From: an uncultured Bdellovibrio sp.
GTDB lineage: Bacteria; Bdellovibrionota; Bdellovibrionia; Bdellovibrionales; Bdellovibrionaceae
Reading direction: 5' to 3'
DNA length: 64,000 nt
NCBI GenBank assembly: GCA_963932905.1
Contig: CAWVRN010000004.1
Span: forward strand, 64,001 to 128,000
Shown here: piece after piece, positions 1 through 64,000 of the stretch
How the letters are laid out: each line of letters opens with the position of its first letter
Position numbering within the stretch: the first letter of the stretch is position 1
Program-made: the position numbers and the translations under genes
The notes under the pieces: model-generated
What the model saw: only the letters and a program-made list of their open reading frames with translations
Told to the model about the DNA's origin: nothing
Databases searched by the model: none

Positions 1-1889
1 TTAGCGTTATCCCAAGCGCCGCCCGCATTCGCCATGTACAAAGACATAGTCGCGCCAACCGCTAAAGCACCTGCTAGTAAACCAGCAAGAGCCTGAGGAC
101 CCATTAAGAATCCACATAAAACCGGAGCAAGAACTGCGATCATACCTGGAAGGATCATTTGCTTAAGAGCCGCCAGTGTTGCGATATCAACGATTTTAGA
201 TGGTTGAGGTTCAGCTTTACCTTCTAATAAACCTGGAATTTCTTTGAACTGACGACGAATTTCTTCAACGATGTCACCAGCGGCTTTACCAACCGCAGTC
301 ATTGTTGTTGCACCCACTAGGAAAGGCAAGATCGCGCCCAGTAATAGACCAATTAAAACACCCGCAGATGTTAAGTCTAAAGACATGGCTGCTAAACCAG
401 CCGTTGCACGTGTGTGATTTACTTCCATATTGAAAGCACTGAATAAGGCCACAACTGTAAGGATCGCAGAACCAATCGCGAAGCCTTTACCGATAGCTGC
501 CGTTGTATTTCCAACCGCATCTAATTCGTCAGTGATAGCGCGAACGTCTTTACCTAGTCCGCCCATTTCAGCAATACCACCTGCATTGTCTGCGATTGGA
601 CCGTACGCATCTACTGTCATTACAACAGCTGTTCCCGCTAACATACCAACAGCCGCCATCGCGATACCGTATAAACCTAAATAATGATTTGAAACACCAG
701 CAGCGATCACAACGATAATTGTTGGGATAGCTACCGATTCCATACCGACTGCTAAACCACGAATAACGTTAGTCGCAGGACCCGTCATCGAAGCTTCAGC
801 GATCTTTCTAACCGGACCCATTGATGTGTAATAATCAGTTACTAAACCGATCAAAGCACCGCCCACTGAACCCGCTGCTAAAGCGATAGTTACGCCTTGA
901 GAAACATTCCACATAGGCATCAAGATCGCACTCGCGATAGTTAACAAGATAGGTGGAACTAAAAGAGCAAAACGTAAAATTGCTGCCGGAGCAAACATAG
1001 CACGGCATGCACGTGTGATGAAAATTACGATGATAGAGATAATTAAACCAATGGCAGATAGGATCAGAGGCAACACGATCGCCGCGTTTCTGATTGTAGC
1101 TTCATCGCCACCCGGAACTAAGTTCATTAAGGAAGCCGTCGGAATTGTAAATGCAATCGCCATTGTAGAAACGATCGCCGCAACCATCGATTCATAAATG
1201 TCAGCGCCCATACCCGCAACGTCACCCACGTTATCACCTACGTTATCCGCGATAACGCCAGGATTTCTTGGATCGTCTTCAGGAATACCCTGGATAACTT
1301 TACCTGCGATATCTGCACCCACGTCAGCCGCTTTAGTGTAAATACCACCACCGATACGCGCGAATAATGCGATCGATGAAGCTCCCACTGCAAACGAGTG
1401 AAGAATTGTTCCAACAGAGGATTGATCTTTAAATGTAGTGTAAAGAACGCCTAAACCAATCAAACCTAAGCCCGCTACGGCAAGACCCATTACCGCGCCA
1501 CCATCAAGAGCTACAAGTAATGCATTTGGTTTGATACCTGTCGTAGCGGCTTGAGCCGTACGAACGTTAGCGTAGGTTGCGGCCTTCATACCGAAGAAGC
1601 CAGCTAGTAAAGATAAGAATGCGCCTAGCAAGAAGAATACACATGATTCCCAGCCAAGAGCGAAAAATAATGCCGCACCCACAACAACTGAATAGATACC
1701 TAAAACTTTGTACTCGCGTACTAGGAAAGCCATTGAACCTTCGCGAATGTATGTCGCGATACGATTCATCGTTTCGTTACCCGCTGGTTGGGCTTTAACT
1801 TTGAAGTAAAAGAATAAAGCGATTAATAGTCCTACTACACCCGAAATTGCCGGTAAATGCAGCAAGGAAGCATTACTTAAATCCATCAT
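1..1889 (-). CDS. hppA: Membrane-integral ion-translocating pyrophosphatase (K+-dependent, probably Na+-pumping); 3' end runs off the window
   Basis: Not in the ORF track because it has no stop in the window. Manual translation from ATG 1889 ([13 protein letters not shown]...) gives the motifs [35 protein letters not shown] and [11 protein letters not shown]. Confidence 0.95.
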
Positions 1890-2132
1890 GAACGTCCACC
1901 TTTGATAGTTAATTGGGAACGAATAAAAAGCCTGAGGATTGAGAATTTGTCAACGCTGGTAATAATTTACAAAAATGCGTCAAGCTAGAGGAGCTATTCT
2001 AAAAATCAGTTGTTTTTTAAGATCGGACTGCTAAAACGCCCGGATGCTTTTATCAGATTTTAACCACCGCATGGTATTCGTGTTCTTTTTACTGTTTCTT
2101 TTGACAGTAAATTTCTACGCGAACTTCTAGAG

Positions 2133-3782
2133 CTAAGCGGCTTTCGCCATTTTTTTCTGTTTGTAATTCTCGATTAAATTATTCAGATAATTTTGTGCCT
2201 TATATTTAGTCAAATCGTTCACTTCGGATTTGAGCATATGCACTTCTTTGACACCTTTTTCTACTAAACGCCCTTTTTGATTCGCGTAAAATTTTCCACC
2301 TTTAGGGGTATAGAGGATGTATTTCTTGTTGCAGGGAAGATACAGATACATGTTGAACTCGACCTGTTTGTCGCCTTCCACATCCGCCAATTTGACCGAC
2401 GCCATCGTGGCAGAAGCCGATTCGCGTACTTCCGTGCGAACATTAGTAACCGGGAAGAACGCCATTGCGATTTCGTCCCCGTTATGAACCGATTTTTTCA
2501 AAAACTCGGCATATTCTATGGCCCAGTCTTCGAATTCAATTTTCTTAATTTTCAAATTTAGATTTTCTTTCTCTGAAACAGGTTCACCATTATCTTTCAG
2601 AAATTTGAAAAGCTTTTCTTGGATTGATTTAATGAACTTTCCATCCATCTTTCTATTTTTTCCAAGCGCCGCGATCAAGTAACCATTAAATTTTTCAGAT
2701 TCAACCACGATACAGGCCACTTGCGACGAGTCCGAAACTTCGTTGATGACGTGGCCATCGTTAACTTGAACAGTTTCATCCAAGGCCTGTTTCGTACCTT
2801 TCAGAATTATCGATTCATAGCCGTCAACGACATTACGGCCCATGACTGTGATTGTCTTACCTTTCGTGTCATATTTTCTAGGCGATTTAAGCGGACCCGC
2901 CTCACGAGCGTCTTCGGCTTCGCCTGCGTTTGTTTGTGCTTTTTTGTCGTTTTTGTCTTTACCAATCGAAATTGCATTCGGGGTTTTTCCTAAGGCCCGT
3001 GCCCTGTCGTCACCGTCAAAATCACTCTCGCTATATGAAACAGAACCCGCGGCGCCTTCTTCATCAGAATAATCACCGTTGATTCCACTCAACATTCCGG
3101 GAGATCCCGAACCAGATCTAGCATGATCGATTTTGCTGAGAGAAGGATCCAATGGATTTCCATTTTCATCAAAACCTTCTAACGGAACCCAAGTCCCATT
3201 GCCGCCGGCAACAGAATCGCCGTCCAGCAATTGGGAAAAAATGGACGCCGCTTGATTCCAACCACCACCCTCGACAGTTTCATTTCCTGAAGCAGCCCCG
3301 CCTCCCGATTGGATCATCGTCGTCTTATTGCTAGCATCAGCAGTCGCAAGTGGTTTTCCGTTCGCATCTACCGTAGGCTTTTCATTTTGGTCACGGATCT
3401 TTTTTTCTTGATCACGAATATATTTATTTACTGTCCGTTCAATAGCAGGGCCAGTGGCTGGTGGATTAATTTTATAGCCGCACGCGGCGTCTTGAAGTTT
3501 TCTAAAGGAAACGGACGATGAATTTTCAGCAAACGTAAACACACAAATAGGAAACGATTGAGTCAATACCTTTGGCATTATCAATACTTTCTTATTGGGG
3601 TGATCGACACTTATCATTACAAAGTTTGGCTTTTTTTGAATAATATACGTGAGGAAATCTTTTATATTGGTCGTAGAAAACACAAGCCACTCGCGATTAC
3701 GCAAAAACTGCTCGGCAGCGGATGTCGAACTAGGATTCGACTTTAATATCAAAAGCGTTTTCGAAATTTGAATTTCACTCAT
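2133..3782 (-). CDS. Hypothetical signalling-type protein: pseudo-receiver-like N-terminus, Gly/Asp/Ser-rich linker, conserved-looking C-terminal domains
   Basis: 549-aa ORF. N-terminal alpha/beta pattern resembles a REC domain without the acidic pair or phospho-Asp; low-complexity middle region. Confidence 0.6.
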   Translation of the reverse strand: MSEIQISKTLLILKSNPSSTSAAEQFLRNREWLVFSTTNIKDFLTYIIQKKPNFVMISVDHPNKKVLIMPKVLTQSFPICVFTFAENSSSVSFRKLQDAACGYKINPPATGPAIERTVNKYIRDQEKKIRDQNEKPTVDANGKPLATADASNKTTMIQSGGGAASGNETVEGGGWNQAASIFSQLLDGDSVAGGNGTWVPLEGFDENGNPLDPSLSKIDHARSGSGSPGMLSGINGDYSDEEGAAGSVSYSESDFDGDDRARALGKTPNAISIGKDKNDKKAQTNAGEAEDAREAGPLKSPRKYDTKGKTITVMGRNVVDGYESIILKGTKQALDETVQVNDGHVINEVSDSSQVACIVVESEKFNGYLIAALGKNRKMDGKFIKSIQEKLFKFLKDNGEPVSEKENLNLKIKKIEFEDWAIEYAEFLKKSVHNGDEIAMAFFPVTNVRTEVRESASATMASVKLADVEGDKQVEFNMYLYLPCNKKYILYTPKGGKFYANQKGRLVEKGVKEVHMLKSEVNDLTKYKAQNYLNNLIENYKQKKMAKAA

Positions 3783-3911
3783 ATTTTTTAACCGTTTAGA
3801 TGGCCAATTTATTGACCATCTAAATTAATTACTCGGCAAGTAAAGAGAGCTCATTTAGGCTCTCTTTATTTAAACACCGATTTAAGTGAAATACTGGACT
3901 GGATTTTAGGC

Positions 3912-4910
3912 TTAAAAATCCGCGATAGTATCAACCAATTCAGGGTGGTCGATAAAAGGATTTCTGTTTCCTTGAACTTTATAGATCTCGTCATTGCGAA
4001 GAAGTTCTTCGGCATCCACAGGAAACTGTTTATGCCAAATTCTTAAGCTAGCTTCTTGAGCGGGCTCAATTTTCATATCGTAGCGAAGCGCAAAGTAGAG
4101 CAAGGCGCGTGCAACATGACCTTTGTGCACATCCGGTGGCTCAAATGTCGGACCGCGAATAGAATCACTTGTCCCAAAACGAGATTGGCCACACTTGAGA
4201 TTCTCTTTATCTTTCACAACTTCACCAAATGGATAACTGCTACGAATTCCGTTTAACTGGGAATCTGTTGGAAATAAATGATGCAAATCTGATTTCTGTG
4301 TTTCCTGAGGGTATTTACCTGTGAAACGGCTTTGTGGCCAAGTATGTTCAACATTGATCACGCGATTATCAGGAACATAGTTAGGACGTGGTGATTGTTT
4401 ACTGCCTTTGAATTCATCGGGACCATAAAGTTTATTGCAATAGGCTTCTTTGATTGCGTACTGATTTCCCACTTGCACTAAGTAGAAGTAACCCATCAAA
4501 AACAAACGAGCACGATCATAACCTAGCGGTGTTTGTTGGTAACAATTTTTATCTCCCGGAGGACAACGATCAACTAAAGTATCTAGTTGACCAGGGCGAG
4601 ACACGTGAGCGTAATTTAAAACCTGACGTAAAGTATTTCTCATATCTGTTCCGACAGCACGTGATTTCATTGCGCTGTACACACTGGAAGTGTAGTACGG
4701 AATATAGCGCGACATATAGCCACCCGTTTTTGGGTTTCTAATGTTCAAAGCACCTGACGCAGATCGTGTGATCAGCTGTGGTTGCGCGTATGGATTTCTT
4801 TGAAGTGGACCACCAGCAACAATCGCTGAGGCGCTATGTGTGGTGAGTGCGATCAGTGTTACAACACCGAAAATATTTTTCAGAACCGACTTTGCAAGAG
4901 TCTTCATCAT
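3912..4910 (-). CDS. Secreted endonuclease I family (EndA/Dns-type) nuclease
   Basis: Motifs NVEHTWPQS, SDLHHLFPTD, KGHVARALLYFALRY, QGNRNPFIDHP. Signal peptide follows MMKTL; GGGGGA SD favours a start at 4910 or 4907 over 4964. Confidence 0.9.
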   Translation of the reverse strand: MMKTLAKSVLKNIFGVVTLIALTTHSASAIVAGGPLQRNPYAQPQLITRSASGALNIRNPKTGGYMSRYIPYYTSSVYSAMKSRAVGTDMRNTLRQVLNYAHVSRPGQLDTLVDRCPPGDKNCYQQTPLGYDRARLFLMGYFYLVQVGNQYAIKEAYCNKLYGPDEFKGSKQSPRPNYVPDNRVINVEHTWPQSRFTGKYPQETQKSDLHHLFPTDSQLNGIRSSYPFGEVVKDKENLKCGQSRFGTSDSIRGPTFEPPDVHKGHVARALLYFALRYDMKIEPAQEASLRIWHKQFPVDAEELLRNDEIYKVQGNRNPFIDHPELVDTIADF

Positions 4911-5091
4911 TCCCCCGTAGTCAGGCCTTGAGGAGCCTGGTAGAAACACCGAACCATGGTTCAAAAACCTATCATCGGCATATACTGGTTATCAGTTGGG
5001 AACGAAGGTATAAGGCTAGAGTCTTTATTTCAACTACTATTTTAACAGGATTTTGTTTTTTTGCGGAGCGCATTTAAGCAGTTTTTAAATG

Positions 5092-6072
5092 CTAAGAAGT
5101 AGGGCGATTTTTCCAATCGTAGGCGGTTTTACAAATCACTTTCAGGTCATTGTACTGGGGCGACCAGTGAAGTTCCGATTTGATCTTATCAGCCTGGGCC
5201 AACACTTTCGCGGGATCACCGGGGCGACGATTTAGAATCTCATAGGCGATCTTTTTACCCGACACTTCTTCCATCATCTTCAGGGCCTGAAGAACGCTAA
5301 ACCCCTGGCCATAACCACAGTTAAAGATTTGTAGGTAGTTAGTCTCATTAATTAATTTCTCAGCGGCAAGGATATGAGCATGAGCAATATCTTCCACGTG
5401 GATAAAATCACGAACACCCGTTCCGTCCGCCGTTGGGTAATCATTTCCAAAAACAGACATTGTAGCCTGACGACCCATTGCCGTTTCCGTTAGGTGATGA
5501 AATAAATGATTCGCGTTAGGATTTTTCTGCCCTAGTTTATTATCAAAACTAGCACCGGCTACATTAAAATAGCGCAAAATAATCGCGCTTAAACCATGAG
5601 CCGCATGTACATGGGCTACCATACGCTCGCCAAATACTTTAGACTCACCGTATGGATTAATAGGCATTAATTCATCAGTTTCCGATACAAAATCCTTATG
5701 AGTATCCCCGTAAACCGCCGCGGTTGAAGAGAAAATGATTTTCTTCACGCCAACCTTCACCGCATTTTGTAAAAGATTCATCGTACCAAAGGAGTTATTC
5801 TCGAAATAGTCTAACGGATTTTCAATAGATTCAGGTACAGAGGTTTTAGCGGCAAAGTGCATGATAAGATCAATTTTGTTATCTTTCATCACGCGCCCAG
5901 GAAGTTCGCGATCGCGAATATCCCCAAGAACAAATTTGCACTTGGGGTGAAGGAATTCTTTATGTCCCGTCGATAAATTGTCGTAAACTACAACGTGATG
6001 ACCACGTTCAATCAATCGATGACTTGCAAAAGATCCAATATAGCCGGCGCCGCCTGTAACTAAAATATTCAT
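5092..6072 (-). CDS. galE: UDP-glucose 4-epimerase
   Basis: TGGAGYIGS, FSSTAAVYG, PYGESK, LRYFNVAGA, DGTGVRDFIHV. Confidence 0.93.
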   Translation of the reverse strand: MNILVTGGAGYIGSFASHRLIERGHHVVVYDNLSTGHKEFLHPKCKFVLGDIRDRELPGRVMKDNKIDLIMHFAAKTSVPESIENPLDYFENNSFGTMNLLQNAVKVGVKKIIFSSTAAVYGDTHKDFVSETDELMPINPYGESKVFGERMVAHVHAAHGLSAIILRYFNVAGASFDNKLGQKNPNANHLFHHLTETAMGRQATMSVFGNDYPTADGTGVRDFIHVEDIAHAHILAAEKLINETNYLQIFNCGYGQGFSVLQALKMMEEVSGKKIAYEILNRRPGDPAKVLAQADKIKSELHWSPQYNDLKVICKTAYDWKNRPTS

Positions 6073-6107
6073 GTCAGGACGCTAACACCGATACTGCTAA
6101 GAATCAA
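6073..6107 (-). promoter_or_regulatory. sigma70-type promoter with leaderless geometry for galE
   Basis: TTGATT-N17-TAGCGT (with TGn extension)-N6-ATG; no SD. Confidence 0.6.
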
Positions 6108-6132
6108 CCCGGCTTTTAATCAGAATCAATAT

Positions 6133-6921
6133 CTAGAATCCTAATGCGAATTTGAAGGCATAGCGATCGGTTCCAAATGCATTCGAATACTCAACGCCCA
6201 TTTTTAAAAGAAGCAAGTTCACGTCAACACCAGCCAAAGTCTGAGTCGATGAATTCGTTTTCTTTTGTGATTGTGCCGTCGTGTACGACGGATCAAATAC
6301 TGCGCTGCCCGTTGCCGTTAATTCATTTGAAGAACTTAACATACCGAAACCAAGGTACGGCTCAACCACAGGAATCATCGGCGAGATCAAGATTTGTAAA
6401 CCACTGACCGAGTTTTTGTTTTCTATGTCTGTCGTTACTCCGGATTGCGTTTGAGAAAAACTGAATCCAGATGTCGAGTAAACACCACGTAATGCCAAGT
6501 TAATTGGCAGGACAGGAATGACGTCATTGATATTGTATTTGATTGCCAGAGAGGTCGAATTCAAGCTAGCACCCGACGCAGTCATTTTAGGAAACAAAAC
6601 AGCTTCGGCTGCTAAACCGAATGGAACTCCCACAGCAACCAGGATACCTCCGTTGTATAAATTGGGAAGCTCCGCACCCGCATTTCTTTTGACGATATCG
6701 TTCGTACGTTTTGCGCTAGTTTGCGCGCCAATAAGTCCGACTTGAACGCCGACAACGGTCCCCATTTTAGAGGCACCTAATATTGAACTGTGGGTAAAAT
6801 TACCCGCCATGTCTTTAGAAATTTGATCAAAATCGTCTTCCGTAAGATTTGTAAATGTTGGATCAGCAAACGTCGTTTGAGTTAAAAAGCAAGTCAGTAA
6901 AACCAATAAATATTTTTTCAT
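6133..6921 (-). CDS. Putative outer-membrane beta-barrel protein
   Basis: Signal peptide MKKYLLVLLTCFLTQTTFA, alternating amphipathic strands, terminal Phe (ALGF). AAGGGG SD precedes ATG 6921. Confidence 0.65.
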   Translation of the reverse strand: MKKYLLVLLTCFLTQTTFADPTFTNLTEDDFDQISKDMAGNFTHSSILGASKMGTVVGVQVGLIGAQTSAKRTNDIVKRNAGAELPNLYNGGILVAVGVPFGLAAEAVLFPKMTASGASLNSTSLAIKYNINDVIPVLPINLALRGVYSTSGFSFSQTQSGVTTDIENKNSVSGLQILISPMIPVVEPYLGFGMLSSSNELTATGSAVFDPSYTTAQSQKKTNSSTQTLAGVDVNLLLLKMGVEYSNAFGTDRYAFKFALGF

Positions 6922-7083
6922 ATATTTCCCCTTATTCACCTAGCCTGGCATACCAAATGAACTGGGACAAGTAGTACGCATGGCGCACCTTGAAAAAAGT
7001 AGCGTCCAAACACAGGACACCGTATGAATTTAAAAACCTGTCCTATGCATAGCGTTTGAAACAACAAGCAGAAGGAGTATCAA

Positions 7084-7542
7084 GTGAAAATCATTTCTAC
7101 GTTATTAGTGGTGTTATTAAGCTACAGCCTTTCAGCATTAGCGTGCGGCGAAAAAGTTGAAGTATATAAGGCAAAAACGCGTGGTTCTGAAGTCGCTATT
7201 CAATTGGCAAAGAAAGAAGTTCTAATCGTAAATTCGGGCAGCAAGGCTGTAGCCCCAAAAGACGAATACTCTGGGGCATTAATCCCCTTACGTTTTGAAA
7301 TGGCATCAGAGTCAAAAGTTCGCGACGTCGTAGTTCAAACTGACTCTTTGACAGCACATTTAAACCTCTTTGCTATCTATCGTTGCCCCGGAACCCCAGT
7401 TCAAACGACAGAGTTATATTTGTCTATTAGCAAATACAGCGAAGTTAAAATTTTCCTGTTAGAAGCCGATGAAACTTTAACTGCAGACCGTGCGGCTGAT
7501 TACGTTATAAAGGGCGAAGAAGCTCTTAAGCTTTTAAAATAG
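7084..7542 (+). CDS. Hypothetical secreted protein
   Basis: GTG start with AAGGAG SD, signal peptide, followed by a terminator. Confidence 0.75.
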   Translation: MKIISTLLVVLLSYSLSALACGEKVEVYKAKTRGSEVAIQLAKKEVLIVNSGSKAVAPKDEYSGALIPLRFEMASESKVRDVVVQTDSLTAHLNLFAIYRCPGTPVQTTELYLSISKYSEVKIFLLEADETLTADRAADYVIKGEEALKLLK

Positions 7543-7563
7543 TTTCCATCTTTGATATCTGCC

Positions 7564-7592
7564 AAAAGTCACGCTCAACGCGTGGCTTTTTT
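7564..7592 (+). terminator. Intrinsic terminator
   Basis: AAAAGTCACGC-TCAAC-GCGTGGCTTTT hairpin running into a T6 tract, ~20 nt after the 7542 stop. Confidence 0.8.
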
Positions 7593-7682
7593 CGATGAAA
7601 TTCTTACCTGTATAAAGTTCTGACAATTGTGAGAACGTCGCCTCTCTTATATTGTGTTTAGTCTCACCGCAGGAGGGAACCC

Positions 7683-8219
7683 ATGAAAATACAACTCGGC
7701 TTAGCTGGTTTGTTTTTGGGCATATCGGTCATGGCTCAAGGACTGGTTAGCACTTATTCCTCTATCGATTTAAGAAAATGCACCAATTATCAAGAAGGTG
7801 AAGGTGGTGTTTCGGCAGATTGCCAAGGACCAGACGGAGTAGTCTTAGAAATCTCGAGTGGTGATTGGGAAAACATGTGGATTAGCTATAAAGGAAAACG
7901 TTTTGAAACATGGACCTTGTTAATTTCGGCGGGTTCTTTCACTCGTATCGGCGGTGACAATCAAGTTGTGGAATGGATTTTAGATAAATCAGTCGAAGGA
8001 AAAACACGCGTTCATTCACTTATCGCGCGCGTTAGCGGCAATATCAGCGCGAACTCGCAAACAAGAGCCTCTAAATTATTGGTATTTGGTTTTTCTTCTT
8101 TGGGCGTATGCTATCGTGGTGAATCGACATCAAACTTAGCTGCTCGTCAAATCGCTGAATCAAACCAGTGCCTTAAAAACTTGCCCATGACTTTGCCCAA
8201 ACCATCCAGTAATCATTGA
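7683..8219 (+). CDS. Hypothetical secreted protein
   Basis: AGGAGGG SD, signal peptide, four Cys in a paired arrangement. Confidence 0.75.
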   Translation: MKIQLGLAGLFLGISVMAQGLVSTYSSIDLRKCTNYQEGEGGVSADCQGPDGVVLEISSGDWENMWISYKGKRFETWTLLISAGSFTRIGGDNQVVEWILDKSVEGKTRVHSLIARVSGNISANSQTRASKLLVFGFSSLGVCYRGESTSNLAARQIAESNQCLKNLPMTLPKPSSNH

Positions 8220-8246
8220 TTTTCGCTAGTAACGAGAAACTATTTA

Positions 8247-11200
8247 TTAGAGCAGAGGCGCGAGCCACTTTTTTAACAATGCTTCATCTAAATTTCTATT
8301 TTTAATATGGCAATCTAATTGATCTTTACCGATGCGACTGACAAAAAAGTAAGTCGATTCTGGATGGAAGAAATAAAAACCACTTACGGAACTCGCTGGA
8401 GTCATCGCCGCAGACTCGGTCAAACCTACACCAATGCGTTTTTGAACCTGCATTAAATCCCAAATTTGAAATTTATGTAAATGATCGGGACACGAAGGGT
8501 AACCAGGCGCCGGACGCAGGCCACGGTATTTTTCTTTGATCAAATCATCGACCGTTAAAGCCTCTTTCTGACCATGAGCAAATAATTTACGTGTCTGAAA
8601 ATGTGCCCACTCAGCCAAACCTTCAGCTAAACGATCCCCTAGCGACTTAATCAAAATAGACTGATAGTCATCCCCTTTTTTTGCAGCTTCATCTGCTAGC
8701 GTCTCGATTTGTGGCCCAGCGGTCACACAAAACGTACCCATGTAATCGGTTGTATTTTCTGATTTAGGCGCCACAAAATCACTTAGGCAATAATGAACAT
8801 TATTGTTGATTTCACTGGGACGCTGCTGACGTAAGAAATGAAAAACATGTGTTTTATCTGGTCCTTCCACTTCCACAGTTTCATTTTCACTGCGTGCTTT
8901 GAAAATTCCGATTAAAACTTTAGGTGTCACCAGTTTTTGATCTACAATCTTCTTTAACAGAACCTGAGCTTCATCAAATAATTTTTTAGCTTCCGCACCA
9001 CTTTGCGCATTTTCCAAAATTTTCGGGTATGTACCTTTTAAACCCCATGACCAAAAGAACGGCGACCAATCAATATAGGGAACTATATCTGCTAATGCCG
9101 GTGTCATTTCGATAACACCCGTTTGTTTCGGTTCTTCAATCTGGGCCGACGCTTTACTCCATTTAAATGGACTCTTACGAGCTTCCTCTAACGAAACCAA
9201 TTCTGTTTCAGATTTCCTAGATAAATAGGCTTCGCGAATTTGCCGATACTCTTCTTTGATCTTCAAACGATACGTATCACGCTGTGACCCGATCAAATGC
9301 GAACAGGCTTCTACCACGAGTGACGCATCACCGACGTGAACGACTGGTCCTGGGTAATGGGGATCAATTTTTACGGCCGTGTGAACTTTAGATGTCGTAG
9401 CGCCACCAATTAACAACGGAACATCATAACCGGAATCACGAAACTGCTGAGCGTTGAATATCATTTCTTCAAGTGATGGTGTAATCAAACCAGATAAACC
9501 GATGATATCGGCTTTGTGTTTCTTAGCTTCTTCCAGAATTTTTTGGATAGAAACCATCACTCCTAAATCAATCACTTTATAACCGTTACAAGCTAGCACC
9601 ACACCAACTATGTTTTTACCGATATCGTGAACATCGCCTTTTACGGTCGCAATCACAAATACGGGCTGATTGTTAGACGTCACTTTTTCGGCATCCATCA
9701 ATGGTTCAAGGTACGCCACCGCTTTTTTCATCACGCGCGCACTCTTCACCACTTGAGGTAAAAACATTTTTCCCTGACCAAACAATTCGCCCACGACTTT
9801 CATGCCATCCATCAACGGACCTTCGATCACATTCAGTGGACGTTTGTATTTTTCCACTGCTTGTTTAGTATCTTCGGTAATAAACTCATCGACGCCTTTG
9901 ACTAAGGCATACTCAATACGTTTTTCTAAAGATAGCTGACGCCAATCATTTTGTTTGACCGATTTTACGCCAGAATCAGTTAGGTCGATATTCTTGCCGG
10001 TATTCGCATCAGCCCATTGAATCAGTTTTTCCGAAGCATCTGGTGATTGATTTAAAATAACCGCTTCGCACAGGCGACGCAGTTCCGGGTCAATATTTTC
10101 GTATACTTCCAGCATACCGGCATTCACGATACCCATATCCAGCCCAGCTTTAATGGCGTGGAACAGGAAAACGCTATGCATGGCTTCGCGCACTTTATTA
10201 TTTCCGCGGAACGAGAATGACAAATTTGATATACCACCGGAAGTTAAAACTCCAGGGCACACGGTTTTAATTTCCTTTAACGCTTCGATGAAATCTAAAC
10301 CAAAGCGATTATGTTCTTCCATTCCCGTAGCCACGGTTAACACATTGGGATCGAATATAATATCTTCGGGATGGAAATTTAGTTTCTTAGTTAGTAAATC
10401 ATAGGCCCGCTTGCAGATTTTAACTTTGTCTTCAAACGTTGCCGCTTGTCCTTCTTCATCAAACGCCATCACAACAACAGCGGCACCTAACTTTTGAATT
10501 TCACGCGCTTGATTCAAGAACACGGTTTCGCCCTCTTTTAGCGAAATCGAGTTAACTACGCTTTTACCTTGAAGGCATTTCAAACCCGCCTGAATCACTT
10601 CAAATTTCGACGAATCAATCATAATAGGAATTTTAGAAATATCAGGTTCCGAAACTATCAAATTTAAGAAATCGATCATCAATTGTTTGGAATCTAGCAT
10701 GCCCTCGTCAAAATTGACGTCCAAAATATTGGCGCCATTTTCAACTTGCTGACGAGCAATCGTCAATCCACCAGATAACGAACCCTCTTTGATTAGCTTT
10801 GCAAACTTAGGTGATCCAGTTACGTTGGTACGCTCACCGACCATCATAAATGATCTCTCACCAATAGTAGGTGTTTCCAAAGGCTCTAAGCCTGATAATC
10901 TAAATCGAACGGGCTTAGCTGAAATAACATGTGGTTTATCCGAGCGTAAGTTCGTCGCAATCGCTGCTATGTGGGCCGGCGTAGTTCCACAACAACCACC
11001 CACGATATTCACATGACCCGCTTTCGACATTTTCCCTAATTCAGCGGCAATTGAGGCTGGAGTTTCATCGTACCCTGTTGGGCTCAACGGATTCGGCAGG
11101 CCCGCATTCGGGTAGCAGCTTACATAGCAGTCAGCCATTTCAGCTAGCTCTTGGATGTAGGGACGCATATCACTGGCACCCAGGGCGCAGTTTATACCAA

Positions 11201-11960
11201 CACTTAAAGGCCGCGAATGGCGAACGCTAAACCAAAATGACTTCAATGTTTGGCCCGATAAAGTACGACCAGATAAATCCGTGATTGTTACCGACAACAT
11301 CAACGCAAACTTTGTGCGATATTCCTCTTGTAGTGTTTCGATCGCGTACAAGCAGGCTTTTAAGTTCAAAGTATCAAATGTCGTTTCGGGAAGTAAAATA
11401 TCACAGCCTTCATCGATGAAAACTTTCGCTTGTCCGTAGTAGGCTTTGACTAACTCATCAAACGTAACACCACGATATTCTGGACGCTCCACATCCGGTG
11501 AAAGCGAAGCGGTTTTATTGGTTGGACCTAGCGCCCCGGCGACGTAGGCCTTACGACCCGTTTTTTTAAAGTAGTCATCGCGTGCGCGGATAGCGATACG
11601 AGTCGCTTGTTTGTTGATTTCATCTACCCAGCTTTCTAATTCGTAGTCAGCCTGGGAAATGGTCGTTCCATTGAACGTGTTAGTTTCGATAATATCAGCA
11701 CCCGCTTCCAAGTACTGCATATGAATTTCATAGATGACTTCCGGTCGGGTAATACACAATAAATCATTATTACCTTTTAAATCTTTCTTAGGATTTGGGA
11801 AATGAGTTCCTCGATAGTCGGCCTCCGTCAGCTTATACTGCTGAATCATGGTGCCCATAGCGCCATCGATAATCAAAATTTCGTGCTTTAAGCGTTCTTC
11901 CAGCTCAAGCAATACAGGAGTCTTAATAAAATCGGCCGGGGAAACCCAAGTTTGTTCCAA
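8247..11960 (-). CDS. metH: Cobalamin-dependent methionine synthase
   Basis: [38 protein letters not shown] (B12-binding), [12 protein letters not shown]; full length at 1237 aa; TTG start. Confidence 0.98.
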
Positions 11961-11993
11961 TTCCGTGTTCCTTTGTATTTATTATTAAATTTC

Positions 11994-12950
11994 TTATTTA
12001 AACTTTTTAACTAAGTCGATGACAAGGCCTGCATCATTCATAATGTAGAAATGCAGATTTTTTTCGCCATTCTTAATTAAATCTTCAACCTGAGCCAATG
12101 CCCAACGGCGACCGATCTCTTCGACATGCGCCGGAGTCGCCGTAATTTCATCCACAAGACGTTCGGGAAGATCCACATTGAAAGTTTTAGGAACTGATTT
12201 CAATTGAGCTGCGTTTTTAATGATTTTAAGACCAGGAACTATAGGAACCGTGATTCCCGCTTCCAGACAGGCTTTTTTAAACTGATAGTATTTCTGATTA
12301 TCAAAAAACATTTGAGTCACGATATAGTCCGCGCCCGCTTCCACTTTCTTTTTCAAGAATTGAATATCGGTTTTAAAATTTGCGGCCTCGAAGTGCTTCT
12401 CGGGATAACCAGCGACACCAATGCCATAATCCAACGGTTCGCAATTAGAAATCTCTTCAATAAACTGCCCCGTACTCATACCTTTGATTTGGGTCACTAA
12501 GTCAGACGCATATTGATTGATCGTGCGATTTTTAGAAACCTCTTTACTGTAATTTAGACTATCACCACGTAAAGCTAAAACGTTGTGGATGCCTAGATAA
12601 TTCAATTCGATTAACGCATCTTCAGTTTCTTCTTTTGTGAAACCTTGGCAAAGAATATGTGCAACAGTATCAATGCGGAAACGATTTTGAATAATACCAC
12701 AGATACCCAGCGTACCAGGACGTTTCTTGAAAGTGCGTTTAACGATCGAACCATCAGAATTTTCATGGTAGTAAGCGCTCGAAGCATGGCTAGTCACATC
12801 GATCCATGGTGGATCAAGCTTACTTAATCCTTCGGCAATATCAATAATATCCTTAACTGAACGACCACGCGGCGGCGGTACAATTTCAAAGCTGAACTCT
12901 GGCGGGTTCGATTTCTGTAACGCTCTGTTGATGTGCTCAATAACTTTCAA
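11994..12950 (-). CDS. metF: Methylenetetrahydrofolate reductase
   Basis: SFEIVPP, LALRGD, VAGYPEKH, GADYIVTQMFFD; directly upstream of metH; TTG start. Confidence 0.93.
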   Translation of the reverse strand: MKVIEHINRALQKSNPPEFSFEIVPPPRGRSVKDIIDIAEGLSKLDPPWIDVTSHASSAYYHENSDGSIVKRTFKKRPGTLGICGIIQNRFRIDTVAHILCQGFTKEETEDALIELNYLGIHNVLALRGDSLNYSKEVSKNRTINQYASDLVTQIKGMSTGQFIEEISNCEPLDYGIGVAGYPEKHFEAANFKTDIQFLKKKVEAGADYIVTQMFFDNQKYYQFKKACLEAGITVPIVPGLKIIKNAAQLKSVPKTFNVDLPERLVDEITATPAHVEEIGRRWALAQVEDLIKNGEKNLHFYIMNDAGLVIDLVKKFK

Positions 12951-12970
12951 TTTCGTGTACCCTTACTTTT

Positions 12971-14293
12971 TTATCGACCCTTACCAAAAAGGACGACTCG
13001 AATCGTTTTAAATATAATTTGTATATCAAGTATAAAACTAAAGTTTTTAATGTAATACAAATCAAATTGCAATTTCTGTTTTGAATCTTCTACGCTAGCA
13101 CCATAGGCATACATAACTTGGGCCCAGCCGGTGATCCCCGGGCGAACTAAATGGCGCATTCGATAGAACGGGATTTGCTTCTCTAATTCCACGTTAAATT
13201 CCGGTCTTTCAGGCCGTGGGCCTATAAAACTCATGTCACCTTTGATCACGTTCCATAGCTGAGGGAGCTCATCAATGCGAGTCAGTCGAATAAACTTTCC
13301 GACCCTAGTAACCCTAGAGTCATTGCTCTTGGCCCATTGCGCACCTTGTTTTTCAGCATCGGTCACCATCGAGCGCATTTTGAAAATCGTAAATTCACGA
13401 TCATTCAAACCCGTACGAATCTGACTGTAAAAAACTGGCCCTTTCGATTCAAGCTTAATCAGGATAGAGAAAATCAATAAAAACGGCCACGTCACGGACA
13501 ACAATAGTAATGCCAAAATTAAATCCAAAACACGTTTGACCCGCAAACCAAGTGGATTATGAAAAAGATCGAAACCCTTTTCGAAAATGAACCATTCGCG
13601 ACTTAAAAAATCGACAGGAACTTTTTTTTCGATCTCCTCAAAAAATTGCGACAGGTTTAGAATTTCTTTTCCCGCAAAACGAGCCTGCATTAAACTATCC
13701 GTTAGTTCTTGGCTCCATAAATTTGAAGGCATCGATACCACTATAGCCTGCCAATCTTGATGAATTTTGTCCAGAGGGTGCCTCGGTGACCAATTTAAAA
13801 TTTCGTAGTTAATTTTAAATTTTTTAATGATCTCGTTTTCAATAAACTGATTGTGGTCACCGGCGGCCAAAAACAAATACGACGTCTTACCTGCCCTAGC
13901 AGAAAGAATCCCCCACAAAATTCGCCGGTATGTTATTGAGGCTATACCGAACAAAATTGTAGATCCAATCAAGATTCCGCGACCAAAAATACCGGACCTG
14001 TCTTTGCTAAGAAGGTAGTTTATAGTTAATACAAACGAGATAGTGACTACGAAACTAGAGACTTGCCTTATGAAGATATCTTTAAAACGATGATGCGGTT
14101 CCACATCGTAAGCGCCAAAAACATAACTAAAGCCAAGCAACGACATTGTGATAAACCACAAGCCCACAGAATTAAAATGCCAAAAGAACTCACCTAAACG
14201 AAGCCAAGAAAACAAATGAATCACCAGCAAATAGACAGCTCCATCAAAAGCCAGCAACGTCAGTTTTTTCTTTGGTGTTAATCGAATTTTCAT
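12971..14293 (-). CDS. Undecaprenyl-phosphate sugar-1-phosphate transferase (priming glycosyltransferase, WcaJ/WbaP family)
   Basis: N-terminal TM helices; C-terminal KMRSM, RLTRIDELPQLWNVIKGDMSFIGPRPERP, PGITGWAQV, DLYYI. Start placed at MKIRL from promoter geometry. Confidence 0.92.
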   Translation of the reverse strand: MKIRLTPKKKLTLLAFDGAVYLLVIHLFSWLRLGEFFWHFNSVGLWFITMSLLGFSYVFGAYDVEPHHRFKDIFIRQVSSFVVTISFVLTINYLLSKDRSGIFGRGILIGSTILFGIASITYRRILWGILSARAGKTSYLFLAAGDHNQFIENEIIKKFKINYEILNWSPRHPLDKIHQDWQAIVVSMPSNLWSQELTDSLMQARFAGKEILNLSQFFEEIEKKVPVDFLSREWFIFEKGFDLFHNPLGLRVKRVLDLILALLLLSVTWPFLLIFSILIKLESKGPVFYSQIRTGLNDREFTIFKMRSMVTDAEKQGAQWAKSNDSRVTRVGKFIRLTRIDELPQLWNVIKGDMSFIGPRPERPEFNVELEKQIPFYRMRHLVRPGITGWAQVMYAYGASVEDSKQKLQFDLYYIKNFSFILDIQIIFKTIRVVLFGKGR

Positions 14294-14389
14294 TTCGCTA
14301 TTGTCATTAACTTTCTGATATTTTTCAATCGCATTTTTCGCCTTATTTTTCCTTAGCCAAGCGCCCTGCAAAGTGGCTATACTGCGACC

Positions 14390-15616
14390 ATGACAGGCCT
14401 GTTGTTTGTATTTCTAAGTGCGACTTTAATCTCACAGTCATTCATGGATGCTATGTCCGTGGTGATTATTCTCTACACACTGACTATGCGTTTTACCAAG
14501 CAAACCCGCTTCGACTCACTGTTAGCATCCAATTCAGGAATCAAAGAGGTTTTTTTCTTTGGTTTGTGGCTAGCGTCCATAGCGATTGGCTTACGAACAA
14601 GCCCCCATTTACTGAAAAACCTGTCTGAATGGAAATGGATTTTAAACCTACTGTTCATGTACTGGTTCCTAAATCACTATTTAACCAAGCGCGGAACCCC
14701 ATCAATGACACTGTCATTCTGGCAACCCCTGTACTGGGTTTTACTTGCCTGCTTCCTCTATGGTGCCGTGGGCCTGGCCACGGGTATAGATTTATTCAAA
14801 CAAACACCACTCACCCATGGAGCCCGCTTTGCCGGCCCATTCGATGATCCGATGAATTTTGCACACATCTATGGCATGTATGCCGCATTCTTGGTTCCGT
14901 TTGTCATCGAAGCACTCTCTGAATGGAAGAATGGAAACAAAAGAACCAAACCACAAGTTTTACTGGTAGCCGCGTTTGCCTTAACAACAGTCAGTGTGGC
15001 CTTGACCTTAACTCGCGGAGCTTGGGCTGGGCTTTCAGGGGCTATCATCATTATGGTATTCATCTATCGTAAACGCTGGGGCGTAGCTATCGCCGGCGCT
15101 ACAGTCATCAGCGCCTTGATTTTGTATGCAGGTTCAAGCACATTCAAAACCCGCATCGACCAAGCACTCAACCCATCACAAAGCTACGACAGCGAACGTT
15201 ATAATTTATGGCGCACCAATTTGGAAATCTTTAAAGACTATCCCGTGTTTGGAATCGGACATGGTGACTACCTAGCCTACCTTCCTTCGTATTTTGAAAA
15301 GTTAGGCATCCCAGCAAACCACTTTCAAAGCCACGCCCACAACCAATATCTACAAGCCCTAAGCAATACCGGCTTGGTCGGATTTTTGTTTTACATGATT
15401 TTCATTTTAGGATTGCTAGCATTTACATTTAAACAATACCGCAAACACCGGGATCCCATTTTCTTGGGCTCCTTCGGGGCCCAAATCGCGTTTCACATTG
15501 GGTCCCTAACGGAATGCAATTTTGAACGAGCCAAAGTCCGACTCGTTTACTTATTCTTTTGCGCGTTGGCCTTGAGTATTGCAGTTCAGCTAAGGCCCAA
15601 AGAACTGGCTCCTTAG
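14390..15616 (+). CDS. O-antigen ligase family (WaaL/Wzy_C) membrane protein
   Basis: Polytopic; LTLTRGAW, R..LW, PVFGIGHG, HAHNQYLQ..NTGLVG motifs. Confidence 0.88.
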   Translation: MTGLLFVFLSATLISQSFMDAMSVVIILYTLTMRFTKQTRFDSLLASNSGIKEVFFFGLWLASIAIGLRTSPHLLKNLSEWKWILNLLFMYWFLNHYLTKRGTPSMTLSFWQPLYWVLLACFLYGAVGLATGIDLFKQTPLTHGARFAGPFDDPMNFAHIYGMYAAFLVPFVIEALSEWKNGNKRTKPQVLLVAAFALTTVSVALTLTRGAWAGLSGAIIIMVFIYRKRWGVAIAGATVISALILYAGSSTFKTRIDQALNPSQSYDSERYNLWRTNLEIFKDYPVFGIGHGDYLAYLPSYFEKLGIPANHFQSHAHNQYLQALSNTGLVGFLFYMIFILGLLAFTFKQYRKHRDPIFLGSFGAQIAFHIGSLTECNFERAKVRLVYLFFCALALSIAVQLRPKELAP

Positions 15617-15858
15617 CTTGCGGCTAAGAAGCTAAATTCTATTGGAAAGACAGTTGTTTAGTTGAAATTTAAAAGCGCTGTCTTGAAACAGTTTTTCAAA
15701 AAAAATTATTATCCGAATTACCTCGTAATACATTCGAGTTTCGATCCCTCAAAAAAGCGAGCGTGTTGAATCTTTCTGGATTTTAGATAGCACGTTTTAA
15801 ATTCACTTGATTTGACGATATTTTACTTGGCCTTAGCCGCAGGCTAAGGGGCCAGTTC
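15602..15858. repeat. 257-bp element bounded by inverted repeats (MITE/REPIN-like)
   Basis: 15602-15628 GAACTGGCTCCTTAGCTTGCGGCTAAG matches the reverse complement of 15832-15858 (GAACTGGCCCCTTAGCCTGCGGCTAAG) at 25/27. A second, inner inverted match lies at 15663-15683 / 15785-15805. Confidence 0.75.
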
Positions 15859-15876
15859 ACAAAAAATAAATAATAC

Positions 15877-16485
15877 CTAGATTTTTTTATCGTTGTATTG
15901 AATTACGCCTTTATCAACCAGACCTTTTTCAATCAGATAGCATAGAGTGTGATAGATCAAAATATGACACTCTTGAATCATATTTGTAGTTTCACCCGGA
16001 GCCAAGATCGTTAGATCGGCAAGAGCTTTACATTTACCACCGTCTTTTCCAGAAAGCAGAATTGATTTACCACCCGATTTTTTTACAGCTTCAAGTGCAC
16101 GCAAGATATTTGGAGAATTTCCGGACGTCGTGATTCCTAAGAACAAATCACCGGGTCTCATATGAGCATAAACCTGGCGGCTAAATACATAATCATAACC
16201 GTAATCATTTCCCACTGCTGTCATGATCGATGTGTCCGTTGACAGAGCAATGCCACGAATCGGTGAACGATCTGGTCCAAGTTTAACGATCAATTCAGCG
16301 ATCATGTGCTGCGCATCGGCTGCCGATCCACCATTTCCAGCAGCTAACAATTGTCCACCCTTAGCACATGAATCGATGATCATTTGCGCAGCTTCTGCTA
16401 CTTTGCCTTTGATTTCATCATTCTCAGTCATACGCTTCAAATTCATGAGGGCGCTACCAAATGCTTCATCAATAAATGCTTTCAT
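15877..16485 (-). CDS. gmhA: Phosphoheptose (sedoheptulose-7-P) isomerase, copy 1
   Basis: GNGGSAADAQH, TAVGNDYGY..VFSRQ, TTSGNSPN, IQECH. GAGG SD favours start 16485 (alternative 16527). Confidence 0.92.
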   Translation of the reverse strand: MKAFIDEAFGSALMNLKRMTENDEIKGKVAEAAQMIIDSCAKGGQLLAAGNGGSAADAQHMIAELIVKLGPDRSPIRGIALSTDTSIMTAVGNDYGYDYVFSRQVYAHMRPGDLFLGITTSGNSPNILRALEAVKKSGGKSILLSGKDGGKCKALADLTILAPGETTNMIQECHILIYHTLCYLIEKGLVDKGVIQYNDKKI

Positions 16486-16641
16486 CTCTACCTCGCTGGA
16501 ACAATTCGTTATCCGGATATTTTCCATACTACCCTGAAATCGACGAATTTCAATTAGAATTCAAGGCATCCGCAACCTAGCCGCTCTCTTGCCTAGCCTC
16601 CTGTCGTTCGATGAAAAACAAAATAACCTATAAGGAGTCCC

Positions 16642-17712
16642 ATGCTCTATTCTAAAAGTATTCATTCAGCCACTTTAACTATCACGGCCTTTGCATTAAT
16701 AGCCTTAAATGCTTGTGTTAAAAAAGATCCAGACCAATCGGGGTCGGTCGCAAATTACCTGCAAAACCCATCCGGCGCCCTCCTGGAGCCTCAACAGATG
16801 AAGCTTTGTGTGCGGCCGACCCACCGATTGGGTGTTAAAAAATGTGTCCGTAACGGAAAATGGGTTCGCATGAGCCTAGCCGCAAATGACGTAGACAATG
16901 ATCGTACGGATGTATTTTCAAGTCCGCGCATTTCCCTGAAAAAAGAAAACTTCTACCAAGACACCTTCAAATTTTTAGATGGTGTTAATCATGTCGCTAA
17001 CTACCCCGATTACTATCACGCCTATGCCAACTACGGCGGTTTTGCTCATTTCGTTTTTGCTATGCCTAACCAATCCGACCTGGCCGTTACCTATGGATTC
17101 GCGGGACGTGACGAAGTTTCCGAAAATCTACATCGTCAGCTAAGCATGATGTATCCAAATATTCGTGAACGAGTCAAAATTCAGCACTGGAATGACGGCG
17201 GGACATACAAAAAATTTGCGTCTATCTATTTCGATGTGATCGGCGACTACACCGAAACAAACTACCGCTACGACTGCGCTTGGGGCGAACAACATCAAAG
17301 TTATGATTTTACACAAGTAAAAACAAAAGAAGGCATCGATGTACCAAAAATTCCGGAAACATATGTTTGGAGAAAAATTGCGGAATCGTGTGATCAATTG
17401 CCTCAGAAATCATTTGATGGCAGATACACTTACTTGCCATTCAAAGACGTTTCATCGAATCCAATATCAACGCAGCACCAGTTCACTTTACAAAATCGCG
17501 ACAAAATCAAAATTTACAATATGAAAAGCACGCTGCCCGACGAATCCAAAGCACGCATAGATACGATTAACCCCATGTCACAATCAGAAATGAAATCAGA
17601 TGGCACAACCACTCTATTTTTAAATAGCAAAAAAGAAGAAATTTCGCGCTGGGAATCTATCTATGATGAAGACTTAAAAGATGGATCTTTTCAACCAGAG
17701 ACAACCAAATAA
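16642..17712 (+). CDS. Hypothetical lipoprotein
   Basis: AAGGAG SD; lipobox-like LNAC; no family recognised. Confidence 0.7.
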   Translation: MLYSKSIHSATLTITAFALIALNACVKKDPDQSGSVANYLQNPSGALLEPQQMKLCVRPTHRLGVKKCVRNGKWVRMSLAANDVDNDRTDVFSSPRISLKKENFYQDTFKFLDGVNHVANYPDYYHAYANYGGFAHFVFAMPNQSDLAVTYGFAGRDEVSENLHRQLSMMYPNIRERVKIQHWNDGGTYKKFASIYFDVIGDYTETNYRYDCAWGEQHQSYDFTQVKTKEGIDVPKIPETYVWRKIAESCDQLPQKSFDGRYTYLPFKDVSSNPISTQHQFTLQNRDKIKIYNMKSTLPDESKARIDTINPMSQSEMKSDGTTTLFLNSKKEEISRWESIYDEDLKDGSFQPETTK

Positions 17713-17713
17713 G

Positions 17714-17744
17714 AAAAAAAGGCTAGAACATGGATGTTCTAGCC
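17714..17744 (-). terminator. Intrinsic terminator of the SNF2 gene
   Basis: GGCTAGAACA-TGGA-TGTTCTAGCC 10-bp stem; A7 at 17714-17720 gives a U-tract on the minus strand; lies between convergent genes. Confidence 0.85.
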
Positions 17745-17748
17745 AAAC

Positions 17749-20700
17749 TTAACTGAACAGGTCCGACAAATCATCTAAAGATAACTCTTTCAAGATATTC
17801 GCATCTGAACTGATGATGTTCTCAGCCAAGATTTTTTTGCGCTCTTGCAGTTTTAAGATCTTCTCTTCCACTGTATTTTTCGCAATCAATTTATAGGCAA
17901 ATACACTCTTTGTTTGACCAATCCGATAACATCGATCGATGGCCTGTGATTCTGCTGCTGGATTCCACCATGGATCGATAATGAATACGTAATCAGCAGA
18001 CGTTAAATTCAAACCCACACCGCCGGCTTTCAAGCTCAACAAGAAAAGACTGATTTGATCATTCGTCTGGAAATTTTGAACACGCTCGGCACGGTCTTTC
18101 GTTTGCCCATCTAGGTATTCAAAATGAATGTTCTTTTCACGCAACTGCTGTGACAAAATTTTCAACAATGATGTGAAGCTCGAGAAAATCAACGCCTTGT
18201 GACCTTCGTTGATCAATGTTTGAATTTGATCAATCAGTAGGTCAAACTTCGCCGACGGCTCACCTAGTTTAGTTTTATCAACCAGACCCATGTGGCACGA
18301 AATCTGTCGCAAGCGCAGCAGTGCCCCCAAAATTTCAATCTTGGTATTTTTAATACCGTTATCTTTGATTTTTGAATTCAGTTTTTGCCAGTAGTAATTC
18401 TTAATTTCGTTATACTTATTACGTTCTTCTTCACTTAGTTCACAATATAGAACTTGTTCTGTCTTACTTGGTAAGTCTTTAAGAACTTGTTCTTTCGTAC
18501 GCCGCAAAATGAACGGTGATAGCGCTTTTGAAAATCGTTTCAAATCATCTGGCTCAGACAATTTCAACATTTTCTGGCCCAATGAATCCGTGATCAAACC
18601 TGGGTTCACCACCGATAAAATAGAAACCAAATCACCGATCGAATTTTCGATTGGGGTACCTGTTAATGCAAACTTCTTTTCAGATTTGATTAACTTCGTA
18701 CTTAGTGTCAGCTGCGAGCGAGGGTTTTTGATATTTTGCGCTTCATCGAGTACAAAGAAATAAAATGGAATTTCTTTTAGCTGTTCAATATCATTACGAA
18801 GCGTGTGATACGTCGTTAACAGCACATCGAATTTTTTTGCATCTTTGATTTGCTCTTTACGATCATTTCCAAAATAAGTTAGAACTTTTATTTTAGGCGT
18901 AAATTTCTCAAATTCGTTGCGCCAGTTGAACACTAAGCTTTTCGGCGCGACGATCAAACTTGGACCAGATGATTTATCTTTGATTTGCGAGAAAATAGAA
19001 AACACGGCCAGCATTTGGATTGTCTTACCAAGGCCCATGTCATCAGCTAAGATACCACCCAGTGCGTTTTCGCTTAAGATGTTCATCCATGACACACCTT
19101 TTTTCTGGTAGTCACGAAGTTCACCTTTGAACGATCCACCGATTTTAACCGGTTTTAATTCGCTAAGATCCTTGATCAAGCTTTCCATTTTCGAATCAGA
19201 TGGCACTACGAAATCGTTTTCAATATATGATTTTAAGAACAGAGACTGAATTCGGTTTAACTTAATGCCTGATTCTGTCGTCTGACCGACTTCAAAATAC
19301 GGTTTTAACTTTTTCATGATATCCGAAGGCATGAACGCCGTCGTACCGTCAGCCAAAGTAATCAAATTACTCTGATTTTTCAGTGCTTTTAGAATATCTG
19401 GCCACTCAACGGTCACATCACCGATTTTCAAATCGATCTTTAAATCTAACCAATCCATTTGATGAGACACACGGAATGTAAGATCTTTGGCACGGCGGAT
19501 ACGATTGCGGTTTAAGAATATTTGCCAGTCGTGCTGGCCAACCTTATCAATCAAATCCGGCAGATGAGAATTAAAGAATTTAAATTCTGAACGGAAGCCT
19601 GATTTTTTAATCGGGCTCAGTTCGATGAATTGATTGATTAAATCGTTCTCAAGTTCTTGATGGCGCTTAATCTTGAGTTTTTTGTTTAGATCCAGAATAT
19701 ATTCTTGGTACGTACCGTCGACTTCATAACCGTCATACAAGAAACGCATTTCTGCGACCTGAATTGTGCTCTCTTCATTCATATGAAGAACTACTTTAGC
19801 TTTCGGCTGCAATTCTCTGTTTTCTTCGAATTTTAAATCATCAGGCAAATGAATGTACGGGGTGTTTGTGAAGTTCAACCAGTAGGTATTCAAGAAATCA
19901 AAAACTTCATTTTTTGCTACGACCATGGGACGAAGGGACAAAGCTTCGTACCACATGCCATTCTTTTTTGAATCAAAGTAGGCCATGAAATCTTCGAAGA
20001 AAATATAGTTATCAAGATAGCCAATAACTTCTTTCATTTCCTTGGTCTGATTTTTTTCATTTTTAAGAACGACAGATAGCTTATAGTCTTCTTTATCAAA
20101 TTCATACAAATGCAGATCTAGAGACCAATTTTCTGGCATCAGCGGATACGGCTGCATGTCGTTGATATTGAAATCCACATACAAACCCGTTTTGTTTTTC
20201 TTCAAGCGATATAACTGACCAAGTTCGGAAACATTTTGCAAAATGTTTTCATTCTGATCTGGATTTACTAAAAATTCGTTATAAGTAGTGGCTTGCGATT
20301 TAGAGAAATAGTTCTTCTCCACACGACCTATTAAATTCCACAGGATTTCTTGTTCTTGGGTGTTTTCAAAGGATGTGATTTTTTCTTGGTTTAAATCGCC
20401 CTTTTTAATAAACCCATATTCCCCATTATATTTACGCTCCTGAACGCGAAAGTGTAAAACGAACTGGCGATAACTTAAACTCGCCGGAATATCTAGAATA
20501 TAAAAACCACGCTTTAGGAAATCACTCGATGCCGCTCGAAACTTAGTTACGACGTTTTTGCTATCGTACATCTCTTGAGCGCGATCCAGTGAACGTTTCC
20601 AATAGGGTTCATTTCCAGAACCTTTGACGACAGAAATGTCCTCTTGTTTTTCTTTTGTTTCCGATTCGACCTGTTTTTTCTGCTGATAGAAATAAAAAAC

Positions 20701-20994
20701 TTTAGACGTAAATTCATCGGTTTTTGTATTTTTCTCGACAGCTAAAACACTGGCCCAAATATGCGGACAATTAAATCCCTGTTTGAATTGATTGCAGGTA
20801 CATTGGAAAAGTAGGTTTTGTTTATCAGGATCGAAATTTAAATTTACGTTGTATTTATGAACACCATAAACTTCAGATTTAATTGCTTCATTGCCAATCT
20901 CCAGCAACTTGAATTGTTTGCGGATATAGAAGCTGTAACCTTTAGAACGAACGGTTGGGTCAAACTCTTTAGTCAAAAATTCAGAAATGTTCAT
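17749..20994 (-). CDS. SWIM zinc finger + SNF2-family helicase/ATPase
   Basis: SWIM CTC...CPH; LADDMGLGKT, LDEAQNIKN, LTGTPIEN, SLKAGGVGLNL, DPWWNPA.ESQAIDR..RIGQ. Start placed at MNISEFL. Confidence 0.93.
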   Translation of the reverse strand: MNISEFLTKEFDPTVRSKGYSFYIRKQFKLLEIGNEAIKSEVYGVHKYNVNLNFDPDKQNLLFQCTCNQFKQGFNCPHIWASVLAVEKNTKTDEFTSKVFYFYQQKKQVESETKEKQEDISVVKGSGNEPYWKRSLDRAQEMYDSKNVVTKFRAASSDFLKRGFYILDIPASLSYRQFVLHFRVQERKYNGEYGFIKKGDLNQEKITSFENTQEQEILWNLIGRVEKNYFSKSQATTYNEFLVNPDQNENILQNVSELGQLYRLKKNKTGLYVDFNINDMQPYPLMPENWSLDLHLYEFDKEDYKLSVVLKNEKNQTKEMKEVIGYLDNYIFFEDFMAYFDSKKNGMWYEALSLRPMVVAKNEVFDFLNTYWLNFTNTPYIHLPDDLKFEENRELQPKAKVVLHMNEESTIQVAEMRFLYDGYEVDGTYQEYILDLNKKLKIKRHQELENDLINQFIELSPIKKSGFRSEFKFFNSHLPDLIDKVGQHDWQIFLNRNRIRRAKDLTFRVSHQMDWLDLKIDLKIGDVTVEWPDILKALKNQSNLITLADGTTAFMPSDIMKKLKPYFEVGQTTESGIKLNRIQSLFLKSYIENDFVVPSDSKMESLIKDLSELKPVKIGGSFKGELRDYQKKGVSWMNILSENALGGILADDMGLGKTIQMLAVFSIFSQIKDKSSGPSLIVAPKSLVFNWRNEFEKFTPKIKVLTYFGNDRKEQIKDAKKFDVLLTTYHTLRNDIEQLKEIPFYFFVLDEAQNIKNPRSQLTLSTKLIKSEKKFALTGTPIENSIGDLVSILSVVNPGLITDSLGQKMLKLSEPDDLKRFSKALSPFILRRTKEQVLKDLPSKTEQVLYCELSEEERNKYNEIKNYYWQKLNSKIKDNGIKNTKIEILGALLRLRQISCHMGLVDKTKLGEPSAKFDLLIDQIQTLINEGHKALIFSSFTSLLKILSQQLREKNIHFEYLDGQTKDRAERVQNFQTNDQISLFLLSLKAGGVGLNLTSADYVFIIDPWWNPAAESQAIDRCYRIGQTKSVFAYKLIAKNTVEEKILKLQERKKILAENIISSDANILKELSLDDLSDLFS

Positions 20995-21276
20995 TCTTAT
21001 TGGTTTACGAAATTTCCCGCAAAAAATCAAAGAGTTAATAGAAATGGGCATGAATCAGCGACATTCGTATAAAGTGAAAATTTAGAGTTGTAAGTGCCGA
21101 GCTTTCGCGTATAATGCGTGCACTTTTTTTCTAAAACTATTCAAACAACCGCTTGGATCACGAACGCGATCCCAAACATATCCCATTCTATTCCATGAGC
21201 ATTGAACATAAAATTGGCAGTAAAAAGCCATTTTAGCGATTCCCAAGGCCGGCTACCTGATGGTAAAACCCAACGC

Positions 21277-22218
21277 ATGAAACTCACTATTGTTGCCGAC
21301 GCTCTTACAAAAAGTTTCCATAATGCCGCCGCCAACCAGGATGGAAAATTAGCAGACTACATTCCGGAACTTGCCAAAGTTAACCCGAATTACTTTTCTG
21401 CCACGATTGTCAATGCCCACGGGGAAAGTTTTTCTGTTGGCGACAAAGATCAATTGTTTTCTCTGCAATCGACATCAAAACCAATCGTCTATAGTTTAGC
21501 ATTGAAACAACATGGTGCCGAGTATGTTCACTCAAAAGTCGGCGTAGAGCCAACCGGAGAAGCGTTTAATTCCATAATTGAACTCGAAAAACACTCACAT
21601 CGACCGTTCAACCCCATGATAAATTCGGGCGCCATAGCCACAACCAGTTTGATTAGTGGTGACAATGGTGTCAGCAAACTGCAGGCAATTGTGAACTATA
21701 TTTCTGAACTAGCCGGAAGACCGCTTTCCATCGATTCGGCTATTTTCAAATCTGAGCGTGAAACAGCCCATCGAAATCGTGCTATCGCTCATTTAATGAA
21801 ACATTTCAATGTCATGACTTCAGAAATCGATGAAACACTGGACAACTATTTTAACCAGTGCTCTATATTAGTTACGACTCAGGATCTAGCAATGATCGCT
21901 GCCTCGATGGCGACACAAGGGCGTCAGCCGCTCACAAACAAGCAGTTAATGACACCCAACCATGTTACCAAAACCCTCAGCCTAATGTTCACCTGTGGAA
22001 TGTACGATACAGCTGGTGAATGGGCCTTTAAAGTTGGCTTGCCAGCTAAGAGCGGCGTTAGCGGCGCTATTTTTGTTGTCGTTCCTGGTAAATTCGGTTT
22101 GGCGGTTTATTCTCCGAAAGTCGATGACCATGGCCACAGTGTGCGCGGGCGATTACTTGTGGAAAATCTTGTCCATGAACTTGGTTTAAATATTTTTAAT
22201 TTAGGTACTATCCAATGA
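21277..22218 (+). CDS. glsA: Glutaminase A
   Basis: GKLADYIPELA, FSLQSTSK (catalytic SxxK), VGVEPTGEAFNS, NPMINSGAI, TCGMYD.AGEWA..VGLPAKSGVSG. Confidence 0.95.
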   Translation: MKLTIVADALTKSFHNAAANQDGKLADYIPELAKVNPNYFSATIVNAHGESFSVGDKDQLFSLQSTSKPIVYSLALKQHGAEYVHSKVGVEPTGEAFNSIIELEKHSHRPFNPMINSGAIATTSLISGDNGVSKLQAIVNYISELAGRPLSIDSAIFKSERETAHRNRAIAHLMKHFNVMTSEIDETLDNYFNQCSILVTTQDLAMIAASMATQGRQPLTNKQLMTPNHVTKTLSLMFTCGMYDTAGEWAFKVGLPAKSGVSGAIFVVVPGKFGLAVYSPKVDDHGHSVRGRLLVENLVHELGLNIFNLGTIQ

Positions 22219-23246
22219 TGTTTCAGGTTTCATCGGTCATCGAAAAAATATTGTTTTTCATTCAATTTGAAGTTTTCGTCGTCATTTGGTTGACCCTACT
22301 GGCGGCCTACGGCTTCTATCGTTTTTTTCTAAAAGCAATTAGTCAAAAACGCCACTTAAATTTGAAATCACGATTCATCAACACCCCTACTTATCTTGGT
22401 ATCTCGACACTGTTGTCAATTGCACAATGGGCTCTTTACGGCAGTACAGAAGCCAATTGGGTAAATAGACTAGCTGAATACATCGCCTTCTTTTCCCTGG
22501 TGGCAGGGGCCATCGGCTTTATTAAACTAGCGCAAATCATTGTTTACCTATCATTGTTTTACAAGAACATGTCCCAAGGCATCCCCCGACTCATTGCGAA
22601 TTTGTTTTCATTTGTGTTTTCAATTTTTGTAGTTTCGTTTATAGGATCAGAAGTTTTTTCGATTCACATCACCGCGATGCTGGCAACCTCGGCCGTATTT
22701 TCTTTAGTTCTAGGTTTGGCATTACAAGACACTTTAGGAAATTTATTTTCAGGCGTGGCTATGCAAATTGGCCAGCCATTTAAAATAGGCGACTGGGTTG
22801 AAATTAACCATGACAATAAAAAATGGCTAGGCCAAATTCAAGAAATCACCTGGCGATCCACTTTCTTGATCACGTTCTCGGATGAAACCGTAATGATACC
22901 AAACAAAACAATTGCACTGAGCCAGATTACCATTTTTAGCGACCAACAAAGACCAAACCGCGAAAGTGTCACATTCAGAATTGACTACAATCAGAATGCG
23001 TCGTCCGCTAAGTCTATTCTTGTCGACGTTGTTTCATCCATCGAGGGTGTCTTGCAGAACCCAGGCCCTCGAGTGCTTTTGACCGAAACAAGTGACTCAT
23101 GGGTCGTTATGAAGGTGTTCTATTCGGTGAGTGATTTTTCAATGAAATTTAGGATAGCGGACCAAGTTATTGAGAAAGCGATTCAGGCGTTTAATGCAAA
23201 CCACATTAAATTAGCTGCGCCTAAAATCACCGTTTTAAATTCATGA
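22215..23246 (+). CDS. Small-conductance mechanosensitive channel (MscS family) with extra N-terminal TM helices
   Basis: LGLALQDTLGNLFSG, PFKIGDWVEI, G.IQEITWRST, IPN; ATGA overlap with the glsA stop. Confidence 0.92.
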   Translation: MMFQVSSVIEKILFFIQFEVFVVIWLTLLAAYGFYRFFLKAISQKRHLNLKSRFINTPTYLGISTLLSIAQWALYGSTEANWVNRLAEYIAFFSLVAGAIGFIKLAQIIVYLSLFYKNMSQGIPRLIANLFSFVFSIFVVSFIGSEVFSIHITAMLATSAVFSLVLGLALQDTLGNLFSGVAMQIGQPFKIGDWVEINHDNKKWLGQIQEITWRSTFLITFSDETVMIPNKTIALSQITIFSDQQRPNRESVTFRIDYNQNASSAKSILVDVVSSIEGVLQNPGPRVLLTETSDSWVVMKVFYSVSDFSMKFRIADQVIEKAIQAFNANHIKLAAPKITVLNS

Positions 23247-23383
23247 TAGCCTCTTTGACGATTTGAAATACAGCAGGCCGAGAGATTAAGGAAGAAATTA
23301 CAAAGAGGCAAATTTACATTCCAGAAATTAAATCGTTTTAGTAGAATTAACGAAGCCCGTTTTGGGTATGCTAGGGGGATACC

Positions 23384-23593
23384 ATGTCGAAAGATTTAAA
23401 ATTATCGGACGATGCCATCAAAACGGCTCTCAGTAAAAACAACCAGCAAATAGCGCATGATTTAAGGTCCCCTCTATCCGCTCTTAATTTTGTTTCTAGC
23501 CTTAATGCTGAATTGAATCCTGATAGTCGAAATCTTCTGCAAATGGCCATTGATCGACTGCAAGAAATGGCTCACCGTCTGGAAACTGACTAG
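23384..23593 (+). CDS. Stand-alone HisKA (DHp) domain microprotein, 69 aa
   Basis: H-box QIAHDLRSPLSAL followed by a second helix LLQMAIDRLQEMAHRL; GGGGGA SD; no sensor or HATPase domain. Confidence 0.7.
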   Translation: MSKDLKLSDDAIKTALSKNNQQIAHDLRSPLSALNFVSSLNAELNPDSRNLLQMAIDRLQEMAHRLETD

Positions 23594-23639
23594 GATCTGA
23601 TTTATATTAGGATCTTCGGTAATCACCATTGAGTGGGAT

Positions 23640-24914
23640 TTAGTAGATTGTTATATCAATTGCTTTCTGATTGGCAAATGTACGCGCCCGCGCTTCAATT
23701 ATTTCTTCGATTCGTTCTAATAAACTAATCTTGCCGTATTCTTTTGTGATCTGTTCGCGATTTGTAGATTTATGCTGAGTAATTTTCTGGTGCATCGCCC
23801 GCATGCGCTCCTGGCAGGTACCCTCTTTAAATTCAAGCTGACGATCTAGTAGTTTTAATTCTTTCTTACCGATTTTAGTGTAGTCATTTTGACCACCGAT
23901 ACTAAATGCGAAGTGCTTTTGCAGTTTTGGGTAAATCGCCGTGCACACTAAGTCATACAGGGGTGCAATTTCGTAGCGCTGCCCTAATAATAGGAACGAA
24001 AGATTTTTAGAATGACTGTCGTTGTTTCCAATCAGCAAATTGAAGAAGACCCAATCTAGCAATGTATTGATCGACTCCACCCGTTTTTTAGCCAAAGTGT
24101 TTTTCATAATCAATTCAAAGTTATTTTTAATACTCGGTCCGCCACTGTGTTCATACTTAAACTCACTGGTGATTCCCTGTGCCTGGCAGAAATCTTGCTG
24201 ATGCAAGCGATGAACAATTCCTTTTTCGTCCGTCTGGCGATCGTATCGTGTTACAACAAATAATGGAAATTCACCCACGTGAATGGAACATACGGGAACT
24301 TGAAATCCCACTCGCTGAGCCAGCCTCATGCAGTAAAGCTCGTTGTATACGGAGTCTTTAATTTGATGGCGATAAATCGGCATTTTCACGATGTGCGTGG
24401 TCGGCGCACCATGTTTTGGCAGGTAGAATTTTTTCCCATCGTAAATCGCTGGGAATTTATCCTGCGCCCCAGCCAAAGACAAATAACCAGGATTTTCATC
24501 GGCGATAACTTCGGCGACTGAGCGTTTTTCTTTCAAAGCTTGGTAAATTTTTGCTTCCTCAAGCTCCACGCGTTCCTGCTTCGCTGTTGGTGCCGTGTAA
24601 TTTTCGTCGCTGGTAATGGTAATAGCCCCCGCACAGTCTTGACCATATTTAGATAAGAAATCAAAAACACCGTGTACGTCCTGACTTTTTTCAATGGACG
24701 CTTTTGTGTCACCTTCTGGTAACAGGTTTTCAAAAAAAGACAGCGTATCTTTATTACCGAAATTTTTATTTTCTAATTTTAAGGTTAGACTCAAGGGAAA
24801 ATGGTCCGCACGTTTTAACCATTCGTCAGTATAGCGAAATGAAAATACCAGATCTTGATCTCGCTGAATCACTCCGACCTTATCGGATTCGTAATAAACA
24901 AAAAGTTGATTCAT
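23640..24914 (-). CDS. hipA: HipA-family toxin kinase
   Basis: FFENLLPEG, SLAGAQDK, THIVK, RYDR, LHQQDFCQA, GNNDSHSKN, APLYDL. Confidence 0.95.
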   Translation of the reverse strand: MNQLFVYYESDKVGVIQRDQDLVFSFRYTDEWLKRADHFPLSLTLKLENKNFGNKDTLSFFENLLPEGDTKASIEKSQDVHGVFDFLSKYGQDCAGAITITSDENYTAPTAKQERVELEEAKIYQALKEKRSVAEVIADENPGYLSLAGAQDKFPAIYDGKKFYLPKHGAPTTHIVKMPIYRHQIKDSVYNELYCMRLAQRVGFQVPVCSIHVGEFPLFVVTRYDRQTDEKGIVHRLHQQDFCQAQGITSEFKYEHSGGPSIKNNFELIMKNTLAKKRVESINTLLDWVFFNLLIGNNDSHSKNLSFLLLGQRYEIAPLYDLVCTAIYPKLQKHFAFSIGGQNDYTKIGKKELKLLDRQLEFKEGTCQERMRAMHQKITQHKSTNREQITKEYGKISLLERIEEIIEARARTFANQKAIDITIY

Positions 24915-25159
24915 TAGTCTTGTTCCATTGCCAACGTGATTTTAAAACCCAAAATTTTAGACATTTTCATCAAGGTAGAAAGTTGAATATCACTATGACC
25001 TGATTCAATTTTACCAATGCCTTCTCGTGAAAGATTACAATATTTAGCCAAATCGACTTGAGTGATATCAAGCTCCACACGTCGTTTTTTTAGTAACTTA
25101 CCAAGTTGAAGACTTAGACTTTCTTTATTACCTTCTAAGACAATCACCGTATCCGACAT
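24914..25159 (-). CDS. hipB: HipB-like XRE HTH antitoxin
   Basis: HTH ITQVDLAKYCNLSREGIGKIESG; one-base stop/start overlap with hipA. GAGGG SD before ATG 25159 (MSDTVIV); the longer 25252 ORF would run through the operators. Confidence 0.85.
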   Translation of the reverse strand: MSDTVIVLEGNKESLSLQLGKLLKKRRVELDITQVDLAKYCNLSREGIGKIESGHSDIQLSTLMKMSKILGFKITLAMEQD

Positions 25160-25173
25160 AAGATCCCTCGCCG

Positions 25174-25290
25174 TGAGTACTATAGTACTCATTATAGTCC
25201 CTAACGATGCTTTGTCTACAAAATGAGTACTATAGTACTCGTTTTGAGCCAAAACCTGGTCTAAGGTACAAAATATGCACTATAGTACGC
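25174..25290 (-). promoter_or_regulatory. hipBA promoter with three palindromic operators at a 50-bp period
   Basis: TGAGTACTATAGTACTCA 25174-25191; GAGTACTATAGTACTC 25225-25240; degenerate ATGCACTATAGTACGC 25275-25290. Minus-strand TAGACA(25218-25213)-N16-TATAAT(25196-25191). Confidence 0.85.
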
Positions 25291-25350
25291 ATTGCAAAAC
25301 AGTCTTGGACTCTATGCTATAGTTGAAAAGCGGATATGAGTTTTGTGGGA

Positions 25351-26340
25351 TTATGTTCCCTCATCTTCGTAATAAATAACTTTAGACCCATCAAATTCAA
25401 TCTCAAAGGGATATGGACGCAGTCCTAAACCATCCGTCAATTTTTGTCGTTGTGATGGCGGCACTACAAATAACAAAAATCCGCCGCCACCTGCGCCTAG
25501 CAGTTTTCCGCCCCAAGCACCCAGTTTCATGGCCTTGCTGTAGGCTTCGTCAATATCTGGGTTTGCAATTTTATCACTTAAGCTCTTCTTTAGTTCCCAG
25601 CTGCGATGAACCAGCTTTCCAAAGTCTTCTATGTTATCTTTTAACAGTAGGGCACGGCCTTGATCCACAAAGCTTACCATCGTTTTTAAGTTTTCAAACT
25701 TGGCCGATTCATTGCTGATGTTTTTTTTCTGGTCGGCAAGAACTTCCGACGCTGAACGCGATACCCCCGTGTAGAACAAACACAGATGATTTTGAAGATT
25801 ATTAAAACGTTCGCGAGATAAATTCAAACTTTCGACATTCACTTCACCGTGAGGCAAAAATTTGATTACGTTCAATCCACCAAAACTAGCGGCATATTGG
25901 TCTTGTTTACCAATGGGTTCTTTTAATTTTTCAATTTCGATTTGGCAAGCCATATCGGCCAAGCGACCTTTATCGGCAAATTGATTTTTTCGTGTTAGCA
26001 AATTATGTAAGACACCTACTGTGAATGTAGATGACGATCCCATGCCCGTGCCTGCTGGGATATCCGCGATAGAACTTAATTCCACGCCCGCGGGCACATC
26101 CAGCATATCCAGCGCTGTTTTTAAAATCGGATGCTGAATATCGCTGATTTTCTTAACTGTTTCTGTTCTAGAATATTTCAAACGGTACTCGTCGCTCTCA
26201 AAATATTTATGCGTAGAAATGTACATGTATTTGTTAATTGAAAAACTCAGGACTGCGCCCGGAGAACGCGAATAAAAACTCGCCATGTCAGATCCACCAC
26301 CAAAAATACTAACTCTAAACGGCGTTTTAGTGACTATCAT
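25351..26340 (-). CDS. hddA: GHMP kinase, D-glycero-D-manno-heptose-7-phosphate 1-kinase (HddA-like)
   Basis: KTPFRVSIFGGGSD, DIPAGTGMGSSS, IGKQDQYAA, GGKLLGAGGGGF. Confidence 0.88.
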   Translation of the reverse strand: MIVTKTPFRVSIFGGGSDMASFYSRSPGAVLSFSINKYMYISTHKYFESDEYRLKYSRTETVKKISDIQHPILKTALDMLDVPAGVELSSIADIPAGTGMGSSSTFTVGVLHNLLTRKNQFADKGRLADMACQIEIEKLKEPIGKQDQYAASFGGLNVIKFLPHGEVNVESLNLSRERFNNLQNHLCLFYTGVSRSASEVLADQKKNISNESAKFENLKTMVSFVDQGRALLLKDNIEDFGKLVHRSWELKKSLSDKIANPDIDEAYSKAMKLGAWGGKLLGAGGGGFLLFVVPPSQRQKLTDGLGLRPYPFEIEFDGSKVIYYEDEGT

Positions 26341-27676
26341 AATTTATCCCTTTGCTTTTAAAATACGTGGCGAAAAAGTCTGTTAGTTTTAAGGAGTCCG
26401 AAGTTTCAAATACATTGGGCCGTAGGTCCTCTACGGTACTTTCACCACCGGTGATGGCGACAAATCCCATACCTAGGGCTTCGGCGGCTAGGCGATCACG
26501 GTGAGAATCCCCGACCATTAAACTTTTACTGAAATCGATGTTGTAAGCTGATTTAGCTTGTTGAAACAGCCCCGTTTTTGGTTTGCGGCAATCACAGTCT
26601 ATTTTTAATTCTGGCACTTCGCCCGCAAAGCCTTTATCGGGATGATGAGGACAATAGTAAATTTCATCCATCCACACGCGGCGATTGCCAAGCTCAGTTT
26701 CCATTTTTTTATGAATGTCGTTTAATTGAGCTACGGTCATGTAGCCTTTGGCAATTCCGGGCTGATTGGTGACTACGATATTTAGAACCCCAATTGAATT
26801 TAGAAACTTCACGGGACTTTCGATTTCGGATTTCAACACTAGATCCTTGGCGTCTTTTAAGTCTGACACATAGTTCACAAGTGTTCCATCGCGATCCCAG
26901 AAAACACATGGTTTAGGCTGATCCAGGGCTTTTCGCTGAGGTGTTTTTGAATACGTCAGTTCTCTGCGCAATTTTTCTATACGGTCTGGAGTTCCGATGT
27001 CTTTTACATACTCGAATGACTTATACGAAAAAACTTTCAACTGCTTAAGCCAAGTAGGAAACACATCACGCGCTAGATCTTGAAATTTGTTTTCTTCGAG
27101 CAGACCTAAAGCCTTAACGGAAAAAATATAAACAGCGGCGTTAACCAAATTAAAATAAACCAAGTTTGGTGGATGAGGCTTCGTTAGAAATCCAGTGACT
27201 CGATGATCAGCATCGACTTCCACTAGGTCGCTATCATATGGATGATCATTAGGATGAGTCAGCAATGTCACATCAGCATTTTTATCGTGGTGAAAGCGAT
27301 ACATAGATTCTAGATCAAGAAATCCCGAGAACAAATCACCATAGATGACATAGAAATCTTCTCTGATTTGGCCCTTTAGCTGCGCCAGGGCACCGGACGT
27401 TCCTAGTGGCTCCTGCTCGATAACATATTCGGTTTTGATGCACCACCGAGAGCCATCGCCAATAACGTCGCGGATTTTCTCAGGCATGTAATTCAGCAGC
27501 AAAAAGACGTTCTTGATCCCTTGACTAGATAACCATTCGATTTGAATCTCCAATAACGAACGATGATCCACCGGCACCAAGGGCTTTGGCCGATCGGTAA
27601 GTCCCAATCGAGTGCCCTTTCCTCCGGCCAATATAACGGCTGTCTGTGGATATGAATAGGCTGAATTAATTCGCAT
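26327..27676 (-). CDS. Fused nucleotidyltransferase (HddC-like) + heptose-1,7-bisphosphate phosphatase (GmhB-like HAD)
   Basis: N-terminal ILAGGKGTRL..PKPL, EPLGTSG, DIGTPDR; C-terminal FWDRDGTL, VVTNQ, YYCPHHP, CDCRKPKTG, MVGDS. Confidence 0.9.
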   Translation of the reverse strand: MRINSAYSYPQTAVILAGGKGTRLGLTDRPKPLVPVDHRSLLEIQIEWLSSQGIKNVFLLLNYMPEKIRDVIGDGSRWCIKTEYVIEQEPLGTSGALAQLKGQIREDFYVIYGDLFSGFLDLESMYRFHHDKNADVTLLTHPNDHPYDSDLVEVDADHRVTGFLTKPHPPNLVYFNLVNAAVYIFSVKALGLLEENKFQDLARDVFPTWLKQLKVFSYKSFEYVKDIGTPDRIEKLRRELTYSKTPQRKALDQPKPCVFWDRDGTLVNYVSDLKDAKDLVLKSEIESPVKFLNSIGVLNIVVTNQPGIAKGYMTVAQLNDIHKKMETELGNRRVWMDEIYYCPHHPDKGFAGEVPELKIDCDCRKPKTGLFQQAKSAYNIDFSKSLMVGDSHRDRLAAEALGMGFVAITGGESTVEDLRPNVFETSDSLKLTDFFATYFKSKGINYDSH

Positions 27677-27772
27677 CTGGTTGAAATTACAAACCTATCC
27701 TGCGGGTGTCACGTTCTTTCCTTGAAAGGTCAGGCTTTTTTTGATTAAATGAGCCATTCCAAAGAGGTTTAA

Positions 27773-28402
27773 ATGTCGAATACAAATACTGCCGATCCAA
27801 GAGTTAACAACGTATGGTTTAACGCAAGCTCAATGGAAACCTATTTCAGCGATTACAAAAAAAATCTGAATCAAGCTCTGGCGACTGTAAATGCGGCGGA
27901 TTTAGAAAAAGCCTACCAAGTGATGAAAAAAGTAACGGACAACAACGGAACTTTCTTTGTGGCGGGAAACGGCGGGTCCAACGCGATTGCTGATCATTTA
28001 AGCTGCGATTGGACGAAGGGAACGTACGTGGCAGGTAAAAATCCTCTGCGAACCTTATCGTTAATGGCAAACGGTCCCCTATTCACGGCAGCCGCAAACG
28101 ATTTTGGTTATGATCGCGCGATGGCGTACTTACTAGAAATTCAAGCACGTCCAACTGATGCGTTGCTGGTTATTTCTTCATCGGGCAACAGTCCAAATAT
28201 TATCGAAGCCATGAAAACGGCTAAACAAAAAGGTCTTCCCGTGATCGCATTGACAGGCTTTAAAGGTGGCAAAGCGAAAGAGATGGCGGATGTATCTCTG
28301 CATGTGGATTTTTCAAACTACGCGATCGTAGAAGATGGCCACCAAGCGGTCATGCAATGTTTAGCGCAATACTTTTTCGTAAAACACAGTGAAAAATCTT
28401 AA
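27773..28402 (+). CDS. gmhA: SIS-domain phosphoheptose isomerase, copy 2 (divergent)
   Basis: GNGGSNAIADH, TAAANDFGY, ISSSGNSPNI, LTGFKGGK, VEDGH. Confidence 0.8.
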   Translation: MSNTNTADPRVNNVWFNASSMETYFSDYKKNLNQALATVNAADLEKAYQVMKKVTDNNGTFFVAGNGGSNAIADHLSCDWTKGTYVAGKNPLRTLSLMANGPLFTAAANDFGYDRAMAYLLEIQARPTDALLVISSSGNSPNIIEAMKTAKQKGLPVIALTGFKGGKAKEMADVSLHVDFSNYAIVEDGHQAVMQCLAQYFFVKHSEKS

Positions 28403-29156
28403 GCCAGGTTTAGTTTCTATTATTTCCCCAGGCTACAATAGCGCGCGATTTTATCCCGACGTGATTGAAAGCGTGCGTGCGCAAACGTATCCCGACTGGG
28501 AATTACTAGTCGTTATCGATGAAGGCACCAAAGACAACACCGCGGAATTAATCAATGGCTGGAATGCGAAAGACCCACGAATTAAATTAGTGCGGGTTCC
28601 GCAGGGCCGCGGCCTAGCACTGGCACGCAACTATGCGATGTCGGTGGCTGAAGGTCAGTACATTGCATTTCTAGATAGCGATGATATGTGGATGCCTAAG
28701 AAACTTGAGTCGCAATTAGCGTTCATGAAGAAAAACAATCTAACAATTAGCTGCACATCGTTTCGCCGTGTGAGTGAAGATTTATCAAAGACCGGTCATT
28801 TAATTCCGGTGCCGACCGATATTACCTACGAAACGTTACTAGTGAACAACGTCATGGGCTGTCTAACGGTGATGTTTGATCAAAGAGCGACAGGCTTGCA
28901 AAAATTCCAAGAAACAAAACACGAAGATTATTTGCTATGGCTTTCAATTTTAAAGAAAGGCCACCAAGGCGGCGGATTGAATGAAGATCTGGCTCGCTAT
29001 CGCATTGTGAAGAATTCGCGCTCGGCTAATAAGCTCGAGATGATTGCGTTTCGTTGGAAGATTTTGACTGAACATCAAGGGCTGAGTGCCGTGGATGCTG
29101 CGAAGTATTTGATGCTTTATGGGATTACTTCGCTGAGGAAATATGCGCGGTTTTAG
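28389..29156 (+). CDS. Glycosyltransferase family 2 (TuaG-like)
   Basis: VSIISPGYN, SVRAQTY.DWEL, IAFLDSDDMW..KKLESQ, HEDYLLWL. Confidence 0.9.
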   Translation: MKNLKPGLVSIISPGYNSARFYPDVIESVRAQTYPDWELLVVIDEGTKDNTAELINGWNAKDPRIKLVRVPQGRGLALARNYAMSVAEGQYIAFLDSDDMWMPKKLESQLAFMKKNNLTISCTSFRRVSEDLSKTGHLIPVPTDITYETLLVNNVMGCLTVMFDQRATGLQKFQETKHEDYLLWLSILKKGHQGGGLNEDLARYRIVKNSRSANKLEMIAFRWKILTEHQGLSAVDAAKYLMLYGITSLRKYARF

Positions 29157-29573
29157 GAATGACTTTGCATTTGGATAATGTGATTTAAACGAATACAAAG
29201 AGTTAATATCTATTGAACGAGCCCCCAGTTTCTACGCATCTCCGCCGACCATGCGTACCTTCTCGAAGTTAGCCGGAAAAGAATTTATCGGTTTACTTTG
29301 AAAGTGTTGCCAAGCAACGCAAACGTTGCGTGTTAAAATGTTAGCTGGGAATAATTTATTTTGATTTAAATCCATCGAACTAAATAACTTTTAAATCAAA
29401 ATCTCATTCTGATCCACTATTGTCTATTTTCCACGGTTCATAAAAATACGCGCTAAGCTTTTGTTTTCACGGCGAAAGCTAATCTTGAAGTGAATTTCAC
29501 CTATCTTTAACATCTCGTCTGATAAAATTAGAGCATATCACTTCATTATTCTGGAACGTTAACAGGGGGTTTT

Positions 29574-31130
29574 ATGACGACGACAAATAAGTATCTATTA
29601 GTTTTAACTACCTTAATTTCTATGCTGATTTCCGGTTGTAAAGTTGAGGCAGAAAACTCCACCACTGTTCCTGCTACTATTACCAATCCTAGCGAACCTA
29701 AATCGGATGACCTGTCCAGTTGCGATGACAATTCATCCGCAGTGAGCTCAAGCGAAAAATGTAAAACCTTTCCGGAGATGACAGTAGCTCTGGGTGAAGT
29801 ACCAATCGTTCTAACTCAATCACCACGCTTTAAATTAACTACAACGCCTTACCCCCACCATCAAATTCAAGTCGAAATTAAAAACTCTCTTGATAATTCC
29901 ATTGTGACCCCTTGGCAAATTTGGGGAGGATCAGTCGTTTCAAATTTAACCTTATCTTTAAATCAACATTACTACGCAAATTTTCGATTCATAGATGCTA
30001 AAGGAAAAACAGGAAAATCCACATCTTCGGCAAGCTGGACACCTAGAGTTGGTATAGGCAGCTGGCAGAAAATGTCGACAATTAATGCCCCCTCGAAGCG
30101 AAATTACCATTCGATGGTATGGACCGGGAGTAAGGTTATTGTTTGGGGTGGGCAACATGAAAATACAGGCGCAACAAACACAGGTGCAGTGTATGATCCG
30201 ACAACAGATTCATGGACTCCTACGTCCACAATAAAAGCACCCACTGCAAGAACTGCACATACGGCAATTTGGACCGGTTCCGAAATGATCGTTTGGGGTG
30301 GTGGCTGGCAACGAACCGGAGCTCGTTACAACCCAAGCACAAACACTTGGACATCAATGACAAATGTCAATGCCCCAATTGGCTGCGTATTTCATACTGC
30401 TATTTGGACCGGAAGCAAAATGATCGTCTGGGGTGGCGAAGTTGATTTGCCAAACAGTAGTGCCCCTGCAACGACAAACTCCGGTGCAGCTTATGATCCT
30501 TCTAATGATACATGGACAGCAATCTCGACGACAGCTGCTCCATCCGAACGCACTCAACACGCTGCCGTTTGGACTGGCTCTAAAATGATTATTTGGGGTG
30601 GAGGCAGTTACAACCATGACACCTACACCGGCAACATAAACGGGGGAGTCTATGATGTATCAACCAACTCGTGGAGTACCGTAAGTAACATTGGCGCCCC
30701 GGGACAACAGAACTTTGCGGGAGTCAATAATGGCGCCAGTTGGGACGGATCAAATCTTTTAGTTCATGACAACGAGAGATACTCTATAGGAGGAGGAAAA
30801 TATAATTTAGCAAATGACCAATGGTCACGAATTTCAAAAACAAGTAACCCTTGGGACGAGTCAGAAATGAATTCTCTCCCGGCGACAGGATTCGCATTTA
30901 GCTCAACTGTATGGATCGGCTCGTCTTGGTTTGTCTGGGGAGGGCGGGCTGCCTGGGGTGTTACGAATACTGGTGGAATTTACAATCCCACTACCGATAC
31001 CTGGGCTGCGACGACAAACACAAATGCACCTACCCCTTCAATGAATGCTCGAGCGATTTGGACAGGAAGCAAAGTCATAATTTGGGGCGGGCACGAAAAA
31101 GATTATGTATATGCTATCTATACACCATAA
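29574..31130 (+). CDS. Kelch-repeat beta-propeller lipoprotein
   Basis: Lipobox LISGC; about six repeats of H.A(I/V)WTGSKMIVWGG...GA.YDP..DTW...ST.NAP. Confidence 0.85.
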   Translation: MTTTNKYLLVLTTLISMLISGCKVEAENSTTVPATITNPSEPKSDDLSSCDDNSSAVSSSEKCKTFPEMTVALGEVPIVLTQSPRFKLTTTPYPHHQIQVEIKNSLDNSIVTPWQIWGGSVVSNLTLSLNQHYYANFRFIDAKGKTGKSTSSASWTPRVGIGSWQKMSTINAPSKRNYHSMVWTGSKVIVWGGQHENTGATNTGAVYDPTTDSWTPTSTIKAPTARTAHTAIWTGSEMIVWGGGWQRTGARYNPSTNTWTSMTNVNAPIGCVFHTAIWTGSKMIVWGGEVDLPNSSAPATTNSGAAYDPSNDTWTAISTTAAPSERTQHAAVWTGSKMIIWGGGSYNHDTYTGNINGGVYDVSTNSWSTVSNIGAPGQQNFAGVNNGASWDGSNLLVHDNERYSIGGGKYNLANDQWSRISKTSNPWDESEMNSLPATGFAFSSTVWIGSSWFVWGGRAAWGVTNTGGIYNPTTDTWAATTNTNAPTPSMNARAIWTGSKVIIWGGHEKDYVYAIYTP

Positions 31131-31243
31131 ACTGTAGCTACTGAATTAAAGCAATCTGAGCAAAAAATTAACTTGATAAAACAGCGTAGGAAACATCAAA
31201 TAAACACGATGAACATTGAACCTACAATATTAGATTGCATTAA

Positions 31244-33298
31244 ATGAACTACCCAAAAAGAAATAATTTTTTCTTTCAAGCCTGGGCTACTATTATCCCG
31301 TTGGCGGCCATACTTTATTTATTTTTAAGCCAAATATCTCCGATATTGGTAAGTCCCGTTAACGATGCATCAATTTCACAAATTTTCTTAGATTATTTGG
31401 CTTATTCTTGCAGCCCCGAGCCATTAGAACAACTTCGCTATCTCTTAGCAATTTCGGTTGTTCCATCTATATTTTTTATTTTTTGCTTCTTTATGCACAA
31501 TCGGGGCAACTCCTCAGAACAGACCGCCCTAGAATATAAGATCTGGGCATGCCTCGCTGTCTTAGCGCAAGCGTCCTTAACGATTTTTGTTATCTCGATG
31601 TCTACTCACGAGCAACTTAGCTTAAAAGCGTACTTCAGTGACGCAGAAATAAAGTTTTCAAGCGGAATTACTTTAATCGCATTATTCTTAATTGTTAAAT
31701 ATAGAAAGAATCTTTTATCTTGGAACGAGCAATCCAAAATAGTACCAATCTCAATCGGAATTATTTTTTCTATTCCCTGGCTAAGCACATGTATTTTTAC
31801 GAAAGACAACTTAGGCGGAGCAAACTTTACAGTCGCCTCTCATATTCACCACTATACCTCAGAAATTTTAGCAGTCATGTCGGGAAAGACACCCATGGTA
31901 GACTACTTTCCCCAATATCAATCTCTTCTGTCTTACTTTCTGCTCCCGTATTTTAAATTTTTTGGCTTTTCAATTTTATCATTTACATCAGTTATGGCGG
32001 GAATGTCGCTTGCCTCACTATTTAGCGTTTTTTACGTGCTAAAGGTGCTAACCAATGGATGGTGGCGTGCGCTTATATTATTTTTACCTTTTGTGGCAAT
32101 CAGTTTCTATTCCACCTTTGAAAATACGCCTCCGCAACCTCTTCACGCGTTTAATTATTTTGCGATGTGGCCCCTACGCTATTTTTTACCATGTTTAATT
32201 TTTTCTATGTTGGTGTTTTGCTTACGTTCGAATTTCAGATTCCGCTTCCTTTTATTGTTTTTCCTCGGAGGAATCGCAACAATTAATAATATAGATCACG
32301 GTCTGCCTGCTTTGATTGGGGGATTAGTAGCATTTTTAATGGTTATTCTAGTCCAAATGAAAAATAGAGACTTAGCTTTCAATCTGGTTTTGCAGTTTGT
32401 GGTTGGCTTGGTTTTGTCATTTGGAGCGATTGCCTTATTTAATTTCATCCGAGCCGGTAGCCCTGGCGATTTGTTTAATTTATCGTTCCAAAGAATATTT
32501 GCAGTTTATGGTTTCTTTATGCTACCAGCACCGTATTTTGGAGTGCACTGGTTACCGTACTTAACCTTTATGGCTTCTTTATTGTCTGGGGTTTACCTTG
32601 CTTTTACTCAGCCCAATGCAGATCCAACCACTCAACTCAAGATTGCATTACTAAGTTATTTGGGAATTTTTGGCCCTGGCGCTATGATGTATTATGTTGG
32701 CCGCTCTCACCCATTAGTTTTAATATCTATTTTTCCTATTTGGGCCCTTACTGTAATGGTACTGGGATGGATTTATTTTGAGTATTTCACTAAGTTAAAA
32801 ACAATAAAAAATGTTTATTTATCTATCGTACCAATGGCAATTTTGTTATTTTTTTACTTTCTCTTTTTTACTCAGATTTTGAAAATGCCTTCACTAATTT
32901 CTGAATTAAAACGTTACCAAGAACATGATCGTAAAAATGCGGTTATTGAATCCGTTGAAGAAATTAAGGCTATTATTCAGCCCAAAATAGCTAAAAAAGA
33001 AAATGTTCTCTTATTATTTCCTTATGGAGATCTTGTAGCGCAAGAGTTAGGCGTCAGAAATGTTTCTCCGTATTCATTGGTTTACTCTATCTTTTTAAAA
33101 ACTCAAATTTTGCAAATGATGGAAGCAGCTAAAAAGTACGACGTCGCGAAAATAGCATTATTATCCCCAAAAAAATCTTACAAAAACGACAACCCTTTTC
33201 GCGAGTGGAGAGAAAGATTTCAAGAATATGGATTTAGATCGACCTTCAAAAATGAAATTGATGGGCAAAATTTTGAAATATGGGAAAAGGGGCTTTAA
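31244..33298 (+). CDS. Polytopic membrane protein, putative GT-C glycosyltransferase
   Basis: More than 12 hydrophobic segments; loop GKTPMVDYFPQYQSL; soluble C-terminal domain; glycan-locus context. Confidence 0.55.
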   Translation: MNYPKRNNFFFQAWATIIPLAAILYLFLSQISPILVSPVNDASISQIFLDYLAYSCSPEPLEQLRYLLAISVVPSIFFIFCFFMHNRGNSSEQTALEYKIWACLAVLAQASLTIFVISMSTHEQLSLKAYFSDAEIKFSSGITLIALFLIVKYRKNLLSWNEQSKIVPISIGIIFSIPWLSTCIFTKDNLGGANFTVASHIHHYTSEILAVMSGKTPMVDYFPQYQSLLSYFLLPYFKFFGFSILSFTSVMAGMSLASLFSVFYVLKVLTNGWWRALILFLPFVAISFYSTFENTPPQPLHAFNYFAMWPLRYFLPCLIFSMLVFCLRSNFRFRFLLLFFLGGIATINNIDHGLPALIGGLVAFLMVILVQMKNRDLAFNLVLQFVVGLVLSFGAIALFNFIRAGSPGDLFNLSFQRIFAVYGFFMLPAPYFGVHWLPYLTFMASLLSGVYLAFTQPNADPTTQLKIALLSYLGIFGPGAMMYYVGRSHPLVLISIFPIWALTVMVLGWIYFEYFTKLKTIKNVYLSIVPMAILLFFYFLFFTQILKMPSLISELKRYQEHDRKNAVIESVEEIKAIIQPKIAKKENVLLLFPYGDLVAQELGVRNVSPYSLVYSIFLKTQILQMMEAAKKYDVAKIALLSPKKSYKNDNPFREWRERFQEYGFRSTFKNEIDGQNFEIWEKGL

Positions 33299-33299
33299 C

Positions 33300-34268
33300 T
33301 CATAAAACTAAATCAACGACTGACTTATCGAATCTGTCTCTTGTAAAAGTTTGCGCAAATTCTCTTCCACGAATACTAATCTCAGAATCTTTTAGAACGT
33401 CATTCACAGCGGTACTCAGCATAGTGGCATCTGTAACAATTTTCTGACCACCACCAGAAAGCAACTCGCCCATTCCACCTAAGCCTGAGCCAATGACGGG
33501 AACCCCCATCATCATTGCCTCGTGGGCTACGCGATTCCAACCTTCTTTAAATTGAGAAAAGGTCACTACAACGTCAGATAACTTTAAAAATGCCAAATAC
33601 TCTTTACGATTTAGCTCTAAATTCAAACATGGCAAGTTAACATCACGATTGCCCGAAGTAATAAGCAGTAAGTCCTCGCGATCTTTAAGTGCTTCATAGG
33701 CCTTATCCGCGCCCTTCTTCTTTTGCGAATTACCAATATAGATTATTTTTCTATTTCCCGGGTTTATTCTAGATCGCAAAGCGTCTACAAGCGTTTGATC
33801 CACCGTAAATTCATTTTTATCAAATCCGCAATAAATTGTTTCAATATTCTTAAATCCAAGCTCATAAAAGTAGTCACGCCAGTATTTTGATATCACAACG
33901 AGCTTAGCAATTTTGTCCTTGTTGCCAATCAAACTTCGCAGAGTCATGTAATGATGTGCCTTTACCAAAGGATGGCAATAAGCTGTATCGTAATGGTAAG
34001 CTACAACAATTTGCTTTGGCGCAGATTCCATAAAAAACACGTGGTTCATAGCACGCAAAACGTAATCCGAATTTCGCGCTTCGCCCGAAATATTCATTAA
34101 ATTTTGTAAATAACCTGGAACTTTATGAAAACGACCTTTCCCCTGCGGAACAGGATTAAAATCACGCACGTCATGACCTGCCGACTGGAAAGCCTTTTCC
34201 ATTTCGTCCTCGAATAGGTCTCCACCATATTTTTTAGTTGTGCTTATGATTCTAAGGATCTGGGACAT
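33300..34268 (-). CDS. Glycosyltransferase family 4
   Basis: IGNSQKKKG, EGWNRVAHEAMMMGVPVI (EX7E). Start placed at MSQILR. Confidence 0.9.
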   Translation of the reverse strand: MSQILRIISTTKKYGGDLFEDEMEKAFQSAGHDVRDFNPVPQGKGRFHKVPGYLQNLMNISGEARNSDYVLRAMNHVFFMESAPKQIVVAYHYDTAYCHPLVKAHHYMTLRSLIGNKDKIAKLVVISKYWRDYFYELGFKNIETIYCGFDKNEFTVDQTLVDALRSRINPGNRKIIYIGNSQKKKGADKAYEALKDREDLLLITSGNRDVNLPCLNLELNRKEYLAFLKLSDVVVTFSQFKEGWNRVAHEAMMMGVPVIGSGLGGMGELLSGGGQKIVTDATMLSTAVNDVLKDSEISIRGREFAQTFTRDRFDKSVVDLVL

Positions 34269-34512
34269 CGGAGAATTATTAACAACGCTGGATTCAAAGG
34301 CAAACAATTTTATTTATTCAGGCTATCGTTTACGCCAATAAGGTTCGGGCGCTACTCGAAAAGTGCAGAACTAGGAAATGACTCAATTAAGTTAAGCTTG
34401 GCCCCATTACCCAGCCCAGCTCTCATTTCGCAACCAACCAATACCGAAAAAGCGCTTAATTCCATTGATTTATAGCCATTTTAAATTAAGATGACTTTCT
34501 TCAGGAGGATCT

Positions 34513-35901
34513 ATGATTCCAGTTATTCTATCAGGTGGCAGCGGGACCCGATTATGGCCAGTTTCTCGTTCTAAATTTCCAAAGCAGTTTTGCGAATTAT
34601 TTGAAGAATCTCTATTTAACTTAACTTTAAAGCGTGCCCAGCAAATTGGAACACCTTGGGTTGTTACCTCTAAAAGCCTCCGCGATTTGACTTTAATGAG
34701 CATGAGACAGTTTGGACTATCCGATCAAAACTGTATATTCGAGCCCCAAGCCAAAAATACCGCACCAGCAATTGCTTATCTTGTAGCACTAATGATGTCT
34801 AAAGGCCTTGGTGAAGAGGTTGTTGTTATGCTTCCGGCTGATCATCTTATTGGCAATGAAGACCAATTCAAACGCGTTCTTAGTTTAGCTGAAAAAGAAG
34901 CACATAAAGGCCACGTAGTTACATTAGGAATAAAACCGTCTTATGCAGAAACCGGATACGGCTACATCGAAACAGTTCCGAACCAAAGTACTACCGAGCA
35001 AGGTCTGAGTGCATTTAGTGTTAAGAAATTTCATGAAAAGCCTAATACAGAAACTGCGGAGAAATTTCTAAAAGATAAAAACTACAACTGGAACGCCGGA
35101 ATATTTGTTTTCAAAATTTCTGCGATGGCAAAACTACTTGAGACTCACCAGCCAGAAATGTGGACAAATTCAAAAAAAATTCAGCCAGACCAATCAAATA
35201 TTGATGCGATTTTTGAACACTACCGCAATATTAGTATCGACTATGCCATTATGGAAAAGCTCGATTCAAATACTTTAAAATGCATACCATGTGATATCGA
35301 CTGGAGCGACGTTGGGTCTTGGGATGCTGTAGCTAAAATTCTGGAATTCACGCAAAGCCCGACAAAAAAAATAGAAGTTAAGGCCAAGAACAATTATATC
35401 CATCCTATTAAAGATAAAACCTACGCCTTGGTTGATGTAAACGATATTGTTGTTATAGATACTAAAGATGCTCTACTAATCGCGAGAAAGGGCAGTTCCC
35501 AAGATGTTAAAGAGGTTGTGGACAAACTTAAAATTGCAAGTCCAACAGTGGCCCGAGAGCATGTGTTTGAACATCGCCCATGGGGTCGATTTGAAGTTTT
35601 GCGTGACGAAAGCCACTACAAATCAAAAGTCATTCACGTATTGCCGAAAGCTCAAATTTCTTACCAATCGCACTCAAAACGCGAAGAACATTGGTTCATC
35701 ACTCGAGGTGACGGGGAAGTTGTCCTTGATGATAAAACAATTAAAGTTAGCTCCGGTACTTATATTAAAATTCCATTGGGAGCTAAACACAGAATAAGGA
35801 ACACCGGCAGTGAAACCATTGAGTTCATCGAAGTACAAATGGGCACATATTTTGGTGAAGATGATATCGTAAGATATCAAGATGATTACAAAAGACATTA
35901 A
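34513..35901 (+). CDS. manC: Mannose-1-phosphate guanylyltransferase / mannose-6-phosphate isomerase
   Basis: ILSGGSGTRLWPVSR..PKQF, EP..KNTAPA, PADH, ISIDYAIME, WSDVGSW, C-terminal cupin RPWG; AGGAGG SD. Confidence 0.95.
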   Translation: MIPVILSGGSGTRLWPVSRSKFPKQFCELFEESLFNLTLKRAQQIGTPWVVTSKSLRDLTLMSMRQFGLSDQNCIFEPQAKNTAPAIAYLVALMMSKGLGEEVVVMLPADHLIGNEDQFKRVLSLAEKEAHKGHVVTLGIKPSYAETGYGYIETVPNQSTTEQGLSAFSVKKFHEKPNTETAEKFLKDKNYNWNAGIFVFKISAMAKLLETHQPEMWTNSKKIQPDQSNIDAIFEHYRNISIDYAIMEKLDSNTLKCIPCDIDWSDVGSWDAVAKILEFTQSPTKKIEVKAKNNYIHPIKDKTYALVDVNDIVVIDTKDALLIARKGSSQDVKEVVDKLKIASPTVAREHVFEHRPWGRFEVLRDESHYKSKVIHVLPKAQISYQSHSKREEHWFITRGDGEVVLDDKTIKVSSGTYIKIPLGAKHRIRNTGSETIEFIEVQMGTYFGEDDIVRYQDDYKRH

Positions 35902-35975
35902 ACCTATTAAATACCTAACCGAAACTACTTTTGCAGAGCAGTTTCGGCATTGGAAAAACATTAAAAGGATTTAAT

Positions 35976-37676
35976 TTGTTTCGCTCTAAACTATTTCTAG
36001 TAATTCTATTTTCGCTTTTAATATTGCTTTCTTTTTCCCCGTATCTATCCGCAGGATTTTACGCTGATGATGCTATGAATAGCCAGGTAACTTTAGTTGC
36101 GAAAAAACAAAACATCTCGGTCCTAGAGTTTACAAATAAGATAATATATAATTGGCAAAAAGATGTAGGACGATACTACCCTCTTGGATTTCTCGGAAGT
36201 TACACTTTTTACGATCTTTTTCCTGAAGAAGCCTCTGCTCACATAATACAAATGTTTCTAGTTCTGATCAATATGCTTCTATTTTCTGGAGTAATATACA
36301 TTTTAACGAGCTCAACCTCTCTCGCGCTTTTATTTATTCCTATTTTACTTCTGCACTTTCAAATTCGAGATTTCTATGACCCTATCGCTGGATATGCACC
36401 ATTCATGCAACTTATGTTTATTTATGTCGTCGGAGAAATAGTATTTTTCCTTCGATACTTAAAAAATGGATCCAGCAAATCCTTGATCGGAAGCTGCTTG
36501 CTATTTCTAGCTAGTCTGCTTACTTACGAGCTCGCAATAGTATTTTTGGGGATTTTTATATTGCTAACTTGGAGCCAGTGCAAAAGCATTAAAAAGTCTC
36601 TTAATCACCTTAAATTTCATCTACTTATTCTGTTTTCGTACATATCCTATATCATATATTTAAGAGCCAACAGAACTTCATCATATTCAGGAACGGAACT
36701 CACGACAAATCCCTCAATTACAATCGAATCCTATTTGCATCAATTAGGGGCAATGCTCCCACTTAGTTATTTCTCTGCGAACAAATTCATCACATTTGAA
36801 ACTATTTTCTCAGGCGAATATGATATTTTACCCGCAATAGGATGCTGTCTCATCACTTTCGTCATTTTATTGCTTTTTAGTTCGGACAAAAGAGAAAAAC
36901 AAAAATCGTTTTTCAACAAAGACTTAATTTTCATCTGCCTAGGCTTTGTATTTCTACCGCCACTAGTGGTGGCCTTCTCTGCCAGGTGGCAAGTTAGTGT
37001 AAGTGCCGGTGTTGGCTATATCCCCGTTTATTTTTCATACTATGGATGCGCATTTTTCATCACATTCTGGATCCACAAACTTTTTATTGGAAACTCTTCT
37101 AAAAGATTTTTTTATATTGCCGCCATATTATTCACTTTGCCTTTAACTAGCCTCATCAATCATCTATCCAATCAACAATCAGTCGAGACGCAAAACATAT
37201 TATGGAAACACCCCAGAAAGCAGCTTCAATCTGCATATAAGAGTCAATTATTTGACTCAATACATGGGGCCACTGCTGTAACTCCGAAATCCTTCAGCTG
37301 GAATAGTGAATACTTAAGCGAAAAATCGCTATCGACATTCGCCTCAATTATTTCTGTCTCTCAGTTCGACAACAAAATAAAAGAATCGATGAAAACGACG
37401 ACAATCTACTTTTTAGATTTCCGAAGCTCACTTACAAAACGGGACCTCGATCAATGGGTCTTTTTATCTCCAATTTCTTACCAAAAGAACGAACTGCTAT
37501 ACTTCTCAAATCCCAAGTTTTTCTTAAATCCTCTATCCAACAAACACATTAAAGTTGTAGTCAGTTGTAATAAGCATAAAGAAGAAATTACCTTCAATAA
37601 AGAAATTATAAACAATGTCGTGAGCGCGACACCGTTTAATTGCACCTTGGACAAATTGGATATTCATTTAGAATAA
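35976..37676 (+). CDS. Polytopic membrane protein, putative GT-C (GtrII-like) glycosyltransferase
   Basis: GFYADD acidic pair after TM1, GRYYP, LLTYE; about 11-12 TMs. TTG at 35976 has an AAAGGA SD (ORF track start 35931). Confidence 0.6.
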   Translation: MFRSKLFLVILFSLLILLSFSPYLSAGFYADDAMNSQVTLVAKKQNISVLEFTNKIIYNWQKDVGRYYPLGFLGSYTFYDLFPEEASAHIIQMFLVLINMLLFSGVIYILTSSTSLALLFIPILLLHFQIRDFYDPIAGYAPFMQLMFIYVVGEIVFFLRYLKNGSSKSLIGSCLLFLASLLTYELAIVFLGIFILLTWSQCKSIKKSLNHLKFHLLILFSYISYIIYLRANRTSSYSGTELTTNPSITIESYLHQLGAMLPLSYFSANKFITFETIFSGEYDILPAIGCCLITFVILLLFSSDKREKQKSFFNKDLIFICLGFVFLPPLVVAFSARWQVSVSAGVGYIPVYFSYYGCAFFITFWIHKLFIGNSSKRFFYIAAILFTLPLTSLINHLSNQQSVETQNILWKHPRKQLQSAYKSQLFDSIHGATAVTPKSFSWNSEYLSEKSLSTFASIISVSQFDNKIKESMKTTTIYFLDFRSSLTKRDLDQWVFLSPISYQKNELLYFSNPKFFLNPLSNKHIKVVVSCNKHKEEITFNKEIINNVVSATPFNCTLDKLDIHLE

Positions 37677-37711
37677 CTTTATAGAAACTCTCGTATAGGA
37701 ACTTTGAACTT

Positions 37712-38452
37712 ATGAACCAACAAATACCTTTTGAACTTGATAGCCTACAATACGCGTATAACTACCAAAAGTGGATGACCGATGCTATTGAGCCCGAATT
37801 AGGAAACTCGATATTAGAAATTGGTGCGGGAATAGGAAATTTATCAAGTCGCCTGCCCTTACGAAGCAAACTAATTTTTACAGAATCTGATCCGTATCTG
37901 TATGAAATGTTGAAAACTAAAGTTAAAGATAAGTTTTCAGAAAACACTCAAGTAAAAACATTTCTTGTCGACATCGCTACAAATTGGACGGAACCGCTAT
38001 TAACTGAAAATATCGACACAGTGGTTTCATTCAACGTTCTTGAACATATTGAAGATGATTTTGCAGCGATGAAACAAATATATCATTTACTAAAAAACGG
38101 TGGATCACTGAACGAGAAAAAAATTATAACTTTTGTTCCAGCACATCAATGGGCATTTGGAGAAATGGATAAAAAATTTAAACACTTTCGTCGATACAAC
38201 CATAAAAGACTAATTGAAATAGCAAACAAAATTGATCCAAAAATACAAATTGAGTACAGATATTTTAATTTGCTTGGACTGCCGCCATGGTTTTTCTTCG
38301 GACGAATTTTAAGACGAAATAAAATTGATAAGTCTTCAATAACTATATTTGAAAAAATTTGCCCCTATATTAGAGGCATTGATGACTTTATTCATTCAGT
38401 ATTAAGACTTCCATTCGGACAGTCTTTAATCTTCACAATGAAGTTCCGTTAG
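37712..38452 (+). CDS. Class I SAM-dependent methyltransferase
   Basis: ILEIGAGIGN, NVLEHIEDD, VPAHQW.FG.MD...HFRRY. Confidence 0.9.
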   Translation: MNQQIPFELDSLQYAYNYQKWMTDAIEPELGNSILEIGAGIGNLSSRLPLRSKLIFTESDPYLYEMLKTKVKDKFSENTQVKTFLVDIATNWTEPLLTENIDTVVSFNVLEHIEDDFAAMKQIYHLLKNGGSLNEKKIITFVPAHQWAFGEMDKKFKHFRRYNHKRLIEIANKIDPKIQIEYRYFNLLGLPPWFFFGRILRRNKIDKSSITIFEKICPYIRGIDDFIHSVLRLPFGQSLIFTMKFR

Positions 38453-39289
38453 CTATTTTGATGCTTCTCTTGAACCTGACGCATACATATGCTCCTTACG
38501 CTGTTTTGAGGCCCTATGGGCGTCAAAATCATATTTACTAGGCAAATCAGTAAACATTTTTTCAACTGGAATCATAAAGTTAAATTTAAAGATATGGCAA
38601 AGAGCCGCGACGCCGTCTTTCCAGTTAATTTTTTTCCCCTGTAATCTAGTTCGAGGGTAATAATGTATGGGAAGCTCGAATACTCTTGAGGATGTTTTTG
38701 CAATATACGCAGTTACCTCCACTTCAAATCCAAAACGCTTACTTTGCAAATTCATAGATCGAATTAGGTCGCCACGAAAAACTTTATAGCAAGTTTCCAT
38801 ATCGGTTAAATATAAACCTGAAGACAAATTACTTAATACAGTCAGAAAACGATTCACAAAATAGTGATAGGTTCTATGAACCTGAGGGCTACTTTTTTTG
38901 AATCGGCTACCAAACACAACATCGGCGCGATTTTCAAGAAGTGGTACTAACAAACTAGGAACATCCTGAGGATCATACTCAAAATCTGCGTCTTGAATAA
39001 CTACCAAATCGCCAGTGCACGCCTTAATACCACGTTGAATAGCTGCACCCTTCCCTTGATTCGGCGATTGTTCGATCAAAATAAAACCGTATTGAGCCTG
39101 CTTTTCCTTCAAAATAGTTAAAGAGCTGTCCGTGCTTGAATCATTGATAAAAATCCACTCTCGTTTAAGCACACAAGGAGACTCAAACATATAGTCAATA
39201 ATTGCACCTAGATGCCCAGCTTCATTATATACCGGGACAATGACACTCAAAACAGCATTTTCAGAAATTAACGTGACCGAATTCGACAT
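38453..39289 (-). CDS. Polyprenyl-phosphate glycosyltransferase (GT2, DPM-synthase-like)
   Basis: VIVPVYNE, NDSSTD, NQGKGAA, IQDADFEYDP, DVVFGSRF, TDMETCYK, RFGFEVE, GKKINWKDG. Confidence 0.9.
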   Translation of the reverse strand: MSNSVTLISENAVLSVIVPVYNEAGHLGAIIDYMFESPCVLKREWIFINDSSTDSSLTILKEKQAQYGFILIEQSPNQGKGAAIQRGIKACTGDLVVIQDADFEYDPQDVPSLLVPLLENRADVVFGSRFKKSSPQVHRTYHYFVNRFLTVLSNLSSGLYLTDMETCYKVFRGDLIRSMNLQSKRFGFEVEVTAYIAKTSSRVFELPIHYYPRTRLQGKKINWKDGVAALCHIFKFNFMIPVEKMFTDLPSKYDFDAHRASKQRKEHMYASGSREASK

Positions 39290-40233
39290 TACTTACCTTC
39301 TATTTTAAATTCTTTTTTAAACCAATCCAATGTAACTTTCAATCCGTCGGATAAAGATACACCTGGAGACCAGTTCAGTGTTGATTTGATTCGAGAAATA
39401 TCAGGACGACGTTTAAGAGGATCATTTTCAGGAAGCTTTAGAAATAAATGTGGCGATGTGTTTCCTAAAAGATCATTAATTTTATTTGCTAGCTCCACGA
39501 TTGTAAGTTCTTCGGGGTTACCAATGTTCATTGGACCAGTTTCGCTACTGTTCATAAGAGCAATTAAACCTGCGACTAGATCCGTGACGAAGCAGAGACT
39601 GCGTGTCTGTGTACCATCACCATTTATCGTAAGTGATTTTTTTTGCAATGCCTGGGAAAAAAAGCTCGGAATTACGCGACCATCTTCGGGACGCATATTG
39701 GGACCATACGTATTAAATATTCTAGCTATACATATGTTAGTGCCGTTTTCACGACGATGAGCCATAGACAATGCTTCTGCATATCGTTTTGATTCATCAT
39801 AACATCCACGCACCCCTACAGGATTAACATTCCCAAAATATGTTTCTACTTGTGGATGAACTAAGGGGTCCCCATATACTTCACTTGTACTTGCCAATAA
39901 AATTCTCGCTTTTTTTCTAGAGGCTATATCAAGTAAGTGTCGATGTCCGATAGATCCCGTTTCTAATATAAATAGGGGAATTCTTTCAAAATCGATTGGC
40001 GATGCCGGTGAAGCCAGATTAAATATCTGATCCACGGACCCTTCAATATCAAATGCAGTACGAATATCATGTTTTAATAATTTAAATTTTGGCTGATCAA
40101 AAAATGGTTTTATATTGCTTTCTTTACCCGTAATAAAATTATCAACAACAATAACTTCGTGGCCGTCTTTCAAAAGACGCGCGACCAAGTTACTTCCGAT
40201 AAAACCAGCACCACCTGCGACGAGAATTCTCAT
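39289..40233 (-). CDS. uxs: UDP-glucuronic acid decarboxylase (UDP-xylose synthase)
   Basis: [55 protein letters not shown]. Confidence 0.88.
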
Positions 40234-41537
40234 TGTCTACCAATAACTTCTTGCCCGATACTAAAGTAGCGAAACCCTGCAGATTTAAATTTAAGCGGAT
40301 CAAAAACATTTCTTCCATCAAAAATCACTTTTTGGCGCATTTTCGACGACAATAAATGAAAGTCTGGTGTTACAAACTCGTTCCATTCTGTAACAAGCAT
40401 TAATCCGTCTACACCGCTAAATGCCTCTTCTTTTGAAGAAACCAATTCAAATTTTACCTTCGAAACCTTCAAGGCGTTTTCACCCGCGATAGGGTCATAT
40501 GCTTTAACCGTCGCACCAGCATTAACTAGCGCCTCAATCAAAAACAAGGCAGGCGCTTCACGCACGTCATCAGTATTGGGTTTAAAACTAAGGCCCCAAA
40601 TCCCAAAGACAAGACCTTTTAAAGTGGGATAGTGCTTTTGTGCTTTACTAAATAAAAGTACTTTCTGACGATCATTAACTGTATCAGCCGCATCTACCAC
40701 TGCCATTGAAGTACCATATTCGTGGGCTACGCTTGACAACGCTTTTACGTCTTTTGGAAAACAAGAACCACCAAAGCCCACACCAGGATAAAAGAATGCA
40801 GGATTAATACGGCTATCGCTTGTAAAACCTCTTCGTACCTCGTTAATATCGGCACCCATGATATCTGCAAGCGCGGCTAATTCATTAATAAAGCTAATCT
40901 TAACTGCCAAAAATGCATTGGCAGCATATTTAGTCATTTCTGCGGATGCATTGTTCATGATAATAATTGGGCAATTGTCGTTAATAAAAGGTTTATAAAT
41001 CTCTTTCATTGTGGTCGCAGCTGCATCCGTCGAACATCCAATGACTACACGATCAGGTTTTAAGAAATCATTGAGAGCTGAACCCTCCCTTAAGAATTCC
41101 GGATTGTTAACAACATCGATTTGAGACTTTGTCCAAGACGGTATTTTTGATTTAATTCTTTCGGCTGTTCCGATAGGAACAGTGCTCTTTAGCACTATTG
41201 TCTTTTTACGATCAGAATTACGGCATATTGATTCAATTGTTGCAAAGGTAGCATCTAAATTGGCGGACCCGTCAGCCTTTTCAGGCGTTCCTACCGCAAT
41301 AAAAAACACTTCGTTATCGTTTACCGTGCTAGCGAGATTCGTAGTAAAAGTTAACCGCGAAAAACACTGTTTAAGCAACTCTTCTAAACCCGGCTCGTAA
41401 ATAGGGATTTTTTTATCTTTAAGAAGTCGAATTTTCTCTTCATCAATATCAACACATGTAACATCGTGACCCATATTGGCAAAACACACCCCAACTGCCA
41501 AGCCAACGTAACCTGTCCCAACTATTACTATCTTCAT
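40230..41537 (-). CDS. ugd: UDP-glucose 6-dehydrogenase
   Basis: [56 protein letters not shown] before MKIVIV. Confidence 0.95.
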
Positions 41538-41703
41538 TTTTTTCTCCGAGAAAAGCCTCTCTATCTTGTCCAAAAATGCCCTTAAAGGCAACCACTATCC
41601 TGCGCTAGCACTGCTCTCTAAAGAGAAATAGCTCGATATATAGCAGGCAACTCATTGACTATAACTCCTCCGTCACCGTAAAATCTCGGACTACCAGGCA
41701 ACT

Positions 41704-43071
41704 ATGAAATCAGACAATAAAAAACACATTATTTTGCGTGAAAATTTCCCATTCTTTACTTTTCTACTCGTTTCTTTTGCGGTTGTTTTTGGACTAGCTT
41801 CGTCAAATTTCTTTGTTTCGGGTGATACTGTAGTTTTAATGAATTCAATCAAGACTATTTCCGACTGCCTTGAGAATGGAAACTTTACCATTTGCCCTTC
41901 CGTCGCCCATTTCCCGTTAAGTCAGCACCTGATTGGATACTTATTTTATAAATCCGGAATACCAATCGAAAATCTTTTAGGCTCCTTTAAAATTTTGAAC
42001 CTATTTGCGTGGTTCTTTGGATTACTGATTCCGGCATTCTTCTGGAGAAATAAAAAACACCTACCAGCTCTTTTGATCTACTTTATTGTGTATATATCAA
42101 GCCCACTTTGGTGGTACGGCAATACTAGCTTTAATGAAATTTTAAGTGCAACATTAATTAGCTTATTTCTCCTAAGCTTAATGTACACCTCTTATCTGCC
42201 TTTTCTAACTAGCTTTTTTGTTGTGCTCACCAAGGAAGTCGCATTTTTATATGTAGTTGCTTGGAGTATAGCCATTGCAGTTATTAAATTCAAAGAAGAT
42301 AAGGGCAACGCCAAAAGAACAGTTTTAAGCGCTTTAGCTGGAACAACTTTAGGTTTAACATTTCAAGTGTTATTTAATTTTTGGCGATTCAATTCCCCTA
42401 TCAACAACGAACTACTTTTGCCGATATACCGAGTACCGACTTTTGAGGTAAAACTTAATTTTTTTCTTGCACAATGGTTTGGTCCAAACGTAGGAATTCT
42501 ATATTTCTGGCCTGCATTGACGGTATTGTTCGTTATGTATTTTCGATTTCATAAAACCTGGAAATGGTATTTTTCTCGCCTAACAGTAGGACTATTTCTA
42601 CTGTCGGTCACAATAGGCTTTGCCTTATGGTGTGCTCCGTTCGGTTGGGTAGCCTACGGCCATCGGTTGATTGTACCTTGGCTACCTGGTTTAACACTAT
42701 TTCTTCTATACTCTGGCAATGACACTATTTCAAAATCGTTAAATGAAATCGCGTCTAGTCCATTTCTTAAGTATTTTGTTTCGTTGGCGGTAACAGCATT
42801 AACAATGCCCAACATTGCTATATTGTTTAACATCAATAATATTTCTAACTTTTTTGTTCCTGACTCTGTTTGCCCAACACCGGCTATCTTGCAGACTGAC
42901 GCCAATTATTATTATAAGTGCATTCAACATTACGCTTGGGATGCAAATTGGATACACTCAGTTACATTTTCTCATACCGATTGGCCAAAAGCGGGACTGG
43001 CTATCGCAATTGGATTGATTAGCCTTGTGGCTTTATTTTACAAATTATTGAAGGCTACCCGTGAAACCTAG
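41704..43071 (+). CDS. Polytopic membrane protein, putative GT-C glycosyltransferase
   Basis: About 10-11 TMs, SGD after TM1, TKE motif, GWVAYGHRLIVP loop; divergent from ugd. Confidence 0.55.
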   Translation: MKSDNKKHIILRENFPFFTFLLVSFAVVFGLASSNFFVSGDTVVLMNSIKTISDCLENGNFTICPSVAHFPLSQHLIGYLFYKSGIPIENLLGSFKILNLFAWFFGLLIPAFFWRNKKHLPALLIYFIVYISSPLWWYGNTSFNEILSATLISLFLLSLMYTSYLPFLTSFFVVLTKEVAFLYVVAWSIAIAVIKFKEDKGNAKRTVLSALAGTTLGLTFQVLFNFWRFNSPINNELLLPIYRVPTFEVKLNFFLAQWFGPNVGILYFWPALTVLFVMYFRFHKTWKWYFSRLTVGLFLLSVTIGFALWCAPFGWVAYGHRLIVPWLPGLTLFLLYSGNDTISKSLNEIASSPFLKYFVSLAVTALTMPNIAILFNINNISNFFVPDSVCPTPAILQTDANYYYKCIQHYAWDANWIHSVTFSHTDWPKAGLAIAIGLISLVALFYKLLKATRET

Positions 43072-44758
43072 ATCATATTTGTTTTATTTTGTAATTTTCG
43101 CATTTACATTTTTCTTATTCTCAATTTTCGCGATTAGAGGGGTAGATCCTCATCATGATGGTTTAATGATTAAAACCTCTATGGATGTACTGTCTGGCCA
43201 AACACTTTATAAGGACACTTTTACCCAATACGGAAGCTTAACGACATATATACAAGTTCTGTTTCTATATCTATTTGGAGCTAAATTAATTTCTCTAAAG
43301 CTAGGAACAGTGGCCGTATACTCAGCCACAGCCGTAATGCAATTTGCAATTGGACGAAAATATTTGCCCTTAGCTTTAAATATATTTTTATATTTTATTT
43401 GGTTGATCATTGCTCCCTTTTACAGAATTGATTGGGCATTTCTATCTTGGTCATCATCCTTTGCTTTATTCTTCCAAACCGCATCGACTCTATGCTTTCT
43501 GACGGCCTTGAGTTCAAAGCAAAGTCGAATATACTGTGTTCTCTCCGGAGTCTTCACTGCCGCCGTATTTTGGTGCCGAATTCCTGCCGGTATTACATTT
43601 GCCGCTGCCTATATAATTATTTTCTTTAGCTGTTTAATCCTAATAAAAAATGAATCTTTTAAAGGCTCAGCGAAAGTTATTCTGATATTAAAAAATTATA
43701 AGCACTTTTTGCTTGGGTATTTCCCGGTAATGATCTTTTTCTTTGGTCTATTATTCTTCACCGAATCACTTGGCGATTGGCATTATCAAGTTTTTGAAGC
43801 TCCAAAAATGTGGCTTAATAATTCGTTTGGGACATCGCCCTCTCGTATTCTATGGAGCTTATTTTACTCTCCGACAAGTGGCATTTTCATTACTATTTCT
43901 CTATTTGCCATTCTCATCTCAGTAAAGTTTGCAGAAAAAAAATTACCTCCCAGCAAATTAAATTTGAACTTGGTTTACCCATTAATACTATCATCTTTCA
44001 TTGTACTTACTTTTTTTATATTTAGTTCAATATCCTTTGATATTTTTGGCGGTTGGGCCTCCGCCATTCCAATCGTTTTGCTAGGATTCTTTTTCGTGAC
44101 ATGCTATGGGCTATTTTATCGAAAGAGCGTAACTTCAGAAAATCAAATAATTTTAATCTGGCTATCAATCATCGCCTTATCTTCATGGCACCAATATTTT
44201 CCCGTGACTTGCTATCGCCACATTTTCTGGGGGGTTTCTCCGGCGCTGGGACCATTTTTGATGATCTGTCTTTATATTGCTAGATTTCGTGTTTTTCCAG
44301 TTATAGTTTCCGTCGGAGTATTTATGCTTCCAATGGTTGCAGATAGAATCTCTGTAGCAAAAACGAATCTAACGTCTTCGTATGTCAAAGTAAATTCCCC
44401 AACCGTGCTATCTGGAATGTTAGTAAATAGAAGTTTATTTGAGACGATATCAACTGTTAATGAAACCATTCAAAATTATCTTTCTAGCCATCCAAATACT
44501 CCCATATTGTTAGACGGTGGAGACGCGCTCTACAATACATTCTCTAGCAACCTTAGCAATCCGGAACCTATGTTTGTATCGTGGGGCTATAGCAATAAAG
44601 AAAGTATCGCAAAAAGAGAAACCTTCATAAAGTTGCAAAAGCCGATTATTATTGTTCAATCAAGACCGGAGGAAAAGCTTCAAGAGTATAAAACTAAATT
44701 TAACTATAAAGTGATTTTGTCGGTCGACTCTATGGTCATTCTCGTTCCGACGAACTAG
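43061..44758 (+). CDS. Polytopic membrane protein, putative GT-C glycosyltransferase
   Basis: DPHHDG after TM1 and GQTLYKDTFTQYGSL loop; about 12-13 TMs plus a soluble C-terminus. Confidence 0.6.
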   Translation: MKPRSYLFYFVIFAFTFFLFSIFAIRGVDPHHDGLMIKTSMDVLSGQTLYKDTFTQYGSLTTYIQVLFLYLFGAKLISLKLGTVAVYSATAVMQFAIGRKYLPLALNIFLYFIWLIIAPFYRIDWAFLSWSSSFALFFQTASTLCFLTALSSKQSRIYCVLSGVFTAAVFWCRIPAGITFAAAYIIIFFSCLILIKNESFKGSAKVILILKNYKHFLLGYFPVMIFFFGLLFFTESLGDWHYQVFEAPKMWLNNSFGTSPSRILWSLFYSPTSGIFITISLFAILISVKFAEKKLPPSKLNLNLVYPLILSSFIVLTFFIFSSISFDIFGGWASAIPIVLLGFFFVTCYGLFYRKSVTSENQIILIWLSIIALSSWHQYFPVTCYRHIFWGVSPALGPFLMICLYIARFRVFPVIVSVGVFMLPMVADRISVAKTNLTSSYVKVNSPTVLSGMLVNRSLFETISTVNETIQNYLSSHPNTPILLDGGDALYNTFSSNLSNPEPMFVSWGYSNKESIAKRETFIKLQKPIIIVQSRPEEKLQEYKTKFNYKVILSVDSMVILVPTN

Positions 44759-44826
44759 ATAGATTTGTTTTGAGTTCCAGCAAAGGGAACTTGTAAAACT
44801 ACCCCAACTTCGATTAAATTACTCAA

Positions 44827-45858
44827 ATGAACAACACCAATATTAGCCTATTTATCAATAGTCTTCTTCCTAAACTAGAGAACAAAACTATCTTTTTAAC
44901 AGGTGGAACTGGCTTCTTTGGTCGAAGTTTTTTGGAATTTATACTCGGAATCAACTCTGTTCATAATTTGAAATTGAAAATCTATGTATTAGCCCGAGAT
45001 CCAGAGAAGTTTAAAAAACAATACCCAGAGCTAGCTCCCGACTACGTAACTTTCCAAAAGGGAGATATAGTTAACTTTGAATTTTTGGATATAGAAGTTA
45101 ACTATATTTTTCATTTTGCAACTCCAGCTAGTGCAACGATGAATATCGAAAATCCTCTTGGGATGTTTGATAATATTGTTGATGGTTCTAGGCGCATTCT
45201 AGATTTCGCAGTTAAAAGCAAATGTGAAAAATTTTTACTTACTAGTTCTGGTGCGGTATACGGAAAGCAACCGACAGAACTAACCCATATTCCAGAATCC
45301 TATATGGCTGCACCGACCACACAAAATAGCCATTCGGCTTACGGTGAAGGAAAACGGGTTGCTGAGCTTATGGGTAATATCTATTCAGACAAATATGGAT
45401 TTGAGCATAAAATTGCTCGATGCTTTGCTTTCGTAGGTCCTCACATAGACGCCAACGGGACATTTGCAATTGGAAACTTCATTCGCAATGCAGTTCAGGG
45501 AAAGGCTATTTCTATTGGTGGCGACGGAACACCTTTTCGATCTTATTTGTACAGTTCTGATTTGATAGTGTGGCTTTTGACTATTTTATTAAACGGAAAA
45601 AACAAACAACCTTATAATGTTGGCTCGGACGATGACCTTAGCATTTTAGATCTTGCTAAAAAAGTAACTCAACTTGTAAACCCATCTTTACAAATTGAAA
45701 TTGCAAAAAAAGCGCTAGATTTGTCGCGACCAGATCGATATGTCCCCAATGTTTCTTTGGCTAAAAATGAACTAGGTCTTTGTGTCTGGACGTCTTTAGA
45801 AGACTCCATTATCAAAACAGCAGCTGCTTACAAACTGCTGCTGAAGGACAAAAATTAA
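44827..45858 (+). CDS. NAD-dependent epimerase/dehydratase/reductase (extended SDR)
   Basis: TGGTGFFG, TSSGAVYG, YGEGKR, RCFAFVGP, GDGTPFRSYLY. Confidence 0.9.
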   Translation: MNNTNISLFINSLLPKLENKTIFLTGGTGFFGRSFLEFILGINSVHNLKLKIYVLARDPEKFKKQYPELAPDYVTFQKGDIVNFEFLDIEVNYIFHFATPASATMNIENPLGMFDNIVDGSRRILDFAVKSKCEKFLLTSSGAVYGKQPTELTHIPESYMAAPTTQNSHSAYGEGKRVAELMGNIYSDKYGFEHKIARCFAFVGPHIDANGTFAIGNFIRNAVQGKAISIGGDGTPFRSYLYSSDLIVWLLTILLNGKNKQPYNVGSDDDLSILDLAKKVTQLVNPSLQIEIAKKALDLSRPDRYVPNVSLAKNELGLCVWTSLEDSIIKTAAAYKLLLKDKN

Positions 45859-47657
45859 AACTCGTATTTTTTAACCATTTCATCAGACATAAATGGAGCC
45901 ATCTCATGAATCGGTTTCGATTTCATTGATCCATTTTCTAAGCGAACCGATGAAACTGTTGGAATAATGTCTTGATACGGAGGTGTAAAGACTTCGCATA
46001 CAGCAGGACCATTTGAATTCAAAACATTTTTCACTAGCGAGTCTAGCTTAGAAAACTTATCTGTCGAAGAATAAGGAAGCTCATAAGCATTTGCAATCTT
46101 GTCAGTTTTAGGAATAAATACGCCAGATTCGTAACTTGTTCCGACAAAATGGCCACTAAAGAAATTTGTTTGGGAATTACGAATACAAACATACCCATCA
46201 TTATTCACGACAAACAATTTAATATTTAAATTGTATCTCTTAAAAACTGCTAGTTCATGAATATTAGTTTGTAAGGACCCATCACCAGTAACACAAATTA
46301 CACGGCCACCACTAGCAGCTAGTGCGGCACCTGTAGCCGCTGGCAGAGCAAAGCCCATTGCACCCAGTGAACCCGAATTGATTACACGTTGACCTTTTTT
46401 AACTCGAAAAGCCTGACCAACAACATAAAATGCAGAACCGGCATCTGTGACGATAATATCATTTTCTTGGCAATGAGTATCCAAAACTTCCATAAAGTTA
46501 TAGATATTGATTTGATCTCCCTCAACTTTATGAGGCTCTTTATATACTGAAAGCTCGTTTTTAATGCGTTTACAATGCGACAACCAAGCTTCATTTGAAA
46601 CAATTTTCGTTCCGCCAACTTTTTCACTAAGCGCATTCAGAAATGTTTTTACCTCTCCCAAAATTTTATCCTGGAAGCCAACCTCTTCACGTTGTAAAAC
46701 CGCTGGATCTGGGTCGACCATAATCTTATGAGCTTTTGGCGCAAATTGATCGAGTTCATATCCAGTTGTTGTGACATGCAAACTACACCCGACTGAAATG
46801 ATTAAATCAGCAGACTGAATTGCTAAATTACCGGCACGATCACCCTTCATACCAGGGTGGCCAACAAACAAAGGATGGTCATATGGGATTATATCTTTAC
46901 CAAAACACGTCGACACAACCGGAATATTAAGTTTATTAACAAGATCTAAGAAGGTTTTCTCAGCACCTGCAACACGAACTCCATACCCAGCCAATATCAA
47001 AGGCTTCTTCGCTTTACCCAAGGCAGTAACGACCGTATCCATTGTCTGATTATTTATTGCCTTATATTTAGTGTGTTTCGGAGTTTGATCTAATTCAGAT
47101 GGATTAAACCCACGCAGCGAGGCTGGATCCACTGGCGCACCTTGAATATCAATTGGGATATCCAAGAATACACTACCTGGGCGCCCGTCCATCGCCATGA
47201 AAATCGCTTTTTCTAAGTGATAGCGAATATCTTGAGCCTTACTAACAAAGCCCGCATACTTTGTAACTGATTTTACATTTTGAATGATATCAACTTCAAA
47301 GGTTCCAAACTGTCGCAAGCCTTCTATTTTCGATCCTTCAATAGTCTGAGAAACTTTACTTTGACCAGAAATAAAAAGAACTGGAGAGGAATCTTGAAAT
47401 GCACCAACGACAGCAGTCAAAGTATTAGTGCCGCCCGGCCCGCTTGTCGCGTAACAAACCCCTAAACTGCCTGTGATTCGTGCATGAGCATCTGCCGCGA
47501 TCCCGCTAGCTTGTTCGTGGTGATTACATATGTAGGTTAAATTTTTGCGTCTACTTACAGCATCCAGCAAGTGCATCATTCCACCGCCCGAAAGTAAGAA
47601 AACGTGTTTAACACCAATATTTTCTAAATGTTCAGCTACATAGTCTGCGACTCTCAC
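45855..47657 (-). CDS. ThDP-dependent carboligase of the acetolactate-synthase superfamily (YerE-like)
   Basis: HHEQ, TSGPGGTN, GRPGSV.LDIP.DIQ, GAMGFALPA, GDGSLQTNIHEL...NNDGY; sits inside a CDP-sugar operon with no ilvN/ilvH small subunit. Confidence 0.88.
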   Translation of the reverse strand: MRVADYVAEHLENIGVKHVFLLSGGGMMHLLDAVSRRKNLTYICNHHEQASGIAADAHARITGSLGVCYATSGPGGTNTLTAVVGAFQDSSPVLFISGQSKVSQTIEGSKIEGLRQFGTFEVDIIQNVKSVTKYAGFVSKAQDIRYHLEKAIFMAMDGRPGSVFLDIPIDIQGAPVDPASLRGFNPSELDQTPKHTKYKAINNQTMDTVVTALGKAKKPLILAGYGVRVAGAEKTFLDLVNKLNIPVVSTCFGKDIIPYDHPLFVGHPGMKGDRAGNLAIQSADLIISVGCSLHVTTTGYELDQFAPKAHKIMVDPDPAVLQREEVGFQDKILGEVKTFLNALSEKVGGTKIVSNEAWLSHCKRIKNELSVYKEPHKVEGDQINIYNFMEVLDTHCQENDIIVTDAGSAFYVVGQAFRVKKGQRVINSGSLGAMGFALPAATGAALAASGGRVICVTGDGSLQTNIHELAVFKRYNLNIKLFVVNNDGYVCIRNSQTNFFSGHFVGTSYESGVFIPKTDKIANAYELPYSSTDKFSKLDSLVKNVLNSNGPAVCEVFTPPYQDIIPTVSSVRLENGSMKSKPIHEMAPFMSDEMVKKYEF

Positions 47658-48430
47658 AACGTACCACCTAACGCTCGTGTATATTGCTCTTTTATATTTA
47701 AAAAACTTTTTCCAATTAAGAAACTATCCACACCCACAACAATAAAGTTCGCACCTAACTTATGGTACTTTGAGACTTCACTAGGGTCTTGAACCATGAC
47801 ACCGGCAATACTGTTTGCATTTCTAATTTTAACTATCGAAGATTCAACAATACTCATCAATTTTGGATTTTTCATATCACCAGGTGCACCCAGTGCCACT
47901 GACAAATCATAAGATCCGATATAAACAATATCCAAATCTGGAACCTGAAGGATTTTATCTAGTTCATCAACTGCCTGCAAGGTTTCTACAATCACACCAG
48001 TTAAAGCAAATCCATTCGAGTTTCTATTTTCACTAGGGCGAACTAAAGAGTAATCGCTAACTCGTGTAAACGGATTAAAACCTCTTACACCTCTAGGAGC
48101 ATAATGAGTCAACTTAACTGCATTTTCTACTTCACTAAGACTTTTCACTTGCGGAAAAATAATTCCATGGGCACCAAGATCCATCGCCTTTTGAGTGGCA
48201 ATCGCATCAAGGCCATTGATTCTGACTAAAGGAGAACATTCATGAAGTTCACAACTGCGAATACTGGCATCAAGGCTTTCAAAACTAAATAGTCCATGCT
48301 CCATATCCAAAATTTGAAAGTCCATCTTTGCAATAGATAAAACTTCAGCATTGATGGCCGATGGAATAATCGACCAAGTACCACATACCCAACCTTGGGA
48401 CGCAATTTTTTGTTTAATAAAGTTTCTAAT
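47654..48430 (-). CDS. HpcH/HpaI class II pyruvate aldolase; probable ATT start
   Basis: DMEHG, LVR, D.GA.GII.PQV, Y.P.G.RG, IVET, YIGSYDLS. The frame extends 35 codons beyond the track's ATG (48325) and adds the conserved GTWSIIPS strand. Confidence 0.88.
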   Translation of the reverse strand: MRNFIKQKIASQGWVCGTWSIIPSAINAEVLSIAKMDFQILDMEHGLFSFESLDASIRSCELHECSPLVRINGLDAIATQKAMDLGAHGIIFPQVKSLSEVENAVKLTHYAPRGVRGFNPFTRVSDYSLVRPSENRNSNGFALTGVIVETLQAVDELDKILQVPDLDIVYIGSYDLSVALGAPGDMKNPKLMSIVESSIVKIRNANSIAGVMVQDPSEVSKYHKLGANFIVVGVDSFLIGKSFLNIKEQYTRALGGTL

Positions 48431-48462
48431 TGGATCGTCCTATTTTTAAATCTTATTTAAAT

Positions 48463-49524
48463 TTAGTTTCTATCTAATAAATACCATTGAACCGTTCGCT
48501 CAATAGCTTTGTCCAACGGGACTGTCATTTTTAGATTAAACTTATCTTGTATTTTACTTGTATCAGGCACCATACGAGTTTTTCGCATCGCCGAAGCCGT
48601 ACCAGCACAATAAATGATGTCAGTTTTAACGCTAAAATGTTTCACTACTTTTAAAGACAAATCCCTTAGGTTAACTGGTTCAGAGCTACCTAAATTATAT
48701 TTTGCTCCCGATTCAGCATTTAACAACGTCTTCAATGTCCAAAATGCCATATCTGTAGCGTACATAAAACTACGTACCGTTTCGCCATCACCTAAAACTT
48801 TTACAGATTTTCCGTTAATAGCATCATTAATAAAGCTGTTTAAGGCCCAAGGACTATTTAGAGACTGGTATGGACCAACTAAGGTAAACGGACGTAGAGT
48901 ACAAACAGGAACTCGGAATTGACTACGATAAGCCGAACACAATCCTTCCGTATAACGTTTAGCTTCAGCATAAACGCTCGAAGTAGAAGTTTCATCTACG
49001 TAGGTAAAATCACCTTCTGTCACATTCTTTTCACGATCGAAAAAGTGTCCATAGACCGAAGAAGAACTCATATTCAAAAACATTTTAAAATTAGACAGAC
49101 GATCTGTCGCTCGAAGGACAGAGTCAATTCCAAGACCTGACGAATTCATCACTTCTACTGGAGACGAGGTATGATCATGACTACTTGGGAAACCCGCCGC
49201 AAACACTACGTAATTAGTATCTTTAGGTAGTTCAACTAAGTACCGAATATCCGAACGCTGAAAATCAAACAACTTTGAGTTTAATAGATGCGGAGAGCGC
49301 GTTTTAACCTTTTCGATATCACGATCTATAATAGTAACTTTGGTGTTGAACTTATGTTCCGTGTTCAAAAAGTTAACAATTTCAGAAATCCACGTACCTA
49401 CGAATCCCGCACCACCTGGAATACATAGAGAACTATTTTTAAGACCGTCAAGTTCACTTACACTGACCGACTCAAAAAGGTCTTTAATGTCTTTTTGTAT
49501 AAAGTTAAACTGCTTGATACTCAT
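48463..49524 (-). CDS. NAD-dependent epimerase/dehydratase/reductase (extended SDR)
   Basis: PGGAGFVG, SSSSVYG, YAEAKR, RPFTLVGP, GDGETVRSFMY. Confidence 0.88.
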   Translation of the reverse strand: MSIKQFNFIQKDIKDLFESVSVSELDGLKNSSLCIPGGAGFVGTWISEIVNFLNTEHKFNTKVTIIDRDIEKVKTRSPHLLNSKLFDFQRSDIRYLVELPKDTNYVVFAAGFPSSHDHTSSPVEVMNSSGLGIDSVLRATDRLSNFKMFLNMSSSSVYGHFFDREKNVTEGDFTYVDETSTSSVYAEAKRYTEGLCSAYRSQFRVPVCTLRPFTLVGPYQSLNSPWALNSFINDAINGKSVKVLGDGETVRSFMYATDMAFWTLKTLLNAESGAKYNLGSSEPVNLRDLSLKVVKHFSVKTDIIYCAGTASAMRKTRMVPDTSKIQDKFNLKMTVPLDKAIERTVQWYLLDRN

Positions 49525-50537
49525 AGCATTGGTCCATTTTTTTGAGCCAAGTCTTTTGCTACTTCCATAATATAATCTTCCTGACCAGCGATCACCTTGC
49601 GACGACCAAGTTCAAAGAAAATATCACGAGGATCTAATTTATATTCAGCCGCAATACGAGTCACAGGCTTCATGAAACCAGAAAACACACCAGATAGACC
49701 GCTTACAATGCTCACTGAACTAATTGTTGGAGGCGCAGGCATTAATTCTTTTTCAGCTAAATCAGCGGCATCCAAAACTTTATAGAAATCAATTCCAGTT
49801 TGATACTTCATTCGGTGCAGAACTGCGACCAAAACTTCAAGTTGAGCATTTCCGGCTCCCGCGCCAAAACCGCGCGCGCAACCGTCCAGAATTTCAGCTC
49901 CACTCTCTACAGCCGTTATTGAGTTCGCAATGGCCATACCCAAATTGTTATGAGCATGAAATCCTACCGGAATATTTAAACCACCGACCAAAGTTTCAAC
50001 TCTTTCTTTAACATCTGAAGGCAAGTAATATCCAGCGGAGTCCATAAATACGATTGCTTGCGCTCCGTAAGACTCCATTTTCTTAGCTTCTTCAAGCAAG
50101 ATTTCCTTGGTCACCAAATGCGACATCATCAAAATACCGTAAACTGTTTTATCTTGTTTACGAGCGTAATCGATATGTCGTTCAGTTAAATCAGCTTCTG
50201 TACAATGAGATGCAACGCGAATAACATCAACACCGTACTCGATCGCAGGTTTTAAATCTTTTTCAATTGTTGCAAATCCAGGGATCACATGAACACCTAG
50301 CTTTGATTTTTTTAAATTTTCACGCGCTGTCCGTAAAGCTACTTCATCAGAACAAGTCGCTTCACCAAGTTGTAAAGAAGAGGCTCCGACACCGTTACCA
50401 TGACCCACTTCAATTATTGGAATTCCTGCAGCGTCTGCAGCACGACAATATTTCGCGATTTGTTCAGCAGTCAGTTTATGTCGAATCGCATGATTTCCGT
50501 CTCTTAACGTAGGATCGCTAACTAAAATTTGCTTCAT
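49521..50537 (-). CDS. dmpG: 4-hydroxy-2-oxovalerate aldolase
   Basis: DPTLRDGNHA, IEVGHGNG, RVASHCTEAD, DSAG, GFHAHNNLG, GFGAGAGNAQLE. Confidence 0.95.
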   Translation of the reverse strand: MKQILVSDPTLRDGNHAIRHKLTAEQIAKYCRAADAAGIPIIEVGHGNGVGASSLQLGEATCSDEVALRTARENLKKSKLGVHVIPGFATIEKDLKPAIEYGVDVIRVASHCTEADLTERHIDYARKQDKTVYGILMMSHLVTKEILLEEAKKMESYGAQAIVFMDSAGYYLPSDVKERVETLVGGLNIPVGFHAHNNLGMAIANSITAVESGAEILDGCARGFGAGAGNAQLEVLVAVLHRMKYQTGIDFYKVLDAADLAEKELMPAPPTISSVSIVSGLSGVFSGFMKPVTRIAAEYKLDPRDIFFELGRRKVIAGQEDYIMEVAKDLAQKNGPML

Positions 50538-51418
50538 ACAAATAACTCCTTGTTTTGCATTTTGCTGGCATACTCTTCTGCCATTGCAACAGCCGCACAG
50601 TTAATAATATCTAAATTACCCGCGTACTCCGGCAGATAATCTCCTAAGCCTTTTACTCGAATGGTAGTGAAAATACGTCCATCCTCTAAAATCGGACCAA
50701 CGATAACTTCATAACCAGGAACATACTTTTTAATGGCTTGCTCCAACTCTTTAACTGCTTTTTGAAGAGCTGGCATATCTGGATTATCGACTTTCGCCAT
50801 AACCGTAGTTTGCATATTAATGCATGGAACTGCTGGGTTAAGATTTAAAATGGCTTTTGTACGTTTAGCGCCAGAAAACTTCTTAACTCCGCCTTCAGTT
50901 GTGTGAATGTACTCATCTAAATTGATACGAGTAGCACGGCCCGCGCTACGAGAAGCAATTGAAGATACAACTTCAATATAATCCACAGACTTTTGTGTTT
51001 TTCCGATAGCATAAGCTATTGGAATAGACGCTTGCCCACCGCATGTGACCATATTTACATTTTGCAAATTTGCGCATTCTTTCAAATTAACTGCTGGAAC
51101 ACACATCTCACCAACTTTAGCCGGAGTTAAGTCGATTACTTTTTTTCCTAGGCGTTCCAAAATCGGTGCATGCTCAAGATGACTAGCCGCTGACGTCGCA
51201 TCGAAAACGATATCACAACACCCAGGATTATTCACAATGTACGCGATACCTTCTGCTGAAACAGGAACATTCAAAGATTGAGCTTTTAGAATTCCTTGGG
51301 ATCCAAGATTTCTTCCAATAAAAGCGCCTGCCTCCAACTGTCTTGAACGCAGTACTTTAACCAGCAAATCAGCCCCGATATTACCCGTTCCTAAAATTGC
51401 TACTTTAATTTTTTTCAC
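50534..51418 (-). CDS. dmpF: Acetaldehyde dehydrogenase (acylating)
   Basis: GTGNIGADL, FDATSA, IDLTPA, NVNMVTCGGQA (catalytic Cys), SAG.ATR.N.DE, GDYLPEYAGNLDI. Confidence 0.95.
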   Translation of the reverse strand: MKKIKVAILGTGNIGADLLVKVLRSRQLEAGAFIGRNLGSQGILKAQSLNVPVSAEGIAYIVNNPGCCDIVFDATSAASHLEHAPILERLGKKVIDLTPAKVGEMCVPAVNLKECANLQNVNMVTCGGQASIPIAYAIGKTQKSVDYIEVVSSIASRSAGRATRINLDEYIHTTEGGVKKFSGAKRTKAILNLNPAVPCINMQTTVMAKVDNPDMPALQKAVKELEQAIKKYVPGYEVIVGPILEDGRIFTTIRVKGLGDYLPEYAGNLDIINCAAVAMAEEYASKMQNKELFV

Positions 51419-51426
51419 ACTGCCCC

Positions 51427-52773
51427 CTATTTAACTTGCTCTTTAATAGCTGTTTCCAATTGTTCTAACATGTAATCCAATTTCTTTTGATCCAATGCGG
51501 GATGAACACCAATCCAAAAAACTCTGTTCATAATTGTATCTGTATTTTTCAAATCCCCGTGAACACGATAATTTACATTTTTATACGCTGGTTGCTTAGT
51601 TAAGTTACCTGCGAACAAAAGGCGTGTCCCTACTTTTTTATTTTCTAAACTAGCTACGATTTTTTCACGATTCAATGATTCGTGACAAATCATCGGAAAT
51701 CCAAACCAACTTGGCTCAGTTCCTGGCGTTGGTTCAATCGGAGACAGAAGTTCGCTCAATAAAGGTGAACTTTTAATACCTTTATACAAGTAACTCCAAT
51801 TCGCGCGACGTTTTTCAATAAACCCATCTAATTTCTTAAGCTGAGCCACACCTAACGCCGCCTGCATATCAGTAACTTTTAAATTGTAACCCACCTGCGA
51901 ATAAATATATTTATGATCGTAGCCATCGGGAAGGCTGCCCAACTGCCAATTAAAGCGTTTCTTACAGGTGTTGTCTTTTCCAGGTTCACACCAGCAATCA
52001 CGACCCCAGTCACGAATACTTTCTGCAATTTTTTTAAAGCGGCCATCACGTGAAAGAACAGCTCCTCCTTCACCCATAGTAATATGATGAGCCGGATAGA
52101 AACTTGTTGTTGCATAATCAGAAAATGAGCCTACGGCGCGGCCTTGAACTTTGGCACCCAAGGCATCACAGCAATCCTCTACAAGGTAAAGATTTTCCTT
52201 CTGACACCATTCTTGAAGAATATCTGAACGATATGGATTACCCAAAGTATGAGCCAAAACAACGGCTTTAGTTTTAGAAGTTTTAGCCGCCATGATTTTT
52301 TCCGGCAATGCATTGATAGTTTGAAGATCAACATCAACAAATACAGGTGTCCAACCATTTTGCACAATTGGATTTACAGTTGTAGGGAAACCGGCTGCGA
52401 CGGTGATTACCTCATCGCCAGGTTGAATAGGTTCTTTTCCAAAATCACGAAGTAAGTGTGATCCTAAAGAACTTACTGCCACTAAATTTGCACTAGAACC
52501 GCTATTCACTAAAAGTGCTTTTGTTTGACGATCAAAGTATTTGGGAAATGCGGCTTCGAAGTCGCGGCCAAAGCGACCAGCTGTTAACCACATATCTAGA
52601 GACGCTTCTAATAACAATCCAAGATCATCGGAATCCACAACTTTAGCTGTTACCGGGATATAGGATTCGCCTGGAACAAATGCTGGCTGTTGCGCCATTT
52701 TGCCATCGTAATATTTTTTAGCCAAGTTGATGATGGCGTCCCTTTGTTCTTGATCAGCACTTTTAGATATCAT
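51427..52773 (-). CDS. rfbH: CDP-4-keto-6-deoxy-D-glucose 3-dehydrase (E1, DdhC/AscC)
   Basis: WLTAGRF, VNSGSSANL, AHTLGNP, EDCCDALG, SFYPAHHITMGEGG (His in place of the PLP Lys), RDWGRDCWC...NTC Fe-S motif, YDHKY. Confidence 0.95.
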   Translation of the reverse strand: MISKSADQEQRDAIINLAKKYYDGKMAQQPAFVPGESYIPVTAKVVDSDDLGLLLEASLDMWLTAGRFGRDFEAAFPKYFDRQTKALLVNSGSSANLVAVSSLGSHLLRDFGKEPIQPGDEVITVAAGFPTTVNPIVQNGWTPVFVDVDLQTINALPEKIMAAKTSKTKAVVLAHTLGNPYRSDILQEWCQKENLYLVEDCCDALGAKVQGRAVGSFSDYATTSFYPAHHITMGEGGAVLSRDGRFKKIAESIRDWGRDCWCEPGKDNTCKKRFNWQLGSLPDGYDHKYIYSQVGYNLKVTDMQAALGVAQLKKLDGFIEKRRANWSYLYKGIKSSPLLSELLSPIEPTPGTEPSWFGFPMICHESLNREKIVASLENKKVGTRLLFAGNLTKQPAYKNVNYRVHGDLKNTDTIMNRVFWIGVHPALDQKKLDYMLEQLETAIKEQVK

Positions 52774-52785
52774 TTCTTCCTCTTA

Positions 52786-53715
52786 TTAAAAATTAATTCG
52801 TTCTTTTTCAATAACCATTGGTCGCTTTTGGACCTGAGTTAAAATTGTCCCAACATATTCACCAATTATTCCAATGAAAAACAACTGTATGGAAGTCATA
52901 AAGAAAAACCCAATCAACAAAGGTGCCATACCCATGCCGAATTGATCCCAAAAAATTAACTTCAAAACTAAATATATCACTGACGTAATTAACGATATCA
53001 GCCCAAGTGCGAAACCTGCTAATGTAGCCAATCGCAACGGAACTCTAGAATAGCTGACAATTCCCAACATACCAATATCATATAACGTATAAAAATTGTT
53101 TTTTGAAAAACCGCGTTTTCGAACCGGTTGTTTAAAATATATTATCTTTTTCTCGAAGCCTAAATCAGCAATAAGACCCCGAAAATAAGGGTATGGATCA
53201 TCAATAAGCCTAAGGATATCGATAACTTTTCGATCATACAAACCGGTACCTGTGTAGTTTTTAACTAACTTAACGTCAGAAATTTTCCCTAACGAATTAT
53301 AAAACAGCTTACGAATGGCATAAAACAAAGGCGACTCTTCACTTTGATTTTTAACACCAATTACAACTTTATAGCCCTGTTCCCAGCCAGCAATAAAATC
53401 TTTGATTAATTCAGGAGGATCTTGAAGATCAGAGGCCAAAAGCATAGTTGCATCGGCATTCGATTGCATTAATCCATAGACTGGAGAGCGAATATGCCCA
53501 AAGTTTCTTGTGTTACAAATTAGCTTAACATTTTTATCTTGATTACAAAGTTTTTTAACTGAATCAACCGTGCTATCAGTAGACGCATTGTCGATAAAAA
53601 TATGCTCGTAATTATAACCAGGCAACTCAGCAAAAACTTGCTTGATCCGATCATACAATTCTTGAACGTTAGCTTCCTCATTATAACAAGGCGTGACTAC
53701 AGATATGGATCGCAA
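52786..53715 (-). CDS. GtrB-like polyprenyl-phosphate glycosyltransferase (GT2 with two C-terminal TMs)
   Basis: PCYNEE.N, FIDNASTD, RNFG, DLQDPPE, YFRGL, two TMs then GIIGEYVG..L..V.KRP; TTG start with AGGAG SD. Confidence 0.88.
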   Translation of the reverse strand: MRSISVVTPCYNEEANVQELYDRIKQVFAELPGYNYEHIFIDNASTDSTVDSVKKLCNQDKNVKLICNTRNFGHIRSPVYGLMQSNADATMLLASDLQDPPELIKDFIAGWEQGYKVVIGVKNQSEESPLFYAIRKLFYNSLGKISDVKLVKNYTGTGLYDRKVIDILRLIDDPYPYFRGLIADLGFEKKIIYFKQPVRKRGFSKNNFYTLYDIGMLGIVSYSRVPLRLATLAGFALGLISLITSVIYLVLKLIFWDQFGMGMAPLLIGFFFMTSIQLFFIGIIGEYVGTILTQVQKRPMVIEKERINF

Positions 53716-53779
53716 CGAATTCTCCTATGACTGATATCACTTTTTCGAAGAATTTTAGCGAAAAGGCAAGTTAATACTT

Positions 53780-54844
53780 CTAGTTAATCCCAAAGTAATT
53801 GGCAATTTGAAGAGAGGTTAAAGACTTAACATTCTGCTTGTCATAAAACTGCTTATACCAATCTACGGTATTCTTCAAAGTGGTAGAAATATCCCACTTC
53901 GGCGCCCATTTCAGCTGATTACGAACTTTAGAAATATCTAGTTTCAGCAGCTTAGCCTCATGCACGTTTGCTACAGAAGTATTTGTCCAAAAATGTGGCT
54001 TTCCCCAAAGATTACAAACAGTATCGGCAATGACCTCAACTGTAACACAACCAGAGTCTTCAGGACCGAAATTATACCCTTGGGAAAATTTTTGAGGTTG
54101 CTCATAAAGCTTTTCAGCAAGCAAAAGATATCCACCAATTGGCTCTAAAACATGCTGCCATGGTCTAACAGATTGAGGGCTGCGAATTTCAACTTTACGC
54201 CCTTCATCTAGAGCCTGAATTAAATCAGGAACTAATCTATCTAAAGCCCAATCGCCACCACCAATGACATTTCCCGCACGTGCTGAAGCCAAGCCCACAT
54301 CTGGACGCTTTTGAAAGAAAGACTGTCGATATGCAGCTGTGACCAGCTCTGCACAGCCTTTACTACTAGAATATGGATCGTATCCGCCCATTGGGTCATT
54401 TTCTCTATAACCCCAATCCCATTCTTTGTTTTCATAACATTTATCTGTCGTTACAACGACGATACTTTTTACCGCCGGAACCGACCTTAGAGCTTCCAGT
54501 ACATTGGCAGTTCCCATAACGTTCGTTTCATATGTTTCCAAAGGGAAATCATACGAATAACGAACTAAAGGTTGCGCGGCCAAATGCAAAACAATTTCAG
54601 GATTAAATGCTACAATACTTTTTTTTAGTTCACTAAAGTTTCGAATATCTAAAATCTGATGGTCTATTGAACCAGAAATACCTAGTTCTGAAAATAAATT
54701 TATCTTGGTAGGAGGCTCAAGCGAAATCCCCTTCACATTGCTACCCCAAGAAGCTAAAATAGATGATAGCCAAGCACCCTTAAAACCCGTGTGACCAGTA
54801 ACTAAAACTCTCTTGCTTTTCCAAAACTGGTAATTGGTTACCAT
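53780..54844 (-). CDS. rfbG: CDP-glucose 4,6-dehydratase
   Basis: TGHTGFKG.WL, HLAAQPLVR.SY, TTDKCYEN, DPYSSSK, ARAGNVIGGGDW, RPWQHVLEP. Confidence 0.97.
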   Translation of the reverse strand: MVTNYQFWKSKRVLVTGHTGFKGAWLSSILASWGSNVKGISLEPPTKINLFSELGISGSIDHQILDIRNFSELKKSIVAFNPEIVLHLAAQPLVRYSYDFPLETYETNVMGTANVLEALRSVPAVKSIVVVTTDKCYENKEWDWGYRENDPMGGYDPYSSSKGCAELVTAAYRQSFFQKRPDVGLASARAGNVIGGGDWALDRLVPDLIQALDEGRKVEIRSPQSVRPWQHVLEPIGGYLLLAEKLYEQPQKFSQGYNFGPEDSGCVTVEVIADTVCNLWGKPHFWTNTSVANVHEAKLLKLDISKVRNQLKWAPKWDISTTLKNTVDWYKQFYDKQNVKSLTSLQIANYFGIN

Positions 54845-55608
54845 GTTTTCCACGGCGCCTTTCCAGAAGCCCATAAAGACTCCAGGTAATTCTTATCTCT
54901 AAGCGTATCCATTGGCTGCCAAAAGCCTTCATGCTGAAAAGCACATAGTTGCCCAGCCTTGGTAATTGTCTCTAATGGACCTTTTTCCCAAACGGTCGAA
55001 TCGTCCGGAATAAAATTAAGTACATCAGAATTTAAAACAAAAAATCCCCCGTTAATGTAGCCACCTTCTCCCAATGGCTTTTCCTCAAAATTCGTCACTG
55101 TTTTATTTTCGATATGCAATTGGCCAAATCGTCCAGGCGGCCTAGTTGCAGTTACAGTCGCCATTTTTCCATGGTTTTGATGGAATTTTAACAACTCGGA
55201 AATGTTAATATCAGAAACGCCATCTCCGTACGTTAAACAAAAACTTTCTTGAGGTTTTAAATATTTTTGAATGCGCTTAACACGACCACCGGTCATGGTG
55301 TTTTCACCGGTGTCTACGACAGTCACACTCCATGGTTCTGAACCATTCTCATGGACTTCCACTTTATTATTTTTTAAATTAATTGTAATATCGCTGTTGT
55401 GGAGAAAGTAATTCACAAAGTATTCTTTTATTACGTAGCCTTTATAACCACAGCAAATGATAAATTCATTGATACCATAGCTAGAATATATTTTCATTAT
55501 ATGCCAAAGAATTGGGCGCCCACCAATTTCGATCATCGGCTTAGGGCGGAGATGACTCTCTTCACTAATTCTGGTTCCTAAACCACCTGCCAAAATGACT
55601 GCCTTCAT
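54838..55608 (-). CDS. rfbF: Glucose-1-phosphate cytidylyltransferase
   Basis: MKAVILAGGLGTRISEE...PKPMIEIG, TMTGGR, LTYGDG, INGGFF, FWQPMDTLRDK, APWK.W; GAGGGAG SD. Confidence 0.97.
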   Translation of the reverse strand: MKAVILAGGLGTRISEESHLRPKPMIEIGGRPILWHIMKIYSSYGINEFIICCGYKGYVIKEYFVNYFLHNSDITINLKNNKVEVHENGSEPWSVTVVDTGENTMTGGRVKRIQKYLKPQESFCLTYGDGVSDINISELLKFHQNHGKMATVTATRPPGRFGQLHIENKTVTNFEEKPLGEGGYINGGFFVLNSDVLNFIPDDSTVWEKGPLETITKAGQLCAFQHEGFWQPMDTLRDKNYLESLWASGKAPWKTW

Positions 55609-55771
55609 AAACGCTCCCTCAATTATTTTTCGCAATGATCGACATACTAATATAATTTTACCTAGAAGGTAAACATAAATAAACAGTACGTGGAAGTTGA
55701 CGAACAGGCCCAAAACTAGTTAGTTTTCAACCCTTACATGTTATACAAACTAAATGCGAGAAAGAGACTAA

Positions 55772-57898
55772 ATGACGTTCATTAATAGCCTTAGGAAACA
55801 CTCTACTGACATCGCTTTACTGATCGCCATTTTTGTTTTCTTTCCATTTGTTTATAGTCTAACATTCAAACAAACAGGTAATATTTGGAGATACCCCCTC
55901 GGCTACGGCGAAGATGGGGCTTTAACCCTAGCAATCATTAAGGGAATTATTCAAAATGGGTGGTATCTCGAGAATCCGTACCTGGGCGCCCCATTCAATC
56001 AATTAAATTTCGATTTTCCGATTCCCGATCTACTATTCCTATTCATTATCAAAATCCTAGGACTTTTTCGCGCCGATCATTTTCAAATATTTAACATGTT
56101 TTTCTACCTTTCCTACTCGATGGTGGGATGCAGTGCTTTCGCTGTACTCCGAAGGTTAAATATTTCTCCCGCAGTTAGCCTCCTTGGCGCTTTCGTTTTT
56201 GCTTTTTTGCCGTATCATCAACTTCGACTTAATCATCTTTTTTTAATCAATTATTTTGCAGTTCCCGTATTCGCTTACTACGCATACAAATGCTTTTTAG
56301 AAGATAAAAAAATCTCTGGAAAAGAACTATTGATATCGGGGGCCCTTATCACTCTCGCTTCGGCAGGCGGCGTTTATTACGCCTTTTTCGGAGGATTCTT
56401 TATTGGTGTATCTGCCACTCTCGCTTGGCTAAAAAATTCGAATATTTTAGCAGTCAAACGAGCTATCAGCTATATTGGAGTTATATCAGTTACAGTTTTG
56501 CTTTGCATATCACCAAATATTGTTTGGCAGATGGAAAATGGAAAAAATCCAACGGTCGGACAACGTATTTTTATGGAATCAGAAGTTTTTGGTTTAAAGA
56601 TTGCGCAGCTAGTTCTACCAATGCAGGGACACCGACTCGGAGCATTTGCAAAAATAAATCGCAGCTACTCAAGCATGGCTCCCAATGTTAACGAAAATGC
56701 TGGATCAAGCCTCGGCATGTTTGGAGTCATTGGTTTTCTGGGTTTACTTTTGATGATTCTGGATATCAGGCCGATTGACCCTAAAACTTATATTACTTCA
56801 AGATTGAATTTTCTTGGCGTTCTTTTTGCGACGGTGGGAGGAGCCGGAGTTTTATTTTCTATGTTCGTTACTCCACAGTTCCGGGGAATGAACCGAATTA
56901 GTACATTTATTGCTTTTTACTCTATCGTTTACTTTTGCGTTCTCGTTGATAAGATAATTAATAAAATTAATTTGAAACTATTTTCGTTGATTAGCCTCAG
57001 GTACATAGCCGTCCCCCTATTGTTTATATTTTCCTACTGGGACCAAGTAAGTCCACAACACGCACCCGGAATTGTTCATGCCTATTCAATGTTTGACAGC
57101 AACGACTCTTTTTTCAAAAACTTAGAAAAAACAGTCCCTTCTCAAGCAATGATTTATCAATTGCCATATGTGCGCTACCCAGAAAGCCAGATACTTTTCA
57201 AAGAAGGGTATTATGCTCTAGTGCGACCGTACCTACATACAGAAAAAATCAAATGGAGTTATGGTCAAATGGGATATAGAGATGGTGACGCATGGATGTC
57301 TGCTCTATCAGCATATCCAATCGAAAAACAAATAGCAGTTTTAACGGACTTTCCTTTTTCGGGTGTCTTAATTGACAGACTGGGACTACGAGACAATGGG
57401 GCAGACCTTGAGGGGAAGCTAAACAAGTTAATTCCCGATGCCCCTCTAATTAGTCCAGACAAACGATACTCTTATTATTCTTTTGAAAACTACAAAGGAT
57501 TATCGGGAACAGAAACCCTTTTGCCTATTTTTAATAATAACTGGTATCCCCCCGAAACTGACGGCCCCGCAAAATGGATGTGGTCGAGATCAAACGATTC
57601 GTCATTTATTTTAAAACCGTTTTCAAACAAAACAACTCGGTGCATAGTTAAGTTTAATCTGCAAGCAAGTAAACCATCGATAGTTACAATGACAACGACT
57701 GATGCATCTGTAGCTACCAAATCCTACGATTTCAATAAAGAGAACAACTTTGACGTCACCCTGGATATCTTGGTTAAAAAAGAGGGAACGCGACTAAGTT
57801 TCAAAACCGAAACAGAACCAATTCAGCTCGATGCTTCAGATGCGAGATACTTTTCCTTCAGACTAAGAGACCTAACTGTTTGCGGAGAGAAGTTTTAG
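55772..57898 (+). CDS. Polytopic membrane protein, putative GT-C (YfhO-like) glycosyltransferase with C-terminal periplasmic domain
   Basis: GED after TM1, GWYLENPYLGAP, FLPYH..RL.H, FR..NRIS, YQLPY..YPE; divergent from rfbF. Confidence 0.6.
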   Translation: MTFINSLRKHSTDIALLIAIFVFFPFVYSLTFKQTGNIWRYPLGYGEDGALTLAIIKGIIQNGWYLENPYLGAPFNQLNFDFPIPDLLFLFIIKILGLFRADHFQIFNMFFYLSYSMVGCSAFAVLRRLNISPAVSLLGAFVFAFLPYHQLRLNHLFLINYFAVPVFAYYAYKCFLEDKKISGKELLISGALITLASAGGVYYAFFGGFFIGVSATLAWLKNSNILAVKRAISYIGVISVTVLLCISPNIVWQMENGKNPTVGQRIFMESEVFGLKIAQLVLPMQGHRLGAFAKINRSYSSMAPNVNENAGSSLGMFGVIGFLGLLLMILDIRPIDPKTYITSRLNFLGVLFATVGGAGVLFSMFVTPQFRGMNRISTFIAFYSIVYFCVLVDKIINKINLKLFSLISLRYIAVPLLFIFSYWDQVSPQHAPGIVHAYSMFDSNDSFFKNLEKTVPSQAMIYQLPYVRYPESQILFKEGYYALVRPYLHTEKIKWSYGQMGYRDGDAWMSALSAYPIEKQIAVLTDFPFSGVLIDRLGLRDNGADLEGKLNKLIPDAPLISPDKRYSYYSFENYKGLSGTETLLPIFNNNWYPPETDGPAKWMWSRSNDSSFILKPFSNKTTRCIVKFNLQASKPSIVTMTTTDASVATKSYDFNKENNFDVTLDILVKKEGTRLSFKTETEPIQLDASDARYFSFRLRDLTVCGEKF

Positions 57899-57908
57899 CC
57901 AGAATACT

Positions 57909-58229
57909 TTAACCCGGGTATTTGTCATTTTTTGAGCTTGGGACCTTCACTACAACAGTGATCGTGTCTTCAAGTGCCTCAAATGCAGTAGATTCGTTAG
58001 GTTTAATAACTATAATTGCGCCTGATTCGTAAACACTGTTAAACATTCTGACTTTGCCTTTTGCGATAACAGTAATTTCCGTGGATATTTTATGATGGTG
58101 TTTTGATTCCGAATCACCTTTTTTATATTCTTTTACCGCGACCTCAAATTCTTTTGAGGAGATAACGTTGGGCTCGAAATCTCCGACGAACCATCCTTTA
58201 GTCATTTTACTTAAATCAAATAAATCCAT
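57909..58229 (-). CDS. Small cupin-like protein
   Basis: H.HK..TEIT...G motif and IIVIKPNE; last gene of the gmd operon. Confidence 0.7.
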   Translation of the reverse strand: MDLFDLSKMTKGWFVGDFEPNVISSKEFEVAVKEYKKGDSESKHHHKISTEITVIAKGKVRMFNSVYESGAIIVIKPNESTAFEALEDTITVVVKVPSSKNDKYPG

Positions 58230-58232
58230 TTC

Positions 58233-59402
58233 CTACCCCGAAATCATTTCGATAAGTTTGCAAGTATACGAATCCCAGTCATAACTATCTTGAACCAAAG
58301 ATAAGTTTTTCCTTTCTATCATTTCTTGCATTCCGGACGCTATTGAATACTCATCCCAAGACTCAACATACACAGAGGAATAGCAAGAGGCTTCAGGCAA
58401 ACTACTACCCCAATTACTTAAGGATACTTTGCCTAGAGAGCGTGCCAGTGCCAATGGAAGTCCGTAGCCCTCATAGCAAGAGATCATACACAGACCTTGG
58501 GAATCTCTGATAGCAGCGTACATATCCTCATCACTTAAATATCCGGTAAAATGTAACCGATTCTTTAATTGGGGATCATTACAATGCTTTTCGAAAATGA
58601 TATCGCTCTTCCAGCCACTTCCTCCAACAAAAACTAGTTTATATTCAGGATGAAGTTGGCTAAAAACTTTGAAACCTTCCAAGAGCTTTACGATATTTTT
58701 TCTGGGTTCAACTGATCCAACCACTATAAAATATTTATCCAAATTAACCGGTTTTCGCGCTGAAGAATTCGCGTGAAAACCATCAGCCATTTTGTAGGTT
58801 GGTAGCTGCAAATAACTTAATTTTTGTTTTGAACCAGAAAAGCCATAATCATAGATATCTAGTAAGCAATGCCGAGAAATTGATATTACATGGTTGAAAC
58901 GACTTACAAATGGCAGATAGTGATTGTTAAACCAATCGGCAACTCCCGTATTCGCATATTCGGGCAACAGAGTTGGCGTAATATCATAAAGAGTAATAGA
59001 TTTAGTCACACTACTTTTTCGATTTAGAATCTCGTCACATCCGAAAAGACTTTGAATATGAAAGTGATCTGACGAATCAAGTATCTGATGAATAGCATCA
59101 TCAGACATATCATAGTCATATTTCGAAAAATCAAACCCCCAAATTTCCACGGATGTTAGACCAATTGATTCTTCTATAGATTTCAATATGTTCTTTGGAT
59201 TTCTTAAGAAAATCTTATGACTAGAACCTTTAACTCCTTCTGGCAAAAAAGGAAGCAAGATAATTTCTTTATCCGGAAACTTTTTTCGATTTCGAACGAC
59301 GCTCAATAAAACTTGGTGAATAACTTCCTGAATACCCGTTTTTTTAAGATGGGTATCAGAAATCGTTAAATTCGCAACATCGACAACAATTTTCTTTTTC
59401 AT
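58233..59402 (-). CDS. Glycosyltransferase family 4 (mannosyl/rhamnosyltransferase-like)
   Basis: TGIQEV, TLYDITP, VGSVEPRKN, G..GW, YEGYGLP. Confidence 0.88.
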   Translation of the reverse strand: MKKKIVVDVANLTISDTHLKKTGIQEVIHQVLLSVVRNRKKFPDKEIILLPFLPEGVKGSSHKIFLRNPKNILKSIEESIGLTSVEIWGFDFSKYDYDMSDDAIHQILDSSDHFHIQSLFGCDEILNRKSSVTKSITLYDITPTLLPEYANTGVADWFNNHYLPFVSRFNHVISISRHCLLDIYDYGFSGSKQKLSYLQLPTYKMADGFHANSSARKPVNLDKYFIVVGSVEPRKNIVKLLEGFKVFSQLHPEYKLVFVGGSGWKSDIIFEKHCNDPQLKNRLHFTGYLSDEDMYAAIRDSQGLCMISCYEGYGLPLALARSLGKVSLSNWGSSLPEASCYSSVYVESWDEYSIASGMQEMIERKNLSLVQDSYDWDSYTCKLIEMISG

Positions 59403-60364
59403 TTTTTTCTTAGTATAATAAATAAGTCTTGATATTCATTAGTGAAAAACTCATTTCTAGAAGTGTAATCATCAACAGCAATCGCTGTATTGTTCGAATC
59501 AAACACTCCAAAAAACGATTCAAAACCCAGGGATTCAACAAGTGCTCTAATGGCAGATAAAGGGTAAGGTCGAATATGCTGTTCATCTGCCCAAAACAAA
59601 TCGGCTAATGTCCTGAAGTTCAATGTATTTGGCATCTCTATAAAAGCTACTCCGTTAGCATTTAGCATATCTTTAAGCTTTTTAAAAAAATAATATTGAT
59701 CAATAACTTGCAAATGCTCAACCAAATGGATTGCCGTAATAAAATCAAATTTTTCGGTAGTCATAGAAGTAAAGCTCATTACATCAGCCTGAATATATCT
59801 ATTACCTCTTAACCCTTCTGGTTCAAAAAAAGTGCAAAACGAGTCTACACCACAAACTGAACCAAAATTTAGTTTCTTTTGAAACATTTCAGTCACGTAG
59901 CCATTTCCGGCCCCCAAATCAACATATGATTTACCAACAAATTCACCAGAATGAAAAAACCCATGTTCAACCATATACTCCAGGCGATGGTGATAACGAG
60001 TTCTCAAACTCTCAACACTGCCTCTCAAAAAAGTTGTAAAAGACACAAGATGATCCAGCTTTTCTTTTGAAACCGAATTTTTAATCAACCCTTGATCAAC
60101 TGTTCCAGAATGATCAGTCGCCTTACCGTACAGAAGGTAATTTAGCTTACCATCCATTATAATTGTGCGTTGCTTGGTGCGTTCAAAACCTTCCATAACA
60201 TCATCAAAGCGACTATAATTACGCCGGTTAAGTTCAAGAAGTGCTCGCAGATCGGCGGGATCAAAAGCTGTCAATTGATAGAAATTTCTAATACGGAAAT
60301 ATATCCGTTTGGGTAATAGTTTCTTAAGCGATCTGACTATAAGCGATTTGATTTTGCCAAACAT
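59399..60364 (-). CDS. SAM-dependent methyltransferase (glycan-modifying, chain-terminator-like)
   Basis: VDLGAGNG, HLVEHL, IEMPN, FWADEQHIRPYP; helical N-terminal extension. Confidence 0.8.
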   Translation of the reverse strand: MFGKIKSLIVRSLKKLLPKRIYFRIRNFYQLTAFDPADLRALLELNRRNYSRFDDVMEGFERTKQRTIIMDGKLNYLLYGKATDHSGTVDQGLIKNSVSKEKLDHLVSFTTFLRGSVESLRTRYHHRLEYMVEHGFFHSGEFVGKSYVDLGAGNGYVTEMFQKKLNFGSVCGVDSFCTFFEPEGLRGNRYIQADVMSFTSMTTEKFDFITAIHLVEHLQVIDQYYFFKKLKDMLNANGVAFIEMPNTLNFRTLADLFWADEQHIRPYPLSAIRALVESLGFESFFGVFDSNNTAIAVDDYTSRNEFFTNEYQDLFIILRKK

Positions 60365-61236
60365 TAAATACCCTTTAAAAATGCGTCTACAAACTCCGCA
60401 TCTGATTTTTTATTTTTATAAGAAGAACTGAAAGAACCGATAATATGAGTCGGTTCACCACTTCTTACTAAAGCTGGATCAGTTTCAATTTTGACTTTTT
60501 TATTTAACTTTTCAGAAAACAAATTTACTAATGACCTTAGATTTCTTCCCACACCACTCGATAAATTCAAAACTTCGAATTTACCACGTGAATTACTTTT
60601 TAGGTCGGCCAGGAAAAACTCCATAAGATCCGACACCAAACTAAAATCACGATAGATATCTAGGTTACCTAATTTTATGGTATCCCCGTCTTTTGCGTTT
60701 AGAATTTGGTTATAAACCGATGGCAGGAAGAAACGATTCGATTGTGACTTGTGTGTATGATTAAACAGTCTTAATATCGTCACGTGCGCTGAAGAAATCT
60801 GTGAATACCCTTCGAGAGTTTTCTCCGCCAATAACTTTGTGAACGCATATGTGTTTTGCGGCTCAATAACAGATTGATGATCAAAACTGACACGATCATT
60901 TTTTTGAACCGATTTGTAGACTTGAGCCGTACTTGAAAAATACAAGTTCCCAGCAAAGTTAATATTCCTAAGTGCAAATACCAAATTCTCGGTACCTAGG
61001 CAGTTTACTTGTAATGCTTTTCCAGGATCTGCTTCACATTCCATAACGTGGCTCATGCCAGCCAAATGAATCACAACATCAGGAACAAAGGATTGTATAG
61101 AGGTAGTGAGTTCAGAGTTATTTATTATTTCACCCGTGAACTCATGAACTTGAAAAAGGTCCGAATTCTGCTTAAGCAGAGTCACTAGATGACTGCCTAA
61201 AAAACCAGTGGATCCAGTGACAAAGACCTTTTTCAT
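60364..61236 (-). CDS. rmd: GDP-4-keto-6-deoxy-D-mannose reductase-like SDR (GDP-D-rhamnose)
   Basis: TGSTGFLG, HLAGMSHV, YAFTK, RLFNHT...QS..F, LGNLDIYRDF; directly after gmd. Confidence 0.75.
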   Translation of the reverse strand: MKKVFVTGSTGFLGSHLVTLLKQNSDLFQVHEFTGEIINNSELTTSIQSFVPDVVIHLAGMSHVMECEADPGKALQVNCLGTENLVFALRNINFAGNLYFSSTAQVYKSVQKNDRVSFDHQSVIEPQNTYAFTKLLAEKTLEGYSQISSAHVTILRLFNHTHKSQSNRFFLPSVYNQILNAKDGDTIKLGNLDIYRDFSLVSDLMEFFLADLKSNSRGKFEVLNLSSGVGRNLRSLVNLFSEKLNKKVKIETDPALVRSGEPTHIIGSFSSSYKNKKSDAEFVDAFLKGI

Positions 61237-61240
61237 TTAA

Positions 61241-62239
<999 letters not shown>

Positions 62240-62340
62240 TTATTGCCCGACTTTGCAAGAGTTATTTTTGACTCTTTTGATCAATACCACACAGTTTAAC
62301 AGCGCTTGAACTTAGCTACGGAACACTGTAATACTGAGTT

Positions 62341-63126
62341 ATGCGCGTTAACCGAGTAATAGACATGTTCTGCCCATATCACAAATTCTTAGTTTTCAAC
62401 CTCGTTCGGCGGAATTTGAAACTAAAATATCGAAAATCCTTTTTAGGGATCTTTTGGACGCTTCTGGCGCCCCTAATAACCGCCCTTATATACTACGTTG
62501 TTTTCCAATTTATCATGAAGGTACAAGTACCTAACTACATTTTGTTTTTGCTATTAGGTTTAATGCCTTGGGGTTTCTTTGTCGGATGCCTAAATTCTGG
62601 ACTGGAATCACTAGTAGCCAATGCTAGTCTTTTGAACAAAATCCCGCTACCGCTGCACGCTATTGCGTTCTCTGACTGCATTACGGCGTTCATTAACTTT
62701 GCCTTCTCGATTCCTGTTATTTTGGGTGTGGCGATTGCGACACAAGCGCCTATAGGACTAAGCATGTTAGCTTTCCCTTATTTTCTATTTTTGCTTTTCA
62801 TTCAGGGATACTCTCTTGCCATAATTTTAGGTCTATATTTCGTATCATTTCGCGATTTAAGGCATGCCCTTCAGATTCTACTACAAATCTGGTTCTACCT
62901 TACTCCCATTATCTACGAATCAAAAATGGTCCCTGCAAATTTGAATTTCCTGGTGGTGCTAAATCCTCTATCCGCGATTTTTTCAGGAATTCACGATATA
63001 TTTATTTATGGCCAGGCTCCGAGTTCGTTTCAGTATCTGCACTCGTTGATTTGGACACTGATTATTTTTTTCTCCTCTTATTTCGTTCTAAAATATAAAC
63101 AAGATACAGTTATCGAGTCATTATGA
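62341..63126 (+). CDS. wzm: Polysaccharide ABC transporter permease
   Basis: KLKYRKSFLGIFW..L.P, FRDL, WFYLTPIIY, LNPL. Confidence 0.93.
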   Translation: MRVNRVIDMFCPYHKFLVFNLVRRNLKLKYRKSFLGIFWTLLAPLITALIYYVVFQFIMKVQVPNYILFLLLGLMPWGFFVGCLNSGLESLVANASLLNKIPLPLHAIAFSDCITAFINFAFSIPVILGVAIATQAPIGLSMLAFPYFLFLLFIQGYSLAIILGLYFVSFRDLRHALQILLQIWFYLTPIIYESKMVPANLNFLVVLNPLSAIFSGIHDIFIYGQAPSSFQYLHSLIWTLIIFFSSYFVLKYKQDTVIESL

Positions 63127-63869
63127 GCCAACCTGCCATTCAATTAATCAATGTTTCGAAGTCGTTTAAGTATTGGGAGAATAAACCCAATTCGATTAAA
63201 ACTATTTTAAATAAACTGAGCAAACTGCAATTTGAAAAATCTAAATATCGCCAAATCGACGTTCTCGAAGGCGTGAATCTGACAATCAATCCTGGTGAGT
63301 TTGTAGGCATCATGGGGCGCAATGGCGTCGGTAAAAGCACGCTGCTCAAAATCATTACGGGTATTTATTCACCCACTAGTGGCGAAGTAAAAATTAACGG
63401 AAAAATCGCTCCCTTGTTGGAACTTGGTGCGGGATTTTCTGAAGAATTATCTGGTTACGAAAATGTATTTTTGAATGCCGCAATTTTGGGTTTCAGCCGA
63501 AAAAAAATGATGGACGACGTAGATAGAATCATCGAGTTTTCTGAGCTTGGCGAGAAAATCCACATGCCCGTACGTAACTATTCTTCTGGAATGCTAGTAC
63601 GCTTAGGTTTTGCAATTGCTGCCCATTTAGATGCGTCTATCTTGTTATTTGATGAAATCCTAGCTGTCGGCGATATGGGCTTCCAAAGAAAATGCTTAGC
63701 CAAAATTGATGAATTATACCACGCGGGTAAATCCATCATCCTTGTCACCCATTCTCCTGAACAGGTAGAAAGATTTTGCAAACGTTGTATTGTTTTTGAA
63801 AATAAAAAAGTAATTTTTGACGGCCCTGCAAGAGAAGGCACACAAGTCTACTTAAACGAATTTAAATAA
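63123..63869 (+). CDS. wzt: Polysaccharide ABC transporter ATPase without C-terminal carbohydrate-binding domain
   Basis: GRNGVGKST, LLELGAGF, YSSGM..RLGF, DEILAVGD..FQ.KC, VTH; only 248 aa. Confidence 0.95.
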   Translation: MSQPAIQLINVSKSFKYWENKPNSIKTILNKLSKLQFEKSKYRQIDVLEGVNLTINPGEFVGIMGRNGVGKSTLLKIITGIYSPTSGEVKINGKIAPLLELGAGFSEELSGYENVFLNAAILGFSRKKMMDDVDRIIEFSELGEKIHMPVRNYSSGMLVRLGFAIAAHLDASILLFDEILAVGDMGFQRKCLAKIDELYHAGKSIILVTHSPEQVERFCKRCIVFENKKVIFDGPAREGTQVYLNEFK

Positions 63870-64000
63870 TAAATACTTTTCGGCAAGGCCACCGCCTTAG
63901 CCTCTAGCAATTCAGCTTTCATCCCAGAAAAAAGAATTTTAAGTTCAGTTTCTGGATTTTCCAATTCCAATAATGCTCTGTTGTCGACAGTGATATTCAA
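63848..64000 (-). CDS. 3' end of a gene entering from beyond the window
   Basis: Open frame LNITVDNRALLELENPETELKILFSGMKAELLEAKAVALPKSIYYLNSFK* ending at 63848 and overlapping the wzt end. Confidence 0.45.
   Translation of the reverse strand: MNITVDNRALLELENPETELKILFSGMKAELLEAKAVALPKSIYYLNSFK

Follow-up and report, generated by a model that had tools for sequence, protein, structure and literature searches.

The window, a 64,000-nucleotide stretch of DNA, carries an operon that probably makes a CDP-3,6-dideoxyhexose with a 1,3-dihydroxybutyl branch at C-4, that is, erwiniose or its C1′ epimer, as judged from its gene content. Its DmpG-type aldolase is predicted from two active-site residues to be naturally (4R)-selective. 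The sequence-only reading had DmpFG running in the synthetic direction, followed by transfer by a ThDP enzyme and reduction by an SDR, a route that proves to be the published erwiniose scheme (PMC9306805). The ten genes lie where that reading had placed them, in a co-directional run with a convergent second SDR gene, and are listed here with neighbouring membrane proteins; L272 denotes the Pectobacterium erwiniose locus used for comparison.

54838 to 55608, minus strand: rfbF/ddhA, glucose-1-phosphate cytidylyltransferase (TIGR02623, 464 bits, cut-off 300; 64% to L272)
53780 to 54844, minus strand: rfbG/ddhB, CDP-glucose 4,6-dehydratase (TIGR02622, 484 bits, cut-off 278; 51% to L272)
52786 to 53715, minus strand: GtrB-like GT2 (PF00535; PDB matches; 2 C-terminal membrane helices)
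51427 to 52773, minus strand: rfbH/ddhC (E1), CDP-4-keto-6-deoxyglucose 3-dehydrase (NF011936, 635 bits; 3bcx, E 1e-145)
50534 to 51418, minus strand: ErwJ/DmpF-type acylating acetaldehyde dehydrogenase (TIGR03215, 377 bits; 57% to L272)
49521 to 50537, minus strand: ErwI/DmpG-type pyruvate aldolase with His83/Phe285 (TIGR03217, 396 bits; 64% to L272; 1NVM alignment)
48463 to 49524, minus strand: SDR1, extended SDR (PF01370; 33% to the unnamed SDR of L272)
47654 to 48430, minus strand: HpcH/HpaI-family class II pyruvate aldolase (PF03328; 44% to L272; probable ATT start)
45855 to 47657, minus strand: ErwE-type ThDP carboligase (52% over 597 aa to the ErwE-like L272 protein)
44827 to 45858, plus strand: SDR2, convergent SDR (PF01370; distribution relative to ErwF)
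55772 to 57898, plus strand: GT-C-fold membrane glycosyltransferase, divergent from rfbF (AlphaFold2 and Foldseek)
43061 to 44758, plus strand: polytopic membrane protein of the SDR2 run, possible second GT-C (~10 hydrophobic helices; no Pfam match)
41704 to 43071, plus strand: polytopic membrane protein, first gene of the SDR2 run (~8 hydrophobic helices; no Pfam or NCBIfam family)

Intergenic gaps in the minus-strand run are, in order, −7, 64, 12, 8, −4, −4, 32 and −4 nt, and the convergent SDR2 gene overlaps the stop of the ThDP gene by 4 nt. The earlier description of gaps of 64 nt or less with several overlaps holds provided that hpcH starts at the non-standard ATT at 48430, which has AGGA upstream and an open frame; the gap is then 32 nt, as against 137 nt with the first ATG (48325). 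The ~35 extra N-terminal residues gained from the ATT start are also present in relatives. One short, shallow contig spans this ATT near the contig end and shows no difference, which is too weak to count. The locus genes have 35–42% GC against 40.7% for the genome, which does not clearly point to recent import. Loci with this gene set occur repeatedly in many phyla, indicating that it is not a chance assembly, and the suggestion that similar sets exist in other loci was borne out, the Pectobacterium locus sharing eight of the genes.

Curated cut-offs were exceeded by RfbF (TIGR02623), RfbG (TIGR02622), RfbH (NF011936), DmpF (TIGR03215) and DmpG (TIGR03217), and RfbH matched the Yersinia E1 structure 3bcx and conserves its YPAHHITM and CxC..C..HKY stretches, upholding the original assignment of RfbF, RfbG and RfbH. 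By family, these three enzymes would deliver CDP-4-keto-3,6-dideoxyglucose. The 98.6% complete genome gave no tblastn match to the RfbI of locus L079 and no PF00175 match, and RfbI/E3 was present in only 3 of 42 ErwE-type loci. Since no E3 was found, E1 would have to take its electrons from what is presumably a general carrier. SDR1 as a substitute for E3 was rejected, as L079, L271 and L272 hold both.

The evidence for handedness lies in DmpG. In an alignment to 1NVM, the window enzyme has His83/Phe285 in place of Leu87/Tyr290, the (4S) active site of BphI and of catabolic DmpG; its position 89 is Ile. The BphI study (PMC3962088) describes a strictly (4S) enzyme that loses stereocontrol in Y290F and becomes (4R) in L87N/Y290F and L87W/Y290F, and that admits long aldehydes only when position 89 is made smaller (L89A). 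His at position 87 does not occur among these engineered variants. The His/Phe pair appears to mimic the (4R) L87N/W;Y290F variants and fits the preference of ErwE for an (R) donor (PMC9306805), and on the strength of the BphI mutants (R)-4-hydroxy-2-oxovalerate is the expected product. DmpF would thus convert acetyl-CoA to acetaldehyde, which DmpG would join to pyruvate. The catalytic motifs of DmpG are invariant, its metal and catalytic residues are kept, and DmpG and DmpF are 64% and 57% identical to their L272 counterparts compared with about 36–46% to catabolic enzymes. His/Phe was found in 26 of 27 DmpG genes located through a ThDP neighbour (Phe/Phe in the other), and Leu/Tyr in 31/32 DmpG genes adjoining dmpE/dmpH-like genes and in 4/4 PDB aldolases. 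These His/Phe counts are not independent, since the enzymes form one clade in a tree of 112 sequences (support 0.86), in which the signature arose once; by sequence, the two-residue change marks a single biosynthetic DmpG clade.

A survey of the 98.6% complete genome found no second dmpF/dmpG copy and no catechol 2,3-dioxygenase (TIGR03211) over cut-off; PF01557 proteins were absent from this contig, with two on other contigs. This agrees with the earlier observation that other meta-cleavage genes are lacking. Leftover aromatic catabolism was rejected; no meta-cleavage dioxygenase was found, DmpG belongs to the His/Phe clade, and dmpFG overlap sugar genes.

The ThDP enzyme groups with the ErwE clade (FastTree support 0.97), and the L272 member of the comparison reads the same as published ErwE. 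Its ThDP-binding motif is GDG, distinct from the CDG of JanthE-type enzymes. ErwE is the assayed enzyme of the erwiniose scheme, the roles of ErwI, ErwJ and ErwF being proposed; in vitro it uses 4-hydroxy-2-oxovalerate as donor, rejects pyruvate, and gives higher conversion with a C6 homologue (76%) than with the C5 donor (49%), the acceptors assayed being a model ketone and aldehydes only (PMC9306805). By homology, the window enzyme would decarboxylate the donor and add a 3-hydroxybutanoyl unit to C-4. We infer ErwE-type donor use, with 52% identity leaving specificity unfixed.

Databases name this enzyme acetolactate synthase, and its best NCBIfam matches, none of which reaches cut-off (349 vs 538 bits), are to acetolactate synthase models. 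Such names and matches would favour either a yersiniose-type enzyme adding only a C2 unit from pyruvate or an acetolactate synthase, in both cases beside catabolic dmpFG. We regard this as highly improbable given the ErwE-clade position, the rejection of pyruvate by ErwE, the lack of a meta-cleavage dioxygenase over cut-off, and the overlap of dmpFG with sugar-gene neighbours together with their biosynthetic-clade residues. Apart from the ThDP gene, no AHAS-like gene was found in the genome. No ilvC scored over cut-off in the genome, which makes an acetolactate-synthase role unlikely, and that function was rejected on this basis along with the sub-cut-off score and clade membership.

Two further genes, hpcH and SDR1, are conserved, yet no step in the proposed erwiniose scheme needs them. 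HpcH matches HpaI (4b5s, E 2.5e-31) and retains the D-x-EH, R, E and D positions; in almost every locus its gene lies immediately before that of the ErwE-type enzyme. That position supports an unlikely alternative in which HpcH, not DmpG, makes the ThDP donor from acetaldehyde leaked by DmpFG, with a product still of the erwiniose type. A PanB-like hydroxymethyltransferase lies beside the ThDP gene in 3 of 7 ErwE-type loci without HpcH and DmpG (L042, L073, L075), making the hpcH slot look like that of a donor-maker. The BphI Y290F substitution reportedly lowers aldehyde channelling, which would favour a leaky DmpFG. An aldolase/citrate-lyase-family enzyme is also reported in the caryophyllose cluster (PMC9306805). 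Against this, the JanthE-type loci carry DmpFG and SDR1, with HpcH in only 1 of 33 (a locus that also has an ErwE-type gene), which makes DmpG the apparent donor source where HpcH is absent; the DmpG motifs are invariant, and E. coli HpaI gave racemic product (PMC9306805). With DmpG retained as the donor-maker, the likeliest, though weakly supported, role of HpcH is to aid donor supply, perhaps by re-forming or clearing the gamma-hydroxy keto acid.

A very unlikely variant places the aldolases in series: 4-hydroxy-2-oxovalerate would yield 3-hydroxybutanal, to which HpcH would add a second pyruvate, giving a six-carbon branch (a C12 sugar) with tailoring by SDR1. Both aldolases look intact, ErwE accepts a longer donor (PMC9306805) and some loci hold two ThDP enzymes (L070, L223, L038), all of which would suit it. 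The Pectobacterium erw locus, however, carries the same HpcH and SDR1, and P. atrosepticum is reported to make ten-carbon erwiniose (PMC8657720). Having two aldolases is thus a feature of the erwiniose set and not the sign of a longer sugar, and the "longer relative" that had been offered as a product is disfavoured. For the same reason, HpcH plus DmpG was rejected as a novel combination, as both are present in L272.

The SDR1 gene directly follows dmpG in 86 of 91 loci, and its family catalytic residues are not strictly kept (Tyr 73/85, Lys 74/85). PDB searches with SDR1 and SDR2 indicated no specific function, the best matches being of the UDP-glucuronate decarboxylase type. Complex prediction for DmpG with SDR1 returned "no answer" (score 0.00) and counts neither way. 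For SDR1 an accessory or tailoring role is the likeliest, again with weak support.

Of 42 ErwE-type loci, 17 have SDR2 and 18 have ErwF, and in none do they occur together; the Ser and Tyr of the SDR2 family are kept in 30/30. From this distribution, SDR2 is the probable C1′ ketoreductase, replacing ErwF/YerF. No ErwF orthologue was matched in the genome, so the C1′ configuration may go either way. The host bacterium is probably predatory. We give tentative, lesser credence to an undescribed branched sugar in place of erwiniose, either its C1′ epimer made by way of the non-orthologous SDR2 or a C12 sugar made by way of HpcH, in combination with a (4R)-selective DmpG, an undecaprenyl-phosphate/GT-C route and a predatory host.

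For delivery of the erwiniose-type sugar, the GtrB-like GT2 together with the neighbouring GT-C fold suggests a lipid carrier. The GT2 best matches sll0501 (E 3e-48) and ArnC-type transferases in the PDB, carries a pair of hydrophobic helices (at 232 and 266) and has GtrB-like counterparts at at least 50% in 16 of 42 ErwE-type loci; from its fold it would likely load the sugar onto undecaprenyl phosphate. The 55772–57898 product, modelled by AlphaFold2 at pLDDT 94.6, gave STT3, AglB, AftD, PglB and ArnT as top Foldseek matches (E 2e-7 to 1e-4) and has homologues in 5 other branched-sugar loci. It is a candidate final transferase that, acting outside the cytoplasm, may attach the sugar to a surface glycan. 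Homologues of 43061–44758 were found in L073, L128 and partly L254. Five membrane proteins of the region, one of them folded, had no Pfam or NCBIfam match. Because a second GT2 and several further membrane proteins are encoded in the region, pairing this GT-C with the branched sugar is a guess.

The pathway itself is already published (PMC9306805) and is not novel. The new point is a natural DmpG with His/Phe at the engineered handedness positions, which an earlier survey of >200 YerE-like clusters may cover. With His or Phe at 87 and Phe at 290 as the marker, biosynthetic DmpG can be told apart from the DmpG of aromatic catabolism, and genome annotations that assign such genes to "aromatic degradation" would be corrected. 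The marker would also resolve a stereochemical inconsistency in the erwiniose scheme, in which the carboligase prefers an (R) donor and its proposed supplier belongs to a (4S)-specific enzyme family; if true, natural (4R)-selective pyruvate aldolases would be useful in biocatalysis. In this comparison the conserved HpcH and SDR1 of the erwiniose cluster fall outside its assigned roles. The comparison also points to a candidate donor for JanthE, an enzyme reported to have unknown physiological substrates.

The catabolic pairs DmpG/DmpF, BphI/BphJ, MhpE/MhpF and HsaF/HsaG share fold, families and metal and catalytic residues with the window enzymes at about 36–46% identity but differ in Leu87/Tyr290, (4S) specificity and hydratase/decarboxylase neighbours, the window DmpG falling in the separate His/Phe clade. 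JanthE-type loci (PDB 8RPH) have the same DmpF, DmpG (His/Phe), SDR1 and one reductase, and JanthE accepts 4-hydroxy-2-oxovalerate (PMC12188165); their ThDP enzyme differs in being ~33% identical to that of the window, having CDG instead of GDG, accepting pyruvate and lacking an HpcH partner. By description, the yersiniose A (YerE/YerF) and caryophyllose (MMAR_2331-2333) systems likewise branch CDP-4-keto-3,6-dideoxyglucose with a ThDP enzyme and then reduce the product, and in M. marinum an aldolase and a GT2 lie beside the ThDP gene (PMC9306805), whereas the branch is C2 or C6 and no DmpFG is described. The GtrB-like GT2 and GT-C fold recall GtrABC and ArnC-ArnT lipid-carrier glycosylation, with the difference that the genome gave no match to a GtrA-family flippase (PF04138). 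The nearest published scheme is the erwiniose cluster of P. atrosepticum (ErwE, ErwF, ErwI, ErwJ; Steitz 2022, PMC9306805). The window departs from Pectobacterium in having SDR2 instead of ErwF, no RfbI/E3 found, a different gene order, a GtrB-like GT2 with a GT-C neighbour where Pectobacterium has Wzx and soluble GTs, and a host that is probably of the Bdellovibrionales. The two share rfbF, rfbG, rfbH, hpcH, erwE, erwJ, erwI and the SDR after erwI at 33–64% identity, with hpcH directly before the ThDP gene and an ErwI bearing the His/Phe pair.

All ten genes that the sequence-only reading had placed in this operon are present where it put them, and curated NCBIfam cut-offs were passed by RfbF, RfbG, RfbH, DmpF and DmpG; against the same curated models the ThDP protein passed no cut-off. 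Genes referred to below are:

44827..45858 (+), SDR2, the convergent SDR gene
45855..47657 (-), the ThDP gene
47654..48430 (-), hpcH
48463..49524 (-), SDR1, the SDR gene after dmpG
52786..53715 (-), GT2
55772..57898 (+), divergent neighbour encoding a 708-aa protein

Gaps range from -7 to 64 nt, in agreement with the gaps of at most 64 nt with overlaps noted in that reading, conditional on hpcH starting at the ATT at 48430. At this non-standard putative start (window 48428-48430, - strand) the frame is open and AGGA precedes it; relatives share the extra N-terminal residues, with an ATG, GTG or TTG start at about the same position.

The mechanism proposed in the sequence-only reading has already been published. 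In the scheme of Steitz et al. 2022 (PMC9306805), acetaldehyde comes from ErwJ and 4-hydroxy-2-oxopentanoate from ErwI, ErwE adds this donor to CDP-4-keto-3,6-dideoxyglucose, and reduction by ErwF gives erwiniose. The assays there are of ErwE, which joins 4-hydroxy-2-oxopentanoate to a model ketone with selectivity for the (R) enantiomer and does not accept pyruvate, while the roles of ErwI, ErwJ and ErwF are proposed. These three were met only in Steitz in the literature searched, and a survey of >200 such clusters is cited in a passage of a 2025 review (PMC12247030). The operon is real, intact and erwiniose-type, and would work like the erw pathway. What the analysis establishes for this locus is the identity and orthology of its genes, the residue pattern, how the genes are distributed among loci, and the GT-C fold; its whole chemistry is inferred.

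The matches listed for the ThDP gene gave 131 full-length genes in non-duplicate loci: 42 ErwE-type by motif, 33 JanthE-type (CDG), another ThDP lyase class, and 56 other. SDR2 (scored at >=38% identity) was present in 17 and ErwF in 18 of these 42 ErwE-type loci among the matches listed, and the two were together in none. Because of this exclusivity, because SDR2, like ErwF, also occurs with ThDP genes without dmpFG, and because the catalytic Tyr is invariant (SDR2, 30/30 rows; ErwF, 38/38 rows, query counted twice), SDR2 probably reduces C1′; not being orthologous to ErwF, it could give either C1′ configuration. SDR1 directly follows dmpG in 86 of the 91 loci whose flanks are long enough to show it, and in its family Tyr is replaced by Phe or His in 12/85 and Lys is changed in 11/85; it is more likely an accessory protein or non-canonical enzyme.

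The occurrence of HpcH follows that of ErwE, not that of DmpFG, since among the matches listed 35 ErwE-type loci out of 42 have it (33 with dmpG, 2 on short contigs) and so does 1 of the 33 JanthE-type loci, one that also has an ErwE-type gene. These counts use a 35% cut, below which a 32% HpcH in locus L251 fell, and the JanthE-type loci were all reached through dmpG, making their dmpG count one of selection. A less likely role for HpcH is a second chain extension, in keeping with the earlier suggestion of an erwiniose-type C10 sugar or a longer relative. The erwiniose-type part of that suggestion is supported and the longer relative is disfavoured: HpcH and SDR1 also occur in the Pectobacterium erw locus (L272), which makes this extra aldolase and extra SDR part of a cluster with a ten-carbon sugar. 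The text of PMC9306805 does not discuss them. Ten-carbon erwiniose is the reported sugar of the species owning that cluster (PMC8657720, PMC9912281). Our best guess for HpcH is donor supply or editing. Seven of the 42 ErwE-type loci among the matches listed have neither HpcH nor dmpG, and in three of these seven a gene for a PanB-like ketopantoate hydroxymethyltransferase adjoins the ErwE-type gene, within CDP-dideoxysugar loci without dmpFG:

L042:9002-9889, PanB-like gene
L073:10117-10980, PanB-like gene
L075:9017-9925, PanB-like gene

Such an enzyme could form 4-hydroxy-2-oxobutanoate, which ErwE accepts as a donor, and thereby lead to a C3-branched sugar, of which no mention was found in the literature searched. 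DmpF, SDR1 and a His/Phe DmpG accompany the JanthE-type (CDG) enzymes at L274:6913-11818 and at 32 loci like it, an association suggesting that these enzymes use 4-hydroxy-2-oxovalerate as donor in the cell. Two different ThDP carboligases share one sugar cluster in L070, L223 and L038.

In an alignment to DmpG of 1NVM, Leu88 and Tyr291 are replaced in the window aldolase by His83 and Phe285, positions that we take to be 87 and 290 of BphI by an offset of one. BphI uses and makes the (4S) acid only, Y290F loses (4S) control, and (4R) selectivity is seen in the double variants L87N/Y290F and L87W/Y290F (PMC3962088). Among 150 DmpG homologues left after dropping 6 duplicates, those beside sugar genes (n=105, mostly retrieved through similarity to the DmpG of the window) were His/Phe in 99 and Phe/Phe in 6, those beside dmpE/dmpH-like genes (n=32) were Leu/Tyr in 31 and Phe/Phe in one, from a Streptomyces FabH/ACP cluster, and those in neither context (n=13) were 7 Leu/Tyr, 3 His/Phe and 3 other. 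The 27 reached via the ThDP gene among the matches listed were His/Phe in 26 and Phe/Phe in 1. In a tree built without the two signature positions, every His/Phe, Phe/Phe or His/Cys DmpG falls in one clade of 112 (support 0.86), and the signature goes back to a single evolutionary event. The (R) acid preferred by ErwE would thus be the product of ErwI-type aldolases; no statement of such (R)-acid synthesis was found in a search covering a minority of chemistry journals. The clade also takes in other apparently biosynthetic clusters. Same-clade DmpFG (Phe/Phe or His/Cys) at L138:8060-11361, L139:5234-9223 and L140:7734-12260 lie in Streptomyces FabH/ACP and Phaeobacter ATP-grasp/aminotransferase clusters, apparently other biosynthetic uses.

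GT2 most resembles the polyprenyl-phosphate transferases sll0501 and ArnC-type enzymes; it carries two membrane helices at its C terminus. The 708-aa neighbour, without a Pfam match, has a confident predicted fold (pLDDT 94.6) like STT3, AglB, AftD, PglB and ArnT, and homologues in five other branched-sugar loci. Together, the GtrB/ArnC-like GT2 and this GT-C-fold neighbour with homologues in branched-sugar loci point to sugar delivery by a lipid-carrier route. A similar lipid-linked donor has reportedly been proposed for caryophyllose. Passages of PMC4403928 go no further than raising this possibility for an enzyme related to it. No GtrA-family flippase was found in the whole genome (G000), which, also without a PF00175 (FNR-type NAD-binding) match, yet has an E1 dehydrase and two polyprenyl-phosphate-type GT2 genes. 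The surroundings of the operon also encode a second GT2 and other membrane proteins; further polytopic membrane proteins of this glycan region are:

31244-33298, window
35931-37676, window
41704-43071, window
43061-44758, window
1849-3984, L278, the locus extending beyond the window
13847-15286, L278

Pfam, and NCBIfam where it was searched, gave no match for the four in the window, and several of the six are possibly GT-C enzymes.

The genome (4.55 Mb, 98.6% complete) is one of 6 among 401 genomes of the phylum searched to carry the ThDP gene, which is thus patchy and was found in 0/3 other genomes of the genus; the protein's nearest named relatives are from Bdellovibrionales (64-66%), which makes a host of that order probable. 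The operon is embedded in a large surface-glycan region. Besides heptose, GDP-mannose and UDP-xylose-type genes, this region has Wzm/Wzt, a Wzx-like protein, an O-antigen-ligase-like protein and several membrane proteins. A GDP-heptose-type pathway is represented by genes for a GHMP kinase, a fused nucleotidyltransferase-phosphatase and an SIS isomerase (window 25351-28402 and 15877-16527). A HipA-like kinase gene (23640-24914, -) was recognised by eye at the region's edge, and translations just past the window (L278:3988-7433) read by eye as two nucleotidyltransferase-like genes, a HAD phosphatase, a phosphodiesterase-like gene and a GT2.

Scanning GTDB genomes for a motif gave at least 119 stretches, 80 with flanks, including Pectobacterium versatile (L079), and a search of 28 Pectobacterium genomes turned up three ErwE genes that are close and a single ThDP gene that is distant. 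The L272 ThDP protein has the same reading, compared by eye, as the ErwE printed in the PMC9306805 supplement, and its gene order is rfbI-rfbF-rfbG-rfbH-hpcH-erwE-erwF-erwJ-erwI-SDR-wzx-GT. In the comparison with this erwiniose-cluster locus, of the kind that the sequence-only reading had proposed, eight window genes have counterparts at 33-64% identity (RfbF 64%, RfbG 51%, RfbH 52%, HpcH 44%, ThDP 52%, DmpF 57%, DmpG 64%, SDR1 33%). The Pectobacterium erw cluster has ErwF and RfbI, whereas no homologue of either, nor a PF00175 match, was found in the window's genome, and because of these two differences the operon is filed as a variant of the erw pathway. Delivery would also differ, Pectobacterium having a Wzx/GT route and the window a candidate lipid-carrier route instead.
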